DNA of 64,000 nt, from positions 11,148,184-11,212,183 of the forward strand of contig OZ316895.1 in NCBI GenBank assembly GCA_973895155.1. Reading direction: 5' to 3'. The notes below the pieces were generated by a model. The model saw only the letters and a list, made by a program, of their open reading frames with translations. It was not told where the DNA came from and did no database searches. Made by a program: the position numbers and the translations under genes. Below are positions 1-64,000 of the stretch, one piece after another. Source of the stretch: Marsupella aquatica. Lineage: Eukaryota > Plantae > Marchantiophyta. The number at the start of each line of letters is the position of its first letter. The first letter of the stretch is position 1.

Positions 1-720
1 GAGAGGACTCTGGAAAGCTATAAATCTAACTTGGAAATAGCCGATCGCCGCATCGGCGTGCAGGTTCGATACAGGCGGAATTTGGAAGAGTACATGACAA
101 TGAATCCTATCATCAACGACAGACTGATGAAGTGCGCCGTTGACAACGGAGTCCTTCCACCTTTCCTCCAGACCAACGCAACGGATGCCGAGCTGAGTGG
201 AGATGGACGAGTGGTGAAGCTGTTTATTGCGTCGCTTTTCACGGGATTTGCAGACATGTTGTCGGAGACATATCTACCTCATCCGAAATCGACTGGAGAG
301 GTCGTTAGCGTGGTTCAGCTATCGAGTGAGGCCAAGCAGAAGTATGGATTAGATGTTGATAGACAGTCCTTGCTGGAGATCATGATGCTCAGCTTTTCGG
401 ACGACATATTCGTTACTCCCCTCTCGACCTTTGGCGGGCTGGCACAAGCTTACGGTGCACTTGTACCATGGATTATCGACTTCAGATATGGCTACCAATT
501 TGGACCGTGCAAGCGCGGGCAAACGGTGGACTTGTGCTATCAGGAGGCTCATTTCAGTTACTCGTGCCCTCACGATGTAGATGTTAATGGCAAAGTCATC
601 TCCGAGGTCGTTCCATATATCAGGAATTGCCTCCAGGTCGATTCCCAACCAAACATACCACCTGGCTTCCAACTCATCACCGCTATTCCATCCAAGTCTG
701 GGCAGCAGCCGGAAGCTTGA
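1..720 (+). CDS. Xyloglucan/galactoside 2-alpha-L-fucosyltransferase (GT37, FUT1-like), 3' part; 5' end lies upstream of the window
   Basis: Frame +1 is open from base 1 to TGA at 718-720. Motifs IGVQVR, LFIASL, GEVVSVVQ, EIMMLSFSD-VTPLSTFGGLAQAYGALVPWI and a C-terminal PC...C are typical of plant GT37 enzymes. Confidence 0.85.
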   Translation, partial: ERTLESYKSNLEIADRRIGVQVRYRRNLEEYMTMNPIINDRLMKCAVDNGVLPPFLQTNATDAELSGDGRVVKLFIASLFTGFADMLSETYLPHPKSTGEVVSVVQLSSEAKQKYGLDVDRQSLLEIMMLSFSDDIFVTPLSTFGGLAQAYGALVPWIIDFRYGYQFGPCKRGQTVDLCYQEAHFSYSCPHDVDVNGKVISEVVPYIRNCLQVDSQPNIPPGFQLITAIPSKSGQQPEA

Positions 721-763
721 GCTCTTCTCATTTTCCAACTCGAGAAAAGTGAAAGATTGCATT

Positions 764-1208
764 TGTTGAACAGCACGCTCGTATTCAGCGTGCTGTGGAG
801 AGGGAGAGATTCACTAGAAAGATTGAACCCATAGCGAAAATGGAGCGTGTTATATTGTACCGTCGTTAGATCACGAACCATTGTAACATAGCTTAAACGG
901 AGCTTGTGACGTTGTACCATCGTCAGATTTCGCGAAATGTGGTCACCAGAGAAAGACATACGGATCAATCATGATCAATGGTCACAAGAGAAAGGCAGAT
1001 CAATCTACGGTAGGAAAGACAATATACAACTCACAAACAATGTAATCACTAAATCCTATAGCGGATAATTCGCCTTGATAACCGGTGGAGTGGAGCCAGG
1101 ACAAACTGAGTAGTGGAGCTGATCCGAGTGTGATCTCCAAATGATGCTTTGGCACTTGGAAGTGTAGATCCAAATAACTTCCTATGAAAGGCTAAGTTAC
1201 TGTCAACA
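764..1208 (-). repeat. Putative 3' LTR (445 bp) of the outer copia
   Basis: Bounded by TGTTGA...TCAACA and directly preceded on the minus strand by a purine-rich tract AGAGCGAGGG (1209-1218). No partner LTR in the window to confirm it. Confidence 0.7.
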
Positions 1209-1252
1209 CCCTCGCTCTAAGGGCTAAAGTGTTCCTAAGCAGATAGGAAAAG

Positions 1253-1714
1253 ATGGGGCACATAATGGCGCAGATGCAGATCAGAATGTCGTGGACCTGC
1301 TGGATATATACAGGTATGTGGCTGATGTTGTCAAGCTTGCGAAAGGTGGTTTCTTTAGTGGATCTAAAGCTGGAACATCTGCAACGGAGACTAGCTGAGA
1401 AGACAAGCCATGGGATAGATGTGGATGATGGTAAGCAAATGCTGAAACCCGTGACAGACAGCGTAGTGAATTGTTACATTCTCACAAAGTCGAGGAAGCA
1501 GATTGGGCCTTATGAGCTGATGTCCTATAGATGTATAAATAGAGCGTGGCAGGATGCGTTGAAAAATACAGAAGAGTGGACAGCCTTGGAATGGATGAAA
1601 CGTGAAGTATCGAGCAGAAAGTATAAGTCTCGTCAGGAACAGATTCAAAGGTATTGGTTCAATCTTCATGACTTACAAGAAGAGATCCAGAAAAATCCAT
1701 GGAGTAAAGTATAA
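1253..1714 (+). CDS. Antisense ORF of the outer copia, F-box-like
   Basis: The 153-aa ORF fills the space between the PPT and the pol stop and converges on pol. LKPVTDSVVNCYILTK...ELMSYRCINRAWQDAL...EEW resembles the F-box consensus. Confidence 0.45.
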   Translation: MGHIMAQMQIRMSWTCWIYTGMWLMLSSLRKVVSLVDLKLEHLQRRLAEKTSHGIDVDDGKQMLKPVTDSVVNCYILTKSRKQIGPYELMSYRCINRAWQDALKNTEEWTALEWMKREVSSRKYKSRQEQIQRYWFNLHDLQEEIQKNPWSKV

Positions 1715-2034
1715 ACCATTTCAGGATGGCAGCATTGCAGCAGAAATGTGTGGGTGTTCAGAGTGAGATAATACGGTCTTCATGAGATTAGAAAGATCCA
1801 GTACTCCAATGGCTGTTCGATGTCGTTCAAAATGTGGTCGGGACAAGGCCTTGGTAAGTACATCAGCAGGTTGCTGATCGGTTGGAATGTATTTTAGACT
1901 GATCTCCCCCTCAAGGACGCATTCCCGAAAAAAATGATGGTGAACTTCAATGTGCTTAGTGCGTGCATGAAAAATTGGATTACGGGCAAGCTTGATGGCG
2001 CCTTCATTGTCACAGTGAAGAACTGTGTTCGATG

Positions 2035-2337
2035 TGTTGGAATTTGTCAGTCCTGTCCATTGCTGACTCCCTTTGGCTCATTGTCGGGAGTTGTTTTTTT
2101 ACTGGCTGTCTCGGACTCGCTGCAGTAGTCGGTAGGCAGTCTTCCCTAGATCCGTTTTTGGATCAGTCTGACTGCGCCCCACTTAGCACAGTCCTAACCA
2201 TAATTAGTTAGTCTGATCCCGGGATTATCCCTGTCGGCTGCTTGCCGCTGGTGCCTACTTACGCCCTCACTTAAGCTGTATATAATGAGCCTCAGCGCTC
2301 CCGATTAATCAAGTTTCACACATTGAAAACTTCCACA
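2035..2337 (+). repeat. 5' LTR of inner copia
   Basis: TGTTGG...TTCCACA, repeated at 7860-8162 with scattered substitutions. Confidence 0.95.
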
Positions 2338-2349
2338 TGGTATCAGAGC
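2338..2349 (+). promoter_or_regulatory. Primer-binding site, tRNA-iMet type
   Basis: TGGTATCAGAGC immediately follows the 5' LTR. Confidence 0.92.
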
Positions 2350-2400
2350 ACTGCTCCTGGAACCCTCATACTCATACTGATAGAGTAAGCGGTAATCACC

Positions 2401-5400
2401 ATGGCTTCAGGCGACGCAACCAAGCTCTCTTTTTCAGATAGCGACAAGTTAACTGGGGCACACAATTACATTGTGTGGTCCTTTTATGTTGAGCAAATTC
2501 TGAGAGAAAGAGACCTCTGGGAGATTGTCGACCCCACCACGAATACACCTACTCCAACAGCTGGAGGAAGTAACGCTGCCCAGCAGCATACTCCCTCACA
2601 AGCACAAAGCGCAGCATCAGCATCTTCTGAAGGAGGCGATGCTCAGCAGCGACCTGCAGCTACCAGTGGACCCGCAGCAGGTGCATCAAAGAGCCTGGCT
2701 GACGTCCAGAAGCAGGAGGACAGGGTAATCATTATACTTACCAAGACCGTCCATTCTTCTATTATTCCTATCGTTCGAAGGCTTAGTAAGGATCCTGCCA
2801 AGCTGTGGGCTATCCTTAAGCAAAAGTTTGAGTCATCAGCACTCCAATGAAAGCTGGATCTCAAGTTCGCTCTTGCTGAAGCTCGCATGAGTGAGGGGTC
2901 CTCAGTGGAGGCCTACCTCAAGAAGATCGAGTACCATGTAATGCAACTAGGCAGCATAGGAGAGGAAATAGACAACAAGGAACTCATTCATATTGTGCTA
3001 AGAAATTTGCCTGCAAGCTGGTCTGCGTTCAAATCAGTCTATAGTGTCATGTATGCCAAGGATCCTCTAGCCAATTTTTCAGATCTGGAGGAGTATTTAT
3101 AGGCTGAAGAATTCAGTCGTAAACCACACAACGAAGCTGATGAGCAATCTCTGCTTGCCCTCACTTACCCAAAACATGGAGAGGGAAGTAGAGGTCATCG
3201 TGGACGCGGAAGGGGACGTCATGACCGAGGAAGACCTCATAGAGCATATGATGGTGGACCAGATCGACGAAACTGCAACTTCTGTGGGAAGCAAGGCCAC
3301 TGGGAAGCTGACTGCTTCATTAAAACGGCTGACACAGAGATCAAGACGATGTCTGTGTCTCAGTTGAAGGACCTGCACTCGAAAATCAAAGACATCAAAG
3401 CCACTCCTGCATCCAAGGCATACTTTGCTGAGGGGGACATTGGAGACAACAACTCTGAGTTTGGTGAATCCAGTGATCCCAAATCTTCACTCACTATTGA
3501 AGCAATGCTCAGTGAACTTGATGTCAACAGCACTAAAGACAAGACCTGGATTCTTGACAGTGGAGCCTCAGCTCACATTAGTCGAGACAATAGTGGTTTT
3601 GTGAATCTTACTGCATGGAGGTGCCTCTACCTCCACTGTCTTGATGGCCAATGGCTCTAAAATGCCAGTCACAGGATCTGGATCTATTCGAGATGTTTTG
3701 TATGTACCGTCTATTGCTAGAAATTTACTCTCCGTTGGCAAGTTCACTGATCAAGGCCACTCCGTGCTGTTCAATTCATCTAGCTGCTATATATTTGATC
3801 CAAATAGACCATCACAGCCCTACCTCAAGGGCTATAGAGATCCTCGTAGCAAGCTATACAAGGTGAAGTTGCCAGACCATCCTCCCGGGAGAAATCTAGC
3901 TAAGCCTATGCTGCTGCACCCCAAGCTATCTTCTCAATGTCACCTGGCCGAATCACGACTATCTCAAACAGAGCTCTGGCATCAACGTTTGGGACACTCT
4001 AGTCATCAACGTATAAGCTACATGATCCGGAAGGAGTTAATCACGGGAGCTCCATCTTCACTCCCTACCCCTGACCAACTATGCGAGACTTGCATAAAAG
4101 GGAAGCAATCTCGTCATCACATACCTAAGCTTGCAACATCTCGTGCAACTAAAACTCTGGAATTAATCCACTCTGACCTCTGTGGTCCCTTACCGGTTGC
4201 CTCTCTCTGTGGAGCAAGGTACATAATGACATTCACCGATGACTTCTCTCGACACTCATGGGTCTACTTTCCAAGAACCAAAGACGAAGCCTTAAACATA
4301 TTCAAAATCTTCAAGCAGGAAGTCGAGACCTCTCTCAGCGCAAAAATCATGTGTCTACGCAGCAACAGAGGGGGAGAGTATATGTCAGATTTATTCAAAT
4401 CATTTTGTCAGCAGCAAGGCATACACAGGCAGCTCACCATAGCAGGAACCCCTCATCAGAATGGGGTAGCAGAACGTAAAAACCGGACCCTTCTTAATAT
4501 CGTACGTAGCTTGTCAATTGGCTCAAACTTTCCAGCCTACCTATGGGAAGAATTGGTCAACACAGCCAATTACATCAACAATAGATGTAGCACACGAGCC
4601 TTGAATCTCTCTACCCCCACTGAATGTCTGACGGGTATCAAACCAGACGTCAGTCATTTTTGTATTATAGGAAGTACAGCACATGTCCACATACCCAAAG
4701 AAATGCGCAACAAGCTCCAGCCAAAATCAATATGAACTGTGCTTATAGGCTACGACAACAATAGCAAGGCATATCGCTACTTCGGTCCAGAATCACGTAA
4801 AATCCTCATCTCTCGGGCTCGGGGGTCTCACTATATGGGGACCTCCCCATCGCCTGTGACGTTTTTAGGCCTCAGACCCCCTAAAATGTAAGAAAAAAAT
4901 ATTATTTTTTAACCCCTATAAAGTTGGAATATTCTTGGAATATTCTAAAATTTGGATTAAAAAGACCCTTATATTCTTATAAGTCTCAAAATTGAATTTA
5001 AAAGACCCTATTGTTCTTCTACAAAAATTCTTAAGTCTTCCCTTAGAACCAATAAAATGACCCTATCCTTCGTTGCACGTGATATGCCATTTTTGTGGAA
5101 GTGAGACCCCCGAGCTCTCGGGATGTGATCTTTGATGAGTCCACTCAAGGGGATTTCTCAACAACTCAAGTTCATCAACAAGAAAGCATACTCGACTTGT
5201 TCCCGTTTGATGACAACTCTGATAGTGAGCCAGTCACTGCAAATCAGGTCCCAGTTGTTGACTCAACTACTCCTGAAATGGACCTACCAACCTCAGACTC
5301 CATCGACAATTCACCAATGGAGCAGGCAGCTGAGATTCCTGACTCTTCATCACCCTTCACCGATACTCCAACGGCTGTTCCTGAACCACGCCAAGTCCGA

Positions 5401-7167
5401 AGGGCACGTCAACGGGCATCACAACGAGCACTCCAACGACCACGATCACCATCTGGTAGGATGACGTCGCACCCCTATTGGCTTTCTGATTTTACATCAT
5501 ACATCTCATAAACCACCGAGCAGCTCTTCTTGGCCCTACTTGCTGAATCTATCGACAATATCTCAGTCAATGATGCTCTCTCCGACTCGCGTTGGGTCAG
5601 TGCTATGCAACTCAAAATGGATGCACATCGCAAAAATGGCACCTGGGAACTTGTCAATCTCCCTCCCGAAGAGAAAGTGCTTTCAGCCAGGTGGGTGCTT
5701 AGAGAAAAACTTGACCAAGAAGGAAATGTCAAGTTCAAGGCCCGGGTAGTCGCCAGGGGGAATGAGCAACGTGAGGGATTGGACTACAAAGAAACCTTTG
5801 CTCCCGTAGTCAAGTGGTCTACAGTTAGGCTGATAGTAGCACTTGCAGCATCTCTTGGTTGGCCCTTATCACACATGGATATAGTGACGGCATTTCTCAA
5901 CGACACTCTTAGAGAAACAATCTACATGATGCAGCCCCCAGGGTTTCTGACCCCAGGCCAAGAAAAGCTGGTATGTAGACTCAGAAAATCCATTTATGGG
6001 CTCAAGCAAAGCCCTCGAGCATGGTATGAAGAAGTGGACTCCTTCCTTCGCTCAATTGGGTGCAAACGTAGCTCCCTTGATCCCAATCTGTATACTATGC
6101 ATAGGGATGGAAAAATTGCAATCATTCTGCTCTTTGTTGATGATCTTCTACTCACTGGTAGTGGAATAGATCTCATAATTGAACTAAAGGAGCAGCTGAA
6201 AGCAAAGTACGAAATGAAAGATCTAGGAGCAGCAAAGAGATATTTGGGCGTTGATTTTCTTGCTACAGAAACAGGGATACTACTGCATCAAAAGCACTAC
6301 TCAGATCAACTCGTTCTTGACTATGGTATGGATAAATGTAAGCCTGTAGCCACCCCGTTACCAGAAGGCCTTGAGCTCTCTGCGGAGACCAACACTCAAG
6401 ACATCGACTCCATGGATTACAGTCAACTTGTTGGGAAACTCATATATCTCACTAACACACGTCCAGACATTTCATTTTCAGTTGGATTAGTGAGCAGATT
6501 TATGAGTCAACCACAACAAGCTCACCTTGATGCTGCCATGCACATTGTTCGCTATGTCAGTGGAACATCTGATCTGGGAGTATTCTACGCCAAGGATAGT
6601 CCTCTTGACTTAGAAGGATTCACTGATTCTGATTGGGGAAATTCCTGTCCCGACACGAGAAGGTCAACTGGCGGATACATATTCAAGCTCTCCGAAGGTC
6701 CTGTTACCTGGAGTAGCAAAAGGCAACCAACGGTGTCCCGGTCCACCACAGAAGCAAAATACAAAGCACTCTCGGATGGTGCCCAAGAAGGAGTCTATCT
6801 TAAACGGCTACTTGAAGAACTGCAAAGTAATGACTCTCCTCCAAGCAAAGTCCATTGCAAGAACAGCGATGTCACAACAGACCTGGTGAACGCAACTCCG
6901 ACACTTCAAGACTTACACTTAAATTGTGATAACATGAGCGCTGTTAAGCTTGCAAAAAATCCAGTGTTCCATGCCCGAACGAAACATTTGGAAATACATC
7001 ACCACTTTGTAAGAGAACGAGTACTCGAAGGGGAACTTTCTATACATCACGTCAAATCTGAAGATCAAGTAGCTGACATCTTGACAAAGTCACTGTCGAA
7101 GATAAAGTTCATTAGAAACCGAGATGTATTAGGAATGCGATCAGTAACCCAACTGCAGTCAGGATGA
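2401..7167 (+). pseudogene. Copia gag-pol polyprotein, disrupted
   Basis: Gag (NYIVWS, LPASW), protease WILDSGASAH, GAG-pre-integrase WHQRLGH/CETC, integrase HSDLCGP...QNGVAERKNRTL, RT KARVVARG/LFVDD, RNase H FTDSDW/CDN. Stops at 2848, 3100, 4733 and 5508, plus frameshifts and a MITE insertion. Confidence 0.93.
4818..5114. mobile_element. 297-bp MITE with CTCGGGGG termini and 8-bp TSD
   Basis: Perfect 15-bp TIR CTCGGGGGTCTCACT and TSD CTCTCGGG (4810-4817, 5115-5122). Removal restores the copia motif KILISRDVIFDE. Confidence 0.93.
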
Positions 7168-7237
7168 TTGACACCCATAGAGTAAATTCTCCTCATTAAG
7201 GCCACTGACATTGCTCTATTTAGCCTAGTCTGAATTT

Positions 7238-7717
7238 CTAGCGCGCTCTAGCTTGCTCCTTCGCTAGATACAATTCTGCCTCGCTACGAGTCTTGAACAA
7301 CTTATACTTGTTGCCTCGGAAGCCGCTCACTAATGGCTCTACCTCCTCCCAAGTAGTGTAGATCCCCGGGCATCGACCTCATGCCACAGCATAATATCTT
7401 CTGGGCAACTCCTTCGAGAAATCTTGAGCTCCATCTTCTATTGGCAGGCATTCAGGATCTCCCTTGCATACAGGAGCGCTTGGCTCTAATGAATGCATCA
7501 TCTCTCCAGCTGCCTCAATCTCTATCGAAGTGCCAGCAAGTGACACCGATGTCTCTGGATCCCCAACAGGGGGAGTCGTCTCTTCTGCTTGGGGTGTGCT
7601 GCCATGACTACATACCAAATAGTCGTAAGCACTCCGGGAAAGCGCCAATATGAACTCCAACAGGGAAAGAACCAAATGCATCACTGATTCCTTTAACGTT
7701 GCCTCCTCGTGTGCCAT
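7238..7717 (-). pseudogene. Antisense ORF of inner copia with RNase H1 N-terminal / caulimovirus viroplasmin (Cauli_VI) hybrid-binding domain; one premature stop
   Basis: Manual translation past the TGA at 7379-7381 gives RRYYAVA*GRCPGIYTTWEEVEPLVSGFRGNKYKLFKTRSEAELYLAKEQARAR-stop(7238). Confidence 0.82.
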
Positions 7718-7859
7718 GGCCGTCCAAACTCTGGGTGCACTTATGTCATGTATATACTTAGATCAAGTTGACTCATAAGGTTGCGTCACTTCTCTCTCTC
7801 TCTCACAGCTAAATTTATGTCGACCTTGGTGGTCACAGCGAGCCACAGTCGAGAGTGGG

Positions 7860-8162
7860 TGTTGGAATTTGTCAATCCTGTCCGTTGCTGACTCCCTTTG
7901 GCTCATTGTCGGGAATTGTTACTTTACTGGCTGTCTCAGACTCGCTGCAGTAGTTGGTAGGCAGTCTTCCCTAGATCCGTTTCTAGATCAGTCTGACTGC
8001 GCCCCACTTAGCACAGTCCTAACCATAATTAGTTAGTCTGATCCCGGGATTATCCCTATCGGCTGCTTGCTGCTGGCGCCTACTTGCGCCCTCACTTAAG
8101 CTGTATATAATGAGCCTCAGCGCTCCCAATTAATCAAGTTTCACACATTGAAAACTTCCACA
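7860..8162 (+). repeat. 3' LTR of inner copia
   Basis: Copy of 2035-2337, preceded by the PPT and followed by TSD CGATG. Confidence 0.95.
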
Positions 8163-9540
8163 CGATGATGGTAGAGCAGCAAGAATGTGAGAATCTTTAC
8201 ATTGCAGTGAAACTTCAAGATCCACAATGAGTTGAAGTTTGAGAAGTACACGTTGTAGATAGACAGCTTCTTGAGCTCTAGACAATAATGCCATGTACTC
8301 AGATTCCAGACGATAATGCCATGTACTCAGATTCGGTAGAAGATTTGCTGGTAGTAGCTTGGCGTTTGCTGTGCCAAGAAACCGGGCTAGGACCAAGTGT
8401 TAAAATGTAGGCCCCAACAGAGCGGCGAGTCGTAGGGCAGGTAGCCCAATCTGCATCAGTGTAAGCAGAGAGGGTGAGGGGAGTGTTGCGCTGATAAAAA
8501 ATACCATAGTGAGTAGTGTGCCAGAGGTAGCAAAATATGTGCTTCGTTGCTTGCATGTGATCCTTCCGAGGATCTTGCATAAATCGGCTCACAAGACCAA
8601 CTGCAAAGGATAAGTCTGGGCTGGTGTTGGTATTTCCGAATCGGGCCAAGGTCCTTCATGCTAAAATGTTGACGTAGCTCAGCTTGGTGTGAAGCAGTGA
8701 CAACGTCATTACTGCCAGTGATATAAAAATCATCAACATGAGTAAGAAGTATAGTGAGGTCAGTCCCAACACAAATATGGTAAAGATTGTTGTCAAGCAT
8801 TGTCATCACGAAACTGAGTTGTATATGTATTTGACATAACTAAGTTGGATTAGTACATGGTTTCTTTGTCAATTCTATGAGTGTACTGGACAATCATTTT
8901 GTATCAAACTGCTTAATATGCTAAGTTGATGTTGGTTGTATGTGATTCTGATGTAAATTGGATTGCATATCCCATTGACACATATGAGTCATAACTTTTA
9001 CATCAAAACATATCATGGCTTAACTGAACAAATGTCAGTTAGATATCCAGTAGACATTAAAAATTAACAATAGATTGCTACCATATGTCCATGTATTAAA
9101 CATAAAAGATTGCATATAGATGATGTAGTAATATTGACTTAATAATGGGTAAGAAGTAGTTATTGGGTTGTGCATGCAGCTCATTTTACCACACATCTCT
9201 TACTTTACTTTACTATGATTGCAGCACGTCGACCCTTTTTTAATGTTTTCATACTCGAACACATGTTATCAAGGCGGGAGGGCGTTGTCATCACAAAACT
9301 AGTTATAAGTTGATTGTATGTTGAATTGATGTAGAATAGATTGTTGTATTTCTCTACATCAGTTTGATATAGTTTCTTTGGCATTTACATGGCCTTATGC
9401 ATCATAGACCATTCATCCATTCTACATACATTTGATATCATTACCATGAACTTAATATATTAGAGTCTGTTGTAGACAATACATAACATTGGTGTTGTAA
9501 ACTTGTCCATAATATGAATGTTTTGTCACAATTATATGTT

Positions 9541-9700
9541 CCATTGATGACCTATATATGTTAAATACTCACCTAGTTTATATCCTCCATTGATGACTTA
9601 TACATGTTAAATACTCATTTAGGTTATGTCTTCTATTGATGACTTGTAGATGTTAAATACACATCTAGTTTACATATCCCATTGATAACTTATATATGTC
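9541..9700. repeat. Tandem repeat, 46-bp unit, about 3.5 copies
   Basis: C(C/T)ATTGAT(G/A)AC recurs at 9541, 9587, 9633 and 9679, followed by ATGTTAAATAC in the full copies. Confidence 0.8.
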
Positions 9701-11529
9701 TAATATAATCACTTGGCATTTGCTTAGAAATCCATTGCCATGCATTCAAGACACTTTGAATTCAAGATCTAGGCAACCCATGATAGTTCAAACAATCAAA
9801 AGAAATTGTAACTTGGATCTCAAGGTAATTAATGCAATATGGTTCAAAAATGACAATACAAACACCTCAACAGTAAGAAAGATTTTACTCGCTCAATGTA
9901 CATTCCACCACAAGTATTTATTTTTTGTGTCTACTGAAAACAATCTTCTACAATAAATTTGAATCTACTCAGGAAAAAGGTCTCATCCTGAGTAAAGTTT
10001 GGGACAACATGAACTACCCTAGCAATATTGGCCACATCAATAACCATATAAGGAAGTCTAATAATCTGTTTCTGTCTACTGGTGGGCAAGTTGACTCCAG
10101 GCATAACATCATCAACCCATTTTAACTTCTCACACCGTAAGGTTTTCCAATCATCATCCCGTGGTAACCTCTGCAGCAATCTTACAAATGCTAGGTTAAG
10201 CTCTATTCTCTTTCAACTATCACAATCAAACAATCCACAAGAGAAAAGCAGTCTAAGCTGTCCAATCCATGTTACTGGGCTGTCCCCTCCTGCCTCCATC
10301 TGCACAGATACAAACCCATACCAAGGTCTGCCATGAAAACTCCTACATGCTCGTGTGTACATAGGCCAGTCTGAAACCTGTCGCCTTCTCCAGCTGGAAC
10401 AGCTAGCCCTTTCCATACCTGAATATTATCTGGAAAGGTGAAGTTATGTCCTTTCAAGTGATCATCCAATGCATACCTCAAATATTGTTGTATTTCCAGC
10501 TGGAACCCAAACAGAGATCTAACATCAGCTGGTATGGAATCTTCGCCACAAACATGATTTCAGACCAAATGAGAACTATTTCCGCAAACGAGAAGTGTGT
10601 TTTCATTTTCCGCCGATCCTCACGAAATCGACAACTTTTTTAATGGAAAACCCGTTTTTACTCCCAAAATCTATTTTGTATCAGAGTTTGGATTGAATTA
10701 GAAAATTCAAGAATGTTCAGAACCACTAAAGTTCATGGTGTTAGACATTGAATTTATCTTGGAAAATAAAGATCCAAAAAGCGTTAGCCAAACCTTTAGG
10801 ATCATTTTATCCCAAAACCATTTCTTGACCTAACTCCGATACTCCTATCGGACTCCGCATTTCACCCACAAAAGTTTCTTCAGAACTCCAATTTTGCCAG
10901 GTTTTAGTTATTTATCGTAACATTTTTACATCACAGTTGATACAAAGTTACCGCGTGGTTTGTCAAACTTACCTCACAGTTACCTCCACAATAGAACACA
11001 ATAACTATACACATGCATAGTCAACACACCGTTGTTGCACCGACAATGTGCAGTCCGATAAAATTATCGCAAAAAATACATATGGCAATACAAACATCTA
11101 TAAATGTATTGCTCATATTTGTAAATCGCAAAATTTTGCATGACAAATCTTCAATCCGCAATACAATCTACTATATCTTTATCGCTCAAATTTATAAATT
11201 GCAAGACTTTGTCGGGCAAAACATTTGATTCGCAATTTAGATAGCCATAAATTTCTCTTTTTTTGGAGGAAATTGAAAAACACGCGTGCACCACACAAAG
11301 AAAACAATATGGATGTTCTAGAACATACCTAGGTGTGCTATTTTGTCATTTAGCAAGGCGTCCAATCAAAAGTTGGACTTGGGCCTTTCCCAAAACCAAA
11401 AGTACAATGTCATGGTTATATTTGGCTCATTCATGGTTTCATAGTCTAAACATGACTACCTTCACACGTTCATGGACCAAGTTAAAATTTCTCTTAGTTT
11501 TTGAGACTTTCTATATATTGCAATTATTT

Positions 11530-12232
11530 GTTAGATGTGTCAGCAATAGATTTTGAGTAACAAAAATTATTCATAGTATTACCGTGTATTGGAAGGTAAC
11601 ATGGACAACATAACACCAGTATTAGATTCCTCCTTATGTTTTGGGTACTCCTGGTTGGTCCCTCGAGGTTAGATCCACTAGCATGAGGTTTTGAGTAACA
11701 AAGCTTATCCTTATTATTACCTTGTATTGGAAGATGACATGGACAACATAACACCAGTATTAGATTGGGCTCACTTAGGGCTTCAAAATGAGTCCAAACA
11801 TGACTATCTGTGAAGATCCACAAACATTCTTAGTTTTATAACTTTCTATAATGATAAAACAATATCAATCTTTGGAATCCAAACAACAATAAATTTATCA
11901 AAACTTTCATTCCTCCTTATGTTTTGGGTACTCCTGGTTGGTCCCTCGAGGTTAGATCCATTAGCATGAGGTTTTGAGTAACAAAGCTTATCCTTATTAT
12001 TAACTTGTATTTGAAGATAATATAAACACCATAACACCAGTATCAGATTGGGCTCACCGAGGGCTTCAAAATGAGTTCAAACATGACTATCTATGTAGAC
12101 TAAAAAAAACTACTATCATTCTTAGTTTTGTAACTTTCTATAATGATAAAACAATATCAATCTTTGGAATCCAAACAACGATAAATGTATCAAAACTTTC
12201 ATTCCTCCTTCTATTTTGGGTACTCCTGGTTC
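11530..12232. repeat. Tandem duplication of a roughly 285-bp unit (about 2.5 copies)
   Basis: TTCCTCCTT.T.TTTTGGGTACTCCTGGTT recurs near 11626, 11910 and 12202 with matching flanks. Confidence 0.8.
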
Positions 12233-12487
12233 ACTTGGTCACCTTTCTCATTTTTGTCCAACATCATGTCATTATGAAGTTGTCATAAGGTCAAGTTGTC
12301 TCTTTCTTTAAGACGTAACGAAAAAATGTGGAATCTAGATAACAATAAAGTTATTGTAGTCTCACACCAATGGGGATTGCAATAAATTTATCACATGTTC
12401 TCTAAGAAATTAAATCAAATAGAGGAATACAAATTGCACAAACTTTATTGGATGTTTGTTGGAATCTTGAATCTAACAGAGGGTTTT

Positions 12488-12827
12488 CACTGTGACAGCA
12501 AATAGCAAACAGATTTACTGTTATGAGCAAAAATTTATTGTTACGAGCAAACTAGACAATCTTAAAATGTGTCATTAAAAGTCACAATTTTCAAAATAAT
12601 TTAAAACATGACAATTTTTTGCTAGTGTAAGGCGATACTATTACTAGCTCCGGGCGCTAGCCAAAAATTATCGACTCACAAAAAAAATTTAATATTTTTT
12701 CCCTAAAAAAATTCCAAAAAAAAAATTCCAAAAAAAAATTCCAAAAAGAATTCCAAAAATTTTACCACCCGTTTGCTGTTACGAGTAACTATTTGCTGTT
12801 TGCTGTTTGCTCTTTGCTGTCACGGTG
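12488..12827. mobile_element. 340-bp MITE with CAC...GTG termini
   Basis: 25-bp TIR CAC(T/C)GTGACAGCAAA(T/G)AGCAAACAG. Flanks GTTTT/GTTAT may be a degenerate 5-bp TSD. Confidence 0.75.
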
Positions 12828-12834
12828 GTTATAC

Positions 12835-13177
12835 CCAATCTAACAAAGGAATGCGAAATATGATAAATTTATCGCATGTTTGTTGGAATCCTGAATCCAA
12901 CAGAGAAATGTGAACTGCGATAAAATTATAACATGTTTGCTGCAATCTTGAATCTAATAGAGGAATGCAGACTGCGATAAATTTATTGCATGTTCGTTGG
13001 AATCCTAAATCCAACAGAGGAATGTAGATTGCAAGTAATTTATCGCATGTTTGCTGGAATCCTAAATCCAACAGAGGAATGTAGACTGCAATAAATTTAT
13101 TGCATGTTTTCTGGAATCCTAAATCCAAAAGAGGAATGCGGATTGCGATAAATTTATCGCATGTTCACTGGAATCCT
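12835..13177. repeat. Minisatellite, 57-bp unit, about 6 copies (further degenerate copies at 12380-12482)
   Basis: AATTTATCGCATGTTTGTTGGAATCCTAAATCCAACAGAGGAATG units, which give the 19-aa periodicity of ORF 12829..13128. Confidence 0.85.
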
Positions 13178-16100
13178 CTCACACTAACAATGAATGAATA
13201 GCAAACCTTACATTGATAATACTCAAACCGGAATGCAAGTTCCGATAAATTTATCAGGTTTTTGAGAGAAAGATTCAAATCTCTTTATAGGAATGTAAGA
13301 CTTGATAGGAGTTTGGTATTTTCTTTAAGATAGATGTTATTTGATCTGGCGGTCAAACTAAACTTTTATGGCCATCTCGCTCCTCCTTATATAGGGAATG
13401 CTCAGATAACCATGGTTGCTTTTTTCCACGAACCATGGTTAACTTTGCACTAACCCGGATCAGTGCGTGGTCGACCCTCAATTACGTGGTTGGGACCAAG
13501 TTACTCGCGGTTGGGACTTTGGGCAACTTTTTAAAGTTACAAATGTAAAGCCCAATGCACATATCGCTGCCTGCATTCTCGCAACAATGCAATGTCCAGA
13601 ACTGATGTTTTTTTATTTGGCACCCATTTTATCGGAGTTTGCATTGCCTTAGAAAAAAAACAGAATCGGGCTAAACAAGAAGTGTGTCACACTTCTCGGT
13701 CGGTCCAAAATCGTGTTCACAAGTGAAAAGATCCATTCTTAAATTTAGATCCCTCCCAAATAATATCACTTGCCCTGTCATGACAGCCTGCATATAGGGA
13801 CAAAAACAACAAAACATTGATCAGAATAAGCAAAGATAAAAGTGACAACACAATGTCAAGACACAACTCTCAAGGTTAATTTACCTTGTCCAAGGCAGTC
13901 ACATCTTCTTGGCGCACACGCAAATCTTCCTGCATTTCAACCTCTTCAAGCAAGATCTTCATTTGTTGATTATGTCTCATGACCTGTCCCATGAAATCTA
14001 TCCTATTGCTGTGCCTATACGGAATTTTCATGAGAGCAATATGAAAATGCTCATACATGTCTGTATCGTACTCCAATGGCAACCCACACCGCTTAATGCA
14101 ATCTTTCAAATGAATCATAAAATGAATCTTGACAGTATTGAAACTTGATTCTGCCAGACCATTGTCGTGCGCATACACATCGCTACACAACATACATCGC
14201 TTGTCACATACATCCAAACATAGTCACACTGCCACATCACAAACACAAGAGAATGGAATACAAGTGGAACTCATGTCCACACTTGTCCAAAACCCACAAT
14301 CGCCCCCCTAGCTGGGAGTAAGATCCCCTAACTCTAGCTAGCCATGAGTCCTACAAGGTTGATATATACCTTTTTAGGTATGAAGATCAGGAGGCCGGGT
14401 GCAAGTGAGCCCCATCGATCAGGGGTATTTACAAAAGACAGGAACCAGGAAACAATAACAGGAAACAGTTATTGTTACTAGGAGAATTGAAGGTAAAAAC
14501 CAAAAACATCGGACCAAAAAAAGGATTCCAAACAATCGAAATTAAAGCTCATTTGAGTCATTTTCATTAAAACTGTCTCATTCCAGAAGAAATATCCCGT
14601 CGGGTAGTCCGACCCAAATTTGCAATGATTACCATCGCCCAGTGCTGGTATCAATGAAGCGAATGGAAAGCTGGGAGGGTTTCATCGAAGAAGGAAAAAC
14701 TCAACGAAAATCTATGTAACCTCAATCGAGAAGACAATGAGCGGCTGAAAATGAGGCAATTCAAATCAACAGAGGCATGGTCATACAACAACAAAATCTG
14801 GATCTTGTTGCTAGCTTAAACCTCAAAATCCCGAAATCCATGTTTAATGCCATCGACAGGAAAACCAGACATTGGAGATTGAGCCGCCAAAATTCATTTA
14901 CTTAAAAAATGGGCGAAAACATGTCACTGAGATTACATGGGCGATGGAAATCAATGAGTATAAGTAGCGCCCGACGCTAGCTTAAAACTACAAATCCCGC
15001 CCTTCCATGTGTAACACCATGGAGAGGAAAATGGGTCGATCCAAAAAGAATTTCCTATCAAAATGGGCGAAAACATATTACCCAGATTACCAAATCCTAA
15101 CAAAACATTCAGTACTGAAGAACGGAGATGGAAAGCATCCAGCTTGAGCAGCGCTCAGCGCTAGCTTAAATATATCTGCCTAGGAACCTAATCGCCGTAG
15201 GGTTGCACTCCAAAATAACCTAAGCGACTGCGATTGGAACACCTTTTAGCTTTGTGATTGATAGTCATCATCGACTCCCGCCCTCGCCCGCTTGTAGTTT
15301 CTCTTGAATCCTAAACCCCTGAGCCGAATATAATTGGAAGAGGGAACTCGATGCTCAGCATGAGCTTGGCCAGGGACCGGAAAATTTGCATCAAGGAAGT
15401 CGACGCGCCCCAATCGCTCTTGCACCCGACATTCAATGGGCTGCTGACCATCAGCAGGAACGACTTGATGAAACGAGAACCGATCGTCAAATTTGCGTGG
15501 AGTCTGTTGGTCACCAGTCCACAAAATATTTCTCTCCCCAGGACTAATCGCCTCGTCATAAGGAAGAGAATTACGGTTCCAAAAAGTCAATGTCTCGGTC
15601 TCGGTGTCGACACAAACTGATTCGAAGGAGCTGAAGTGGCTCTCCACCGGTCGAACTCGGGAAGGACTGAAGAAGGCAAGCATCTCGTCCAACAACATTG
15701 GTTCTGTGGTGTGTCCCATGGCTCCCCAAACCCAAGAAACCCCCCTGTGCAGGTTGATTCCCGCAGGTTTCATCCTCGGCGAGGCCGTTTCCGCGGCTTA
15801 GCGGCATGGGACGCTGGTAACTTCCTTCTACTACTACTATTAACATTTTACATACATATACAAGACAGATCCTTCATCGGGTCATGAGATACGTAGCCGG
15901 CCTAATCTAGGCCTTCCCTAGTATACCCCTCCTTCTCTTTAGGTATATTTGGATTCCGCCGCCAGAATGATCCCCAATTGGCTTGGTTAAGCCGCTAAGA
16001 CCTCTCTCATCTTGACACATCCAACTCTCACTCCCTTGCTTACTTCCCTTCTCTCTGTTAGTTGATGTGGGCACTCTTCACACAAGTTGATGCGACACAC

Positions 16101-16625
16101 AAATAGCAAAATGACTCCTTCTGACTGAGTTATACCATGCACTTGCCATACAAATAGTACATCTCATACACAAGTTCTGCGAACTAAGCCGTGAGGCCAA
16201 CTCTATTCAGCTCTTAGGCATGAGGAAACATGAATATACACAAGGGTCACTATATAACTAACCGAGAGCTTCTCTTACTACTTGAACCCAGCCCTACTGG
16301 TGCAACTAAAAACTTGCTAAAGAAGAGGCCCTCGACTCCTCGCTGCCCAGGTACTTATCCTGGAAGTGGATCCGCCAATTCTTAGCAGCGTAAGCAAAAT
16401 CTATCCTACCTGTAATCCACCTAACTATAATCTACCTAAGTACAGCGAGGCAGAAGCACAAGTGTTGCTCCTACCAGTGGATCCGCAATCCCACTAATCT
16501 AAGTATCAGGGCCGTCTCCTGGTCCTGATCCTCAGCCTAAACTTGGAGATCCGAGCCCGCCCTGCCCACTCACGCCTCCTACCTCCACGTCCGCCCTTCC
16601 TAAAAGGAACGGCGCCCTTGCACCA

Positions 16626-17696
16626 TCACAACACCGGTGGTGGATCCTCAATGGACGCCCCCAACGCTTCCCCCGTAGCCACTGCCGTTGGTCCTTCCTC
16701 TGACAGATTACCTACCCCGGACCGAGTCAACTCTTCATTGGCCTGACTGGGTCCACCTTTGGCTTCGGCATCAGTATCGGCCACGGCTTCCCCGGCTATG
16801 GTTTCCTCGGCTGGCTCTAATGGTGGGTTTGCTACCACGGCTTCATCAATAGTTGTCCCGGCCTCGGCCTTGCCATCCCCACCTTCCTTGACAGGTGGAT
16901 CCATTGTCGTGACCATGCCAGAGGTTGGTGTTGGTTTTACCTCCTTGGTCACGACGGCTTGAGGAGCCGTAGTACTCCCTGACCCAGAAGGTTTCTGCTT
17001 CTTCTTCTTCTTTGGTTCGGCAGCTGGCCCCTTCCCCTTGCCACTTACCTCCGGCACCAGGGCGTGTGTCTCGGCTTCTCCTTCGGCCAGTACTACACCA
17101 GGTAACTTGGTTGCCCCAATTGGAGTTGGTCCTGAGGAAGCCAAGCACTTAAATACTGCGGCCTGTTTCTTCAGCCGCTCCATTTGGTTGTTGGCCCGCC
17201 GCTGTAAGTTCTCCATCTTCCGCGTGCTTTCCTCCAACTCCTCCTGCAATTCATCCAGGTCCTTCCTTGCCTCCTTCAGCTCCTTCTGGGCTTCTTCCAA
17301 CTCTTTCTGGGCTTCCTCCAACTCTTTCTTTAAGGTAGCCCTCTCCTCCTGGGTTGCTCTCAGCTCCTTGTCGAGCTCCGCCATGACCTCAGACTCCATT
17401 TTATTCATCTTGGCATAAGTCTGGTCGAGCTGGTCGTCTTTCTCGCGGAGGTCGGCCTTGAAGCTGGCCGTCATGGATGCAAGCTCTTGCCGCAGCACGA
17501 TAATCGCCTGATAGGATTTCCCTAACTCGGCCTCCTTCTGCTCAAGGGCTCCGCGGATATCTTCGAGTTCCCCCTTCAACGCCCTCTCCCTTCTTTGAGT
17601 CTCCGCCATGGCCCGGTTATTGGCTGCTATGTGGGCCTCCTCTGCGTCTCTCAGCTCTTGCTTCCACTTCTCCCTTTCTTTGACCGCCTCGGCCAA
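16626..17696 (-). CDS. Coiled-coil protein with low-complexity tail (C-terminal part of the TG...CA unit ORF)
   Basis: Heptad repeats KELEEAQKELEEAQKELKEARK, a poly-K stretch and an A/E/P/G-rich tail. The tail is conserved in the second copy (63688..63972). Confidence 0.55.
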   Translation of the reverse strand: MAEAVKEREKWKQELRDAEEAHIAANNRAMAETQRRERALKGELEDIRGALEQKEAELGKSYQAIIVLRQELASMTASFKADLREKDDQLDQTYAKMNKMESEVMAELDKELRATQEERATLKKELEEAQKELEEAQKELKEARKDLDELQEELEESTRKMENLQRRANNQMERLKKQAAVFKCLASSGPTPIGATKLPGVVLAEGEAETHALVPEVSGKGKGPAAEPKKKKKQKPSGSGSTTAPQAVVTKEVKPTPTSGMVTTMDPPVKEGGDGKAEAGTTIDEAVVANPPLEPAEETIAGEAVADTDAEAKGGPSQANEELTRSGVGNLSEEGPTAVATGEALGASIEDPPPVL

Positions 17697-17744
17697 CTCT
17701 CCTTGGGTCTGAGTCAGTTTATCCTTGATAATCTGATTATCAGA

Positions 17745-18287
17745 CTACGCGGTATCCAACTGCCCCTGCATGATGTTTAGCTCATGCCGTTTAATCCGTA
17801 GCTCATCTTGGGCTTTCTTGGCCGCCTTTAGGTCTTCCACCTTGGCTTCCATCTCCCTAAGCCGTCGGATGACCTTGTCCTTCTTGCTTCTCTCCAAAGC
17901 CACTGCTTCTTCTAATTGGTTCTTCTCCAATATCTCCCTCTGGAAAAAGGGTCCCTGCTCCAACTCCTCCCCAAAGATGCTGAGCGCAAGTTCCCCACAC
18001 ATCTCCCCGTACTCCATGGCTCTATCTTTAGCATAGGTGGAGTAAGAAGAAGTCATCGGCATCAACCACCTCGGCCTCTGTTCCCAAGCCGCCTTGCGGA
18101 TTTCTTCTATGGTGGCAAGAGGGTTGCTTCTTTTTTCGGCAAGCCGCCTGATGTCCTCCGGCCAATCTCTTTCTCTCTGAGTCGCTCCTAAAACTCCTGT
18201 GCCGTCTGCTTTATGCCGTCGAAGCTCGGGGGAGCAATATCTGGTGGGGAAGACTCGGGGCTGCTCTGCTGGGTTGGGTCCCCTCAA
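17745..18287 (-). pseudogene. Middle segment of the same disrupted coiled-coil ORF
   Basis: Same strand, charged helical composition running into 16626..17696. Confidence 0.45.
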
Positions 18288-18650
18288 ACTACTCTTGGAA
18301 GAGTGGGAATGAACCTGCCACAGGTCCTTATTCCTGGAACATGATGGTCCAACCCGTAGCCGGAGTCATCATTGTCGTAGCCTTCTACCGCCTCCTCCCC
18401 GGCTTGGGCTAGCGGCTCCCCCCGCTGGTGTCCTGGTCCTGCCGTGAACACAACCCCACAGATCACGGGTTCTGGTTCCTCCGACTTCCACGTTGATCTC
18501 ATCTTTTCCCTGTCGTGACCAGGGACCTCGGGCTGCTTCTCCTCGGCTTCGGGACTTGAAGCTCCTACATACATTCGGACTCCCGGCTCGTGTTCCGGCC
18601 TCCTTCTCTCCTTGGCCCCGATAAAGGGGTTTTCCCTGGTAAGTTGGCAG

Positions 18651-19257
18651 GAACCACTTTCAGGACTCAAAAACATGATTTTTTAGTGAAAAATGACTTT
18701 CGTAACATGGAAAAAGGTTCATCATGATTTTATCTCAAGACATTTAAGTCTAATTTTTTCACAAGACTATTTTACATGGTGTAACCTACCTCACCATGTA
18801 GATACATCAAGTTTTCAACTGTTTTGAGGGATCCTGTTATTGATGGCCCTAAATAAGCCAAAATTACTGATTATTTTTGTCTTGTACATAAAGATTTAGT
18901 GTGTGTCACTATTTAAGTTTTGAAATATAAGATTATGCTATTAGTATGCATGCTTTGGTAAAATTTCATTGTCTAAAATGCATTTTTTAGAGTCCTTTTG
19001 AGTCCTGAAATGATGTGACCCGTTGCGTGACAAGTCCTTTTATCAATCTTTGAAAGACATATAAGGAAAGCTTCAAAGTCTCAAATGCTAGATAGTTTAA
19101 TGAATGTTACCAACCTATAGGATGTTTATGAAGTATAGTACATCAAATTTTCTATATCATCTCATTACACCCTAAAAATGATATCCTAAAGCATAATAAA
19201 CTATGGTCACTTTTGAGTGTGACGTTCCTTTTGGGTCCTCCAATTGTGAATGAGGCC
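18651..19257. mobile_element. MITE (GGCCTCATTCACAATTGG family), left end deleted
   Basis: Near-identical to 39015-39621. The right TIR CCAATTGTGAATGAGGCC is present and the left TIR is absent. Confidence 0.88.
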
Positions 19258-19472
19258 ATCGGCAAGTCCTCCTTCCTCGGCCTAAACACCTGCTCGATTG
19301 TAGGATTGTCGGGCTAGGTCAGTTTCTCTGTTGCCGGCCTTGGTTCCGGAACCTCCTCTGGTGCTCTCACCTGTAGGGGCAGTACTGGGGTGAATATCTG
19401 GCTTTGGGCATACCGGCACAACAGCGGCATGTGATAACCAAGCCGGGACACGCTTCCCATGCCAATCACCAG

Positions 19473-20363
19473 CTATTCCTCCTTTAAGATCTTCCTCAGT
19501 TGGTTGAGGAGGTACCCGTTGTAGTCCCGGCTTGGGTCTGGCCTCTCTGCCAGGTAGACCTGTGCCTTGCCGATCTCTGCCCTCGGCAAGTTGCAATGCA
19601 TGGTCACCCGCAAGAAATTGATCATCTCTCCGATGTGCGGGTTGGTGCAGGTGTTCCGGAAGAAGCCATTCTTCGTTGATGGCCCTGGAAACAACCGGAA
19701 TTCCTTGTCTGGCAAGGTCTTCCTGGTATCAACTTTGGTCTTATTGCCCATCGGCAAGCCAAACACTTCGGCAATCACCCGAGGAGTGAGATAAAAATCC
19801 TTCCCATACACCCTTGTGGAATTGGTCTCGGGCTCCCATGATCCCAAAAATTCTAATAAGTCTGAATCCGGCACCTCCGGCTTCAGCCATGGTAATTTTA
19901 CGAAGGCTTCCAAGCCGGATCCGTCCATGAAGCCCTGGTACTTCTTGGTCTGCATGGCCGTAAAGCATGCATCCTCCTCCCGTGCAAAATGCAGTTGCAC
20001 CTCTTCTGGTAGGGTCGCCGCCCAGCCTTTCCAGGTGTCATCCTTTGTTGGAGTGGCATTGATGGGATCGACCTCCTCCTCTTCGGCTTCCGCCTGCCTC
20101 CTGCTTCCCTGCTTTGCTGGCTTCCTTGGTGCCGCCAACCTCGTTCTTTTTGCCGGGGTGGCCTCTTCGTTGTTGTTTCCTTTCCTCTTCATCTCGGCTA
20201 CCGTGGATGTTTCTCCTAGCACGGTTGCCTTTGTCCACCCCTCCGTGCTACCCTTCAACTCCCAGTGTATGTCGTTGCAGCGGTTGATGGCTTCTCGAAT
20301 GCCGACGATCTTGTTTTTGCAAAACAGAAGGTCGTCAAGCTGATTGGCAATAGGAGTCCACAA
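19473..20363 (-). CDS. Plant retroelement-associated protein (plant mobile domain / putative plant transposon protein-like)
   Basis: GLEAFVKLPW...LLEFLGSW...RVYGKDFYLTPRVIAEVFGLP resembles PMD/gypsy accessory-ORF motifs, with a basic NLS-like stretch upstream. Confidence 0.5.
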   Translation of the reverse strand: MWTPIANQLDDLLFCKNKIVGIREAINRCNDIHWELKGSTEGWTKATVLGETSTVAEMKRKGNNNEEATPAKRTRLAAPRKPAKQGSRRQAEAEEEEVDPINATPTKDDTWKGWAATLPEEVQLHFAREEDACFTAMQTKKYQGFMDGSGLEAFVKLPWLKPEVPDSDLLEFLGSWEPETNSTRVYGKDFYLTPRVIAEVFGLPMGNKTKVDTRKTLPDKEFRLFPGPSTKNGFFRNTCTNPHIGEMINFLRVTMHCNLPRAEIGKAQVYLAERPDPSRDYNGYLLNQLRKILKEE

Positions 20364-20922
20364 GAACTTGGCCTTGATGAATTCTCCTCCTAAGAAGGCA
20401 GATTTTTGCAGCTCCCACAGTCGAGCGAGCTCCTACCGTTCTCGAGCTGCTCTCTTCGATTCTTCATCCTCGTAAGTCCCAATGTACTCAGTTGCCCGTT
20501 CGAACAAGCATCCCCAAAAATGTGTTGCTTGATTGACGTTGCTCATACCCTCCTTGAGTCATTCATTGGTATTTGCTCCCGCCCAGAGTGTTTGTCTAAG
20601 CAGCTGACAATCGTTGGCCTCCCGTAGTTGTCTGCCCAGTTCGTGCTTGCAAATGAGCCACCATTCCTCACGAGCTGTCCTTACCCCTCTCCTCTTCTGG
20701 TCTTTCCTACCGTTGGTTACCCCTAGTCGCCGACACTTAGTGCGCCCTAACCCTAATCATATTCTCTCCCCCGACGTCCTTACTTCCAGCCTCGGCCCGA
20801 GTTCCATAGTCACCCTTAATTGTTTATATTTTCCTCATTCTTGTAACTATACTAAGGTGTTTCTAGGGTACACTTCCGTTTTCCCACTTAACCGGCCTAG
20901 TGATTCGTGGTTAGGCATCACA

Positions 20923-21591
20923 GAAATGATATGGTTCTGCCCAAACAAAACATGCTACAAGAGCCGCCCGCGTCGTGGTGTTGAACGCCTTCCTCTTGTG
21001 CCGGATATCTTGCCAGTTGTGAAAGGGACCAACCTCACACCTGCCAAGGTAGAGTTCCTTGAAGCACAGGGAGTCTCGATTGTCCAAACAGCTGCAAAGT
21101 CTCGCGCTGCACCTATTCCATTCAACTTGAGAATTAATGTAAATGCATTTCCTGAAAGAATCAATTTTTCCGACCCCAACGTACGCCTTTGGACCAGGAA
21201 TGGGAGAAACTCCAGACCTCGATCAAATCTAACACTGGCTCACAGTACACGAATGGAGTTGGCTCGGAAAGAAGCTATGACTCTGGATGGCGAGTGGGAT
21301 GTGGGTATTGGAATTGCATTTGGGAAGCAATTCAAAATCCGGACCCACAAGAACCTTCGATCCCCAAACACTTACTTTGTCCAAATTTGCGTCTTCCCAA
21401 CCTGTTCCTGTGAGGATTTCTTCCGTCGTCATTCTCGCGGCAAGCCATATATGCCTTGTAAACATTTGTATTGGGTGTCTATAAATGTCTTCAAGTTTCA
21501 TGTAGAGGAGTCTATCCTGTGTAGCCAGCCCATTTTCACAGTTGCGGAAGTCAGACTCGTGTTGGATAGGCAGAATGCGAATGGTTTGTAG
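20923..21591 (+). CDS. SWIM zinc-finger protein fragment
   Basis: YFVQICVFPTCSCEDF...MPCKHLYWV fits the CxCx(n)CxH SWIM signature. The part of ORF 20614 upstream of 20923 belongs to the inserted TG...CA unit. Confidence 0.75.
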   Translation, partial: EMIWFCPNKTCYKSRPRRGVERLPLVPDILPVVKGTNLTPAKVEFLEAQGVSIVQTAAKSRAAPIPFNLRINVNAFPERINFSDPNVRLWTRNGRNSRPRSNLTLAHSTRMELARKEAMTLDGEWDVGIGIAFGKQFKIRTHKNLRSPNTYFVQICVFPTCSCEDFFRRHSRGKPYMPCKHLYWVSINVFKFHVEESILCSQPIFTVAEVRLVLDRQNANGL

Positions 21592-22360
21592 AGTAACACG
21601 ATATTCTAGAGACTGTCGTTTTTCATAACGGATACTATGGTTTTTGTCTGTAGTCAACGGATATTACACTTGTTTTTTCTTTCTTTTGGTTAGCGCCTGG
21701 CGCTGGTTCCAGAACATTAATATTGTTAAATTTTGAATTTTATCTATTTATATTCATGTCGTTGTCCCTTAACTTAAACTTTTATCCCTGTTAAAGCTTT
21801 GTTAGCGCCTGGCGCTAGTTTTCACACTCTGTCCAGCTCCAATATTGCAAATTCCAGAACCCTTCTTCGCCGATCGGTTGTTTAAGCCTATAACTGGATT
21901 TAGGGTGGGTCCCACCATAAATTACTCCATCCCTGCATGGATTTTATTTTTCCTTCTCGTAGGCCGAACTGCGCTTTCTGAATTGGACTGTTCTGAAATG
22001 ATGTTGTATCTAAATAGCAGGGATATTCAATGACGACATTATTCACGTAGAACAAATGGACACTCGGTTTGGAACCTCTCTTTGCAGCTGTGACCACACC
22101 CTTGGCTTCTATCTGACCGCGTCACATTTGCCACTAACAAGACATTCAACATGATGATGCATGTGGTGGAAAATGACGTTAATTTTTGGCAAACTTAGCC
22201 AAAAAGTACACTTTTACCATAAGACTTTCCTGTTACCAATTAAGAGTTACTTGATAACAGGAATTCTGTTACCTGTTTCCTGTCACCGCTATTATACCCC
22301 ATCGATCACCTACCTGCAATCCATATCTGCCAAGAGAACACAAATGATAACTAGTCGGCT

Positions 22361-22681
22361 TCACCGACACTGAGGACACAACCATGATCCACTAGGAATC
22401 ACCTGCAATGGTGGTGTCAAACATGACATGCGCCATCCTCTAGAACACTTATCACAAATCAACATAGTAGCTGCTCCCTGAGCAGATTCACACAACATAC
22501 ATTTCAAGCCAGCACAAACATGTGCCAAGTTTGGATCTACTATATCATCAATGTTGGGAAGGTGACATGGTGCACAGTTGCGCACACGATCCTTCCAAAC
22601 CATACCATCGCATCCCTCCAACATCAGGACACCAGAAGGCAACACTTCACGCACACGTAAGATTGTCCAGCCTACAGTCAC
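22361..22681 (-). pseudogene. Integrase C-terminus with PHD finger
   Basis: CMLC...MLICDKCSRGWRMSCLTPPLQVIPSGSWLCPQC is a C4HC3 PHD with the His replaced by Arg in this copy. Confidence 0.88.
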
Positions 22682-22735
22682 ATCAAGTGTCGTGGGTGCT
22701 GTCTACTGCAAATAAACATAATCACCAGGATGAAA

Positions 22736-24172
22736 TCATCGAATGTTTGCACGGTAACCTCCTCCACGAATAGTGGCATACCTCAAAGTATCACGATGTT
22801 GGGCAATGGCAAGGTTGTCAAAAGCCATGGGCATCACTCTCTGAAATACCTGTGCCCTCTCTGAACACACCTTGACCCAAACATCAGGATCATTCACAAC
22901 TGGTGCAGCATCACGACGAATAGATGCTGGCAAATCTAGCTCTCTACCATAGAGCAAAAAATAAGGTGAGAAGGATGCAAGTGATGCTTGCCGACTGAAA
23001 CGGTAGCCCATAGCTAACCAAGGTAGCTAGAGATCCCAATCTCCCAAATGACCAACCTGCAAGCTATACTTACACAATCCTCTCTTCACAGTTTGCACAA
23101 CTCTCTCAGCTAATCCATCTGCCTCTGGATGATCACGAGAGGTAGTACGATGATCAATCAGAGCTTGTTCACACAAACTCTCAAACTCTCCACGGAACTC
23201 AGTTCCCTGATCAGTCAACACCTCAGCTGGTGCTCCAAAATGACTGAGTACACGATCCAAAAATGTAGCAGCAACTCCTCCACTAGCTTTATTGGGCAAC
23301 GCCACTAGCTCAATCCACTTGGAGAAGTGCTCCACCATGACCAAAACATACCGATTATGACGTTGGGTAAGAGGTAATGGACCAGCAAAATCCAAACTCC
23401 AACGATATCCCAAACCCATGATCGGCAACGGGTGCAACTGGGGAGTGGGAGCATTAAATGATGCTCTCACTCTATCACATACCACACACTTAGCTACCAA
23501 CTACTGGACATGAGTGTGCATACCATGCCACCAATACTGTGTCTGTAGCAAGCTATAAGTGCGCTTCACACCAAAGTGCCCCAACTCCTCGTGTGCATGT
23601 CGCACCAAATGTACTCGTTGTGATGGTTTTGGTACCACCAACACACTACCATCATGCAGTACTCTCAAAAGATGGTTTCCCTCCCATCGAAACCTCTTGG
23701 CTCTCTGTAGAACCCTGTCACGTTCTTTGGCATCAACACTGCCAACAATAGAACCACTACGCAGATATTCCAATACTCTCACATCATTGTGAATATCTTG
23801 TTGTCCAAAAGTTACCTCGCCAACATCCACATGTGAAGACTCCTCATCCACTCCATCCAATGAGGTAGAGTCCACAGATCCACTGTATGTTGGCACCCAA
23901 CAAAGAAAGGCAGATGCATGCCATCCTGGCACCATCTCCTTATCTGATTCATCATGCCATCTGGCTCCAATCTTATCCTGCTGACTGGTACATGGATTGC
24001 GGCTTAATCCATCTGCATCCAAGTTCACTTTTCCACGCCTATGCACCACCTGGAAATCATACTCCTGTAACAACAATGCCCATCGTGCAAGCTTCCCTGT
24101 AAGCTTGTCAGACTCCATTAACCACTTAAGAGGCTGATGATCAGTGATCAAGGTGAAGGGGTTACCAAACAA
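22736..24172 (-). pseudogene. Gypsy RNase H end and integrase (HHCC + DDE)
   Basis: ITDHQPLKWL...KLARWALLLQEYDF, HEELGHFG...CVVC, SLDFAGP, TDQGTEF, GLAERVVQ, SPYFLLYGR. In-frame stops are present. Confidence 0.93.
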
Positions 24173-24196
24173 GTAGCAACAAAAGTGTGCAACAGC

Positions 24197-25328
24197 CTAC
24201 ACTGCTGCCAAACACTCTCCCTCATACGAGCTATACTTAGCCTCTGTTGAATTGTTTGATCTACTGGCATAAGCCACAACAAACTCATTCCCCTCATCAT
24301 CCTTCTGAGTCAGCACTGCTCCAAGTCCTACTCCACTCCAATCAGTGTGTAGCTGAAATGGTTTGCCTGAAATGGGTCTTCTCAAAATAGGGGATGATGC
24401 CAACCTTTGCTTCAACTCCTGAAAGGGATGCTCCTGGTCATCACCCCAAATCCATTCCTGATCCAACTTAGTGAGTATGGTCAAAGGTTTAGCAAGCTGG
24501 CTAAATCCTTTAACATACATCCTGTAGTAGCTCGCCAATCCCAAGAATGCACGAACTCTACTCACATCAGTAGGACAAAGAATCTGTATAATGGCCTCCA
24601 CTTTAGTCTGCTGTACACCCAATCCCCCTGGGTATATAGTGTGGCCCAAATACTCAATCTGGTCTTGGAAGAACTTACACTTGCTAGGATGGAGCTTCAA
24701 CCCATGTGCTCTCAATCTCTCCAACACAATCTGCGAGTGTTGCTGATGTTCTTCCACGGTAGAAGAATAGACCAAAATATCATCAATATAACATCTGACA
24801 AAATCCAAACCTGCAAGGATTCGATCCATGACTCTCTGGAACTCAGTTGGTGCATTCTTCAACCCAAATGGTAAGAATAACCACTGATACAAACGATCTT
24901 TGCCAAAAGAATCAATGCCCCTGAATGTTGTCTTGGACCTGTCAGCATGCCTAATTGAAAGCTGATGGTACCCTGCCCTCAGATCCAATGAACTGAAAAC
25001 CTTTGCATGCCCCACAACATCAAAGATCTCCTCAAGTGTGGGCATGGCATATCTATCAGATTTTGTCTAGCGATTAATGGGTCTGTAATCACCACACATG
25101 CGCCTATCTATGTAATTGCCATGCACATCCTTCTTGGCTGGCATCAATCACTATGGCAGATGCATACTCCCCATATGAAATCTCCACCAATCCAGCCTCC
25201 AACAAATCTTGAATCAGAATCAGAGCTCTCTCCATGTCATTGTAACGGTATGGCCTACGAAAGATTAGCGCATCACTAGCCAATTCAATCTGAATACCAG
25301 GACCCTTTAATGTCCCCAAATCCTTCAT
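24197..25328 (-). pseudogene. Gypsy reverse transcriptase / RNase H
   Basis: FSSLDLRAGYHQ, PFGLKNAP, CYIDDILVYS, RAFLGLASYYR, TDWSGVGLGAVL, YSSYEGECLA. Confidence 0.95.
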
Positions 25329-25493
25329 GCTAAATGCTAAACAATTCCAGTAACTCTTTAGGAATCAATGCATGCAATGTCTCTCCTCCCCTGTCAACTT
25401 AGGGCCAAGTTGTGGTTCCCAACTCTCCACCAAATCCCTAATATCTCTTTGTAGGGTAGAAGAGATAGCCGATGATTGCTATTTAGCAGTAGA

Positions 25494-26762
25494 TTAAGCA
25501 GTCCCTTCCTGCTCAACAATCTGTCCAGCCTTGGCCAATCTTGCCATAGGTCCATAGGTCTGCTCGCCCCCAGTTGTGGTCAGTACTATCTCAGTGGACC
25601 GCAAGCTCACCAAGGGACAATCAGTAATTCTAGTAGAGCGCATCTTCAACTGTTTAGTTACTCCCAAGCTGATAATCCAAGTCAAACAATTCAGATCCAT
25701 TGCTTGACCAAGAACTTGGCGCCGCAAACCCTCTGACACAGAGGCAACTGCAGTGGTGCCAGTCAAAAATCCCATAGCACGCTCTCTCTCATCAGCAGTA
25801 GGCTCCACTAACTGCTGGAGAGCTATGTCCCACACAAGTCCAGGGCCACCTGCTCTGAATGCATATGAAGCAGAGTGGCTTACAAGACTGGGTAATGCAC
25901 AACGTGGGCGCCCAACTACATTGACCATTGCCAATGGAGGTCTATCAGGTTGGGTGACACCCTATGCATAACGCCCTGGATCCAAAATATCATCCACCAC
26001 TAAGGTTGGTGAGCGTGGAATGTTGTCAAATGCGCGCTTCAACACCTCACATGGGATCAAATTGGTCCACCACAAGCGTGGACGATGTGCACGAGAACCA
26101 ACATGTGCAGCATCCAATAACACAGTAGGTCCAATCCAAGACCTCACCTGGTGAACACTGGTAACAATCTGACTATGATCATCACCTAACAATGGCACAT
26201 TCTCCAAATTGTATGCTGGAGACTGTGTTTGATGTAACTGGAGATGACGCAGCACCCGTAACATCTCCCAAAACAATGCAGAGCGTGGATCATGAAGTCC
26301 ATGCCCAACGCTAGCTCTAGATTGGCCCTGACATGGCCAACCAGCAATCACCAAATCAATGGAGCCAACACGATGCAGATGATCTGCCCCCAGCAATGAA
26401 ATATCAACAGGTAGTGCATGCTGATAACCACGAACAACATCTACTGGCAGCAACTGTGGATATCTATCCACCAACATAGCCACATGTCGCAATGAGACCC
26501 TCCGTGCTATCTCATCTGTCTCCACATACAAATAACGATGCACAAGAATTCCTGCCTGAAGAACAGCAGCCAATCCAGTGCTAATCCCACCAAAAAGATC
26601 CAACAAACAAATACCCTCCAGTGGATACTGCCAAGCAATAGGAGTGGTATCCAATGGTGAAAGAGTCATAGGTCCATCTGCAAGAGACTGCTCTGCTCCT
26701 GATTGTGGTGTAAAAGCATGACGCCATGCATCATGTACCAATTGTGCTGCTGCCTGTGGCAA
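25494..26762 (-). pseudogene. C5-cytosine DNA methyltransferase (DNMT3-like) domain embedded in gypsy pol
   Basis: Motif I LDLFGGI, II YVETD, IV AGWPCQGQS, VI LENVP, VIII AHRPRLWWTN, then IX/X ERERAMGF...RRQVLGQAMD. A single in-frame TAG lies at 25962. Confidence 0.92.
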
Positions 26763-26995
26763 GGCCTATGCAGTGCCCCACACTGGTGGCACAACACTGC
26801 CAATAGGTAATCCTCACATGATGTGCTCCTCATGAGACCGGGCATGAGACTCCTCCAATGGTGGAACATCTGTTGCATGCGCATTACCCTCAATCAAATC
26901 ATCAGGTCCAGCAATTAGACCACTGAATGCTGCCAAAGACAATGGTGTGGATTTAGGGCCTCCCACAGGTCCACTAAATCTCATTGGAAATTTGC

Positions 26996-27393
26996 TCAAT
27001 CGAGCATCTCCTGATTGCCAACAGGTCTATATGACACTGATTCCTCCCAAAAATCAAGAATAAATCCCATGGGGTAGAGCACTGTACATCCCACCAACAC
27101 ATCATATGACTCTGCCTTAGTCAGAATAGCTCGCGCCTGTATTTTTGAGCTATCTGTGGTATGACCTTCATGAATCCTCAAATCAAGAGGTCTCCTGGTA
27201 ATGTGCTGTGTAGGTGTAGGTCCCCCCAATGAAGTCTGAATGGGAAAGGGACAATCCTCCAAATCCTCTAGACGCAATCCCAATCCACGTATGGCAGACT
27301 TACCCAACATCAAGGGCTGAGCACCAGTATCCAATAACACTCTCTCTGGCTGGTATATTGTCCCATAAGGCCCAACTAATCGGAAGATACCAC
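26996..27393 (-). pseudogene. Gypsy aspartic protease
   Basis: VLLDTGAQPL...YDVLVG. It is fused in frame upstream to unrelated transposase sequence at about 27394. Confidence 0.85.
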
Positions 27394-29178
27394 TCCGACC
27401 TTCTATCTCTTTCACCTGGAAAGTCTTCAAATACTCCTTGTAAGATGCAACCTCTTGAATCAATCGTGGTACATGATGAATGCTTTCACACTCCCAAACC
27501 TCAGCCATCAACCCCAAGAGGGTAGCAACCTCTTTGTATCTGACCTGTTTGGATACTTGAGAAAATAATGCATCCACATCTTCATGGGTGTGGCCAACCA
27601 TGAGGAATGACATTTGCACAGTTTCAAACACCCCCTACTAACAAGCTCAGTGCAAAATGCCATCACATACTGATCTTTCCCTGAATTGTCCATCTGCAAC
27701 GTTAGGTGCCTTGGTAAGGGCTTGAAAGAGCCCATAGTAGTCTCAGGATCATCCCTAGAACCAACATCCAGTGTGCTTGATTTTTGAGTCTCCTGACCAT
27801 CTTCAATGCCTTGAAATCGAACAATTGAAACATTTTTGGGTTCCAAGTAACCGGCCAGAAATGCTTCAAAGTCTAGAAGGGACTGAAATATTGGCCTGGT
27901 TGCATTCCAATTCAATCCTTCAAGAAGGTCTTCAGTTTTGTCTCCTGTGTAATCTTCCAAATCTCGAAGGCATTTGGCCAAAGATGTCACAGTAAAGTCT
28001 GTATCTCCAGGCCAAAATCCAGTCAAACTAAAATGTGCATACACTCCAGGATCTCTTCCATGGGTTAACATCCCAGTAAGAGCAATAGGCAGAGGCTGAC
28101 CACTACCAGAGAGGGATTTTGGAGTGGGGACCAACCTAGGAATCCAAGTCTTGGCTTGATCCATCTTATCGTGAATAATGCAAAGATAGTTTTGAGGATC
28201 CTTCTTTGCAAGAACCCTATGAGCATAATAAACATATCTTCTTGACATTTGTTCACAAAGATGTCGTGCTCTTTTCTCTTCAATCTTTGCACGCTCTTTT
28301 TTTCTCTTCTCCCGCATCAATTGATCTTTGAACTCAGTGCAAAATGTGCACTTGGCAAATGCACTTCCCTTGTGAAAGTCAAAATTATCAAATGAGTTTT
28401 TCCAGATGTTGTACATAGTAACTTCAGTAACCTTAGCAAACCCATCTAATTCCATCTTGGTAAACACCTCTTGGAAAATCTCCTTCTTAGTAAAACAAGA
28501 TGGGAGCCGATATTCAATAGTGTCGGTGCCGTTGGACCCACCATAGGGAAGATGTGGCATTGGTTCCCCATTTTGGATTATAATGGACTCCAACAAGGCG
28601 CGAGCGTGCAAAGTGCTTGATCGTGTCTTCCGTTGTCCATGATTTCCATGGAAACCAATTGTGCAACCGGCTTCGTATTGATTTTTGTAGTCATAATACT
28701 TTGTTGTACTGAACCCATGCATTTTAATAAATGCATCTTTACAAACCACACGTCCCTTTAGAACAAAAAATCCCTTTCTCTTGACTTGCTCCTCTCTACA
28801 CCCAAAGAGACTAAAGATGTGACTTGTTTTGTTGTCACTTGACATTCCATAGTATTCCCTCCTCATTGCTTCTAAATCCTCCCTAGGCATGTTCAAGCAA
28901 CACTTCAACTTGCAACAACCTTCTCTTTGGATGGAATCAATGGACTCCTCGGTAATTTTCAAAAGTACCCGTGACTCCAAATGCCTTTTCTTCTTTTCCT
29001 CAAGATCCACTTTTGTCCTCTTAATGAAATTGTATGGTCTTTTTGTAGGTTTACAATCACCATCCGAATCCGGATCGCCCTCAGTTTGACCTGACTCCAT
29101 CCACTTCGATGAAACTTCCTCAAGGATATCCCCAAGAAACCTTTGAGACGAATCAATAGAAGGGATTTGATTTCCCAC
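27394..29178 (-). pseudogene. Sola-like DDD transposase, frameshifted and 3'-truncated
   Basis: VCKDAFIKMHGFS, FAKCTFC, IIHDKMDQAK, LQMDNSGKD..YVMAFC and FLMVGHTHEDVDALFS, a pattern recalled from Sola-related eukaryotic transposases. Confidence 0.7.
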
Positions 29179-30110
29179 CTCACCAAGCCGGGGGTACCAA
29201 CACGGATATTTGGAAATAATTCAGGATCATTGATAGTCACAACAGCAACACCCACATGATCTGCACCAAGAAGCTCATCATCAACGGCACCTATTTCAAA
29301 TGGGATAGTGATAACACCTGTTGCAACCTTCCGACAACGAGAAGCGTCATACAAATCAACCTCCTCTACCATCCAGTTGGAACGTAGTGTAAAATCTTTT
29401 AATGGAAGATCATTGAATATGTCTGCGCTACCAGACACGCCAAAATCTTGTAGAGTGCCTTTTCTAGAAACATGTGCAACATCCCACATGACCCAGGTAT
29501 GCAAGGCCTCTTCTATTGTATCAGCTCCAGGGTGCGAGTAAGGCAATTTTTGATTTCCCTTAACAATATCAGATATTCATATATTGATACGACCAACACC
29601 TAGTCTTTCAGTATGACAAATATCCATCGGATTTGTCTTGAAAACGACTCCATTTGCAACCAACTCATCAAAAATGAGCATCTAAACTTCATCTCCTTCC
29701 TTGAACACCTCCTCTTCAACCCTCGCGTCAGATTTGGATTTATCATTTCCAGCATCTCTAGCCAAAGAGAAATCATCGACATTGATTCTCCGGCGAAGAG
29801 TTGATGACCTCAAGTATGCCAATGCACAATCCCAAATCACGCAGGAGTCAACTGCCTCAGCCAATGTAGAAAATTTTAGTGAAGGAAATGGAAGTTGACG
29901 CGATCCCTCAAAGCACTTTTTGATCAATACTCCAATTCGATTATCCCCGAGACAAATGTTCTGTATAGTATCCTGGGGGTCAACCTTTTGAACTATCCCA
30001 ATTGCCACTTCAAATCCTTCAATCACCAATGAAACTTCATCCCCTCGTGTAAAGTTGATCTGATGGCGGACTATCTGTATCCAAATCAAGTTAGAAATTG
30101 TTAAGTTCTT
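29175..30110 (-). pseudogene. Three tandem Tnp1/En-Spm-like (Transposase_23-type) domains upstream of the transposase
   Basis: A VAxG...LG...LP(F/Y)...T(L/I)xEA...VxWD pattern appears in ORFs 29682..30164 and 28959..29546 and the intervening frame. The third copy is partial. Confidence 0.55.
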
Positions 30111-30184
30111 GATGTTACGATCATGTTTCAAAATCAGGACTCTCCTCCAAAACATATTGTACAATCACTCAAAAACCCCAAATA

Positions 30185-30512
30185 AATTAAAGTTGGGTCG
30201 AACTTATTCCGACCCTCTGACAACAATATATCTTAAAATGATTGAATTGACTAACCATTTACAAGTCGGGTCGGAATTAGTTCGACCCTCCTCCAACAAT
30301 ATGTCTTTAAATGATTTAATTTACTAAACATTTACAAGTTGGGTCGGAATTAGTTCGACCCTCCAACAAGATGTCTTTAAATGATTTAATTTACTAAACG
30401 TTTACAAGTTGGGTCAGAATTAGTTCGACCCTCCTCCAACAAGATGTCTTTAAATGATTTAATTTACTAAACATTTACAAGTTGGGTCGGAATTAGTTCG
30501 ACCCTGCTCCAA
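30185..30512. repeat. Tandem repeat, 70-73-bp unit, about 5 copies, each with a GGGTCG(G)A...TCGACCC hairpin
   Basis: ATGTCTTTAAATGATTTAATTTACTAAACATTTACAAGTTGGGTCGGAATTAGTTCGACCC at 30301, 30371 and 30444, with degenerate copies upstream. Confidence 0.85.
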
Positions 30513-32456
30513 CTATTGGGTTGAAATTATCTCAAAACTATTTGTAGAACTATCTTGCTTGTGCTTGTATATACCAAATTAAAACGCTAGTCAAGATAAC
30601 ATAGTCAAGTCGGCACGAAATAATTCCGACCCACTTCTAGAAACTATGTTAGTAATCACACAAAGGGGTACAATAAGTTCTACACATGCTAGAGTGTGGA
30701 TAAAGGTCTAGATGGGTAGAATATATGATCTAGAGCCTAATGTGTAAATATTAATCTAGGTTTGGCTCAAAGGTATTACATTTGATTCAGATAAAATTGA
30801 GCTACTACTTCTAAGATAAATAAATAAAACCACTAACCTGCTCCACAAAATATATTTGCCCACCCTTGTACAAGCTGAATGGGTACCTAGCATGCCAGCA
30901 TTGTAACTCTTAGCACCATAGTGCTCACCAGTGCCCTTACTAAACCATGCATTCAACCATGTGGACCTAAACAAGGCACTGACTCGAACAGAGGAGAGTC
31001 AGTGACCGTACCAAGCATTATCTAAATGATAATGAACCAAAAAATGGATTGTGGGAGATCTATACTCACTTTTGAGAGGCAAAAAGCCAGCACATTACCC
31101 AACACACAAGTGGACACCAACAGATCAGGCACGGGTGGATCACGCACACACCCAGCACACAAGGTGGATAACGGAGAGATCAGCCGATCAGTCACAAGTG
31201 ATAGGTGAGTTGCGAGCGCACACCGCTGACAGCTTGCCAGTTGAAAGTTTAAATCGGACCTGAGATCAAGCGTGTCAGTGGTAGGTGAGTTGCGCGTTGT
31301 CGTACATCCATAGGTGAGTTGTGAGTGGTTAGATGCAGCGTTAGCGCGCATTGATGGCTTTGTACGTACATCTTCAATCCTTCCATTGCCTCCTCGCTCG
31401 AAGGGGGTATAGGAAGGCAGGCCTTGTGCTTGAGGCCTCATTTCCTTGCCTCCCTTTTCCCTCCTCTTTTTCCTCCTCTCTGGGCTCCTCTCTTGTCTCC
31501 TCACTCCCTGCCTCACTCTTGCCTCGCTCTTGGGCTCTTGTTTCCGCCTCGCTCTTGGGCTTTTGTTTTTGCCTCGCTCTTGGGCGTTTGTTTGCGCCTT
31601 GCTCCCTTCCTTTTTGGGTCGCTCACCCAGTCATTGTTTGCCTGGCCTGTTGGTTCCCTCTTAGTGCCCTCTTGTAGCCTGTGGCCTTCTCCTTTGCTGC
31701 CATGTGTCATTTTAAATCTCACCCGTCCGTTACAATGTCTACTTCCTCTAGTTCTAGAGCTTCCACCACCTCTGCCAATTCTGGAGAGTCATTGAACTTC
31801 AATTATAACTCTGTGTATAATATGACCCCGAAGACCCAGATGTCCAAAAATTGGTTAACAATGCGTTGGAGGCGTCAAAGAAAGCCCAATTAACTTTTCC
31901 ACGTAAGGCACCACCTACTTCAACTTCTTGCCTCGCCCTTAGGGCGAGGCAACTTTACTTTAATTTGGATTCCTCAATAGGAAAGTTTTCTATATTACTT
32001 TTGCAACCGCCTCGCCCCGAGGTTGAGGCGACATCTACTTCATTCTAGATTTCTTGTTGCTCCAAGGGCGTAATGGACGTTGTCTCTTACTTTAATCAAG
32101 GATCTTTAGCTATATTCCATTTTGTGCCTCGCTCTCAGGGCGAGCCAATCTCTATTTCATTATGGAAACTTTAGTTATATTCTATTTGTTGCCTCGCCCC
32201 AAGGGTGAGGCGATGTCGTATGCATTCCTAATATTTGATTGTTTGGATGGGGTGGCCGGGCTAATATCACCAATAGCAAAGAAGCTTTTGCAAAATATTC
32301 CATATTCAATGTTAAAAATATGATGTTGACCATTTTGTTTTCAATGTTTCTTATCAGGAAAAAATCTTGAGAAGCCGGAGTTAAATATAGGATATCAAGG
32401 ACTTTGTTTTCCCTGGCCAAGATACTCCATGATTTAGATGGGCACTAGAAGTTGGG

Positions 32457-33893
32457 GTGTCGGCGGAAGGCAGTCTCTTGATTTCTTTCAAGGGCCTCAC
32501 AAGTCAATCATTGAATGACTGCAAGACAATTGTTACTCTAGGTCCAGTCGTCCTTGTGAACACAGACAACAACCGCAATGCAACAATTATTGTTGAGTCC
32601 AGTGAGAAACCCCAGTGGATGAAACTTCTTGTGCCAATAAAACTCTACTCAACTTTACTTAATGTTGAGTGGAAGGCTCGATTGGAGATAAGCGTAGCTG
32701 ATATGGGATTCTTCCCGGATGGGGTAACAATTGATCAGATGTTTGAGAAGACTCGTTCTCAAATAAGTGGAGTTGACCTGGTGTTCGGATTTCTATATGT
32801 AAAGAAGCACATGCATGACAATCCAGACAGTGTGGACCCTCCATCTACTTGGAGAGTTCAAAGGATGATTGAGAAGGCACATTTCTCATATGAGCAGGCA
32901 ATCGACAAGAGTTTCATTTTTTGTCCAGAGTTTCAAGAGGCCGCATGCCGGACGTGGATTTCAGAGATGAAGAAAAAAGAAGCAAAGCATAAGGCAAAAG
33001 AGAGAAAGAAGACAGTGGAAAGAAGTGCACAATCAAAGACAGAGAAGAAACGGAAGCTTCTAGAGCCAGTTGTGCAAGAAGAGAAACAATCTGGGACTTC
33101 ATGCCGTAAGAAGATGGCTTCAAAAAAGGATGACGATGAGGGTCCAAAGAAAAAGCAGACAAAGAAGGCAAAGGTTGCAAGATCAAAACCAATGCGAGCG
33201 TCGACATCAAACTTTGTCTTGCATCCAGAGGATGATAGGTGTCCAACAGAAGGACCCAAAGAAGATGATGTGCTCAAAGGCCAAGAAGTTTTGCATAATA
33301 TTGAGCAATATTATACTTTTGGCATCCGCAAAATTTTTGATATTCCTGTCAAAAGTATTATTCCGCCATCGGCCATTTTTGTATATCGAATGTTCAATCA
33401 TTCGCATGCAATGGAGATATCCAAGTCTATGATGAAAAACCCTGGACAAGAACCACAAGTTGCTGATTTGATTTCGTATCGCGAGAGCACTCAACAGTTG
33501 CTTCATTATGACAACACACCTCAAGATAGGAAAGAGTTTTTGATTGGTGTGAAGAAGCAGGAGATCCAATTCCTTGCCATCAGTGGCCAGCATTCTGCAA
33601 GAGCTGCCCAATGGATCCAAGGGTGGGCCGACACTGATGCCAAGTTGACAGATCTAGCCAACAAACTAAAGTATAGGAAAGCAAGGATCCTATCTGACCT
33701 CACTTCGAAGACAATTTTGGTTGAGCATTCAAGTTTATCGAACGCTGTGAATAATACTATGCAATTTAAGTCTTGTTTTTTAGAGACTATTGTTCATGCA
33801 AGAAGGCAATTTGAGGAGTGCGGGAAACCGCCACGTCCAGGGATTGGGACCAATCAAAATACAGACAGGAAAAACTATCACATATATTTTTGA
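32457..33893 (+). CDS. TE cargo protein exon with ParB/Srx-like motif
   Basis: 478-aa ORF with a K-rich linker, then FDIPVKSII...YRMFN...FLAISGQHSARA resembling the ParB-like GxHR motif. Confidence 0.55.
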   Translation: MSAEGSLLISFKGLTSQSLNDCKTIVTLGPVVLVNTDNNRNATIIVESSEKPQWMKLLVPIKLYSTLLNVEWKARLEISVADMGFFPDGVTIDQMFEKTRSQISGVDLVFGFLYVKKHMHDNPDSVDPPSTWRVQRMIEKAHFSYEQAIDKSFIFCPEFQEAACRTWISEMKKKEAKHKAKERKKTVERSAQSKTEKKRKLLEPVVQEEKQSGTSCRKKMASKKDDDEGPKKKQTKKAKVARSKPMRASTSNFVLHPEDDRCPTEGPKEDDVLKGQEVLHNIEQYYTFGIRKIFDIPVKSIIPPSAIFVYRMFNHSHAMEISKSMMKNPGQEPQVADLISYRESTQQLLHYDNTPQDRKEFLIGVKKQEIQFLAISGQHSARAAQWIQGWADTDAKLTDLANKLKYRKARILSDLTSKTILVEHSSLSNAVNNTMQFKSCFLETIVHARRQFEECGKPPRPGIGTNQNTDRKNYHIYF

Positions 33894-34261
33894 GCAAGGC
33901 AATCTATTCTTGATTCCCTTTGATTAAAGATTGGGGTAGAGGTTTGCCTCACCCTTAGGGCGAGGCTACCTTGTCTTGTTTTCCTTGGTTAGAATATTAA
34001 AGCAAATGCTTGCCTTGCCCTGAGGGCGAGGCAACCTTGACTAGTCTCTCTAAGAATATTGCTTGAGTTCCATTTCTGTCAATTGCGGTTGGATGTAGAA
34101 GTTTGCCTTGCCCTTAGGGCGAAGCGGCCTAGCCCGTTTCAAACATCTAGATATAAACTTTCTACCATATGCATTGTACCCTAAAACTAATGTCAAGTCC
34201 ATTGGATATGCAGAATTGGGTTTCCCTGGCAAAGGTCACAATGGGGAAGTCAAACCTGAAG

Positions 34262-36483
34262 AGCATTTACTGGTTACTTTTTGCCGAGGATGAGCTCTTT
34301 GAATTATGGCGGAATGTGTGTGGAGAATGGTTGAGTGGGAAGCTCCAAGATAGCGCTGGTGGGTATGGAGGGCCAAGACCCCCAAAATCAATCGTCCTGT
34401 GTACCTTTTGATGCTTTGAAGGAGAGATTAGTAGTGAACAAATAATTGAGATCTTGAAGGACGTTCAAGAGGAGCGTGCCTTGATGAAGAAGGATATCAC
34501 CAACAAATCAGAGCTTGTCGCAATGGGAGACTTGGCACTTACAATCAAGATAATGTCCAAACTAAGAACTATCATTACTGGCTATTTTGTGGAAAAGTAT
34601 CGTGAGAAGTTTCCTGTTGGCACATCTTAGGAGTCTCTAGTGACGTTGTTGCCTTCCTTGAAATCTGAGCTTGAGATGACGAAGTTGAGGAGAGCAGCGG
34701 GTGAGGTTACCTCAACAATTTGTTGAAGAAGAACGTGGTCAAGGAGAGTTTCCCGCAAAGTCTGATGGTCAGACTAGATGGGTTGTATTGTAAAGAATTT
34801 GGTGGGATTGGTCGTTCCCGCACGGAGCCTTTCTTGATATTATTTAGTGATAATTTGATGAAGACGACCAGGCCAGAGATGCTACAAGAGCCTTCGCCTT
34901 TGTGTCCTCTTGCCATTGTTGACTTCAATAGGCTCCGACAACATGTTTGGACTGATTCTGAAATTATTGCATTACTGCAATACATTGTGGATCTTCCAAG
35001 AAATCCAAGTTGTCATGACTGTGCATCCAGGGCCACTTGCTGCAAACATTTTGAGTGCCCTTAGGAAATTGCAGCATGAAAATGGAATGGACATCCACGT
35101 TGATTACGGGAGCTATCGACGGAGTGATACACCAGTTCCAGAGGGCTTACTTTTCAATTGTGGTATGGAGGAGATAATCTTTGCAGGAATCACCACTGAG
35201 GAGAAATTTGATTGGAAGCAAGTGTTCAGGCCTGGATTTAATTGCCAATTTTCTTACAATTTGGCGATAGACCCTGATTTCCAAGTGGGAGACAAGATGG
35301 AGAAGCGAGATAAGAATAAGAGTAAGACAAGTAAGGAGACAGAGGCCGAGTCAACTACGACATTTCACATTGGAGATTTCTTGCGAAAGGCTCCCATGTT
35401 TGAGATGGTGGGAAGTAGAGGTGGCTTTGTGAATATTCACGCTAAGCCAAAATGTATGCTGCAACGTATTATTGAATTTTTTTTTACTGAAGGGAAAACT
35501 ATCCTTGACTTTTTCTCGGGAGGACGGTTATGAAGGTGTCCTTGTTGTGTTTCAGAGAATGCTTTGCGTATTCAGACACTGAGGATGAATATGATTTCAC
35601 TCAAGCATATGGAAGGGTTCTTTGCGATAAGGTTCCTTCCATAATGAGTCACGGGATGGGCGGTTCCAAATTTGGCAGATCCTACGATGTGGTTTCCAAG
35701 CGTGTTGGCGCCAAAGAAGGCGTAGAGCAGGGTGAAGATGAGATTGAGGAAGGAGAATTGGGTCACGACACAAACAACAGGGTCACCAAAAATTTGGATG
35801 AACGTGGAACACAAGTGGTAGGTACTCCCTACTTTGGTGTGGGGTTGACAGATGTTGTGGGTCGACCTGAGGGCGACCCACCAAAAGATCCCTTTGCCGG
35901 TGTAGAGAATTGGATGCACCAATCGGACCCAGATCTTACATCGTCCACATTGGACGCACAATGGAAAGCAACCGTAGGTGATCTAGGCAATATTGGCGGA
36001 GTAGAATTGGAAGAAATGCCAGACATTGTGCTTGCAAAGGAGGATGATCGCCAAGTGCCTGAGACCGCAGCACATGAAGAAGAGAAGGCAGGTGCTTCAA
36101 CTCCTCCCCTGTCTCCTCTATATTGCTCATCAGGGAGTAAATTGGTTTTTACAAGTGCTTCTACAAGAAGCCCTGTAGTATTATCATTTTCACAAAATTC
36201 TGGATCCAAGATAGGCAGGACTGGATATATGAAAACAGCCCGTCGTGCAACTCATTTCATATGGAGAAATGGACCAAAGGTTGGAATGATAGAATCACTA
36301 GACGAAGGTCCAAAGATAATGGCAAAATCAGATTACAAAAAAATGAACTTGAGATTGAGCCCAGTTTTTGCACCCCCATCCTTTGAAGAGCAACTTCCCG
36401 GTGGCATCAACTCTGAGATACAGAGTGTTCTAGGTGATCAAACGATAGATGAATTTGGGCATTTTAACATAGGAAATTATTAG
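34262..36483 (+). pseudogene. Continuation of the cargo gene with a degenerate N4/N6 (beta-class) DNA methyltransferase-like C-terminus
   Basis: AKPKCMLQRIIEFFFTEGKTILDFFSGG resembles the KP..L...I....GD.VLDPFxGSG SAM-binding region. Several frameshifts and stops; no intact DPPY/SPPY seen. Confidence 0.5.
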
Positions 36484-36827
36484 CCTTTTCTTTGGTTCTT
36501 GGTATTTTAATGACAATCTAAGCTTTATCTTTGTAATAATATACTTTTTTACAGACCAAAGTTGCGTCGTAGAATCTCCTTCCTCAAATGATTTTAATGG
36601 CATTCCCTCGGAAAGCGTTGCTGTGGAGGAAGGGTTTGACCCAGGTATACCTTGGATCTAAAAAATAGCAAATTTTGAATGTAATTGTTTTTCTAGGAGG
36701 GTCGCCCCAGGGTCGTTCCTCTCTCCTTCAAATGTTATAACAAAGTTTGTTTGATTTCAAATTTTGAGATCTTTCCTTGATAGTAATTGTTTAAACTTTG
36801 AGTCACATTGACTAAGGGATTATTTTA

Positions 36828-37880
36828 ATGTTTCCAGACTTCACTCCAATACTACACTCTCCGATCCAGCGAAAGCTCTTGGTTCTTGATCTTAACAAGA
36901 TTTGTTGGGATTGCATTAAGACCAGAAGCTCAGGACCATGGCAAAATCAGACAAGTTTACGTGGTGTGCACTGGGGGAGACGTGGAGGGTTTAATTTCAT
37001 GTATGTGGAGCGCCCCTACCTCCATGAATTTCTATATGCAACTTTCATGGCTTTTGACATCGCAATTTGGACCTGTGCGAGGAGGCCAAAAACAATGGAC
37101 TTAATGGAGATGATTTTCACTAAGGAGGAGCGACAGAAGTTAAAGTTTGTCTTTACTCAAGAAGATACCTTTGATAGTTGCATCCAAAGGCCAAATATAA
37201 CAGACGGGAAGGCCAACTTACTTTTGCAGAATCTGCAAACCATTTGGGACCGTTTTCCAGAAAAATATGATGCTTCTAATACAGTTCTTATTGATGATTC
37301 TCCATTGAAGGCATTTTTGAATTATGACGTGAATGGATTGTTTCCAAATCCATTTACTCACACAGCTTCGAATGACACTTTTTTGCCCGAGATATTATGG
37401 CTGTATCTTTGCAAATTGAGAAAGGCCTACTGTGTTCAACATTATATCACTGTCAACAATCCAAAGTGGTCTGTTTTCAATTTATTAACAAGCAAGGAGG
37501 ATCATGCTGCCATCTATGCTCGTTTGGAGGTGAAGTGGCCGGGGAGATTGTTGTTGTATCCATAAGGAGTTTGGAACCATCTTGATGTGACTCCTGAAGA
37601 GATTCCTTGGGACGGAAAGGAGGAGGTGCAGCATTACCCACCACTAGAGATGTGGACCACGGATGAGATCAAAGAAACTGCAAATGCTATACTTGGAGAC
37701 AACTATTCTGGTCCTCATAGACAAAATAGAAGGCATTTTATTTGGAAAGTTCTAAGAACTAGGGATCTCACCAATAAGTTTAAGAACCATCATGCGAGAG
37801 ATACTTGCAATCGTGACATCCGCTATGATAAATCAGGAAGCAGACTTTCTTGTTTAAATGAGTTTTGTCTTGATCATTAG
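36828..37880 (+). pseudogene. NIF / FCP1-SCP-like HAD phosphatase domain protein
   Basis: KLLVLDLN, ERPYLHEFL...FDIAIWTC, NTVLIDDSPLKAFLN. A stop at 37563-37565 is followed by an in-frame ORF at 37587..37880. Confidence 0.78.
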
Positions 37881-38340
37881 GAGATAGGGTTGCTCTAGTG
37901 CCTACCCTGAATTGTGCATTCATATTATGTCAAAGGATATGTTTTGAACATGTAGGATAAAGTAAACAATTAGAATATGCTTAGTGTGAGGCTCTCTCAC
38001 TAGACTGGACAATTTATTAATTATATTGTGGGTCAATCTCATTATGACCCTTGATTTATCATCATAGATATTTTTAATCTATGGTTTGAGTGGTATTGGC
38101 CTCTGATTTTTGGACTGAATCAAATTTACTTTAATTTATAAATTAATTAGAATATATGATTTAAGTTATTATTAAACATTTGGGTGAAAAAAACAAAATT
38201 TTGGGCATTCAAAAGTGCATATTTGGGCTAAAAAATTTTAAATTTGGGAATGATTTAAAAGAAATTTGGCCCGAAAAAAACAACTTTAGGGTTCATATTT
38301 TGAACTTTTAAAAGTACAGTTTTAATGAATATAGTGATGT

Positions 38341-38981
38341 AGACTCTCTCCAGTCTTGCGCTGGAACTCCTGGAGACCCTTCAACTTATCAGTTCTCACA
38401 CCCTGATAGTTCTACTTCAGTACCTCAAAGAATTCCAACACAGGGTTAAATGCTAGCGCAACTCCAGTTCCTGTCACAATCACACCGGCAGGAGTAGCAG
38501 TGGATGATGCTGGAGTGCTGCTGGTGGATGGTGTGCCACTCTGGCTAGTGCTGCTAGAAGAAGCAGCAGCTATGACAATGGGTTGGGCAGCCGCACTAGT
38601 GCCATAGGTGATGGACACGTAATTAGGCGACCAATGCTGCCTCCATGCCTCAATCTCAACCAAATGAGCCTTCCAAAACTCATGGTAGTCATCCATGGGT
38701 GGCCCCTCCAAATGCTGAAATAATCTCTTCCATGCCATGAAAGGGGTAAACAACGTGGCGTTACGCAATGTCTGCATATCGCACCACGTATCAAACTCCT
38801 GGATGAAGTCATCCAGATCAATCGTGCCAATTGCACCAGAGTATCGTCGTGGGCCCTTCGTAGCCCCGTACATCTCGTCCATATCCCACAACAAAGGTGC
38901 AACCACCTGATGATGAGGAGAATTGGTCACTGAGTCCTCATCGGAATCATTGTTTGAAGCTGCACTGCTGACTGCTACCAA
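38341..38981 (-). pseudogene. Gypsy gag, N-terminal part
   Basis: PRRYSG...DLDDFIQEFDTWC...LFQHLEG, continuing past a stop to LQEFQRKTGESL (retrotransposon gag-like Q..GES). Same strand as pol. Confidence 0.7.
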
Positions 38982-38983
38982 TG

Positions 38984-39621
38984 GGCCTCATTCACAATTG
39001 GGTGTACCTCACAAGAACCACTTTCAGGACTCAAAAACATGTTTTTTTAGTGAAAAATGACTTTCGTAACATGGAAAAAGCTTCATCATGATTTTATCTC
39101 AAGACAGTTAAGTCTAATTTTTTCACAAGACTATTTTACATGGTGTAACCTACCTCACCATGTAGATAAATCAAGTTTTTAACTTTTTTAAGGGATCCTA
39201 TTATTGATGGCCCTAAATAAGCCAAAATTACTGATTATTTTTGTCCTGTAAATAAAGGTTTAGTGTGTGTCAATATTTGAGTTTTAAAATATAAGATTAT
39301 TCTATTAGTATGCATGTCTTGGTAAAATTTCATTGTCTAAAATGCAAGTTTTAGAGTCCTTTTGAGTCCTGAAATGATGTGACTCGTTGCGTGACAAGTC
39401 CTTTTATCGATCTTTGAAGGAAATATAAGGAAAGCTTTAAAGTCTCAAATGCTAGATAGTTTAATCAATGTTACCAACCTACAGAATGTTTATTAAGTAT
39501 AGTACATCAAATTTTGCATATCATCTCATTACACCTTACAAATGATGTCCTAAAGCATAATAAACTATGGTCACTTTTGAGTGTGACGTTCCTTTTGGGT
39601 CCTCCAATTGTGAATGAGGCC
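38984..39621. mobile_element. 638-bp MITE, intact
   Basis: 18-bp perfect TIR GGCCTCATTCACAATTGG and 4-bp TSD AATG (38980-38983, 39622-39625). Second copy at 18651-19257. Confidence 0.93.
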
Positions 39622-40249
39622 AATGCCGTTGGCCAAAACTGCGCCCTACTCCGAGTGAAACCGGTCCGTCATCCATCGGGTAACCCAACAACACCAGAAG
39701 AATCCGTGGTGACCAACCTAACCTAATCTATATGCTAACCCTAAGGGAAATTTGTCTGTGTCAGCACCACAAGCACTCACCATGGTGTGTTGGGCATCAC
39801 TCCAACATCACCGGGAGAGAAATACACAGCACAACTAGAATGTCTGGTTGCAAACCCGGATCATTCCTATGGAATCAAGCGCTCACACCAAACTAACATG
39901 ACGCATAAATAGGAAGTATGTGTGAAGAGGATCCAGAAACAAGAATGGATACCATTCAACTCTCCACACAAAAGCAAATGCAAATCAATATGACAATGTG
40001 CATAAGGTTCAAGGAAGAGCCTTCATAATAGGCTTCACAATGGCACTCCAATGTTGTAGATGAGAATCAAGGCAAAATTGGTTCAATCTATGACTCTAGA
40101 TGGACTCAAAAGTATCAAAAACCCTAAAATAGCCTCTAATTTGGCCTAGAATAGGCCTCTAAACAAATCGGGAAGTGTATAAAGCCCCCTAGCGCTTGAA
40201 TTTAAACAACAAGTTGTGAATGCTTGTGTGTACACAAGGTGGGATGAGA

Positions 40250-40455
40250 ACTTGCGCTTGCGGCTGGGAATAGCCCCGGGATGAGTGACCTCGCGCTTCG
40301 CCTTGCGCTCGCGACTTAGAATAGTCCCAGGATGGGTGACCTCGCACTTCGCCCTTGCGCTCGCAACTCGGAATAGTCCCGGGATGGGATGCGTGACCTC
40401 GCACTTCGCCCTTGCGCTCGTGACTCGGAATAGTCCCGGGATGGGTGACCTCGTG
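40250..40455. repeat. GC-rich tandem repeat, 52-57-bp unit, about 4 copies, in the 5' non-coding part of the gypsy
   Basis: GTGACCTCGCACTTCGCCCTTGCGCTCG..ACTCGGAATAGTCCCGGGATGG repeated. Confidence 0.82.
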
Positions 40456-41532
40456 ATTCGCCTTATGTGCACACAGTTGTGTGTGTACACAAAATAGAAT
40501 TCGTCGGGCTTAAAAATGGCAACATTTGCCACTCGAAAGCAATGATTTCTTTCACAAAAATGCCATCCGACAGCATACACATTTGGCAACATTGGCCCTC
40601 AATCCCTTCACAAAAAATGCAGCTTCAGAAGCGTCAACGATTCACGATAGTTGACAGTTCACTTCCGCACCTGCGTCATTGGCGCCACTACAAATCCAGC
40701 AACATTTGTGAATGTTTCTTCCTGAAAATAGCAGATCGATGTAGGAACACAGTCGAACATCTCCAACTGGGTTTCGTAGATCAACAACCTGCTATCAGAT
40801 CTGGCAACATCTGAAATTGGAAGGAGCAATTTCCTTCATAAAAATAGCAGATCCAATCATAGCTTTGTGAACCCGCCTTTCACAGATCGCAATCCAACCT
40901 TTAGTGCAGATCGACAGAAGCTAACGATCAACACGATAGCCTCAACGTACCAAACTGATTTCCTTCGATAGCCAGCCCACGATAATGTCTAAACTCAAAA
41001 CCTGTCACCAATCACAGATCTGTACATTGATTGGGAAGTAGGCTGATCGGACAGCAACTCAACATCGCTACAGATCGAGATGCCAACGATTTGTTCGGTA
41101 ACAACACACAATCCGAGCTACCACAAACCGTCGACAACTCAATCACTCGAACTTCTGTCCGCACAGTCCGTACAACAGATTTTGAATCTGATCTTTCAAT
41201 GTAATCTCCACAATCAATCGGCACAACGATCCCGGTCAACAATACCCCATCAATCCCGCACCGATCCGATCACACACGTATGTCAAGCCAACGCACCTTG
41301 CACTACTCAAGGAATCCACGTTACACAAGCGGAGCTCACAGCCACCATAGCCACACTCAAGCTCCTCTCTCTCCAAGGCTCAACATTGAAAGATGACCTT
41401 TCAATGCCTCACAAGTGAGAAGTACCCTCTCACACAAACCTAACGGAACCTTATCAGCTCATATAGCACACATACAAACATACGGATCTAGATAGTACGA
41501 TACACTCTAACACTACCTAGAATGGTGTGACA

Positions 41533-43562
41533 CCATCATGTATTGCTTCATTGATGCAACAGACTTACGCATCAACTTCTCCATTTCATTCAGCAAATTC
41601 TCAGAATGTTGCTTACTCTCAAATGCTATGAAGTACCATTCAATGAAGTCCACGAAGACTTTTATGATGTCATTTGGGACCACACCCAATAAACAGAATA
41701 CCAAAACTTGCATAACACATTTGTGCTCAAATCCATGGAAATTGGCATTTGACTGGAAATATCCACATTGGTTATTCCCTGGCAATCTGAATTCAGCATA
41801 ACAACAGTCCTTTTGAATGGCCAGAATTCTTCTGTCAAGCTCCTGCAAAGGACGAGCCTCAAGGTTGAAAGAAGATGCAAAAGCCTGCACACTTCCAACT
41901 AGAGTTTTGAAAATCCCCAAAATTGACTGATGAAGCCCATCAAGCTGTATACACCTGTAGGGGTTACCATTTGATAGACTACTGCCTGCAAAACCCCATA
42001 ATGCACACTCCACAATTCCATAACAATATAGTGATCTAGGGTAGCCTAAACTTAGTGTGTATATTATTGGGCTAGATTAAGTTTAGCAAATTAAAATCCA
42101 TGAAACTAATAACTTACTAGGTTCAAAAACAGACCAGCTACATTATCATAAACAACACAGATTAATATTGTACCTGCAATGGATGAATCAAATGTTGCTT
42201 TGCTAATGCCTCGTGTTCTAGAGGACACTCCTCTATTTCTTCCAGTATTTGTTTCATCATGGTCTCTGTTCTGTAAGGAAACCTCTTTGTAACATCACTT
42301 AAGGATTCTCGTGGACAACAACAGCAACTACAAGGATATTTTGCCTTGTTAGTATCATATGTGCAAGTAATTTTGGAGCCTTCCGTCTGGTCACAAATAT
42401 ACAGGCACAGCCTTGGAAACACCCACTGTGATTGGCCTGATGGGTCTGTCAGATGAACCCCGGTTTTGCTTGCTTCCTTCAAAGATGCTAGAATAAGCTC
42501 TTGACACTTGTGAAGTAGTTCCAATTTAGCCTTGCTGGGCATACGTGTCTCTGATATACCTGAAATCAGTCCCACAATATAAGTTTGCATGGCAAGTTAA
42601 ATCTTCCTGAACTGTAACTCAGTCGTTTACTATATCAGAAATGATCAGATTTGTTTTCATCAATCAATCAAATGAATCAACAATCGTACATTACCTGGAT
42701 CATGAGTTCCCATTATAGGAAGTATTGCTAATAGTGCATGGCCTCCAGGCAGGCTCATCAAATTGCTGCTGAGGGGCCAACCTTGAGTCCTTCTATTGTG
42801 TGATATTAAAGAAGTCTGGTCCGAATACAATATGATGGGGGCAATAACTCCTCCTGAACAACTTGATTGAACATCCTGCTCCATCTCTTCCCCAGTTTGC
42901 AAAGTCGTGTAGAGTTTGGCATTTTCTTCAGTGATTACTGAGGAACAAATGGCAAAACCTTCCTTGTTTTTAGGAGATGAATATAGCTCTTCTAAAACAG
43001 TCAATGGATTTCTAAAAAACATATGAACACTAGGAGCATTCCTGATTTCTTGTCATACCTCAACTTTCTCCCAATTAATACCATCTTGTTGTTCTATTAA
43101 AGCTTCTTCATACTTACAAACCTCTGCAGCAGTTTTCAACTGAATTTTTCTAAGGTCAAATTCAGGGTGATTCAAAAGGTGCAACAACAAATTCATATCT
43201 TTCTAAGACAATCCACCTCCATTGTGGCATTGCCTCATAAACAACACAAGGTGAAAAGTAACGTCAAACTCTTGTATTCTCTTAGCAGGACTCTCATCAA
43301 GTAATGTAGAAAATAGTCCCTCAGCAGGGATCTCTGTGTCTGAATCCACATCCACATTGGTAGTTGGCTGCAAAGGATCACTTGTATCATCTATGCTATT
43401 CTCATCAACATTCATCTCCTGATACTACTGTTCATCTTCAGCCCTCATCATAGCTCTTTGCTTTGATATGCATAATCCATTCTGAGCCTGGTGGCTCCGT
43501 AATGCCCAACTATCACAAAATCCCACTCTGCCACAAAAATCACACTGCAATCTTGATGCCAT
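41533..43562 (-). pseudogene. N-terminal half of the Plavaka-type transposase gene
   Basis: ATG at 43562 gives MASRLQCDFC...LRSHQ (Zn finger-like), followed by FRNPLTVLEEL, PIILYSDQT, PRLCLYICDQTEGSKITC...PCSCC and LDGLHQSILGIF. Introns and frameshifts are present. Confidence 0.75.
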
Positions 43563-43928
43563 CCTATTGAACTCGGGTTACTTAAGGGCTTTATGGAGGA
43601 CAGTCACAATCGACTGCTTTGAGGAACTTTGTAACAACATAGGCTGCGAATGTTGAGGAGACAACGGACGAATGTTGAGGGACGGGAGACAAAGTGCTTG
43701 AAGGTCGTGGATGCATAAATCTGTGCATTTGCACTCATAGCAGAGACGGGAAGCAAATAGGAGTAGTGTGTATAACAGTATTGCATAGTTTTTCTTCGTG
43801 AGCTATTGAGCACTGGAGTTGGGATTCAAGGAGTGACAATTAATCTTCTTCCAATCCAGGTTGTAGAATCGAAGAGTTCCAAATTGGGGGAAGTACAAGC
43901 GAAGATAGCAGTCGGAGAAGATGGCATC

Positions 43929-43967
43929 ATTACCTTGGAGGTGGAGAGCTCCGATACTATTGACAAT
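43929..43967 (+). pseudogene. 39-bp ubiquitin gene fragment
   Basis: Translates ITLEVESSDTIDN, which equals ubiquitin residues 13-25 with plant/fungal-type S19 and D24. The flanks do not continue ubiquitin. Confidence 0.75.
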
Positions 43968-46541
43968 GCAAATTAAGACAATTTACTAAGATTCAATAAA
44001 TTTGACCCATGCGGCTCGCTTGGTCGCTGACTACCTGCTCATTGCAGTACAATACTGGTCGTCGCAAGAGCATTAGCAGCATAAGTACTGTGTGTGCCAA
44101 TGATGGCCTTTATGTCTCCAACAAAGTAGTTGAAAATAGAAAGGTAGTTGTCATAAATTGTACTTGAGGAGAAGAGTCAACTCGATGGCGCAGGGAAGGA
44201 TCAAATTGCAGAAGGTATGGTTTGTCCAGATGTCCAAGACAACAAGAAATTGTCAACAACAGTATGCATGGGTGTCTTGCCGCCTCGGGGGGTCAACTAT
44301 CAAAAACTTTAGGAACCACGTGCGATCCAAAATAGGTACTTTCGATAAAAATTAGCTAAATTTTTAAAAAGCGTAAGATGCAAAAGAAGGTGTTTTTATG
44401 CCATTGGATGAATTTATAAAGTAAAATAGGGTACTTCATTGTTTCAGTGATGGTTTTTGGAGGCTTGTGAAGGTAATCTCTCGCATGGTATGCACACTTT
44501 CTATCAGCTTAGTAAAATAGTGCAACTTTGCTTTTAAAACCCAAGTACATACTACAAAGCTCTTATTTCATTGGTTTGTCAGAAGAATCTCACGCATGGC
44601 ATGCACACCTTTGCCAACAGCTTTGAAAGTAAGACGTTGGACAAGAGAAAGGGAGAGACTCTACACATCTGAGCAAGGCGCTGGAAAGTGAGCAAGGCGC
44701 TGGAAGGAGCGAGCAAGGCGCTCGAAGAAAAGACGAAGAGATTGTGCACATTGCGGGACAGAGAAGACAAGAAGGTGAAGAGGCTGAAGCTTGCACAACC
44801 ATCTTAGTACTACTATACAACTTTGCTTTTAAGACCTAGGTACGTACACAAAGCTCTTATTTAGTTATTTCACTTGTTTTTTATGATGGCTTGTCAGTAA
44901 AATCTCACGCATGTCATGCACTATACTTTCTGGCCACACATGTCATGCACTGTACTTTATGGCCACACATGTCATACCTTTTAAACATTGCACGAGCTAG
45001 GCCTTTCGTTTGTTATTTGTTCTTACTTGCTCTATTACTTGGTTATTGTGAACTGTAACTGCTTTTTGTATAATCAGAAAACCTTGCGCGGTTACCAAAG
45101 CTACTTGTTGTGAATGTTTGGAATCAAATAAGAGTTTTCTCAAAGAATCTCTTCTCTGCACAATAGTCTTCTTGACTTGTGCAACGTGACTTGTTTTCCT
45201 GATAATAATTTCTACTAAAAGACATACTGTAGATGGACTTACTTTGACTTTTAATACTTCTAAAATACAAGAAGTCTGGTAGCAATTTCTCATTGATAGC
45301 CATACTATAGGTTCACAATCATTAGTATCTTATTCTATACATTTTGTCATTGCATGTGGAATTTGGTGATTGTGTGCTGTAAAATGTGTGTACAGTAAAT
45401 AATTCAATTTGTGTTTGAAGATTGAAAGTGAGTAATTTAAGATCCAAATATTGAGAGGTCTTGGATTGGTTGGATATTGTTGTCACTCCACATGGGTCAT
45501 GTTTTTGTGATTTTCTGGTGAAGATTTGATATGTTTATTTTGTTGGCACAATGGATATTAGAGCACAATTAATGACTCCTTTTCATGTTACTTTCAATGT
45601 CATTTTTTTCCATTTCTGCTATCTTCTCACATTCAGATTAGAGGATGCGTACCTATTTGCTTCTTGCTTTCTCTCTAAGTTTTCTTTCCTCTCATCAATT
45701 GAGCAATTATACTTTGAATGAGAGGATTGCAAGGAGGATTGGTAGCCAAGCCAGTCGTATTTTAAGCATCGACTGCTTCATTTAGTAGTCTTTGAACTAG
45801 GAAGGATACTCCGTAAACTCTACCAATTAGCTCGGCTTGAATTGTTCTAGGAGAAAAGTTTTTGGGCATGTAATTGATGAGCTTGGTCTTGTTAAAATTG
45901 TTGTGACTGCTGTTAGTAGTTCAATTTTTGTTCTTCTCGACTATGGTGTGTTTATTCTTTGATGCATTGCAATTTCTACAAAGCAACTACCTTCTTACTA
46001 CGTTGCATTTTGGCTCATTGTTGCTAAATATTGGCTTGCTTTTCTTCTTTCTAAATTCAAGGAACGTACAACCAACATTTACCTGAATCCTTCTAGTATC
46101 CTAATTGAATTTATCTATCAACTTTTGCCTTAGCTTTAAGTAGCCTAACTCACTTTTTTCAATGAAGCAAGTCTATTGAAATCACAATAATTTATCAACT
46201 CAATGATGCTATTGGAAATCTGCTCGTCTTAGTGGCACTTGGTAGGATGGTGAGAAAGTTGCATAAGTTGTGTTATACGTCTAGATAATATCTCGGAGGG
46301 TGGAAGATCTCTCTATGAAATTGCTTTTCAATTGATCTTGAACAAGTCATAATTGAATGTCTTTAAAGGCTGCTAGTTTTCTTTCTCTTGTAAACTATGA
46401 TTAGCGTTTGAATACTTTATTCATTGTTGAAGTTGAGAATGAAGGTTGTTTCATAACTTTTTGTCATTGCACCAATTTTAGCCTTGTCTCGCTCCACACT
46501 ACCACACTTTTGCAGTATATAGCTGGAGGATAACACTAATC

Positions 46542-47012
46542 ATGGAGGATTTGAAAAATCTTTTCAATGAACGTCACGACATTGGTCCTCGACATATGTT
46601 TGAGGATATCCATTGTTGTTTTATTGATGGAGAAAAGATCTCTAAAACAAGACTCAATATTCTTTCAAAAAGGCTTCTACACTATGGTGGGACAAAATCC
46701 TCCAAGATTAGGATAGAAACCACACATGTGGTTGCAGCAAGCTGGAAAGATTGCCATTGTCGATTCTTTGGCAAGTTGGATGTACTTGAGAAAGTAGCTG
46801 AGAAAATCCCTATTGTTTCATATGATTGGATATCAGAATGCTTGAAGCATTCTGATATAGTAGACGTGTTTGGCTTCTTGCTGCACCCTAGTTGTGTACA
46901 GATTCAAAGAGATTGGGAAAAAGAGAAGGCTGAAATGGACAAGGATGCATGGAAGACACTGGTAGCTCGTAGACTTGCAGCAAGAGAATTTGTGCCAAAG
47001 AGATATTTGAAG
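46542..47012 (+). CDS. BRCT-domain exon of cargo gene
   Basis: FEDIHCCFI...LLHYGG...TTHVVA...IVSYDWISECLK, ending at the donor AAG|GTATG (47013). Confidence 0.8.
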
Positions 47013-47401
47013 GTATGAAGAATTTAGAGGGAGTGCACCTATTTTAGAGCAAAAACTCTAAAATAATGATAGGGCACACATCAAATAGTGTAAGCATACC
47101 ATTAATGACTATCACAATTTTTGAACTATTTGGAATTGAATGGATTAAAATTTGTTTTAAATTGAATTGGAAACATGGAAATTGTTTGGAATTGATTTGG
47201 ATTATATTGGATATATTAGAATTTTGTTTGGAATTGATTTGGATTGTATTGAATTTATTAGAATTTTGTCTGGAATTGATCTGGATTGTATTGGATATAT
47301 TTGAATTTTGTTTGGAATTTATTTGGATTGTATGTATTGGATTTTATTTGTTACTTATGATTTGAAATGGAATGCACATGCATGTTTGTATGTGATTGCA
47401 G

Positions 47402-48352
47402 GAATAAGTTTGGATTTTTTTGGGTTCAACAGTTGTAGACATGGATAATGCAGGACCATCATCCCCATCAATATGGGTGGACATAGATGTACCATTTTCA
47501 GCACATCCTAAAAGAATTTGTCGCGCCCCTATTCAGGAAGGTGAGCCTGTCAGAGTAGAACCTTTGTTCACAGAAAACACTATGGTGCCAGATTCTTTGA
47601 CGGCGGAACCACCTTCCCCACCATCACCTCCTTTGGAAGGAGTACCACCTCCTAAAATACCTAAAACCCCTCATACAACATTCTCTAAGTTAGTGACACC
47701 TTTGGCAACACATGATCCTGAAGAACTGATTTTGAGAGGCACAGGCAAGTATGCCCCTGCCATTGATGCATTTACATCAGCTGAGGTTTGTGTATTGGAG
47801 CCTCCTATTTGTGTCATATGTGATGATGGAGGAGATTTGGTGTATTGTGAGGGAAAATGCAAGCGACATATCCATCCTTGTTTGGCAGATGGCCAAGTTT
47901 CCCAATATGTGACCTTGACATGTGCGTATGCTGTCATAAAGAATATGAATGGATTCTATTGCAACAACTGTTTGCTTTCCAAGCATCAGTGCATGATATG
48001 TGGGGAGATGGGATACAGTGAGCGGAAGGATGGACATAGGAAAAACATCTTCCAATGTACTAGGGAAGACTGTTATGCATTCTTCCACTTACGTTGTTTT
48101 GAGAAGAAATTGGACCATGCGGCTTGGATTGGATTTGTTGACAGGATCCGGAGGAATCCTTCTAGTTTTGAATGTAATCGACATGCTTGTTTTCTTTGTA
48201 ATCTCCCAGGAGAGGACTTTACACATCTTGTTCAGTGTAGAAGGTGCCCCAAAGCATGGCATCTCACTTGTCTACCAGAGGTTGGTCATTTCACAGTCCA
48301 GGATAGGGGTCACACATGGAAATATGCCTATTTCCTACTCATGCCATTGTAG
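47402..48352 (+). pseudogene. EDM2/NSD-like tandem PHD-finger exon of cargo gene
   Basis: CVICDDGGDLVYCEGKCKRHIH...CNNC, HQCMICG...FQC...CYAFFH..C, ECNRHACFLC...VQCRRCPKAWH..CLP. The acceptor TTGCAG at 47401 is in frame with the BRCT exon, with one TAA just after it. Confidence 0.82.
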
Positions 48353-48723
48353 AGAAGTACAAGACCCCTCGCCGTAATCATGTGGATCTGTGGCCCCGTC
48401 CACACAACATAGAGGACTAAATTGTAGTTTTGAGGATGCATTGAAGTAACAACACTCAATTTAGAGGAACCTCCTTGACTTGAAACACAAAGTACACATA
48501 TAAGTAACTTTTTCATATTTGTGCATGAATCATTTTCTTATGAGCTATTATTTATGGATGATTGGATGAATACTAAATTTGGGGAGTTGAAATGTATCAA
48601 GTGAATATTAAATGAAAATTGTACTACTTAGACCTTGTGGATATCTATTATAGCTAGAATGATGATAAGGGTGTACAAAGACTATTGAGTATGACTCTAA
48701 GTTGTATTTGACTACAGTTGCAG

Positions 48724-51700
48724 GGACACTTACAAACAATTAAGGATGGAGTTTGTTGATTGGCAACTCTTTCAAGTTGATTGTCATGGAGAAGAGAAAG
48801 AGTTCATCTCTCCTATATCTTTGAAGGATGGTCCTACAGTTGGGCAATTGAGTAGCATCCCATCATATCTTGAAGGCATGAACCTTTCAGATTTTGAGTT
48901 TGATTTTTGGAATGAGAAATTGAAGAGACCTTTCAATCAAAAGTGAGAGAAAGCAAACATACTATCTGGTTCAGAGATCATCATTTTTTCACTTCAACAT
49001 ACAGAGAACTCCCCAAAGAGAGCTCGACTAGAATCTCAACCAAATTCTAGTGGACCTTCGATGGAAGACTTATTCTTAGAGGTACCAATGCAGATGGATG
49101 ATGATTTACAAGATTACGGGATTGAAGATACTTTTGGAGATGACAATGCCTCTACTCCTATAACAAATCCAGTGATAGTTAAGGTCCCAACTACTCTTGA
49201 TCGCACTATTCCTCCAGAGTTGGGAGGTCCTCCAAGGATGAGAAGTAAGATCATGATGGATGATCAAAAAGCCAATTGGGAGAGGGCAACTCGTGGGATT
49301 GTTGACAAGCTTGAGATAGATGGAAAGGGTGACCATCTCTGGTGGGTTGAAACATGGGATGAGGAAGACCATGCAATTGCAAAGATATGGTGCCAAGAAT
49401 GTGAAAAATGGATTGGCATAGGGAAGGTTGATCAGTACTCTAACACTGCATCAAATTTTTGGAAGCAACATATTACAACCAAGTTACATCGGGCCGAGTA
49501 TGATCGCAAACGCAGACAAAAGAAGAGTGCCCAAGAGGTAGAAGAGAGAGCTGATGTTGTGGCTTTGGCAATTGCCCATTCAAGAAAAAATTTGTTGGAT
49601 AATGTGAAGTTGATACAAGATGCAAATCTTGAGGAAGGGGTTGAGGTTTTTGTCATTGATGGTGATTTGGAGAATGAGAAGGTGTCTGGGCGAGACTATA
49701 AGTGGAGGTGCAACATTTGTCATTCAACATGCTTGCTTTGTCCAAAGACAAATAATCTTGCTTCCACATTGGACCAGCATATGAAGGGGATTCGTCTTGT
49801 CAAAAGAAAGAAAGAAATTCATGATGCCAAAATTGCCAAGACTTCACTCAACTCCAAAGCTCTAAGGCGCCCTGGTTGGCAATCAAAAGCAATAGGCCGG
49901 AAGCAACCGGGAATCAAAGCCTTTTTTATGACGGATTCCAGTAGACCAAGTGGTGGGAGCTCAAGCACAGGTACAATCGATGCATCAATGTTGTGTTGGG
50001 GTATTTGGCGCCAGAGTGTCATTATAAAGAATGAAGGATGTGACTCTAAACCCATTTTGCTAGACCAGAAGAAAGGGGTTACATGGTATTCAGAACCACA
50101 TACCCCGCCACATACTCAAGCAGTGCTTCATTTTGAATCAAGCACAAAGATGGTTGATGGTTGTTTTAGACATGTCAATTGCAAGCGTGTGAACACAAGT
50201 GGATTCAGCTTCTCAGACTTCACTTGTGATGTGTGTCAAACTATACCTCGGGAAAAAGATTGGCGGGGCCGAGTTTTGAGAAACCATGTGGCTCATGAGA
50301 AACGTGGTGGCCGAGACACAGGGCTAGGTAGGCGGTTGGAGTTCTTGACAACAGTGGAGTTATCAAGTGAAAGAAAAAAATAGAGTTTATAGAAATCTTA
50401 GAAAAGAGAATTGGATGTTGAAAGTAAAATTGATGAGGTGCAAGGCAGAGAAAAAGAGTTTTGTAGGGATACAAACAGAATCAGCAAATCGGGCGGATGT
50501 GACATTGTTTTGTCGACGCATTATCAATTCATGGAGGGATGGCTTATGGGGAGGGAAGGAGGCTTTGTGGGACTTTATGTCTGATGTTGCACAAAATCTA
50601 CCTCAAAAAAAGCAAGGCATACGTTTTTCAAGAAATACCAAAATTATGTGGGAGGTGGTGAAGTTAAGGGCTGGGCCAGCCATTTCCAATTTCCTGACTC
50701 ATAACCTTGCTGGCCCAAGTATTTCCACAACCAAACGTGATAGTAAGAGGGGGTTCCAGTATGTAGCTGGCGAGAGTAGTAATCAATTTAAACATCTTGC
50801 TGAGACGTATGCACAACTAAAATTGAAGTTGGGGATCCATGGACCAGTTCCCGTTATTATTGCAGAAGATGAGACATCAATTTGGAAAATGATAAGGTAA
50901 GCAATCATGACATTACAACTTAATATTTACATTGGCATGACACTTTCCTCCATTTTCCAATTGTATTGCAAGATTATAAATCATTGATTGGAATATTGTG
51001 GTACTTTATGTAGGTGGGTCAGCACCAATGACACTTTAATGGGATTTTGTGGCACATCAAAATGTCATAAATGTATTCATGATTTTAAAGTACTGGTCGG
51101 TTATGGTGAGACAGGATATAACAAAATAAATGATTCATTTAAAAATGGAGTGAAAGCAAACTACGCCCGTGTTTTGATGGCCAATCCCATGCATATGTCA
51201 CTTCTGCCATTCCTATTAGTTGATATGGGAAGTTGTAATACACTTACAGCACAAGATATTCGTGCACAGTGGAGCAGAGTAGAGAAATTGTGGAGTGAAA
51301 ATTGTTTAGATTTAGTTGGTCCTATAATTGGACATGCTTCAGATGGAGATAGTAGACGGCGATCTGAACAATTGGCGGATTACTACAATTGGCGGATTAC
51401 TACAGAAGGGACCCAAATCCTTCAAGAGAATTTCGCATTGATTGGGAAGGTTTTAAGCTTGGAGCCATCATGGAAGATTCAACAGGTATGGTCAATGGAT
51501 TACATGACCAAGATTGGATTCACAACGTGAAAAAATTGATTTCACCATTAGACAGCACTTGTCGTGTATTGTGGTTGGGTTCTTATTTGGTGCGAATGGA
51601 GCACATTCAAAAACTATTCAACAACAAAAAGATTGATTCTACTGGTTTGAATCAAGGAGACGTTGAGAGAACAGATCGCCAAAACTTTGAAAGTGCCCAA

Positions 51701-53383
51701 AAGTTGTGTAGCAGAAAGGTTTCAACTGGCCTTGCTCAAATGAGGAATGAGAGCCATCCAGAAAGGACCCAAGGTACAGAGTTGTATCTAGAGATTGTAG
51801 CTAATTACATAGATATTTTTGCCTCTCCTATTGACTCCATTCAAGACAGGATAGTGAAGGCATCTAAGGTGATGTGGTTTCTGAAGCTATGGAAACTTTA
51901 TATTGAACATGGAGAGCATGGGACCAGTACTCCAACTCTATCAGTTGACTTCATTAGCAACCAATGTTTTATTGATGTTGTTATGTCATGTCACTTTGCG
52001 GTGTTGTTGGTGAAGCTCTTCAAGGACAAGTACCCGTCAATGCCAATACCTTTCTCACGAACAGGTAGCGATGTATGTGAGATCTTCTTTTCAAAAGTTG
52101 GCGGGATGTCTGGTGTGGAGTGAGCATATGATTTTGGGGATCTAATGCGAGCAACCGGTTCTTTGAATCGACTAGCTGAAATTGAATCCATGAAGGGTGG
52201 TGTTGTCTTTCCAAGAACGCATGCAAAGATGAGAACTGTGTGGAAGGACCTTCATCCGGTGCCAATGGATAAACATGGAGTGCAAACAATACCTGCTCCT
52301 AATCTTGCTGATTTTTCTGAGATTCCAGATGATAACCACGTGATAGATGCACTTAAGGAGGGTTTGAATGAGGCACAAAAACTATTACGGGTGCTGGACA
52401 TGGCTCCATCGACTCATTGCCATGCTTCAAAGGCTCGTTGGTTTAAGCAACCATGGGATTTTGAAGAAGTTCTCCAAAAGAACTTGAGTGAGTTAGCAGT
52501 TTCAATTCCTGAAATTGGGGATAATGATGATATGGTGGTGCATAGCAATGGAGATATTTCTAAGGCATCCATGATAGAGGAAGATGATATTGAGTTGGAT
52601 CTGGAGAGTTCTGATAGTGATTTACTGAACTCAATAGCAACTAATGTTGTAGTTGAAGAGCGTCAAAATATTTTGGAGGTTCGACATATCATGCATGAGA
52701 TGCAAGATACTATGGTCCCACCTTCATTTTCTACAGTTTTAGGAAATAGAATCAACCCCCAAGTTCCCTTGCCAGGAAGGCCTAGTGAGTACATATGGAA
52801 GGCTAGGCTTGTATCTCAACTCAATGTCAATGTCTTCTTGTCAAAAGACCGACTTCAAAGAGTAAAGGCAGCGGGAAACCAATATTATAGTGAGGAGGAA
52901 TTGAATAGATTGCGTACAGATCCAAATGTGAAGACCATTGTCCCTGGACATGATATCGCTGTACTATTTGAAAGGGAAGATGGACATGGAACTAATAGTG
53001 TTATAGCTTCAGTACAAAGTCGACATGGTGGAGGTCCAAGTGATGTCAACAAAAAATCCCAAGGTGAAGCTTATTTTGAAATTGGCAGGGTTCAAATGAT
53101 CAAGAGAAAGGTGCGAGGCAAGTTTCAAAAGCAAAATGATATCCTGGATATGGAGAATCCAGGAACTGGTGAGATTTGGTTGTTAGCATTATGGTATACT
53201 TCAATTTTAGAATCCAAGAAGACCAGCAAGTGGAAGTATGATGGTCGGGATAAGCGTTGGGTTCCTTTATCTACTGTAATCCAGACAATCACCCTTGAAT
53301 TCAACATGCAACGGAAACACTATGTTTTATCGCCTCGAGAACACCAGAATTTGGTGGAATATGTAACCTTACAAAATGCATAG
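48724..53383 (+). pseudogene. P-element/THAP9-like transposase with N-terminal C2H2-type fingers
   Basis: IIAEDET, GHASDGDSRRR, QDWIHNVKKL, DRQNFESAQKL and TGSDVCEIFFSKVGG match the P-type D/D/HxxK/E layout. Intron at about 50897-51013, stops at 48944 and 52121, frameshifts near 50370 and at a 17-bp tandem duplication at 51369-51402. Confidence 0.75.
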
Positions 53384-54330
53384 TAAGGTTATTCACATGT
53401 GTAGTGCATGGACACATGAACAGGTAACTTTTTATTTTCACTAAATTCCAATTTTTAAAAAGGTTTTTGCAGTTTCACCTTTGCATTACAAAAACTAATC
53501 TTGCTTGTTTGGAGACTAACTTTATATCATGGTTGTCTTGTGACAGGGTACTCTCATGATAATTATTGGAGACAATTTATGTTCATATATGCTGCACTTA
53601 TGGTACTTAGCTCTGATCTTTCCCATATATATTTCTTTCAATTGCTATTATATATTTTGAAGATTTATGTTGACCATCATGTGTTGCATGATGAAAAAGT
53701 ACATTTAACCTTAATCATGGAAAGCTTTCTTCAAACACATTTTGCATGATTGTAAAGTCTTGGAAATAATAAATTCTCCTACCTTAAATTATGTTCATTT
53801 TGCAAGTATGTATGTGTGAGCATGGAGGGTACCAAAATCTATGTAGCCCAATTTAGAGCCCAAAGGGAAGTTATATATGCCCCTTTGGAGATTGTTGGAA
53901 GTAATGCCCAACATCTTGCGCTCATGAATAAGAGATAGGCCACCTACAGGTTGTCTAAAGGGTTGTCTAAAGGGTGTCTACATCAGTATCCTATGTTGCA
54001 AAGTCACAATCTATTGAGTCAAACCTTAGTTGCATTTTACATGTACCATTGATACATTTGTAAGTGTCTAACATTGGACGGTCGATGTCTTGTGCGGTAG
54101 ATGCGTTGGTTAAGAAACAAAATTTTGAAAGCAAAATAGGTATGTTTATCTTCCAAAATGAAAATTTTAGAAGTTAAAATACCCCTCAATATATTGCCCC
54201 CCCAAAAATAAAATAGGTATATTTCCCAAATTGTCAAGCAAAAATAGGGGTATTTTAATTAGGCTAGGATCGCACGTGGTACTAGCATATATACACTAGG
54301 TGAACCCCCCGAGCTTGCCGCCATCATGAT

Positions 54331-54802
54331 GAGGTGTTTACAAAAGACAGCAAAACAGGAAACAAGAGTTAATAACAAAATCTGGTAATAGGAAAAAAAT
54401 TGGTAATAGGAAAATGGGTGAAACTGTTTTTTGAAATTTTTTTAAAAATTTGTTTTTGAGAAAAAAAAAGTTTTTTTCGGTTGACCAGTTTTCCTTTCCC
54501 GTGCGGCTTGTCTAATCTAGTGGACGCCCCCCTCCGTAAAAATGACGCTCAAATGCACCTAATGAAAGGTGTATTTCACTTGAGAAGACACGGAACTTGC
54601 TCCAATTGATTCTTTTTTTTTGCTAGTGCCCAAAGCTAACCAAAAATGTTGCATTGTTAAATTTTTTTGAAAATGACATGTTTTAGGAGACATTTTTAAA
54701 TTGTCATTTTTCTTGGTAACAATGATTTTTTACTCGTAACAGCATATTAAAAACAGAAAAAAAAATCTTGTTTACCAGTTTCTTGTCTCCGTCGCTATAC
54801 CC
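54331..54802. mobile_element. 472-bp non-autonomous relative of the 14422-22300 element
   Basis: Left end GAGGTGTTTACAAAAGACAG versus GGGGTATTTACAAAAGACAG, right end ...TATACCC, and TSD ATCATGAT (54323-54330, 54803-54810). Confidence 0.78.
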
Positions 54803-56772
54803 ATCATGATGGCGCTGCCTAAACAACAAACCTACATTGTAAATTCTTTTTGATGAGGGCAATAATGGAGACCTCGATGATGCAATGATGCCACCAGCCT
54901 TGGATGGGGTTTTGGAAGACAATGTGAAGACAAGAATTTGCTAGGAAGCAGTTGGAAGATGGTCACACTTTGGCCGATTGTAACATTTAGAAGGAATCAA
55001 CTCTATATATTCCAATCCCATTACTTCAATTTATTGCCATATGGTTTTCCTCTTCAGTTGTAGCTGTGGCGATTCTGAATTCCTGACTATCAGTATTTCG
55101 TGAATTCTATGTCCAAAATTTCAGCACGAAGGTGAAGATATAGAAGTAGAGCAAGAAATCCAAGCAGGTTTTGCTCTGCAACTACAGTGAGATGCGTTTA
55201 AGTAAAGGTGGAGAGAGCAAGTTGGCCTAGTACATAGATTTGGATTTGAGAGAATCTCCCCTAACTGGCTATTTGTGACTATTGTTGCAGGAAACGAAGA
55301 AGCTGGTTGCAGGGGAGGGGTGGGGTTGGAGTATTTTCGTTGTTTTGCTGCTGCCTACTGCAATTCTGTTCAATTGCGAGGCAAGTTAGGCAAGTTGAGT
55401 TGAGGCAGGTGGTGAAGCCTTCGTCATTCATACCTTCGGATCTCTGGCTCAAACCTCAGAGACGTGATTGCGACCTTGTCTTACTGACACTTCCAGGATT
55501 ATCTGCAACAATAGCCTGATCCAATCGACTCCAATCCCTAAACTTTCATTTATACAGGTTCAGCCCATCCCACGGTGGACCTTATTCTTCTAGCAGCTCA
55601 TGCCAGAGTGCCAGAAGAATCGTGATGAAAACCTATTTAAATGAAAATGAATGCCATCGTCTTCCTATGCCTCTAACAAACACTAGTTCATTTCAAAGGG
55701 GTGTGATTCAGGGAATCCGTAGTTTCCAAAGATGATCTGGTCAAAACTCAAAATTGGAAGGGACTAAAATGTGACGTTCGACTAAACTAGGCAGCCGCTT
55801 CGATTGTGTAGAAGCAAAATAATGTTTACAGGTGGTCTAGAGTAGTTTTGTGGCGACTATGTCAATTTGAGGCATGAGTGTTAAAAACAACTTACATTTT
55901 TGCAGTCTTTTCTTCTGTCCCAACTGTAGTCAGTCTAGATCACTTAGGTCTGCTTTCCTTGGGATCAACCCTTCCACATGGCATCAAACAAATGGTCATT
56001 TGTAGCGCTGAGCAAGCAGGTTCTGCAGTACTACTTTTAGTTCTTTTGCATACACTTTACAGCTTTGTAATCTCTCTTCTATTTGTCTAATCCAAAGTAG
56101 GCCTTCTTCTCCTTAATAGTCGATTATAAAAATTGGAACTGCCATGAATATTTTATGAGCTTCAAATGAATGTAATCAACAATAAGTAATGATGTGCAGA
56201 GTAGTGGTTTTAATACACTCTATTGATTTAGGGTTTAGGGACAGCAGGATTTTTGATGGCTTCAAACTTCAAGTGTAATTTTTGTGGAGCTTTGGGATTT
56301 CTGGGGGGTTTGTACCATGCAAGGAAACAGGAGAAATTGCTAGCGACATGAGCTAACAGGGATATGTCATTTTTTGAATGGCATATTTAGTGCCTAGAAA
56401 AGGGCCTAAAAAGGATTTCACACAACCAAACTAAGCATTTGTCAAAACTTTCATAATGCACATGGGTTGTAAGCGAGGGCGCTAGCCTTCCATCATACAC
56501 AAAACTGATCAAAACAAGATAACCAATAAAGATTATACTCAAGTTACAAACATTTCCCACTCATCAAAATTGGCTGCCTCGACTACTTTATTGAAACTGA
56601 GAGTAAGTTCCCTAGAATGGCTAAAGAGATCAAGCTTATTTTGCTGCTTCCCATTCAGGGAACACACAAGCAGAATCAAACTTCACACTAATTTGTGGAA
56701 TGACTTTCATCTGATTCCAAATCATTCCTACTACTACTATTGATTTCCGCACTGCTAAACTCCCTATCAGTT

Positions 56773-59459
56773 TTGGCGGTCAGGGCACATGGCTTTTGGG
56801 ATCAAGGATGGAGTAATTCGCTTTATCCCAAAGAAGACAGATAAAAGAAGACTGGGAGATTGGAGAGGGCTCACGATGCTAACAACCACCTACAAGATCA
56901 TGGCAAAGCTTCTTGCCTTGAGGCTGAAGATTCATCTACCAAAAATGATTAGTCCACAACAAACAGGCTTCATACCCGGAAGGCACATATTAGAAAACAT
57001 CTCCCTTACCTGGCTTGCTAGTGACTGGATTAACCTCACACAGACTCCTTCTCTATTCCTGCAACTGGACTTCGAAAAAGCATTTGACAGGGTAGACCAC
57101 TTTTACATCTGGGAAACCATGAACTTGCTTGGAATAGGATCTCATTTCATCTTTTTAGTTCGATCTCTATTGAGCGACGGATGTTCCAAAGCGCTGGTGA
57201 ATGGTTTGTGGACAGAAGATATCAGGATGAGACGTGGTGTGAGGCAAGGATGCCCCCTCTCTCCTCTGTTGTTTGCCATCTCCACTCAACCTTTCATGGA
57301 TTTCTGTAATGCAGAGATAGCAGCTGGAAGGCTTCAGGGTCTGAGAATCAATTCATCTCTATCTATTTGCTTCAGATTATTTGCGGATGATTTAGGGATG
57401 TTTATTCCTGCCACTGCCATAGCTTTTGAACAAGCCAAAAATGCTATCCACTGCTATGAATGTGCTACTGGAGCCAAATTGAATTTGAAAAAATCAATTA
57501 TTATCCCCTTTGCTCTGGATGTGATCCCTGACTGGCTCAGAGACACTGGATGTCGAATAAGCGAAACTGCAGAGATACAGAAATATCTGGGTGCCCCCTT
57601 TGGAGTAGAAATTCTAGAGACACAACTACACAATTTCTGTCTCGATAGAATTAGTGCACGACTGTCACCCTGGTCGTCATGTTTTCTATCATTTACAGGA
57701 AGGCTACTGCTAATCAAACATGTTTTACAGGCAATTCCTATCTACCATATGATGTTTATTCGATCTTCTTAGGTATTAGCGAAGAAGTTGACAAAACTTA
57801 ATAGGACTTTCCTATGGGGAACGAATCTGCAAGGAGGGAGGAGGATCCCTCTGGTGGCGTGGGATAAGCTGACAAGACCAAAGCTGGAAGGTGGACTTGG
57901 ACTCAAGGACTTTCGGAGTCACTCTGATGCGCTTTTATGCAAATGGTTCACAGGTGCATTAGATGATCCTAGCTCTGAGTGGGCTCAAATGTACGCAGAG
58001 AATCTCAGGCTAACCAAATGGCGTAACTACAAGACGGTGAGAAGAAGCCTGTACTCTTTGAGTGACAAATTACTATTGAGCACTCCTAGGCACTTTGGGA
58101 AACTTGTTTATACAGGGAAACTTTGGAGTGCATGGGAGATGGCGAGAGAACATCTGATCTTTTGCCCAGGCGGGGGAGCGATACCTAGGCACTGGGGTTT
58201 CGAAGACTTGGTAAGGAGTATGCAGGGGTTCTATGATTTACCTGAAGAATGCCTCATGGAAATTATTAGAGCGTTTGGGAGTTTGGGGATGAGAAGAGTG
58301 GAGGATCTGTGGTCTACTAGGAATCGGAACTGGAAAGACATCTCTGGAAGACTGCATAGGATGAGAGGACTTTCCTCTATTGCCAGGACGCATTGCATTT
58401 CTTTATATAGTGTGATATGTTGCTCTACTGTTGGGGACCGGGAATCTGGTGCTGTTGCTCGACTGTGGAAATGGAATGATACTGAGATTGAAATGAGGAG
58501 ATTTACCAAAACAAATCTGAGAATGTATGAGATGCTGCGACCTAAAGGCTCTGATTGGGAAAGGCTTAATCGTATATGGATTGTGACACTGAATGAGCAG
58601 GAATGGAGCGCAGTCTGGAAGGGGTTGTGGTATTCGGACCTCTCTACGCGAGCTAAGATTTTTATATGGCGAATTATTGCTCAAGGGCTATTCTCTGGTG
58701 TTCGGGCCCTGAGAATTGGGAAATCGAATGGATGCTGCACAATGTGCACCTCTAGGATAGAAACCTTACCACACTTATTTTGGCAATGTAAGCATGCTGG
58801 CAATGTTTGGACTGAGATGAAGAGATGGATGAGAGGAGAGCTTATCAGAAACTTTACAAGTATTGTTGACCTGCTGTGCTCCATCCAGGGACGCTCACCT
58901 CTTCTATCATTGAGAGCCTTCATAATTTATCAGGTTTTGTGGCACTTGTGGAATGCTCGGAATGTACAGGTGTTCGAACTATCACCCTACCGCTCTTTTG
59001 ATCCGATGCAAATCATTTCTGAGTGCATGGATCACATCACGGCGGTGTCGGCGGGAGCTACCTCCCCCTCTTGTAGGAAACAGGAACGGCTGCAGACAGC
59101 TTTGAAGCTCCTAGAAACAGAACGTAGGGTAATTTTAAGGGCACAAGTAAGAAGAATAGTGACTGTTAGAAGCTGAAATGGACCTTCAGAGTAGATAGTG
59201 CTTTGCTGAGCAGTTCTTGGATGACAGTGCTTTGCTGAGAAGTTCTTGGATCCTGAGATTACCTTGGGGGTCACTCCCCTGCTTGAGTATGTAGTGGACA
59301 TTTAGGTGAGCTTTTGGTGGTGTGCTTTCATCTGCTTAAATTGGCCCGTGATTGGTCTACTCTGTTTTTCTTTCCCTCTGAGGACTTCTTTTGCCTGTGG
59401 GCCTGCTGATTCCCTCTCCGTGGGGTTCAAGCGGAATAAATGAAATTTATTATAAAAAA
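56773..59459 (+). mobile_element. 5'-truncated L1-type LINE
   Basis: 16-bp TSD AAACTCCCTATCAGTT (56757-56772, 59460-59475), with AATAAA and a short A tail at the 3' end. Confidence 0.93.
56789..59176 (+). pseudogene. LINE ORF2: reverse transcriptase and zf-RVT, one in-frame stop
   Basis: LDFEKAFDRV, GVRQGCPLSPLLF, LFADD, KYLGAP, GGLGL, CTMC...ETLPHLFWQC, LWNARN. The two listed ORFs are in the same frame, separated by TAG at 57770-57772. Confidence 0.93.
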
Positions 59460-59842
59460 AAACTCCCTATCAGTTGACTCAGCGGACTCGTCCACATATC
59501 TCTTCACATGACCCGCCTCAACATCTATGAAAGGAAGGCTGTACAAATTCCTCCGAGCGCCATGATCTGACCTCCGACCTTTTCCTTCCCAAGTCATAAC
59601 AAAAGTCTCATCTGCTTCAATTGCAGACTTCTCCGCATAGCAAGGTAGAGTGAACGATTTCTCAGGCAAGAAGAGAAAAGCGCCCTCAATTTCCTTTCGG
59701 AGCCAAAATCTCTCCTCCGAGAACCAATCTACACGCCGATCACTGTAAGAAGCAAAACCAGCAGCCGATTAATTCAAGGTGGAAAAAACTTAACTTAACT
59801 TTCTAAACACAGCTGGATTTGGTATGAGACAGGATAAGTACA

Positions 59843-61057
59843 TTACTCCAAGTCAAATTCATCGTAGTCATCTTTCCCATCCGGAGCAAGAACTTTCGTT
59901 CTTCCACCACTCGATCCGGCAAGAGTAAACTCGTCATCTGAATCCCCGTCCTCCAATGACTCAGTACCCATCCCGATAGTGATGTCTTCAATTTTCTTAT
60001 GGCGATCCAAAACCAACTTCAACGACTCTTGCGCAGCATCATGGAGAAATTCCCTATCCTCAACCCCAACTACAAACCTCCCGGAGAGTTCCCCCGCTCG
60101 GAATGAACTTCCATCTCCAACATTCCAATCTAGCACAATGTCTCTTGGCTTTGTTAAAAGCTCCATCACCGCCTGCATGAATCCAACAGATAATCCACAA
60201 GACCCTGCAAAAGCTAACTCAGTCCTGACATTGATTTTTGGGTAACAAAGACTGAGTAACTTCTTATGAGATGCATCCTCGGATGTTGCCATGGGGATGT
60301 ACTTTGGGTCCTTGGGATCTTCCCATCAAATTCAGTTCGACAAAACACATCCAGACTGAGATTGCAAACCTGGAAAAGCAAAAAATATGTCAAATATTGA
60401 GGCTGTGAAGGCTAGCGACCTCGCTGGCAAAAAAACACCTATAATTTAAACCAAAAACTCTTGACATCTCACCTCAACATCGATGTCTGGCATCCACATT
60501 GGGCTACTCAACAAAACGTGGTACTGACGAAGATGTTTGAATTTATTCTTCTGCTCAATGGCAGCAAAAATCTGCTTCATGTGGTTAAATTCTCCACTAT
60601 GGAGAACAGCCACATATCCATCATCGGACAGCATGGGCCTCATGACTCCGAAGAAGTAATAAGGAAGTTTCTCCATCCAAACATTCCATTCTGGCACCTT
60701 CACATCAGTAACACGAGGCCTTAGTCCTGTAGGAAGAGCAATGAACCCAAGATGGGCACTGGTACCGGTGTAAGGCTTGCCATTGATTCTTAGGGGATTC
60801 GGATGTTCTGAAGAACTCAAAATCTCACTCAGCCAGCGATCCCCCTCCCCCATCCACGAAGGTCGAACTTTCTTCAAAGCAATGGAGTCTGCTATGAAAC
60901 GTAAATTACTCTTGGCAAAGAAATGTCGATTCCCATCCAGTTGAAGTCCACATATCCTCATCACACCCTCACTAATTGACCCTTCCTCATCTTCTGAATC
61001 TGAGAGCACTTGAACTTTTCTCTTCTTCTTAAGCTTATCACCAATTGGTTTCGTCAC
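59843..61057 (-). pseudogene. Degenerate N4/N6 (beta-class) DNA methyltransferase-like gene, two exons
   Basis: LLTKPRDIVLDWNVGDGSSFRAGELSGRFVVGVED resembles the T.PGD.VLDPFxGSG...GR..IG.E region. The upstream exon has GFIALPTGL...PEWN...MLSDDGYVAVLHS at the expected motif IV position. GT-AG intron at about 60371-60472. Confidence 0.55.
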
Positions 61058-61679
61058 AATCTCAAAATCCGGAGATTCAGGTTCAATGGGATCCTGTCAC
61101 CCATGATTCAGCATGGTCTGGACACTCTCTGAACCAGCCGACCTTCTCTTTTCTGGAAAACAAAAGAGAACCAAAAACCTCAGAAAACGAGAATTTGCAA
61201 AGAAAGGACTAAACATTAGAAGTCGATGGAGAGTTAGGACGATGAGCACACTTACTTCTCCTGCCAAAAACATGACACTAGAAGAAAACAGGGCCCTTTA
61301 TGACCAATCACCCAATGACGGAGATGAATAAATGACCAAAATTTTTAATGACACAAAAAGAATGACAGGGGAATGACTGTCCACAATGACCAATGGACTG
61401 AAATGACAAAAAGTTAACTTTTGCGTCATTTTGTATAATGTCTATAATGACTGATGTGACCAAAATGACCCAATTTCCCTAAATGGTGAATTTAGACACA
61501 TGTCTTAAATGACGCAATTAATAACAACAATGATAAATCAGTGTTTAACAACATTATAGTCACTCTGGACAATGATTGAAATGACCAAAAATCTATTTGA
61601 GTCATTTTGGACAACGGTGATAAATGACAAAAAATGTATTACCGTCATTTTAACCAACAGGGTTAAATGACAAAATATA

Positions 61680-62105
61680 GGGTCAATCTGAAAATGAGAA
61701 TATATCAATGTTTACAACAACATATTGTCATTATGGACTTCTCCCATAAATGACTAACTCTAGAGTCAATCTTGAAATTAGGACATATCAGTGTTTACAA
61801 GAACATACCGTCATTATGGACTTCTCTCATAAATGACTAACTCTAGGCTAGGGTCAATCTTGAAATTAGGACATATCAGTGTTTACAAGAACATACCATC
61901 ATTATGGACTTCTCTCATAAATGACTAACTCTAGAGTCAAACTTGAAATTAGGATATATCGGTGTTTACAATAATATACTGTCATTATGGACTTGTTGCA
62001 TAAATGACTAAATATAGGGTCAATCTAAAAATCATGATATATCAATATTTACAATAACATACAGTCATTATGGACTTATTGCATAAATGACTACTTATAG
62101 AGTCA
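61680..62105. repeat. Tandem repeat, about 83-bp unit, about 5 copies, inside a field of AATGAC/GTCATT motifs (61300-62715)
   Basis: GTCAATCTTGAAATTAGGACATATCAGTGTTTACAAGAACATACCGTCATTATGGACTTCTCTCATAAATGACTAA units. Confidence 0.82.
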
Positions 62106-62766
62106 TTAAAGAACCCAAGAGATATGAAGATTAAAATACTCAATAGTCATTCCAGACACCGGTCATAATTGTAGAGTCATTGATATAGTTGATAACCCTT
62201 CCACTAAGTGCGGGACACAATACTCATCATTGTCCTCCCACTGGTTGGGGCATTAACAATTTGAACACATGTCTTGCATTTACTTTAGGCATGATGCACC
62301 TAGCTTTGGGGAAATCACTCCCAAGTCATACACCTTTGGAGTGATTTTCCATAAGTGTCACCATATATAGATGCGCGCATACTACCGTATCCAAAGGCAA
62401 ATGAAACCTTTTTGTCTCTCCAAGAAGTAGGGCAATACCAATGGAAGGTTGTCATCCTTTGTTGTAATTGTGTCATGTTTGTGCCGGTGTTTGGATGGGG
62501 AATATTTTAATTTGCAAATAAATAGTGATGGGGCATTCAAGGAGCTAGTGTAATCTTTATTGGGTCATTTCTAAAAATATTTGCATCACAAATACCAATG
62601 ACTACAAGTAGGGTCATTAAATTTGTCATATGGACTGTCATATAAGTCAAGTGACTGGACTTGTGGTTATTTGTGTGGTCCCTCATGCAGTCATTAAACA
62701 CAAGCACAAATGACCAGTTTGGGGCTGGGGGCTTGAGGTGGGCCCTAGAGTGCTATGGGGCCCCAC

Positions 62767-64000
62767 TGTGGTGCGTCCCATGGCTCCCTAAACCCAAGAA
62801 ACCCCCCAGCTCAAGCCGATTCCCGCAGGTTTCGTGCTTGGCGAGGCCGTTTCCGCGGCTTAGCGGCATGGGACGCTGCTAACCTTCTACTACTACTATT
62901 AACATTTTACACACATATACTGGACAGATCCTTCATCGGGTCATGAGATACGTAGCCGGCCTACTATAGGCCTTCCCCTGTCTTCCCCTGTCTTCCCCTC
63001 CGTCTTGTTAGGTATGTTTGGATTCCGCCGCCGGAATGATCCCCAATAGGCTTGGTTAAGCCGCTAAGACCTCTCTCAGCTCGACACATCCAACTCTCAC
63101 TCCCCTGCTTACTTTCCTTCCTTCTGTTGATGTGGGCACTCTTCACACAAGTTAATGCGACACACAAATAGCAAAATGACTCATTCTGATTGAGTCATAC
63201 CATGCACTTGCCATACAAACAGTACATCTCATACACAAGTTCTGCGAACTAAGCCGTGAGGCCAACTCTATTCAGCTCTTAGGCATGAGGAAACATGAAT
63301 ATACACAAGGGTCACTGTATGACTAACCGAGAGCTTCTCGTACTACTTGATCCCAGCCCGGCTGGTGCAAACTAAAAACTTGCTAAAGAAGAGGCCCTGA
63401 GCTCCCCGCTGCCCAGGTACTTATCCTGGTAGTGGATCCGCCATTCTTTGCATCGTAAGCCTAATCTACTTAACAGTAATCTACTTGCCTGAATCTACCT
63501 ATGTACAGCAAGGCAGGAGCACAAGTGTTGCTCCTACCAGTGGGACCGCAATCCCACTAAGCTAAGTGTCAGGGCCGCTCCTGGTTCTGATCCTAATCCT
63601 AAACGTGGAGATCCGTGCCCGCCCTGCCCACTCACGCCTCCTCCCTCCACGTCCGCCCTCCCTAAAAGGAACGGCACCCTTGCACCGTCACGACACCGGT
63701 GGTGGATCCTCAATGGACGCCCCCAACACTTCCTCCTCAGCCACTGCCGTTGGCCCGCCTACTGACAGATTACCTGCCCTTGACCGAGTCAACTCTCCAT
63801 CGGCCTGACTGGGTCCACCTTTGGCTTCAGCCTCGACACCGGCCTCGGCAATACCCACGGCTTCGGCCTCAGCCACTCCCACGGCTTCGGCTTCCCCTTC
63901 CCCTAGGGTAGTTGGATCCTTAGCCGTGACCCTGTCTGGGGTCGGTGCTGGGTCTACCTCCTTGATCACCACGGCCTGTGAAGTCGTATTACTCCTTGAC
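62767..64000 (-). mobile_element. Second copy of the TG...CA coding unit, running off the window
   Basis: Colinear with 15705-16980, starting TGTGGTGCGTCCCATGGCTCCC, with scattered substitutions and indels. Confidence 0.88.

Follow-up and report, generated by a model that had tools for sequence, protein, structure and literature searches.

Antisense open reading frames (ORFs) lying between pol and the 3' LTR are already known, mostly in gypsy elements, and form an established class of unknown function whose products have mostly lacked interpretable domains (PMC7264820). In the window analysed here, a stretch of 64,000 nucleotides from the liverwort Marsupella aquatica (contig OZ316895.1), we describe an ORF that shares with the aORF-3R/eORF-3'R genes (Grande gene23, RIRE2, Retand TRP28, PvRetro13) its position, its orientation and its spread across copies and related elements, together with a likely promoter of its own. 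Unlike that class, its host is a Ty1/copia element, the ORF is short (~150 codons) and it carries a PF01693 domain. Position and conservation, two of the properties that mark aORF-3R genes, are both found here, with the genomic context taken from the window, from one contig of a sequencing run (X4) and from the database protein P0271. We found no published ORF with PF01693, or with a hybrid-binding domain (HBD), in copia or any other LTR element in a literature search conducted mostly outside subscription journals. PF01693 is absent from the eORF domains in Additional file 4 of PMC6317226 and from the other supplements searched, the accessible text of that survey contains neither 'liverwort' nor 'Marchantia', and it is stated to have counted only ORFs of at least 250 codons. 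The Retand domains given in the accessible part of PMC11963269 include TRP28, SMC and others with PF01693 not among them, and for the terms used, no mention of an HBD in an LTR element turned up in the accessible portions of PMC4408406 and PMC6338049.

The domain itself is found in several other systems. The HBD of eukaryotic RNase H1 (human 3BSU, yeast 1QHK) is alike in sequence and fold and, for nine of ten family rows each, at W43 and K59, whereas in the family described below the HBD is C-terminal behind a hydrophobic helix, no catalytic domain is present, and the K60 position is S, A or L. In caulimovirus P6/TAV the same domain likewise belongs to the accessory protein of a reverse-transcribing element and stands behind an N-terminal region and a variable stretch, but P6 is ~420-530 aa long, sense-oriented and encoded by a non-integrating virus, and outside the 44-residue domain we found no homology to it. 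The antisense product is neither an RNase H1 enzyme nor a P6. The archaeal-type extra RNase H (aRH) of Tat/Ogre/Retand gypsy elements is likewise an RNase H-related module gained by plant LTR elements; however, aRH is catalytic and fused in pol, whereas the liverwort domain is predicted to bind only and is encoded by a separate antisense gene, in an element whose own RNase H keeps its acidic motif residues. Finally, PF01693 is reported in a fungal Helitron gene, Pleurotus capE (PMC4289320). Such genes and the HBD-only clusters of Basidiomycota resemble the present case in that they pair no nuclease with PF01693 and lie within or close to mobile DNA, and differ in being sporadic captures linked to a DNA transposon and, as non-family proteins, in giving no score with the helix profile described below.

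The features of the element and of its antisense ORF are as follows.

2030..2034, plus strand: left target-site duplication (TSD), CGATG
2035..2337, plus strand: 5' LTR, 303 bp, TG..CA
2338..2350, plus strand: primer-binding site (PBS), TGGTATCAGAGC, which we take to be of the tRNA-Met type
2389..3660, plus strand: gag and zinc knuckle with the start of the protease, in three pieces split by stops (PF14223, PF13961, PF00098, PF22936; several below cut-off)
3605..4735, plus strand: end of the protease, gag-pre-integrase and integrase core, in another frame (PF13976, PF00665, PF25597)
5512..7167, plus strand: reverse transcriptase and RNase H (PF07727, E 1e-72)
7238..7717, minus strand: antisense accessory ORF, 159 codons, with one internal stop in the window copy
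7268..7399, minus strand: RNase H1 hybrid-binding domain (HBD, PF01693), residues 107-150
7379..7381, minus strand: premature stop of the window copy, where nearly every sister contig has a sense codon
7400..7627, minus strand: acidic, variable, low-confidence linker
7628..7684, minus strand: hydrophobic N-terminal helix, residues 12-30 (hydropathy, and leave-one-out profile E 1.8e-7)
7751..7756, minus strand: TATA-like motif 39 bp upstream of the ORF's ATG (weak, consensus match only)
7847..7859, plus strand: purine-rich tract before the 3' LTR, likely the polypurine tract
7860..8162, plus strand: 3' LTR, 303 bp, TG..CA
8163..8167, plus strand: right TSD, CGATG
1247-1714 (plus strand), 1721-2077 (minus strand) and 8133-8839 (minus strand): pieces of an older minus-strand copia and its opposite-strand ORF

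The host element is a Ty1/copia retrotransposon, as is evident from its domain order (gag-PR-INT-RT, the last being RVT_2, with RNase H (RH) at the C-terminus) together with its TG..CA LTRs, TSD and PBS. The two LTRs differ at 14 of 303 positions (K2P ~0.048), and gag-pol is interrupted by stops and frame changes, so that the window copy is dead. Its closest RT-RH relatives are Logan proteins with 69-75% identity and the closest named pol relatives are proteins of Calypogeia fissa (65-66%); the copia lineage with the antisense HBD gene likely lives in leafy liverworts. An insertion of ~20-25 aa before the CDN motif of the RNase H (window ~6790-6920, plus strand) is common to the 16 closest aligned pol relatives and shorter or absent in four more distant ones, and is a possible marker of the lineage. 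Since close relatives also keep the D-E-D-D motif positions of their RNase H, we rejected the idea that the HBD stands in for a dead element RNase H.

Several other features of the window were observed. The host element is nested in an older minus-strand copia whose RT/RH pieces lie on both sides of it. This older element has an opposite-strand ORF of its own, of 155 codons and ending 7 bp from its pol stop, which has a mildly hydrophobic N-terminal stretch, no Pfam match and a place outside the HBD family, and which may represent another antisense accessory gene of liverwort copia, unrelated to the first. Elsewhere, a C-5 cytosine DNA methylase-like frame (25494-26765, minus strand; PF00145, E 1.5e-9) lies upstream of gypsy-type RT-RH-INT pieces at 23027-25066, which suggests a gypsy element with a methylase domain on board. 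Adjoining ORFs with a BRCT domain and an NSD-type PHD finger (46482-48352, plus strand) are probably DNA transposon cargo. The window also holds a NIF phosphatase-like ORF (36816-37565), tandem repeat arrays at 12780-13177, 30148-30579 and 61595-62101 (periods ~57, 73 and 83 bp) and one long repeat dispersed in two copies (~15700-16790 and ~62770-63850).

The antisense ORF occupies the 692-bp interval between pol and the 3' LTR. Read on the minus strand it runs from an ATG at 7717 through ...PRRYYAVA to a stop at 7379-7381, continues as GRCPGIYTTWEEVEPLVSGFRGNKYKLFKTRSEAELYL and terminates at 7240-7238, tail to tail with pol and 70 bp away from its stop. An earlier note made from the sequence had proposed that the ORF hides an RNase H1 HBD behind a mutated codon, that it begins about 140 bp from the 3' LTR antisense to pol, and that it has a hydrophobic N-terminal helix. 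All three proposals hold. With X placed at the stop, hmmscan matched the ORF to PF01693 (Cauli_VI) at E 3.1e-18 (66.2 bits against a cut-off of 21), spanning model positions 1-44 of 44; the 46 residues past the internal stop alone gave E 3e-14, and the part before it gave no Pfam match. The match is far beyond chance. The ATG lies on the minus strand, 142 bp from the 3' LTR, and residues 12-30 have a 19-residue Kyte-Doolittle mean of 1.6. The TATA-like motif is the sole promoter hint and sits in the internal region, outside the LTR. No second copy of 7161-7860 was found within the 64-kb window.

Sister copies were sought in sequencing runs, four of which (X1-X4, with two organism labels and from two studies) cover the ORF region. 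The sense codon predicted for 7379-7381 was present in all four. By depth at 7381 it accounted for 315/315 in X1 (among the matches listed), 240/314 in X2, 106/106 in X3 and 72/72 in X4, with the sense form throughout the contigs of X1, X3 and X4 and both sense and stop forms in X2. We therefore rejected programmed read-through of the internal stop. Only X2 has a contig identical to the window, over 7311-7459, although the LTRs of the window copy have diverged by ~5%, and X2 may be the run from which the window derives. The insertion of the window copy may be polymorphic among samples, or its contigs may have been filtered from X1, X3 and X4. In X3 four overlapping contigs cover the ORF without a gap, and none of the 25 listed variants makes a stop. 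A 1-base deletion at 7496 occurs in one contig each of X3 and X4, one contig per run passes into unrelated sequence beyond 7304, and some run contigs have indels in the pol region. Contig depths, which are not copy number, tentatively suggest a handful of copies and not hundreds; since the family seems to be low-copy in X1-X4 there is no sign of its special success.

The listed variants divide unevenly along the ORF, with synonymous to non-synonymous counts of 6/4 in the HBD, 1/12 in the helix and linker and 1/1 in the tail (Fisher p 0.019, HBD against helix and linker). At three of the four non-synonymous HBD changes it is the window that differs from all or nearly all contigs. The synonymous excess in the HBD is marginal when all its listed variants are counted (p 0.055), and with the three window-specific changes dropped, 6 of 7 are synonymous (p 0.005). 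This split, which comes from the listed part of the differences and is not a dN/dS, supports constraint on the HBD.

A diverged sister subfamily provides the most telling DNA evidence, its similarity to the window being confined to pol and HBD. In X4 a contig of 1519 nt matches the end of pol (6948-7126, 33 differences) and the HBD (7287-7366, 15 differences) at ~81% each. The spacing from the end of pol to the HBD is 162 nt in this contig and 161 in the window, and the spacer itself has no match at 80%. The same joint of pol and HBD is also present in X2 and X3. By hand reading, and assuming that both ends come from one copy, the ends of the diverged contigs flanking the HBD are in frame and free of stops; 5 of the 10 residues at the C-terminal end are identical to those of the window ORF.

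In order to place the product among known proteins we used word-based homologue searches, which returned 1 and 4 family members, and an exhaustive search, which returned at least 9. The latter gave 2637 matches at E<=0.001, and we inspected the best 150. Among these, P0001, P0138, P0175, P0177, P0242, P0247 and P0271 match nearly the whole query in one stretch, and P0151 and P0201 match the linker and HBD only. Eight of these nine are Logan proteins and P0177 is the Calypogeia fissa protein CAM6101554.1. The full-length rows are 34-43% identical to P0001. Four family proteins start with MA-x-E in register with the window ATG, and two further ones, as well as a longer cluster member of P0001, have the aligned Met behind a short extension. 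Over the 28 pairs that the eight full-length rows make, identity averages 34% for the helix, 17% for the linker and 57% for the HBD. All eight linkers are acidic (net charge -2 to -13), and the 19-residue hydropathy of the helix is 1.6-2.1 in seven and 1.09 in P0138. A leave-one-out helix profile built without the window row ranked the window ORF first of 2026 six-frame peptides (E 1.8e-7; next peptide 0.057), and the profile including that row matched, among 286 proteins, family members only. The family ORFs end ~10 residues past the HBD, and in the members with Pfam domains given, PF01693 was the only one, with no catalytic RNase H domain (PF00075). An Atlas search with the whole protein returned Basidiomycota HBD-only clusters, and one with the helix returned nothing usable. 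In a tree of HBDs (49 columns, bootstrap not settled) the ten family HBDs form one side of a branch supported at 98/95, the other side holding 53 others, namely the 50 best by score plus named homologue hits; on these 49 columns, with bootstrap not settled, it singles out no donor among host RNH1, fungi and bacteria.

Linkage to copia among the nine database members comes from P0271 and, by hint only, from P0151. P0271 extends 75 residues beyond the usual end of the family, and its last 34 residues, read on the opposite strand, fit the C-termini of copia RNase H (best 21/34; shuffled patterns at most 15). A fit of at least 16/34 was found in 18 of 120 pol proteins and in none of 160 non-pol proteins, and 94 of the 120 best matches fall within the last 70 residues of the pol proteins. 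In a tblastn search the tail aligned with each of the window's two copia RH ends, on their antisense strand (E 0.009 and 0.033). The tail thus reads as an antisense copia RH end, which puts a member only 34% identical to the window ORF tail to tail with copia pol. For P0151, the longest contig is 2904 both for it and for the RT protein P0004, which is the only hint of linkage; the contig of P0177 differs in length from those that encode the C. fissa pol proteins. Twelve distant copia loci from JGI metagenomes (25-43% RH identity, several short-flanked) gave no HBD or family match beyond weak hits of P0201 to locus L008 (E 0.003, in the linker) and of P0247 to L012 (E 0.14). The tail-to-tail position beside copia pol is nonetheless seen in three settings: the window, the diverged subfamily of X4 and P0271. 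The earlier note's view of a copia-encoded accessory protein is well grounded, given that sister copies have the ORF intact at the stop and that a diverged protein family retains it, and on this comparative evidence the ORF is very probably a maintained protein-coding gene and not a chance capture.

The intact relative P0001 was used to assess the structure of the product. Its best PDB sequence matches are the human and yeast RNase H1 HBDs, and in its AlphaFold model a helix (residues 3-40) is joined to the HBD by a linker modelled with low confidence. The modelled HBD fits onto 3BSU, the human domain with RNA/DNA, at an rmsd of 1.2-1.3 A over 45-47 columns and has the same three-strand, two-helix fold. 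The human HBD strongly prefers RNA:DNA hybrids over dsRNA. In human RNase H1, W43A is reported to abolish hybrid binding, and K59A and K60A to reduce it roughly tenfold (PMC6846478). Of the ten HBD rows, nine retain the equivalent of W43 and nine have K or R at K59, whilst the K60 equivalent is S, A or L in all ten family HBDs and K in none; in other HBDs S is commonest at this position (53 of 131 readable, of 152). The family HBD probably binds RNA:DNA hybrids as the human domain does, and because the product has no nuclease domain it is expected to bind without cutting. A hydrophobic helix with basic and aromatic residues behind it points to a signal anchor that would leave the HBD facing the cytosol; the helix is borderline for a membrane span and may instead serve oligomerisation or self-association.

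What such a protein would do for the element is a matter of weighing several readings. Tentatively, we favour a tethered, non-catalytic hybrid binder that may shield RNA:cDNA intermediates from host RNase H; the shielding of replication intermediates had been put forward in the earlier note and is plausible. The antisense ORF would be transcribed and translated from its own promoter, the helix would anchor the product in the ER or nuclear envelope with the HBD in the cytosol or nucleoplasm, and the HBD would bind the RNA:cDNA intermediates of the element, so that, for hybrids leaving the particle or exposed in it, the protein served as a dominant decoy against host RNase H and thereby raised the yield of cDNA. 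In yeast, loss of cellular RNase H is reported to raise Ty1 cDNA-associated hybrids and mobility, and cleavage of hybrids inside or outside Ty1 particles has been proposed (PMC4214602, PMC7524711); because of this effect of RNase H loss, a binding-only HBD would make a natural decoy. Such a shield could, however, get in the way of the element's own RNase H as well, there is no known packaging signal, the K60 equivalent is replaced in 10/10 HBDs, the helix is borderline and some sister contigs are disrupted. A rather unlikely, fuller version is a membrane-anchored hybrid receptor that would combine counter-defence against host RNase H with docking of reverse transcription intermediates on the ER or nuclear envelope, perhaps on plasmodesmal ER as an analogue of a movement protein. 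The main rival to shielding draws on the same domain and anchor evidence and holds that the protein reads or tethers R-loops, so that hybrid-containing cDNA or particles would be kept at the nuclear envelope until imported, or integration would be guided to R-loop-rich chromatin. Known antisense ORF products, Grande gene23 among them, localise to the nucleus, and a part in import has been suggested (PMC7264820), but the HBD protein is a separate polypeptide in which we saw no integrase-binding feature or link, and a single copy gives no measure of insertion preference; we consider this rival unlikely.

The earlier note had also suggested, by analogy with CaMV P6, that the product suppresses RNA silencing, which as a dsRNA-binding protein it would do by coating sense/antisense duplexes or siRNA precursors of the element. 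The P6 motif is indeed reported to bind hybrids and dsRNA in vitro (PMC5902531), an antisense unit would create dsRNA with the genomic RNA (PMC7264820), and the K60 position is unlike that of the human protein, whose preference for hybrids over dsRNA points the other way. The analogy is not supported, since the dsR domain of P6 is reported to be dispensable for suppression of RNAi, which maps to a C-terminal part that is absent here (PMC5902531), and for the former reason we rate silencing suppression as improbable. The dsR domain of P6 is also reported to bind TOR, eL18 and eL13 (PMC5902531), and the liverwort protein might in the same way engage TOR or 60S eL13/eL18 and so boost translation of the element or damp autophagy. 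Caulimovirid TAV proteins, by organism name, fill 13 of the 19 top BFVD rows, and P6, too, bears a region for self-association at its N-terminus; against this, phage and giant-virus HBD proteins score alike in BFVD, only the HBD truly matches there, since longer alignments have an rmsd of 5-35 A, and the lack of any detected sequence link to P6 outside the domain tells in the same direction. It is established that copia lacks a polycistronic message in need of reinitiation, and a host-protein binder of this type is quite improbable. It is highly improbable that the ORF is a passenger, a captured RNase H1 or transposon fragment that is neutral or useful only as antisense RNA. The window copy carries a break, disruptions occur in some sisters too, most linker variants are non-synonymous, and HBD-only genes are common in Basidiomycota and reported to ride in fungal Helitrons (PMC4289320). 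Yet open frames with an aligned start, and with helix and HBD 34-43% identical around a linker of only 17%, cannot persist neutrally, and in the diverged subfamily DNA similarity is limited to pol and the HBD.

Since the structure of this type of domain with its ligand has been solved and residues that knock out binding are known, the family makes binding, protection from RNase H, localisation and retromobility directly testable. Short antisense genes of this kind escape cut-offs of 250 codons and surveys that lack liverworts. If the fuller receptor version is true, no antisense accessory gene of a retrotransposon before this one will have had a biochemical ligand that can be assigned, and the gene would have converged on the dsR domain of caulimovirus P6. 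If the shielding role is true, reverse-transcribing elements would have a third way of recruiting RNase H modules, besides aRH and P6. It would also mean that a retrotransposon has armed itself against restriction by host RNase H, which has so far been inferred from yeast host mutants.

Follow-up and report, generated by a model that had tools for sequence, protein, structure and literature searches.

Why retrotransposons should carry an enzyme that silences them has been a puzzle since 2018, and it still stands because experiments are difficult in the hosts concerned, Symbiodinium and Klebsormidium, while the enzyme of the Gypsy type gave no signal. The question is posed again by a locus of the liverwort Marsupella aquatica, in a 64,000-nucleotide stretch of contig OZ316895.1 (the window), where the initial annotation had recognised at 22361-27393 a Gypsy polyprotein with a built-in DNMT3-like C5 cytosine methyltransferase (DNMT) and a PHD finger in place of a chromodomain, and had suggested that it may be a self-contained writer-plus-reader retroelement. 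Elements of the Gypsy-DNMT3 kind are already known, KnitGypsy-Dnmt3 of Klebsormidium nitens having been described by de Mendoza et al. 2018 (PMC5890265) and the name 'Gypsy-DNMT3' having been given to those of streptophytes (bioRxiv 10.64898/2026.05.21.726589). The isolated KnitGypsy-Dnmt3 domain produced no methylation in yeast, a result called inconclusive in that paper, human DNMT3B having failed too (PMC5890265).

Protease (PR), DNMT motifs, reverse transcriptase (RT), integrase (IN) and PHD finger were all found on the minus strand in the order claimed (Table 1), with Pfam matches to DNA_methylase (E 1.5e-9), RVT_1 (E 6.3e-32), rve (E 6.6e-15) and PHD (E 3e-9), and to Asp_protease_2 at an E-value of 0.0026, weaker than the Pfam cut-off. 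The DNMT motifs comprise I LDLFGG (26603), II YVETD (26528), IV GWPCQG (26342), VI LENV (26207), VIII RPRLWW (26084), IX ERERAMGF (25790) and X LGQAMD (25712); their unpermuted order excludes a DRM origin. The Gag-PR-RT-RH-IN order (RH, RNase H) and the TG...CA ends flanked by a 4-5 bp target duplication (ATGG in the window) are those of Ty3/Gypsy elements. Pfam matched a PHD finger and no chromodomain at the integrase C-terminus, so that the family, unlike chromoviruses, carries a PHD finger fused there. A chromatin-reader module on a Gypsy element is shared with chromoviruses, with PHD-bearing green-algal elements (REM1, Gypsy-7a_cRei) and with EpiLTRs, as these have been described; EpiLTRs likewise pair methyltransferases with a reader, although their DNMTs are reported as sister to DNMT4 and accompanied by an adenine methylase (bioRxiv 10.64898/2026.05.21.726589). 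The novelty of the arrangement had been overrated, since PHD fingers are called widespread in retrotransposons (PMC6673714).

The element proved far larger than the stretch first annotated, which holds the domains from protease to PHD finger: gag and both termini lie well outside it, and the length without the three nested insertions is about 7.9 kb. At the 5' end the flank is a Plavaka transposase (Pfam, E 2e-24); at the 3' end it runs on in a frame that gave zero Pfam matches beyond 14159 and whose motif makes it a putative transposase. The gag is truncated by the 10.9-kb nested block, in which the broken end of a DUF7869 transposase adjoins the protease, and contigs of the family diverge from the window sequence at 27398; the linker between gag and protease has lost about 1.3 kb (about 440 codons). 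The B end is 68-76% identical to related loci, and the A region has neither a second copy in the window nor detectable similarity to the A repeats of related loci. No repeat pair that would represent paired LTRs is left in the window, the copy retaining A...B only; a 611-bp repeat (18648/39012) considered as an LTR pair was rejected, being a MITE with terminal inverted repeats whose partial second copy lies at 18648-19258 (94% identity). Inspection by eye brought no tRNA-complementary primer-binding site to light. Among relatives, a full copy (L036) measures 9,127 bp between target duplications of AAGG, L025 is flanked by TCTC, and L044 and L011 match at 4 bp too; repeat pairs of 307-342 bp (86-94%) occur as split repeats in L007, L025 and L036, in a DIRS-like A...B-A-B structure with 4-bp duplications in L025 and L036 and as B-A-B in L012 and L043. 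The CpG observed/expected ratio is 0.32 in the window element, 0.28-0.69 in relatives and 0.38-0.54 in other elements of the window, a depletion that does not discriminate between self-methylation and host methylation.

Table 1. Features of the Gypsy-DNMT3 element and its nested insertions (window coordinates).
Feature	Position	Strand	Remarks
Whole Gypsy-DNMT3 element	14163-41532	minus	start TGTCA, end CACGACA (TG..CA)
5' target-site duplication ATGG	41533-41536	minus	ATGG+TGTCA once in window
5' terminal (A) region and 5' leader	39622-41532	minus	inner boundary approximate
Nested MITE-like insertion	38984-39621		terminal inverted repeats and CATT duplication
gag, N-terminal part	38337-38882	minus	59% identity to Marchantia Mp_4g09160 residues 1-173
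Nested 10.9-kb block	27398-38336		begins CACTAT; DUF7869 transposase inside
Aspartic protease	27023-27397	minus	LLDTGA 27337-27320
DNMT3-like C5 cytosine methyltransferase	25641-26639	minus	motifs I-X unpermuted
In-frame stop TAG CAA TCA	25473-25481	minus	readthrough-type context; ends ORF1 (Gag-PR-DNMT)
Reverse transcriptase	24635-25478	minus	YIDD 24790; in frame with DNMT across conserved stop
RNase H	24059-24448	minus	
Integrase: HHCC zinc finger, catalytic core, C-terminal region	22520-23626	minus	
PHD finger, integrase C-terminus	22367-22501	minus	zinc-binding His lost
Nested 7.9-kb insertion in 3' UTR	14422-22300		ends GGGGTA..TACCCC; 8-bp duplication TGATCGAT
Polypurine-tract-like AGGGGGG	14303-14309	minus	after short hairpin-like motif; kept in divergent relatives
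3' terminal B repeat	14163-14299	minus	homologous to B of relatives' A...B-A-B split repeats; single copy
3' target-site duplication ATGG	14159-14162	minus	flank runs on in transposase-like frame

This copy is dead: 12 in-frame stops fall within 22364-27020, one of them a decay stop in the DNMT domain (25964-25962), frameshifts lie near 27021 and, within the RT, near 25143, and the PHD finger has Arg in place of a zinc-binding His that is present in 112/112 homologous PHD matches. Inactivation by stops and frameshifts had been correctly recognised, except that the stop at 25481-25479 is a conserved feature of the family and not decay.

As the initial annotation had supposed, the DNMT is a family trait. 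Summed read depth in run X1 was 166,000-308,000 across the DNMT bins, 233,000-256,000 across the RT, 180,000 in the PHD bin, falling to about 900 immediately beyond, a depth that is not a copy number and whose profile had a like shape in runs X2 and X3. Depth is even across the element, and the DNMT belongs to the regular make-up of a high-copy family. Close relatives in land plants are represented by named proteins of Marchantia, Calypogeia and Sphagnum (20 in Marchantia polymorpha), and a metagenome scan that found no relatives with a single DNMT query returned 71 loci with a DNMT alignment as query, of which 46 span the DNMT end into the RT and 12 extend to the PHD finger. The proposed wider green-lineage Gypsy clade comprises 542 clusters at 50% identity (E up to 1e-30); three clusters looked up yielded no names beyond Calypogeia, Coleochaete and a single metagenome record that is labelled as cyanobacterial. 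In an integrase tree of 64 chosen rows out of the integrase hits (FastTree, as for all trees), a K. nitens IN-PHD protein falls inside the same broad group (38 rows, support 91); the DNMT tree held retro-DNMTs and phage outgroups only, viral contigs having supplied only phage-type C5 methyltransferases of 28-50% identity.

The DNMT3-like character is borne out by sequence and fold: the best PDB sequence match is DNMT3A (E 3e-10, with other methyltransferases listed at 7e-4), and the modelled domain of locus L008 (pLDDT 84.7) has DNMT3A as its top fold match (E 9.6e-19, TM 0.69), the predicted fold being that of a complete DNMT3 catalytic domain. The dN/dS check proposed for the DNMT gave 0.11-0.20 in 10 between-lineage pairs, ratios that are rough because dS is mostly >1.2, with 0.14 for L045/L047 (dS 0.25), and that indicate purifying selection between lineages; in five close pairs the DNMT ratio of 0.42-0.95 is like that of RT and IN, as would be expected of copies decaying once inserted. 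Compared by published description, KnitGypsy-Dnmt3 shares an intronless, unpermuted DNMT3-like domain in a Gypsy coding region, purifying selection on that domain and a DIRS-like repeat structure, seen here in relatives of the window copy, whereas the window family stands apart in its high copy number and its liverwort and moss hosts. The DNMT of KnitGypsy-Dnmt3 is placed in the Pol ORF, unlike that of the window family, which ends ORF1 before a stop of the readthrough type; the text of the description mentions neither a stop nor a PHD finger, although its Fig. 4c may show them (PMC5890265).

A single open PR-DNMT-RT-RH-IN-PHD frame had been expected of the family, and here the expectation failed: 45 of the 46 loci carry the homologous stop (33 TAG, 12 TAA), and the alignments indicate, as the new element of this analysis, that a conserved stop divides Gag-PR-DNMT from RT-RH-IN-PHD. 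Database proteins divide likewise, 45 ending as PR-DNMT and 29 being RT-RH-IN-PHD, and the 7.25-kb frame of locus L045 is open but for a single stop (5083). CAR-YY follows the stop in 43/45 loci and exact CAR-YYA in 7/45 (L008, L061, L062, L045, L047, L046, L067) as well as in the window, the full tobamovirus-type UAG-CAR-YYA being present in the window and four divergent lineages; among 710 decay stops inside aligned domains, CAR-YY followed 12 and CAR-YYA none. These counts are to be read with 38 of the 46 loci forming one family, several being one copy present in two assemblies, and about seven lineages being independent; the largest family has CAA-CCC, one base short of the full motif. Codon 2 after the stop encodes S, P or L while YYA is kept, and the signal therefore lies in the nucleotides. 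In four runs, no variants of at least 3% were listed at 25473-25481 for the window's own family, and the adjacent stop at 25496 differed in all read depth. Stimulatory RNA structure 3' of the stop is unsupported, given z-scores of -1.1 to -1.8 (five sequences) and a covariation term of +0.2 (six). It is nearly certain that the domains and termini are as described, that the DNMT occurs throughout the family with its catalytic motifs intact and under purifying selection, and that the stop is conserved together with its context. Readthrough is very probably the route to Pol, Gag-PR-DNMT likely being the abundant product and RT-RH-IN-PHD a minor extension. The same nine-base signal, dividing an abundant product from a polymerase-bearing extension, constitutes Type I readthrough in tobamoviruses (PMC3542737), unlike which it stands here in a retrotransposon, where the putative signal follows protease and DNMT and not gag.

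A modestly favoured reading is that of a bryophyte family of the Gypsy-DNMT3 kind with a leaky stop after Gag-PR-DNMT, DNMT-rich particles, methylation of cDNA and PHD-steered integration. Ribosomes would pass the stop at a low rate, adding RT, RNase H and the PHD-tipped integrase to Gag-PR-DNMT, and the particle would contain many methyltransferases per copying enzyme, DNMT reaching Gag-level amounts because any leaky stop gives that outcome. The protease would free DNMT and integrase as separate proteins, such processing being general in Ty3/Gypsy elements. With Pol likely a minor extension, the writer and the reader probably mature as distinct proteins, present in unequal amounts, and do not form one targeted enzyme; the stop and the processing together argue against a single writer-plus-reader protein. 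The DNMT would methylate new cDNA within the particle before insertion, a step for which the chances appear evenly balanced, and the PHD finger would steer the integrase to nucleosomes with unmethylated H3K4. A likely benefit would be a pre-methylated copy that is taken for host DNA, or that rests in a quiet heritable state off promoters. Retrotransposon-borne C5 methyltransferases are shared with SymbioDIRS-Dnmt3 and SymbioLINE-Dnmt of Symbiodinium, for which cDNA self-methylation has been proposed, the DIRS enzyme methylating CG in yeast; unlike the window family, these are described as independent captures in other retrotransposon orders, with no integrase-PHD (PMC5890265).

The PHD finger bears on the strongest alternative. 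It is a C4HC3 finger without the K4me3 cage Trp, none of 113 PHD homologues having Trp two residues before His, and its top PDB matches include CHD4, PHF21A, ATXR5, KDM5 PHD1, UHRF1 and BAZ2. The PHD fingers of those proteins are readers of unmodified H3, which the ADD of DNMT3A likewise resembles, and Trp at the position named marks K4me3 readers, a pattern linked to specificity; reading of H3K4me0 is thus suggested by a narrow margin of likelihood. Such a reader would also suit a DNMT that stays with the integration complex, or in a readthrough fusion left uncleaved, and that acts on the new insertion and the flanking DNA at PHD-chosen sites, mimicking the ADD-plus-catalytic design of animal DNMT3. 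Throughout the green lineage DNMT and PHD are found together, in either of two arrangements, of which one places the DNMT beside the integrase (24 proteins, RT-RH-DNMT-IN-PHD), and both domains would be present in readthrough products. This arrangement is nevertheless unlikely: most DNMT of the family would be made without a PHD finger, and about 1,000 residues, with RT and RNase H among them, lie between the two domains in a polyprotein that has its own protease. The second layout, and more distant relatives without a stop at that place (P0195, P0081, P0160, P0194), imply that Gag-level DNMT is dispensable for its role.

Improbable, too, is a different route to Pol, in which the TAG would be a splice acceptor removing the DNMT region, with the intron of Ogre elements as a parallel, or translation would restart at a downstream start codon. 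Gene models of Marchantia and Sphagnum (P0009, P0010, P0021, P0048) do skip the stop, yet each at a different junction; an ATG stands six bases past the stop in the largest family, yet this is missing in the window, L008, L045, L046, L047 and L067. The TAG fits a YAG acceptor and looks ancestral, the 12 TAA cases resembling decay because they are scattered on the tree (8 changes) and are no more frequent than background G-to-A change following an A would give (mean 15%), a pattern that does not separate readthrough from splicing. The constancy of YYA at +4 to +6 through amino acid changes, and a stop that shares the frame of both ORFs wherever the copy is undamaged, argue against such a route.

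Slightly less probable still is a DNMT fold that methylates no cDNA and acts as a nucleic-acid-binding part of the particle, as a decoy poisoning host DNMT3 complexes or as an RNA enzyme. A structural part or a decoy could well be needed at Gag-level amounts, the exact PCQ string is found in only 74/114 DNMT rows, and the Klebsormidium domain was inactive in yeast (PMC5890265); against this, a 15-row alignment shows little or no variation in GWPCQ, the E of motif VI and the RxR of motif VIII, the predicted fold is complete, and the related SymbioDIRS-Dnmt3 enzymes methylate CG (PMC5890265). That this copy alone captured a fragment of a host DNMT3 or DRM gene, now in neutral decay, which the heavily decayed state of the copy among nested insertions might suggest, has a negligible probability, the DNMT lying in the same position in 46 loci and in the named Marchantia, Calypogeia and Sphagnum proteins, without introns or termini of its own, at even depth and under selection between lineages.

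For the leaky-stop reading, relatives in Marchantia polymorpha bring the question into a genetic model, and the stop predicts both amounts (DNMT plentiful, RT and integrase scarce) and place of action (the particle). Caution is warranted over gene models automatically labelled 'DNA methyltransferase' in Marchantia, Calypogeia and Sphagnum, since transposon ORFs are among them. More tentatively, an old and very large green-lineage Gypsy clade may survive in land plants, its streptophyte branch loading particles with a de novo methyltransferase through a leaky stop of the plant-virus type, so that every new copy would start out methylated and be directed by the PHD finger to chromatin lacking H3K4 methylation. 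If true, surplus enzyme from the many Marchantia and Sphagnum copies could account for a share of the bryophyte methylome that has been credited to host DNMT3.

To judge by its position and codon context, a conserved readthrough-type stop sets the DNMT apart from RT, integrase and PHD in the Gypsy-DNMT3 elements of liverworts and mosses. Many homologous proteins end 75-160 residues past motif X, the closest (P0001, 84%) terminating exactly at the window stop, 25481; 45/46 related metagenome loci have a stop in the corresponding position and in the RT frame, with L059 the sole locus lacking it and a second stop codon following in L041 and L058. Several distant relatives have no stop between DNMT and RT. 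At locus L045 the conserved stop is the only one in an otherwise open 7.25-kb frame; in the family to which the window copy belongs, 25473-25481 has no listed variant reaching 3%, and a further stop, five codons upstream, is peculiar to the window copy.

CAR-YY follows the stop in 43 of the 45 stop-bearing loci and CAR-YYA in seven, with 38 loci belonging to one family with CAA-CCC and some duplicated between assemblies; among 710 decay stops taken as a control, CAR-YY follows 12 and CAR-YYA none. The exact UAG-CAR-YYA motif, known as the tobamovirus type I readthrough motif (PMC3542737), is present in the window, L008/L061/L062, L045/L047, L046 and L067. Measured identities among their DNMTs are 49-67%, and their second codon specifies three different amino acids. 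Readthrough at leaky stop contexts has been put at about 0.3-5% (PMC3542737), and leaky gag-pol stops have been called rare, with CARYYA cited (PMC3441728). Splicing or reinitiation is the rival to readthrough at the conserved stop, where no stimulatory RNA structure is supported.

Six-frame translation and Pfam searches confirm the domain order that the initial annotation had claimed for a single strand, here the minus strand: protease, C5 methyltransferase (E 1.5e-9; motifs I, II, IV, VI, VIII, IX and X, unpermuted), RT, RNase H, integrase and a terminal PHD (E 3e-9). The inactivation it described is likewise borne out, and the window copy is dead because its coding region carries 12 in-frame stops, frameshifts near 27021 and 25143, and Arg for a zinc-position His of the PHD that is kept in 112/112 homologous matches. 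Among solved structures, sequence matches to the methyltransferase are best for DNMT3A, 3C and 3B (29/32 matches), and a model of the L008 DNMT (pLDDT 84.7) has DNMT3A as its best fold match (E 9.6e-19, 21% identity). DNMT dN/dS is 0.11-0.20 in 10 between-lineage pairs, for which dS is mostly near saturation, and 0.42-0.95 in five close pairs, with RT and integrase following the same pattern. One-off capture of the DNMT by the window copy, which the initial annotation had named as one case against its reading, is excluded: 46 of the 71 metagenome loci span from DNMT into RT, and 12 get to the PHD.

Public contigs aligned to the window gave, in three runs, a high and even depth over the whole stretch between PHD and protease, and depth about two orders of magnitude lower just outside, contig depth being summed depth, not copy number; a fourth run, X5, covered the element thinly. 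A protein search yielded 65 matches among 2,547 candidates, 27 with a species name (20 Marchantia polymorpha, two Calypogeia fissa, two Sphagnum, two Closterium, one Tetraselmis), and the DNMT tree places the window within a 23-row group (support 99) beside Marchantia, Calypogeia and Sphagnum rows, which makes a bryophyte the likely host. Coleochaete, Klebsormidium, Haematococcus, Volvox and Chromochloris are among the integrase-PHD relatives, and a profile search returned 542 clusters (E up to 1e-30). The DNMT domain has moved within the polyprotein: it follows the protease in the window's branch and lies between RNase H and integrase in 24 proteins plus partials, whose DNMTs form their own 51-row clade including Cymbomonas. 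Database proteins with the latter layout include P0051, P0052, P0196-P0229 and related entries, with a partial Volvox match, and the family's range seems to extend into the chlorophytes. P0377, an RT-RH-IN-PHD protein of the family filed under an uncultured cyanobacterium in public databases, probably derives from a metagenome contig that is eukaryotic but wrongly labelled.

Features of the window (E values from Pfam)
Feature	Position	Strand	Remarks
Element 5' start	41532		begins TGTCA
gag N-terminus	38882-38337	-	Marchantia relatives align, 59%
10.9-kb block	between gag and protease		starts CACTAT, ends in broken DUF7869 transposase
NIF phosphatase ORF	36816-37562		E 1e-14; in 10.9-kb block
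N6/N4 DNA methylase-like ORF (PF01555)	34862-35530	+	E 1e-3, below cut-off; in 10.9-kb block
7.9-kb insertion after PHD	family sequence stops near 22300, resumes at 14421		8-bp duplication
327-codon ORF	20608-21591	+	in 7.9-kb insertion; no Pfam match
1.1-kb segment	15704-16787		in 7.9-kb insertion; recurs at 62766-63849, 89%
3' UTR motif	14400-14420	-	
Element 3' end	14163		B repeat, homologous to B of related loci
Plavaka transposase (insertion site)	13700-14162 and 41533-43600	-	E 2e-24 (5' side)
Xyloglucan fucosyltransferase fragment	1-717	+	E 2e-17; fits a streptophyte host
Copia element	2034-8162	+	304-bp LTR pair, 95% identity
BRCT ORF, then tandem-PHD ORF	46482-48349	+	PHD fingers NSD-like
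LINE RT	56759-59173	+	
N6/N4 DNA methylase-like ORF (PF01555)	59846-60325	-	E 3e-4, below cut-off

ATGG adjoins the element at both ends as a target duplication, and the 5' flank is Plavaka transposase; since the A region resembles nothing in the relatives, the 5' end was placed by the duplication together with the initial TGTCA. About 440 codons are absent at the junction of the 10.9-kb block and the protease, and contigs of the family depart from the window sequence at 27398. Minus insertions, the element measures 7,906 bp; with the roughly 1.3 kb that it has lost, its size comes near that of related locus L036 (9,127 bp). Within the 7.9-kb insertion, the 327-codon ORF, with what we take to be a SWIM-like CxC..CxH pattern, and the repeated 1.1-kb segment suggest a further nested element. 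The 3' UTR motif GATGGGG..GCACCCGGCC (also L045 8355, L046 7939 and L036 about 10120) and a short hairpin-like motif 5' of the purine tract are kept between elements with DNMTs only ~50% identical, and are possible priming or packaging signals for the split-repeat life cycle. The CACTA-like 10.9-kb block is possibly a DNA transposon with an amino-methyltransferase as cargo; Marchantia has been reported to possess an N4 methylase gained by horizontal transfer (PMC10952607). The BRCT and tandem-PHD ORFs, followed by long ORFs without Pfam matches as far as 53380, are either host gene or transposon cargo.

The closest solved relatives of the element's PHD include CHD4, PHF12, PHF21A, KAT6A, ATXR5, KDM5 PHD1 and UHRF1, and Trp two places before the His occurs in 0/113 PHD homologues; on both counts this PHD is predicted to read the H3 tail in its unmodified form. 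Retrotransposon PHDs have been called widespread (PMC6673714), Gypsy-7a_cRei carrying one (PMC9940879).

Gypsy-DNMT3 in liverworts and mosses, with its conserved readthrough-type stop, is real and of a kind already known. KnitGypsy-Dnmt3 has been described in K. nitens, with a negative, inconclusive yeast methylation assay and a main text that, as covered, nowhere uses the term PHD (PMC5890265); its DIRS-like repeats are fitted by the split repeats (A...B-A-B) which, with 4-bp duplications, mark full copies here. A preprint names 'streptophytes (Gypsy-DNMT3)' (10.64898/2026.05.21.726589), the part covered referring neither to bryophytes or Marchantia nor to readthrough. In the portions covered, PHD, methyltransferase and Marchantia are absent from PMC6317226, and PMC10952607, PMC8616336 and 10.1101/2024.01.08.574619 hold nothing on the family; a search reaching few subscription papers found no published account of the family in land plants, or of its stop.

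Building on the observed anatomy, conservation, selection, stop and stop context, the proposed mechanism would have ORF1 supply Gag, protease and DNMT in bulk, with few-percent readthrough adding RT, RNase H and integrase-PHD, and the protease then cutting these products apart. Many DNMT copies would be trapped per particle, where they would most likely methylate cDNA, and the PHD would likely direct integration away from H3K4me3 promoters. The writer-plus-reader retroelement first proposed would keep both functions, but writer and reader would be separate in molecule, amount and time.
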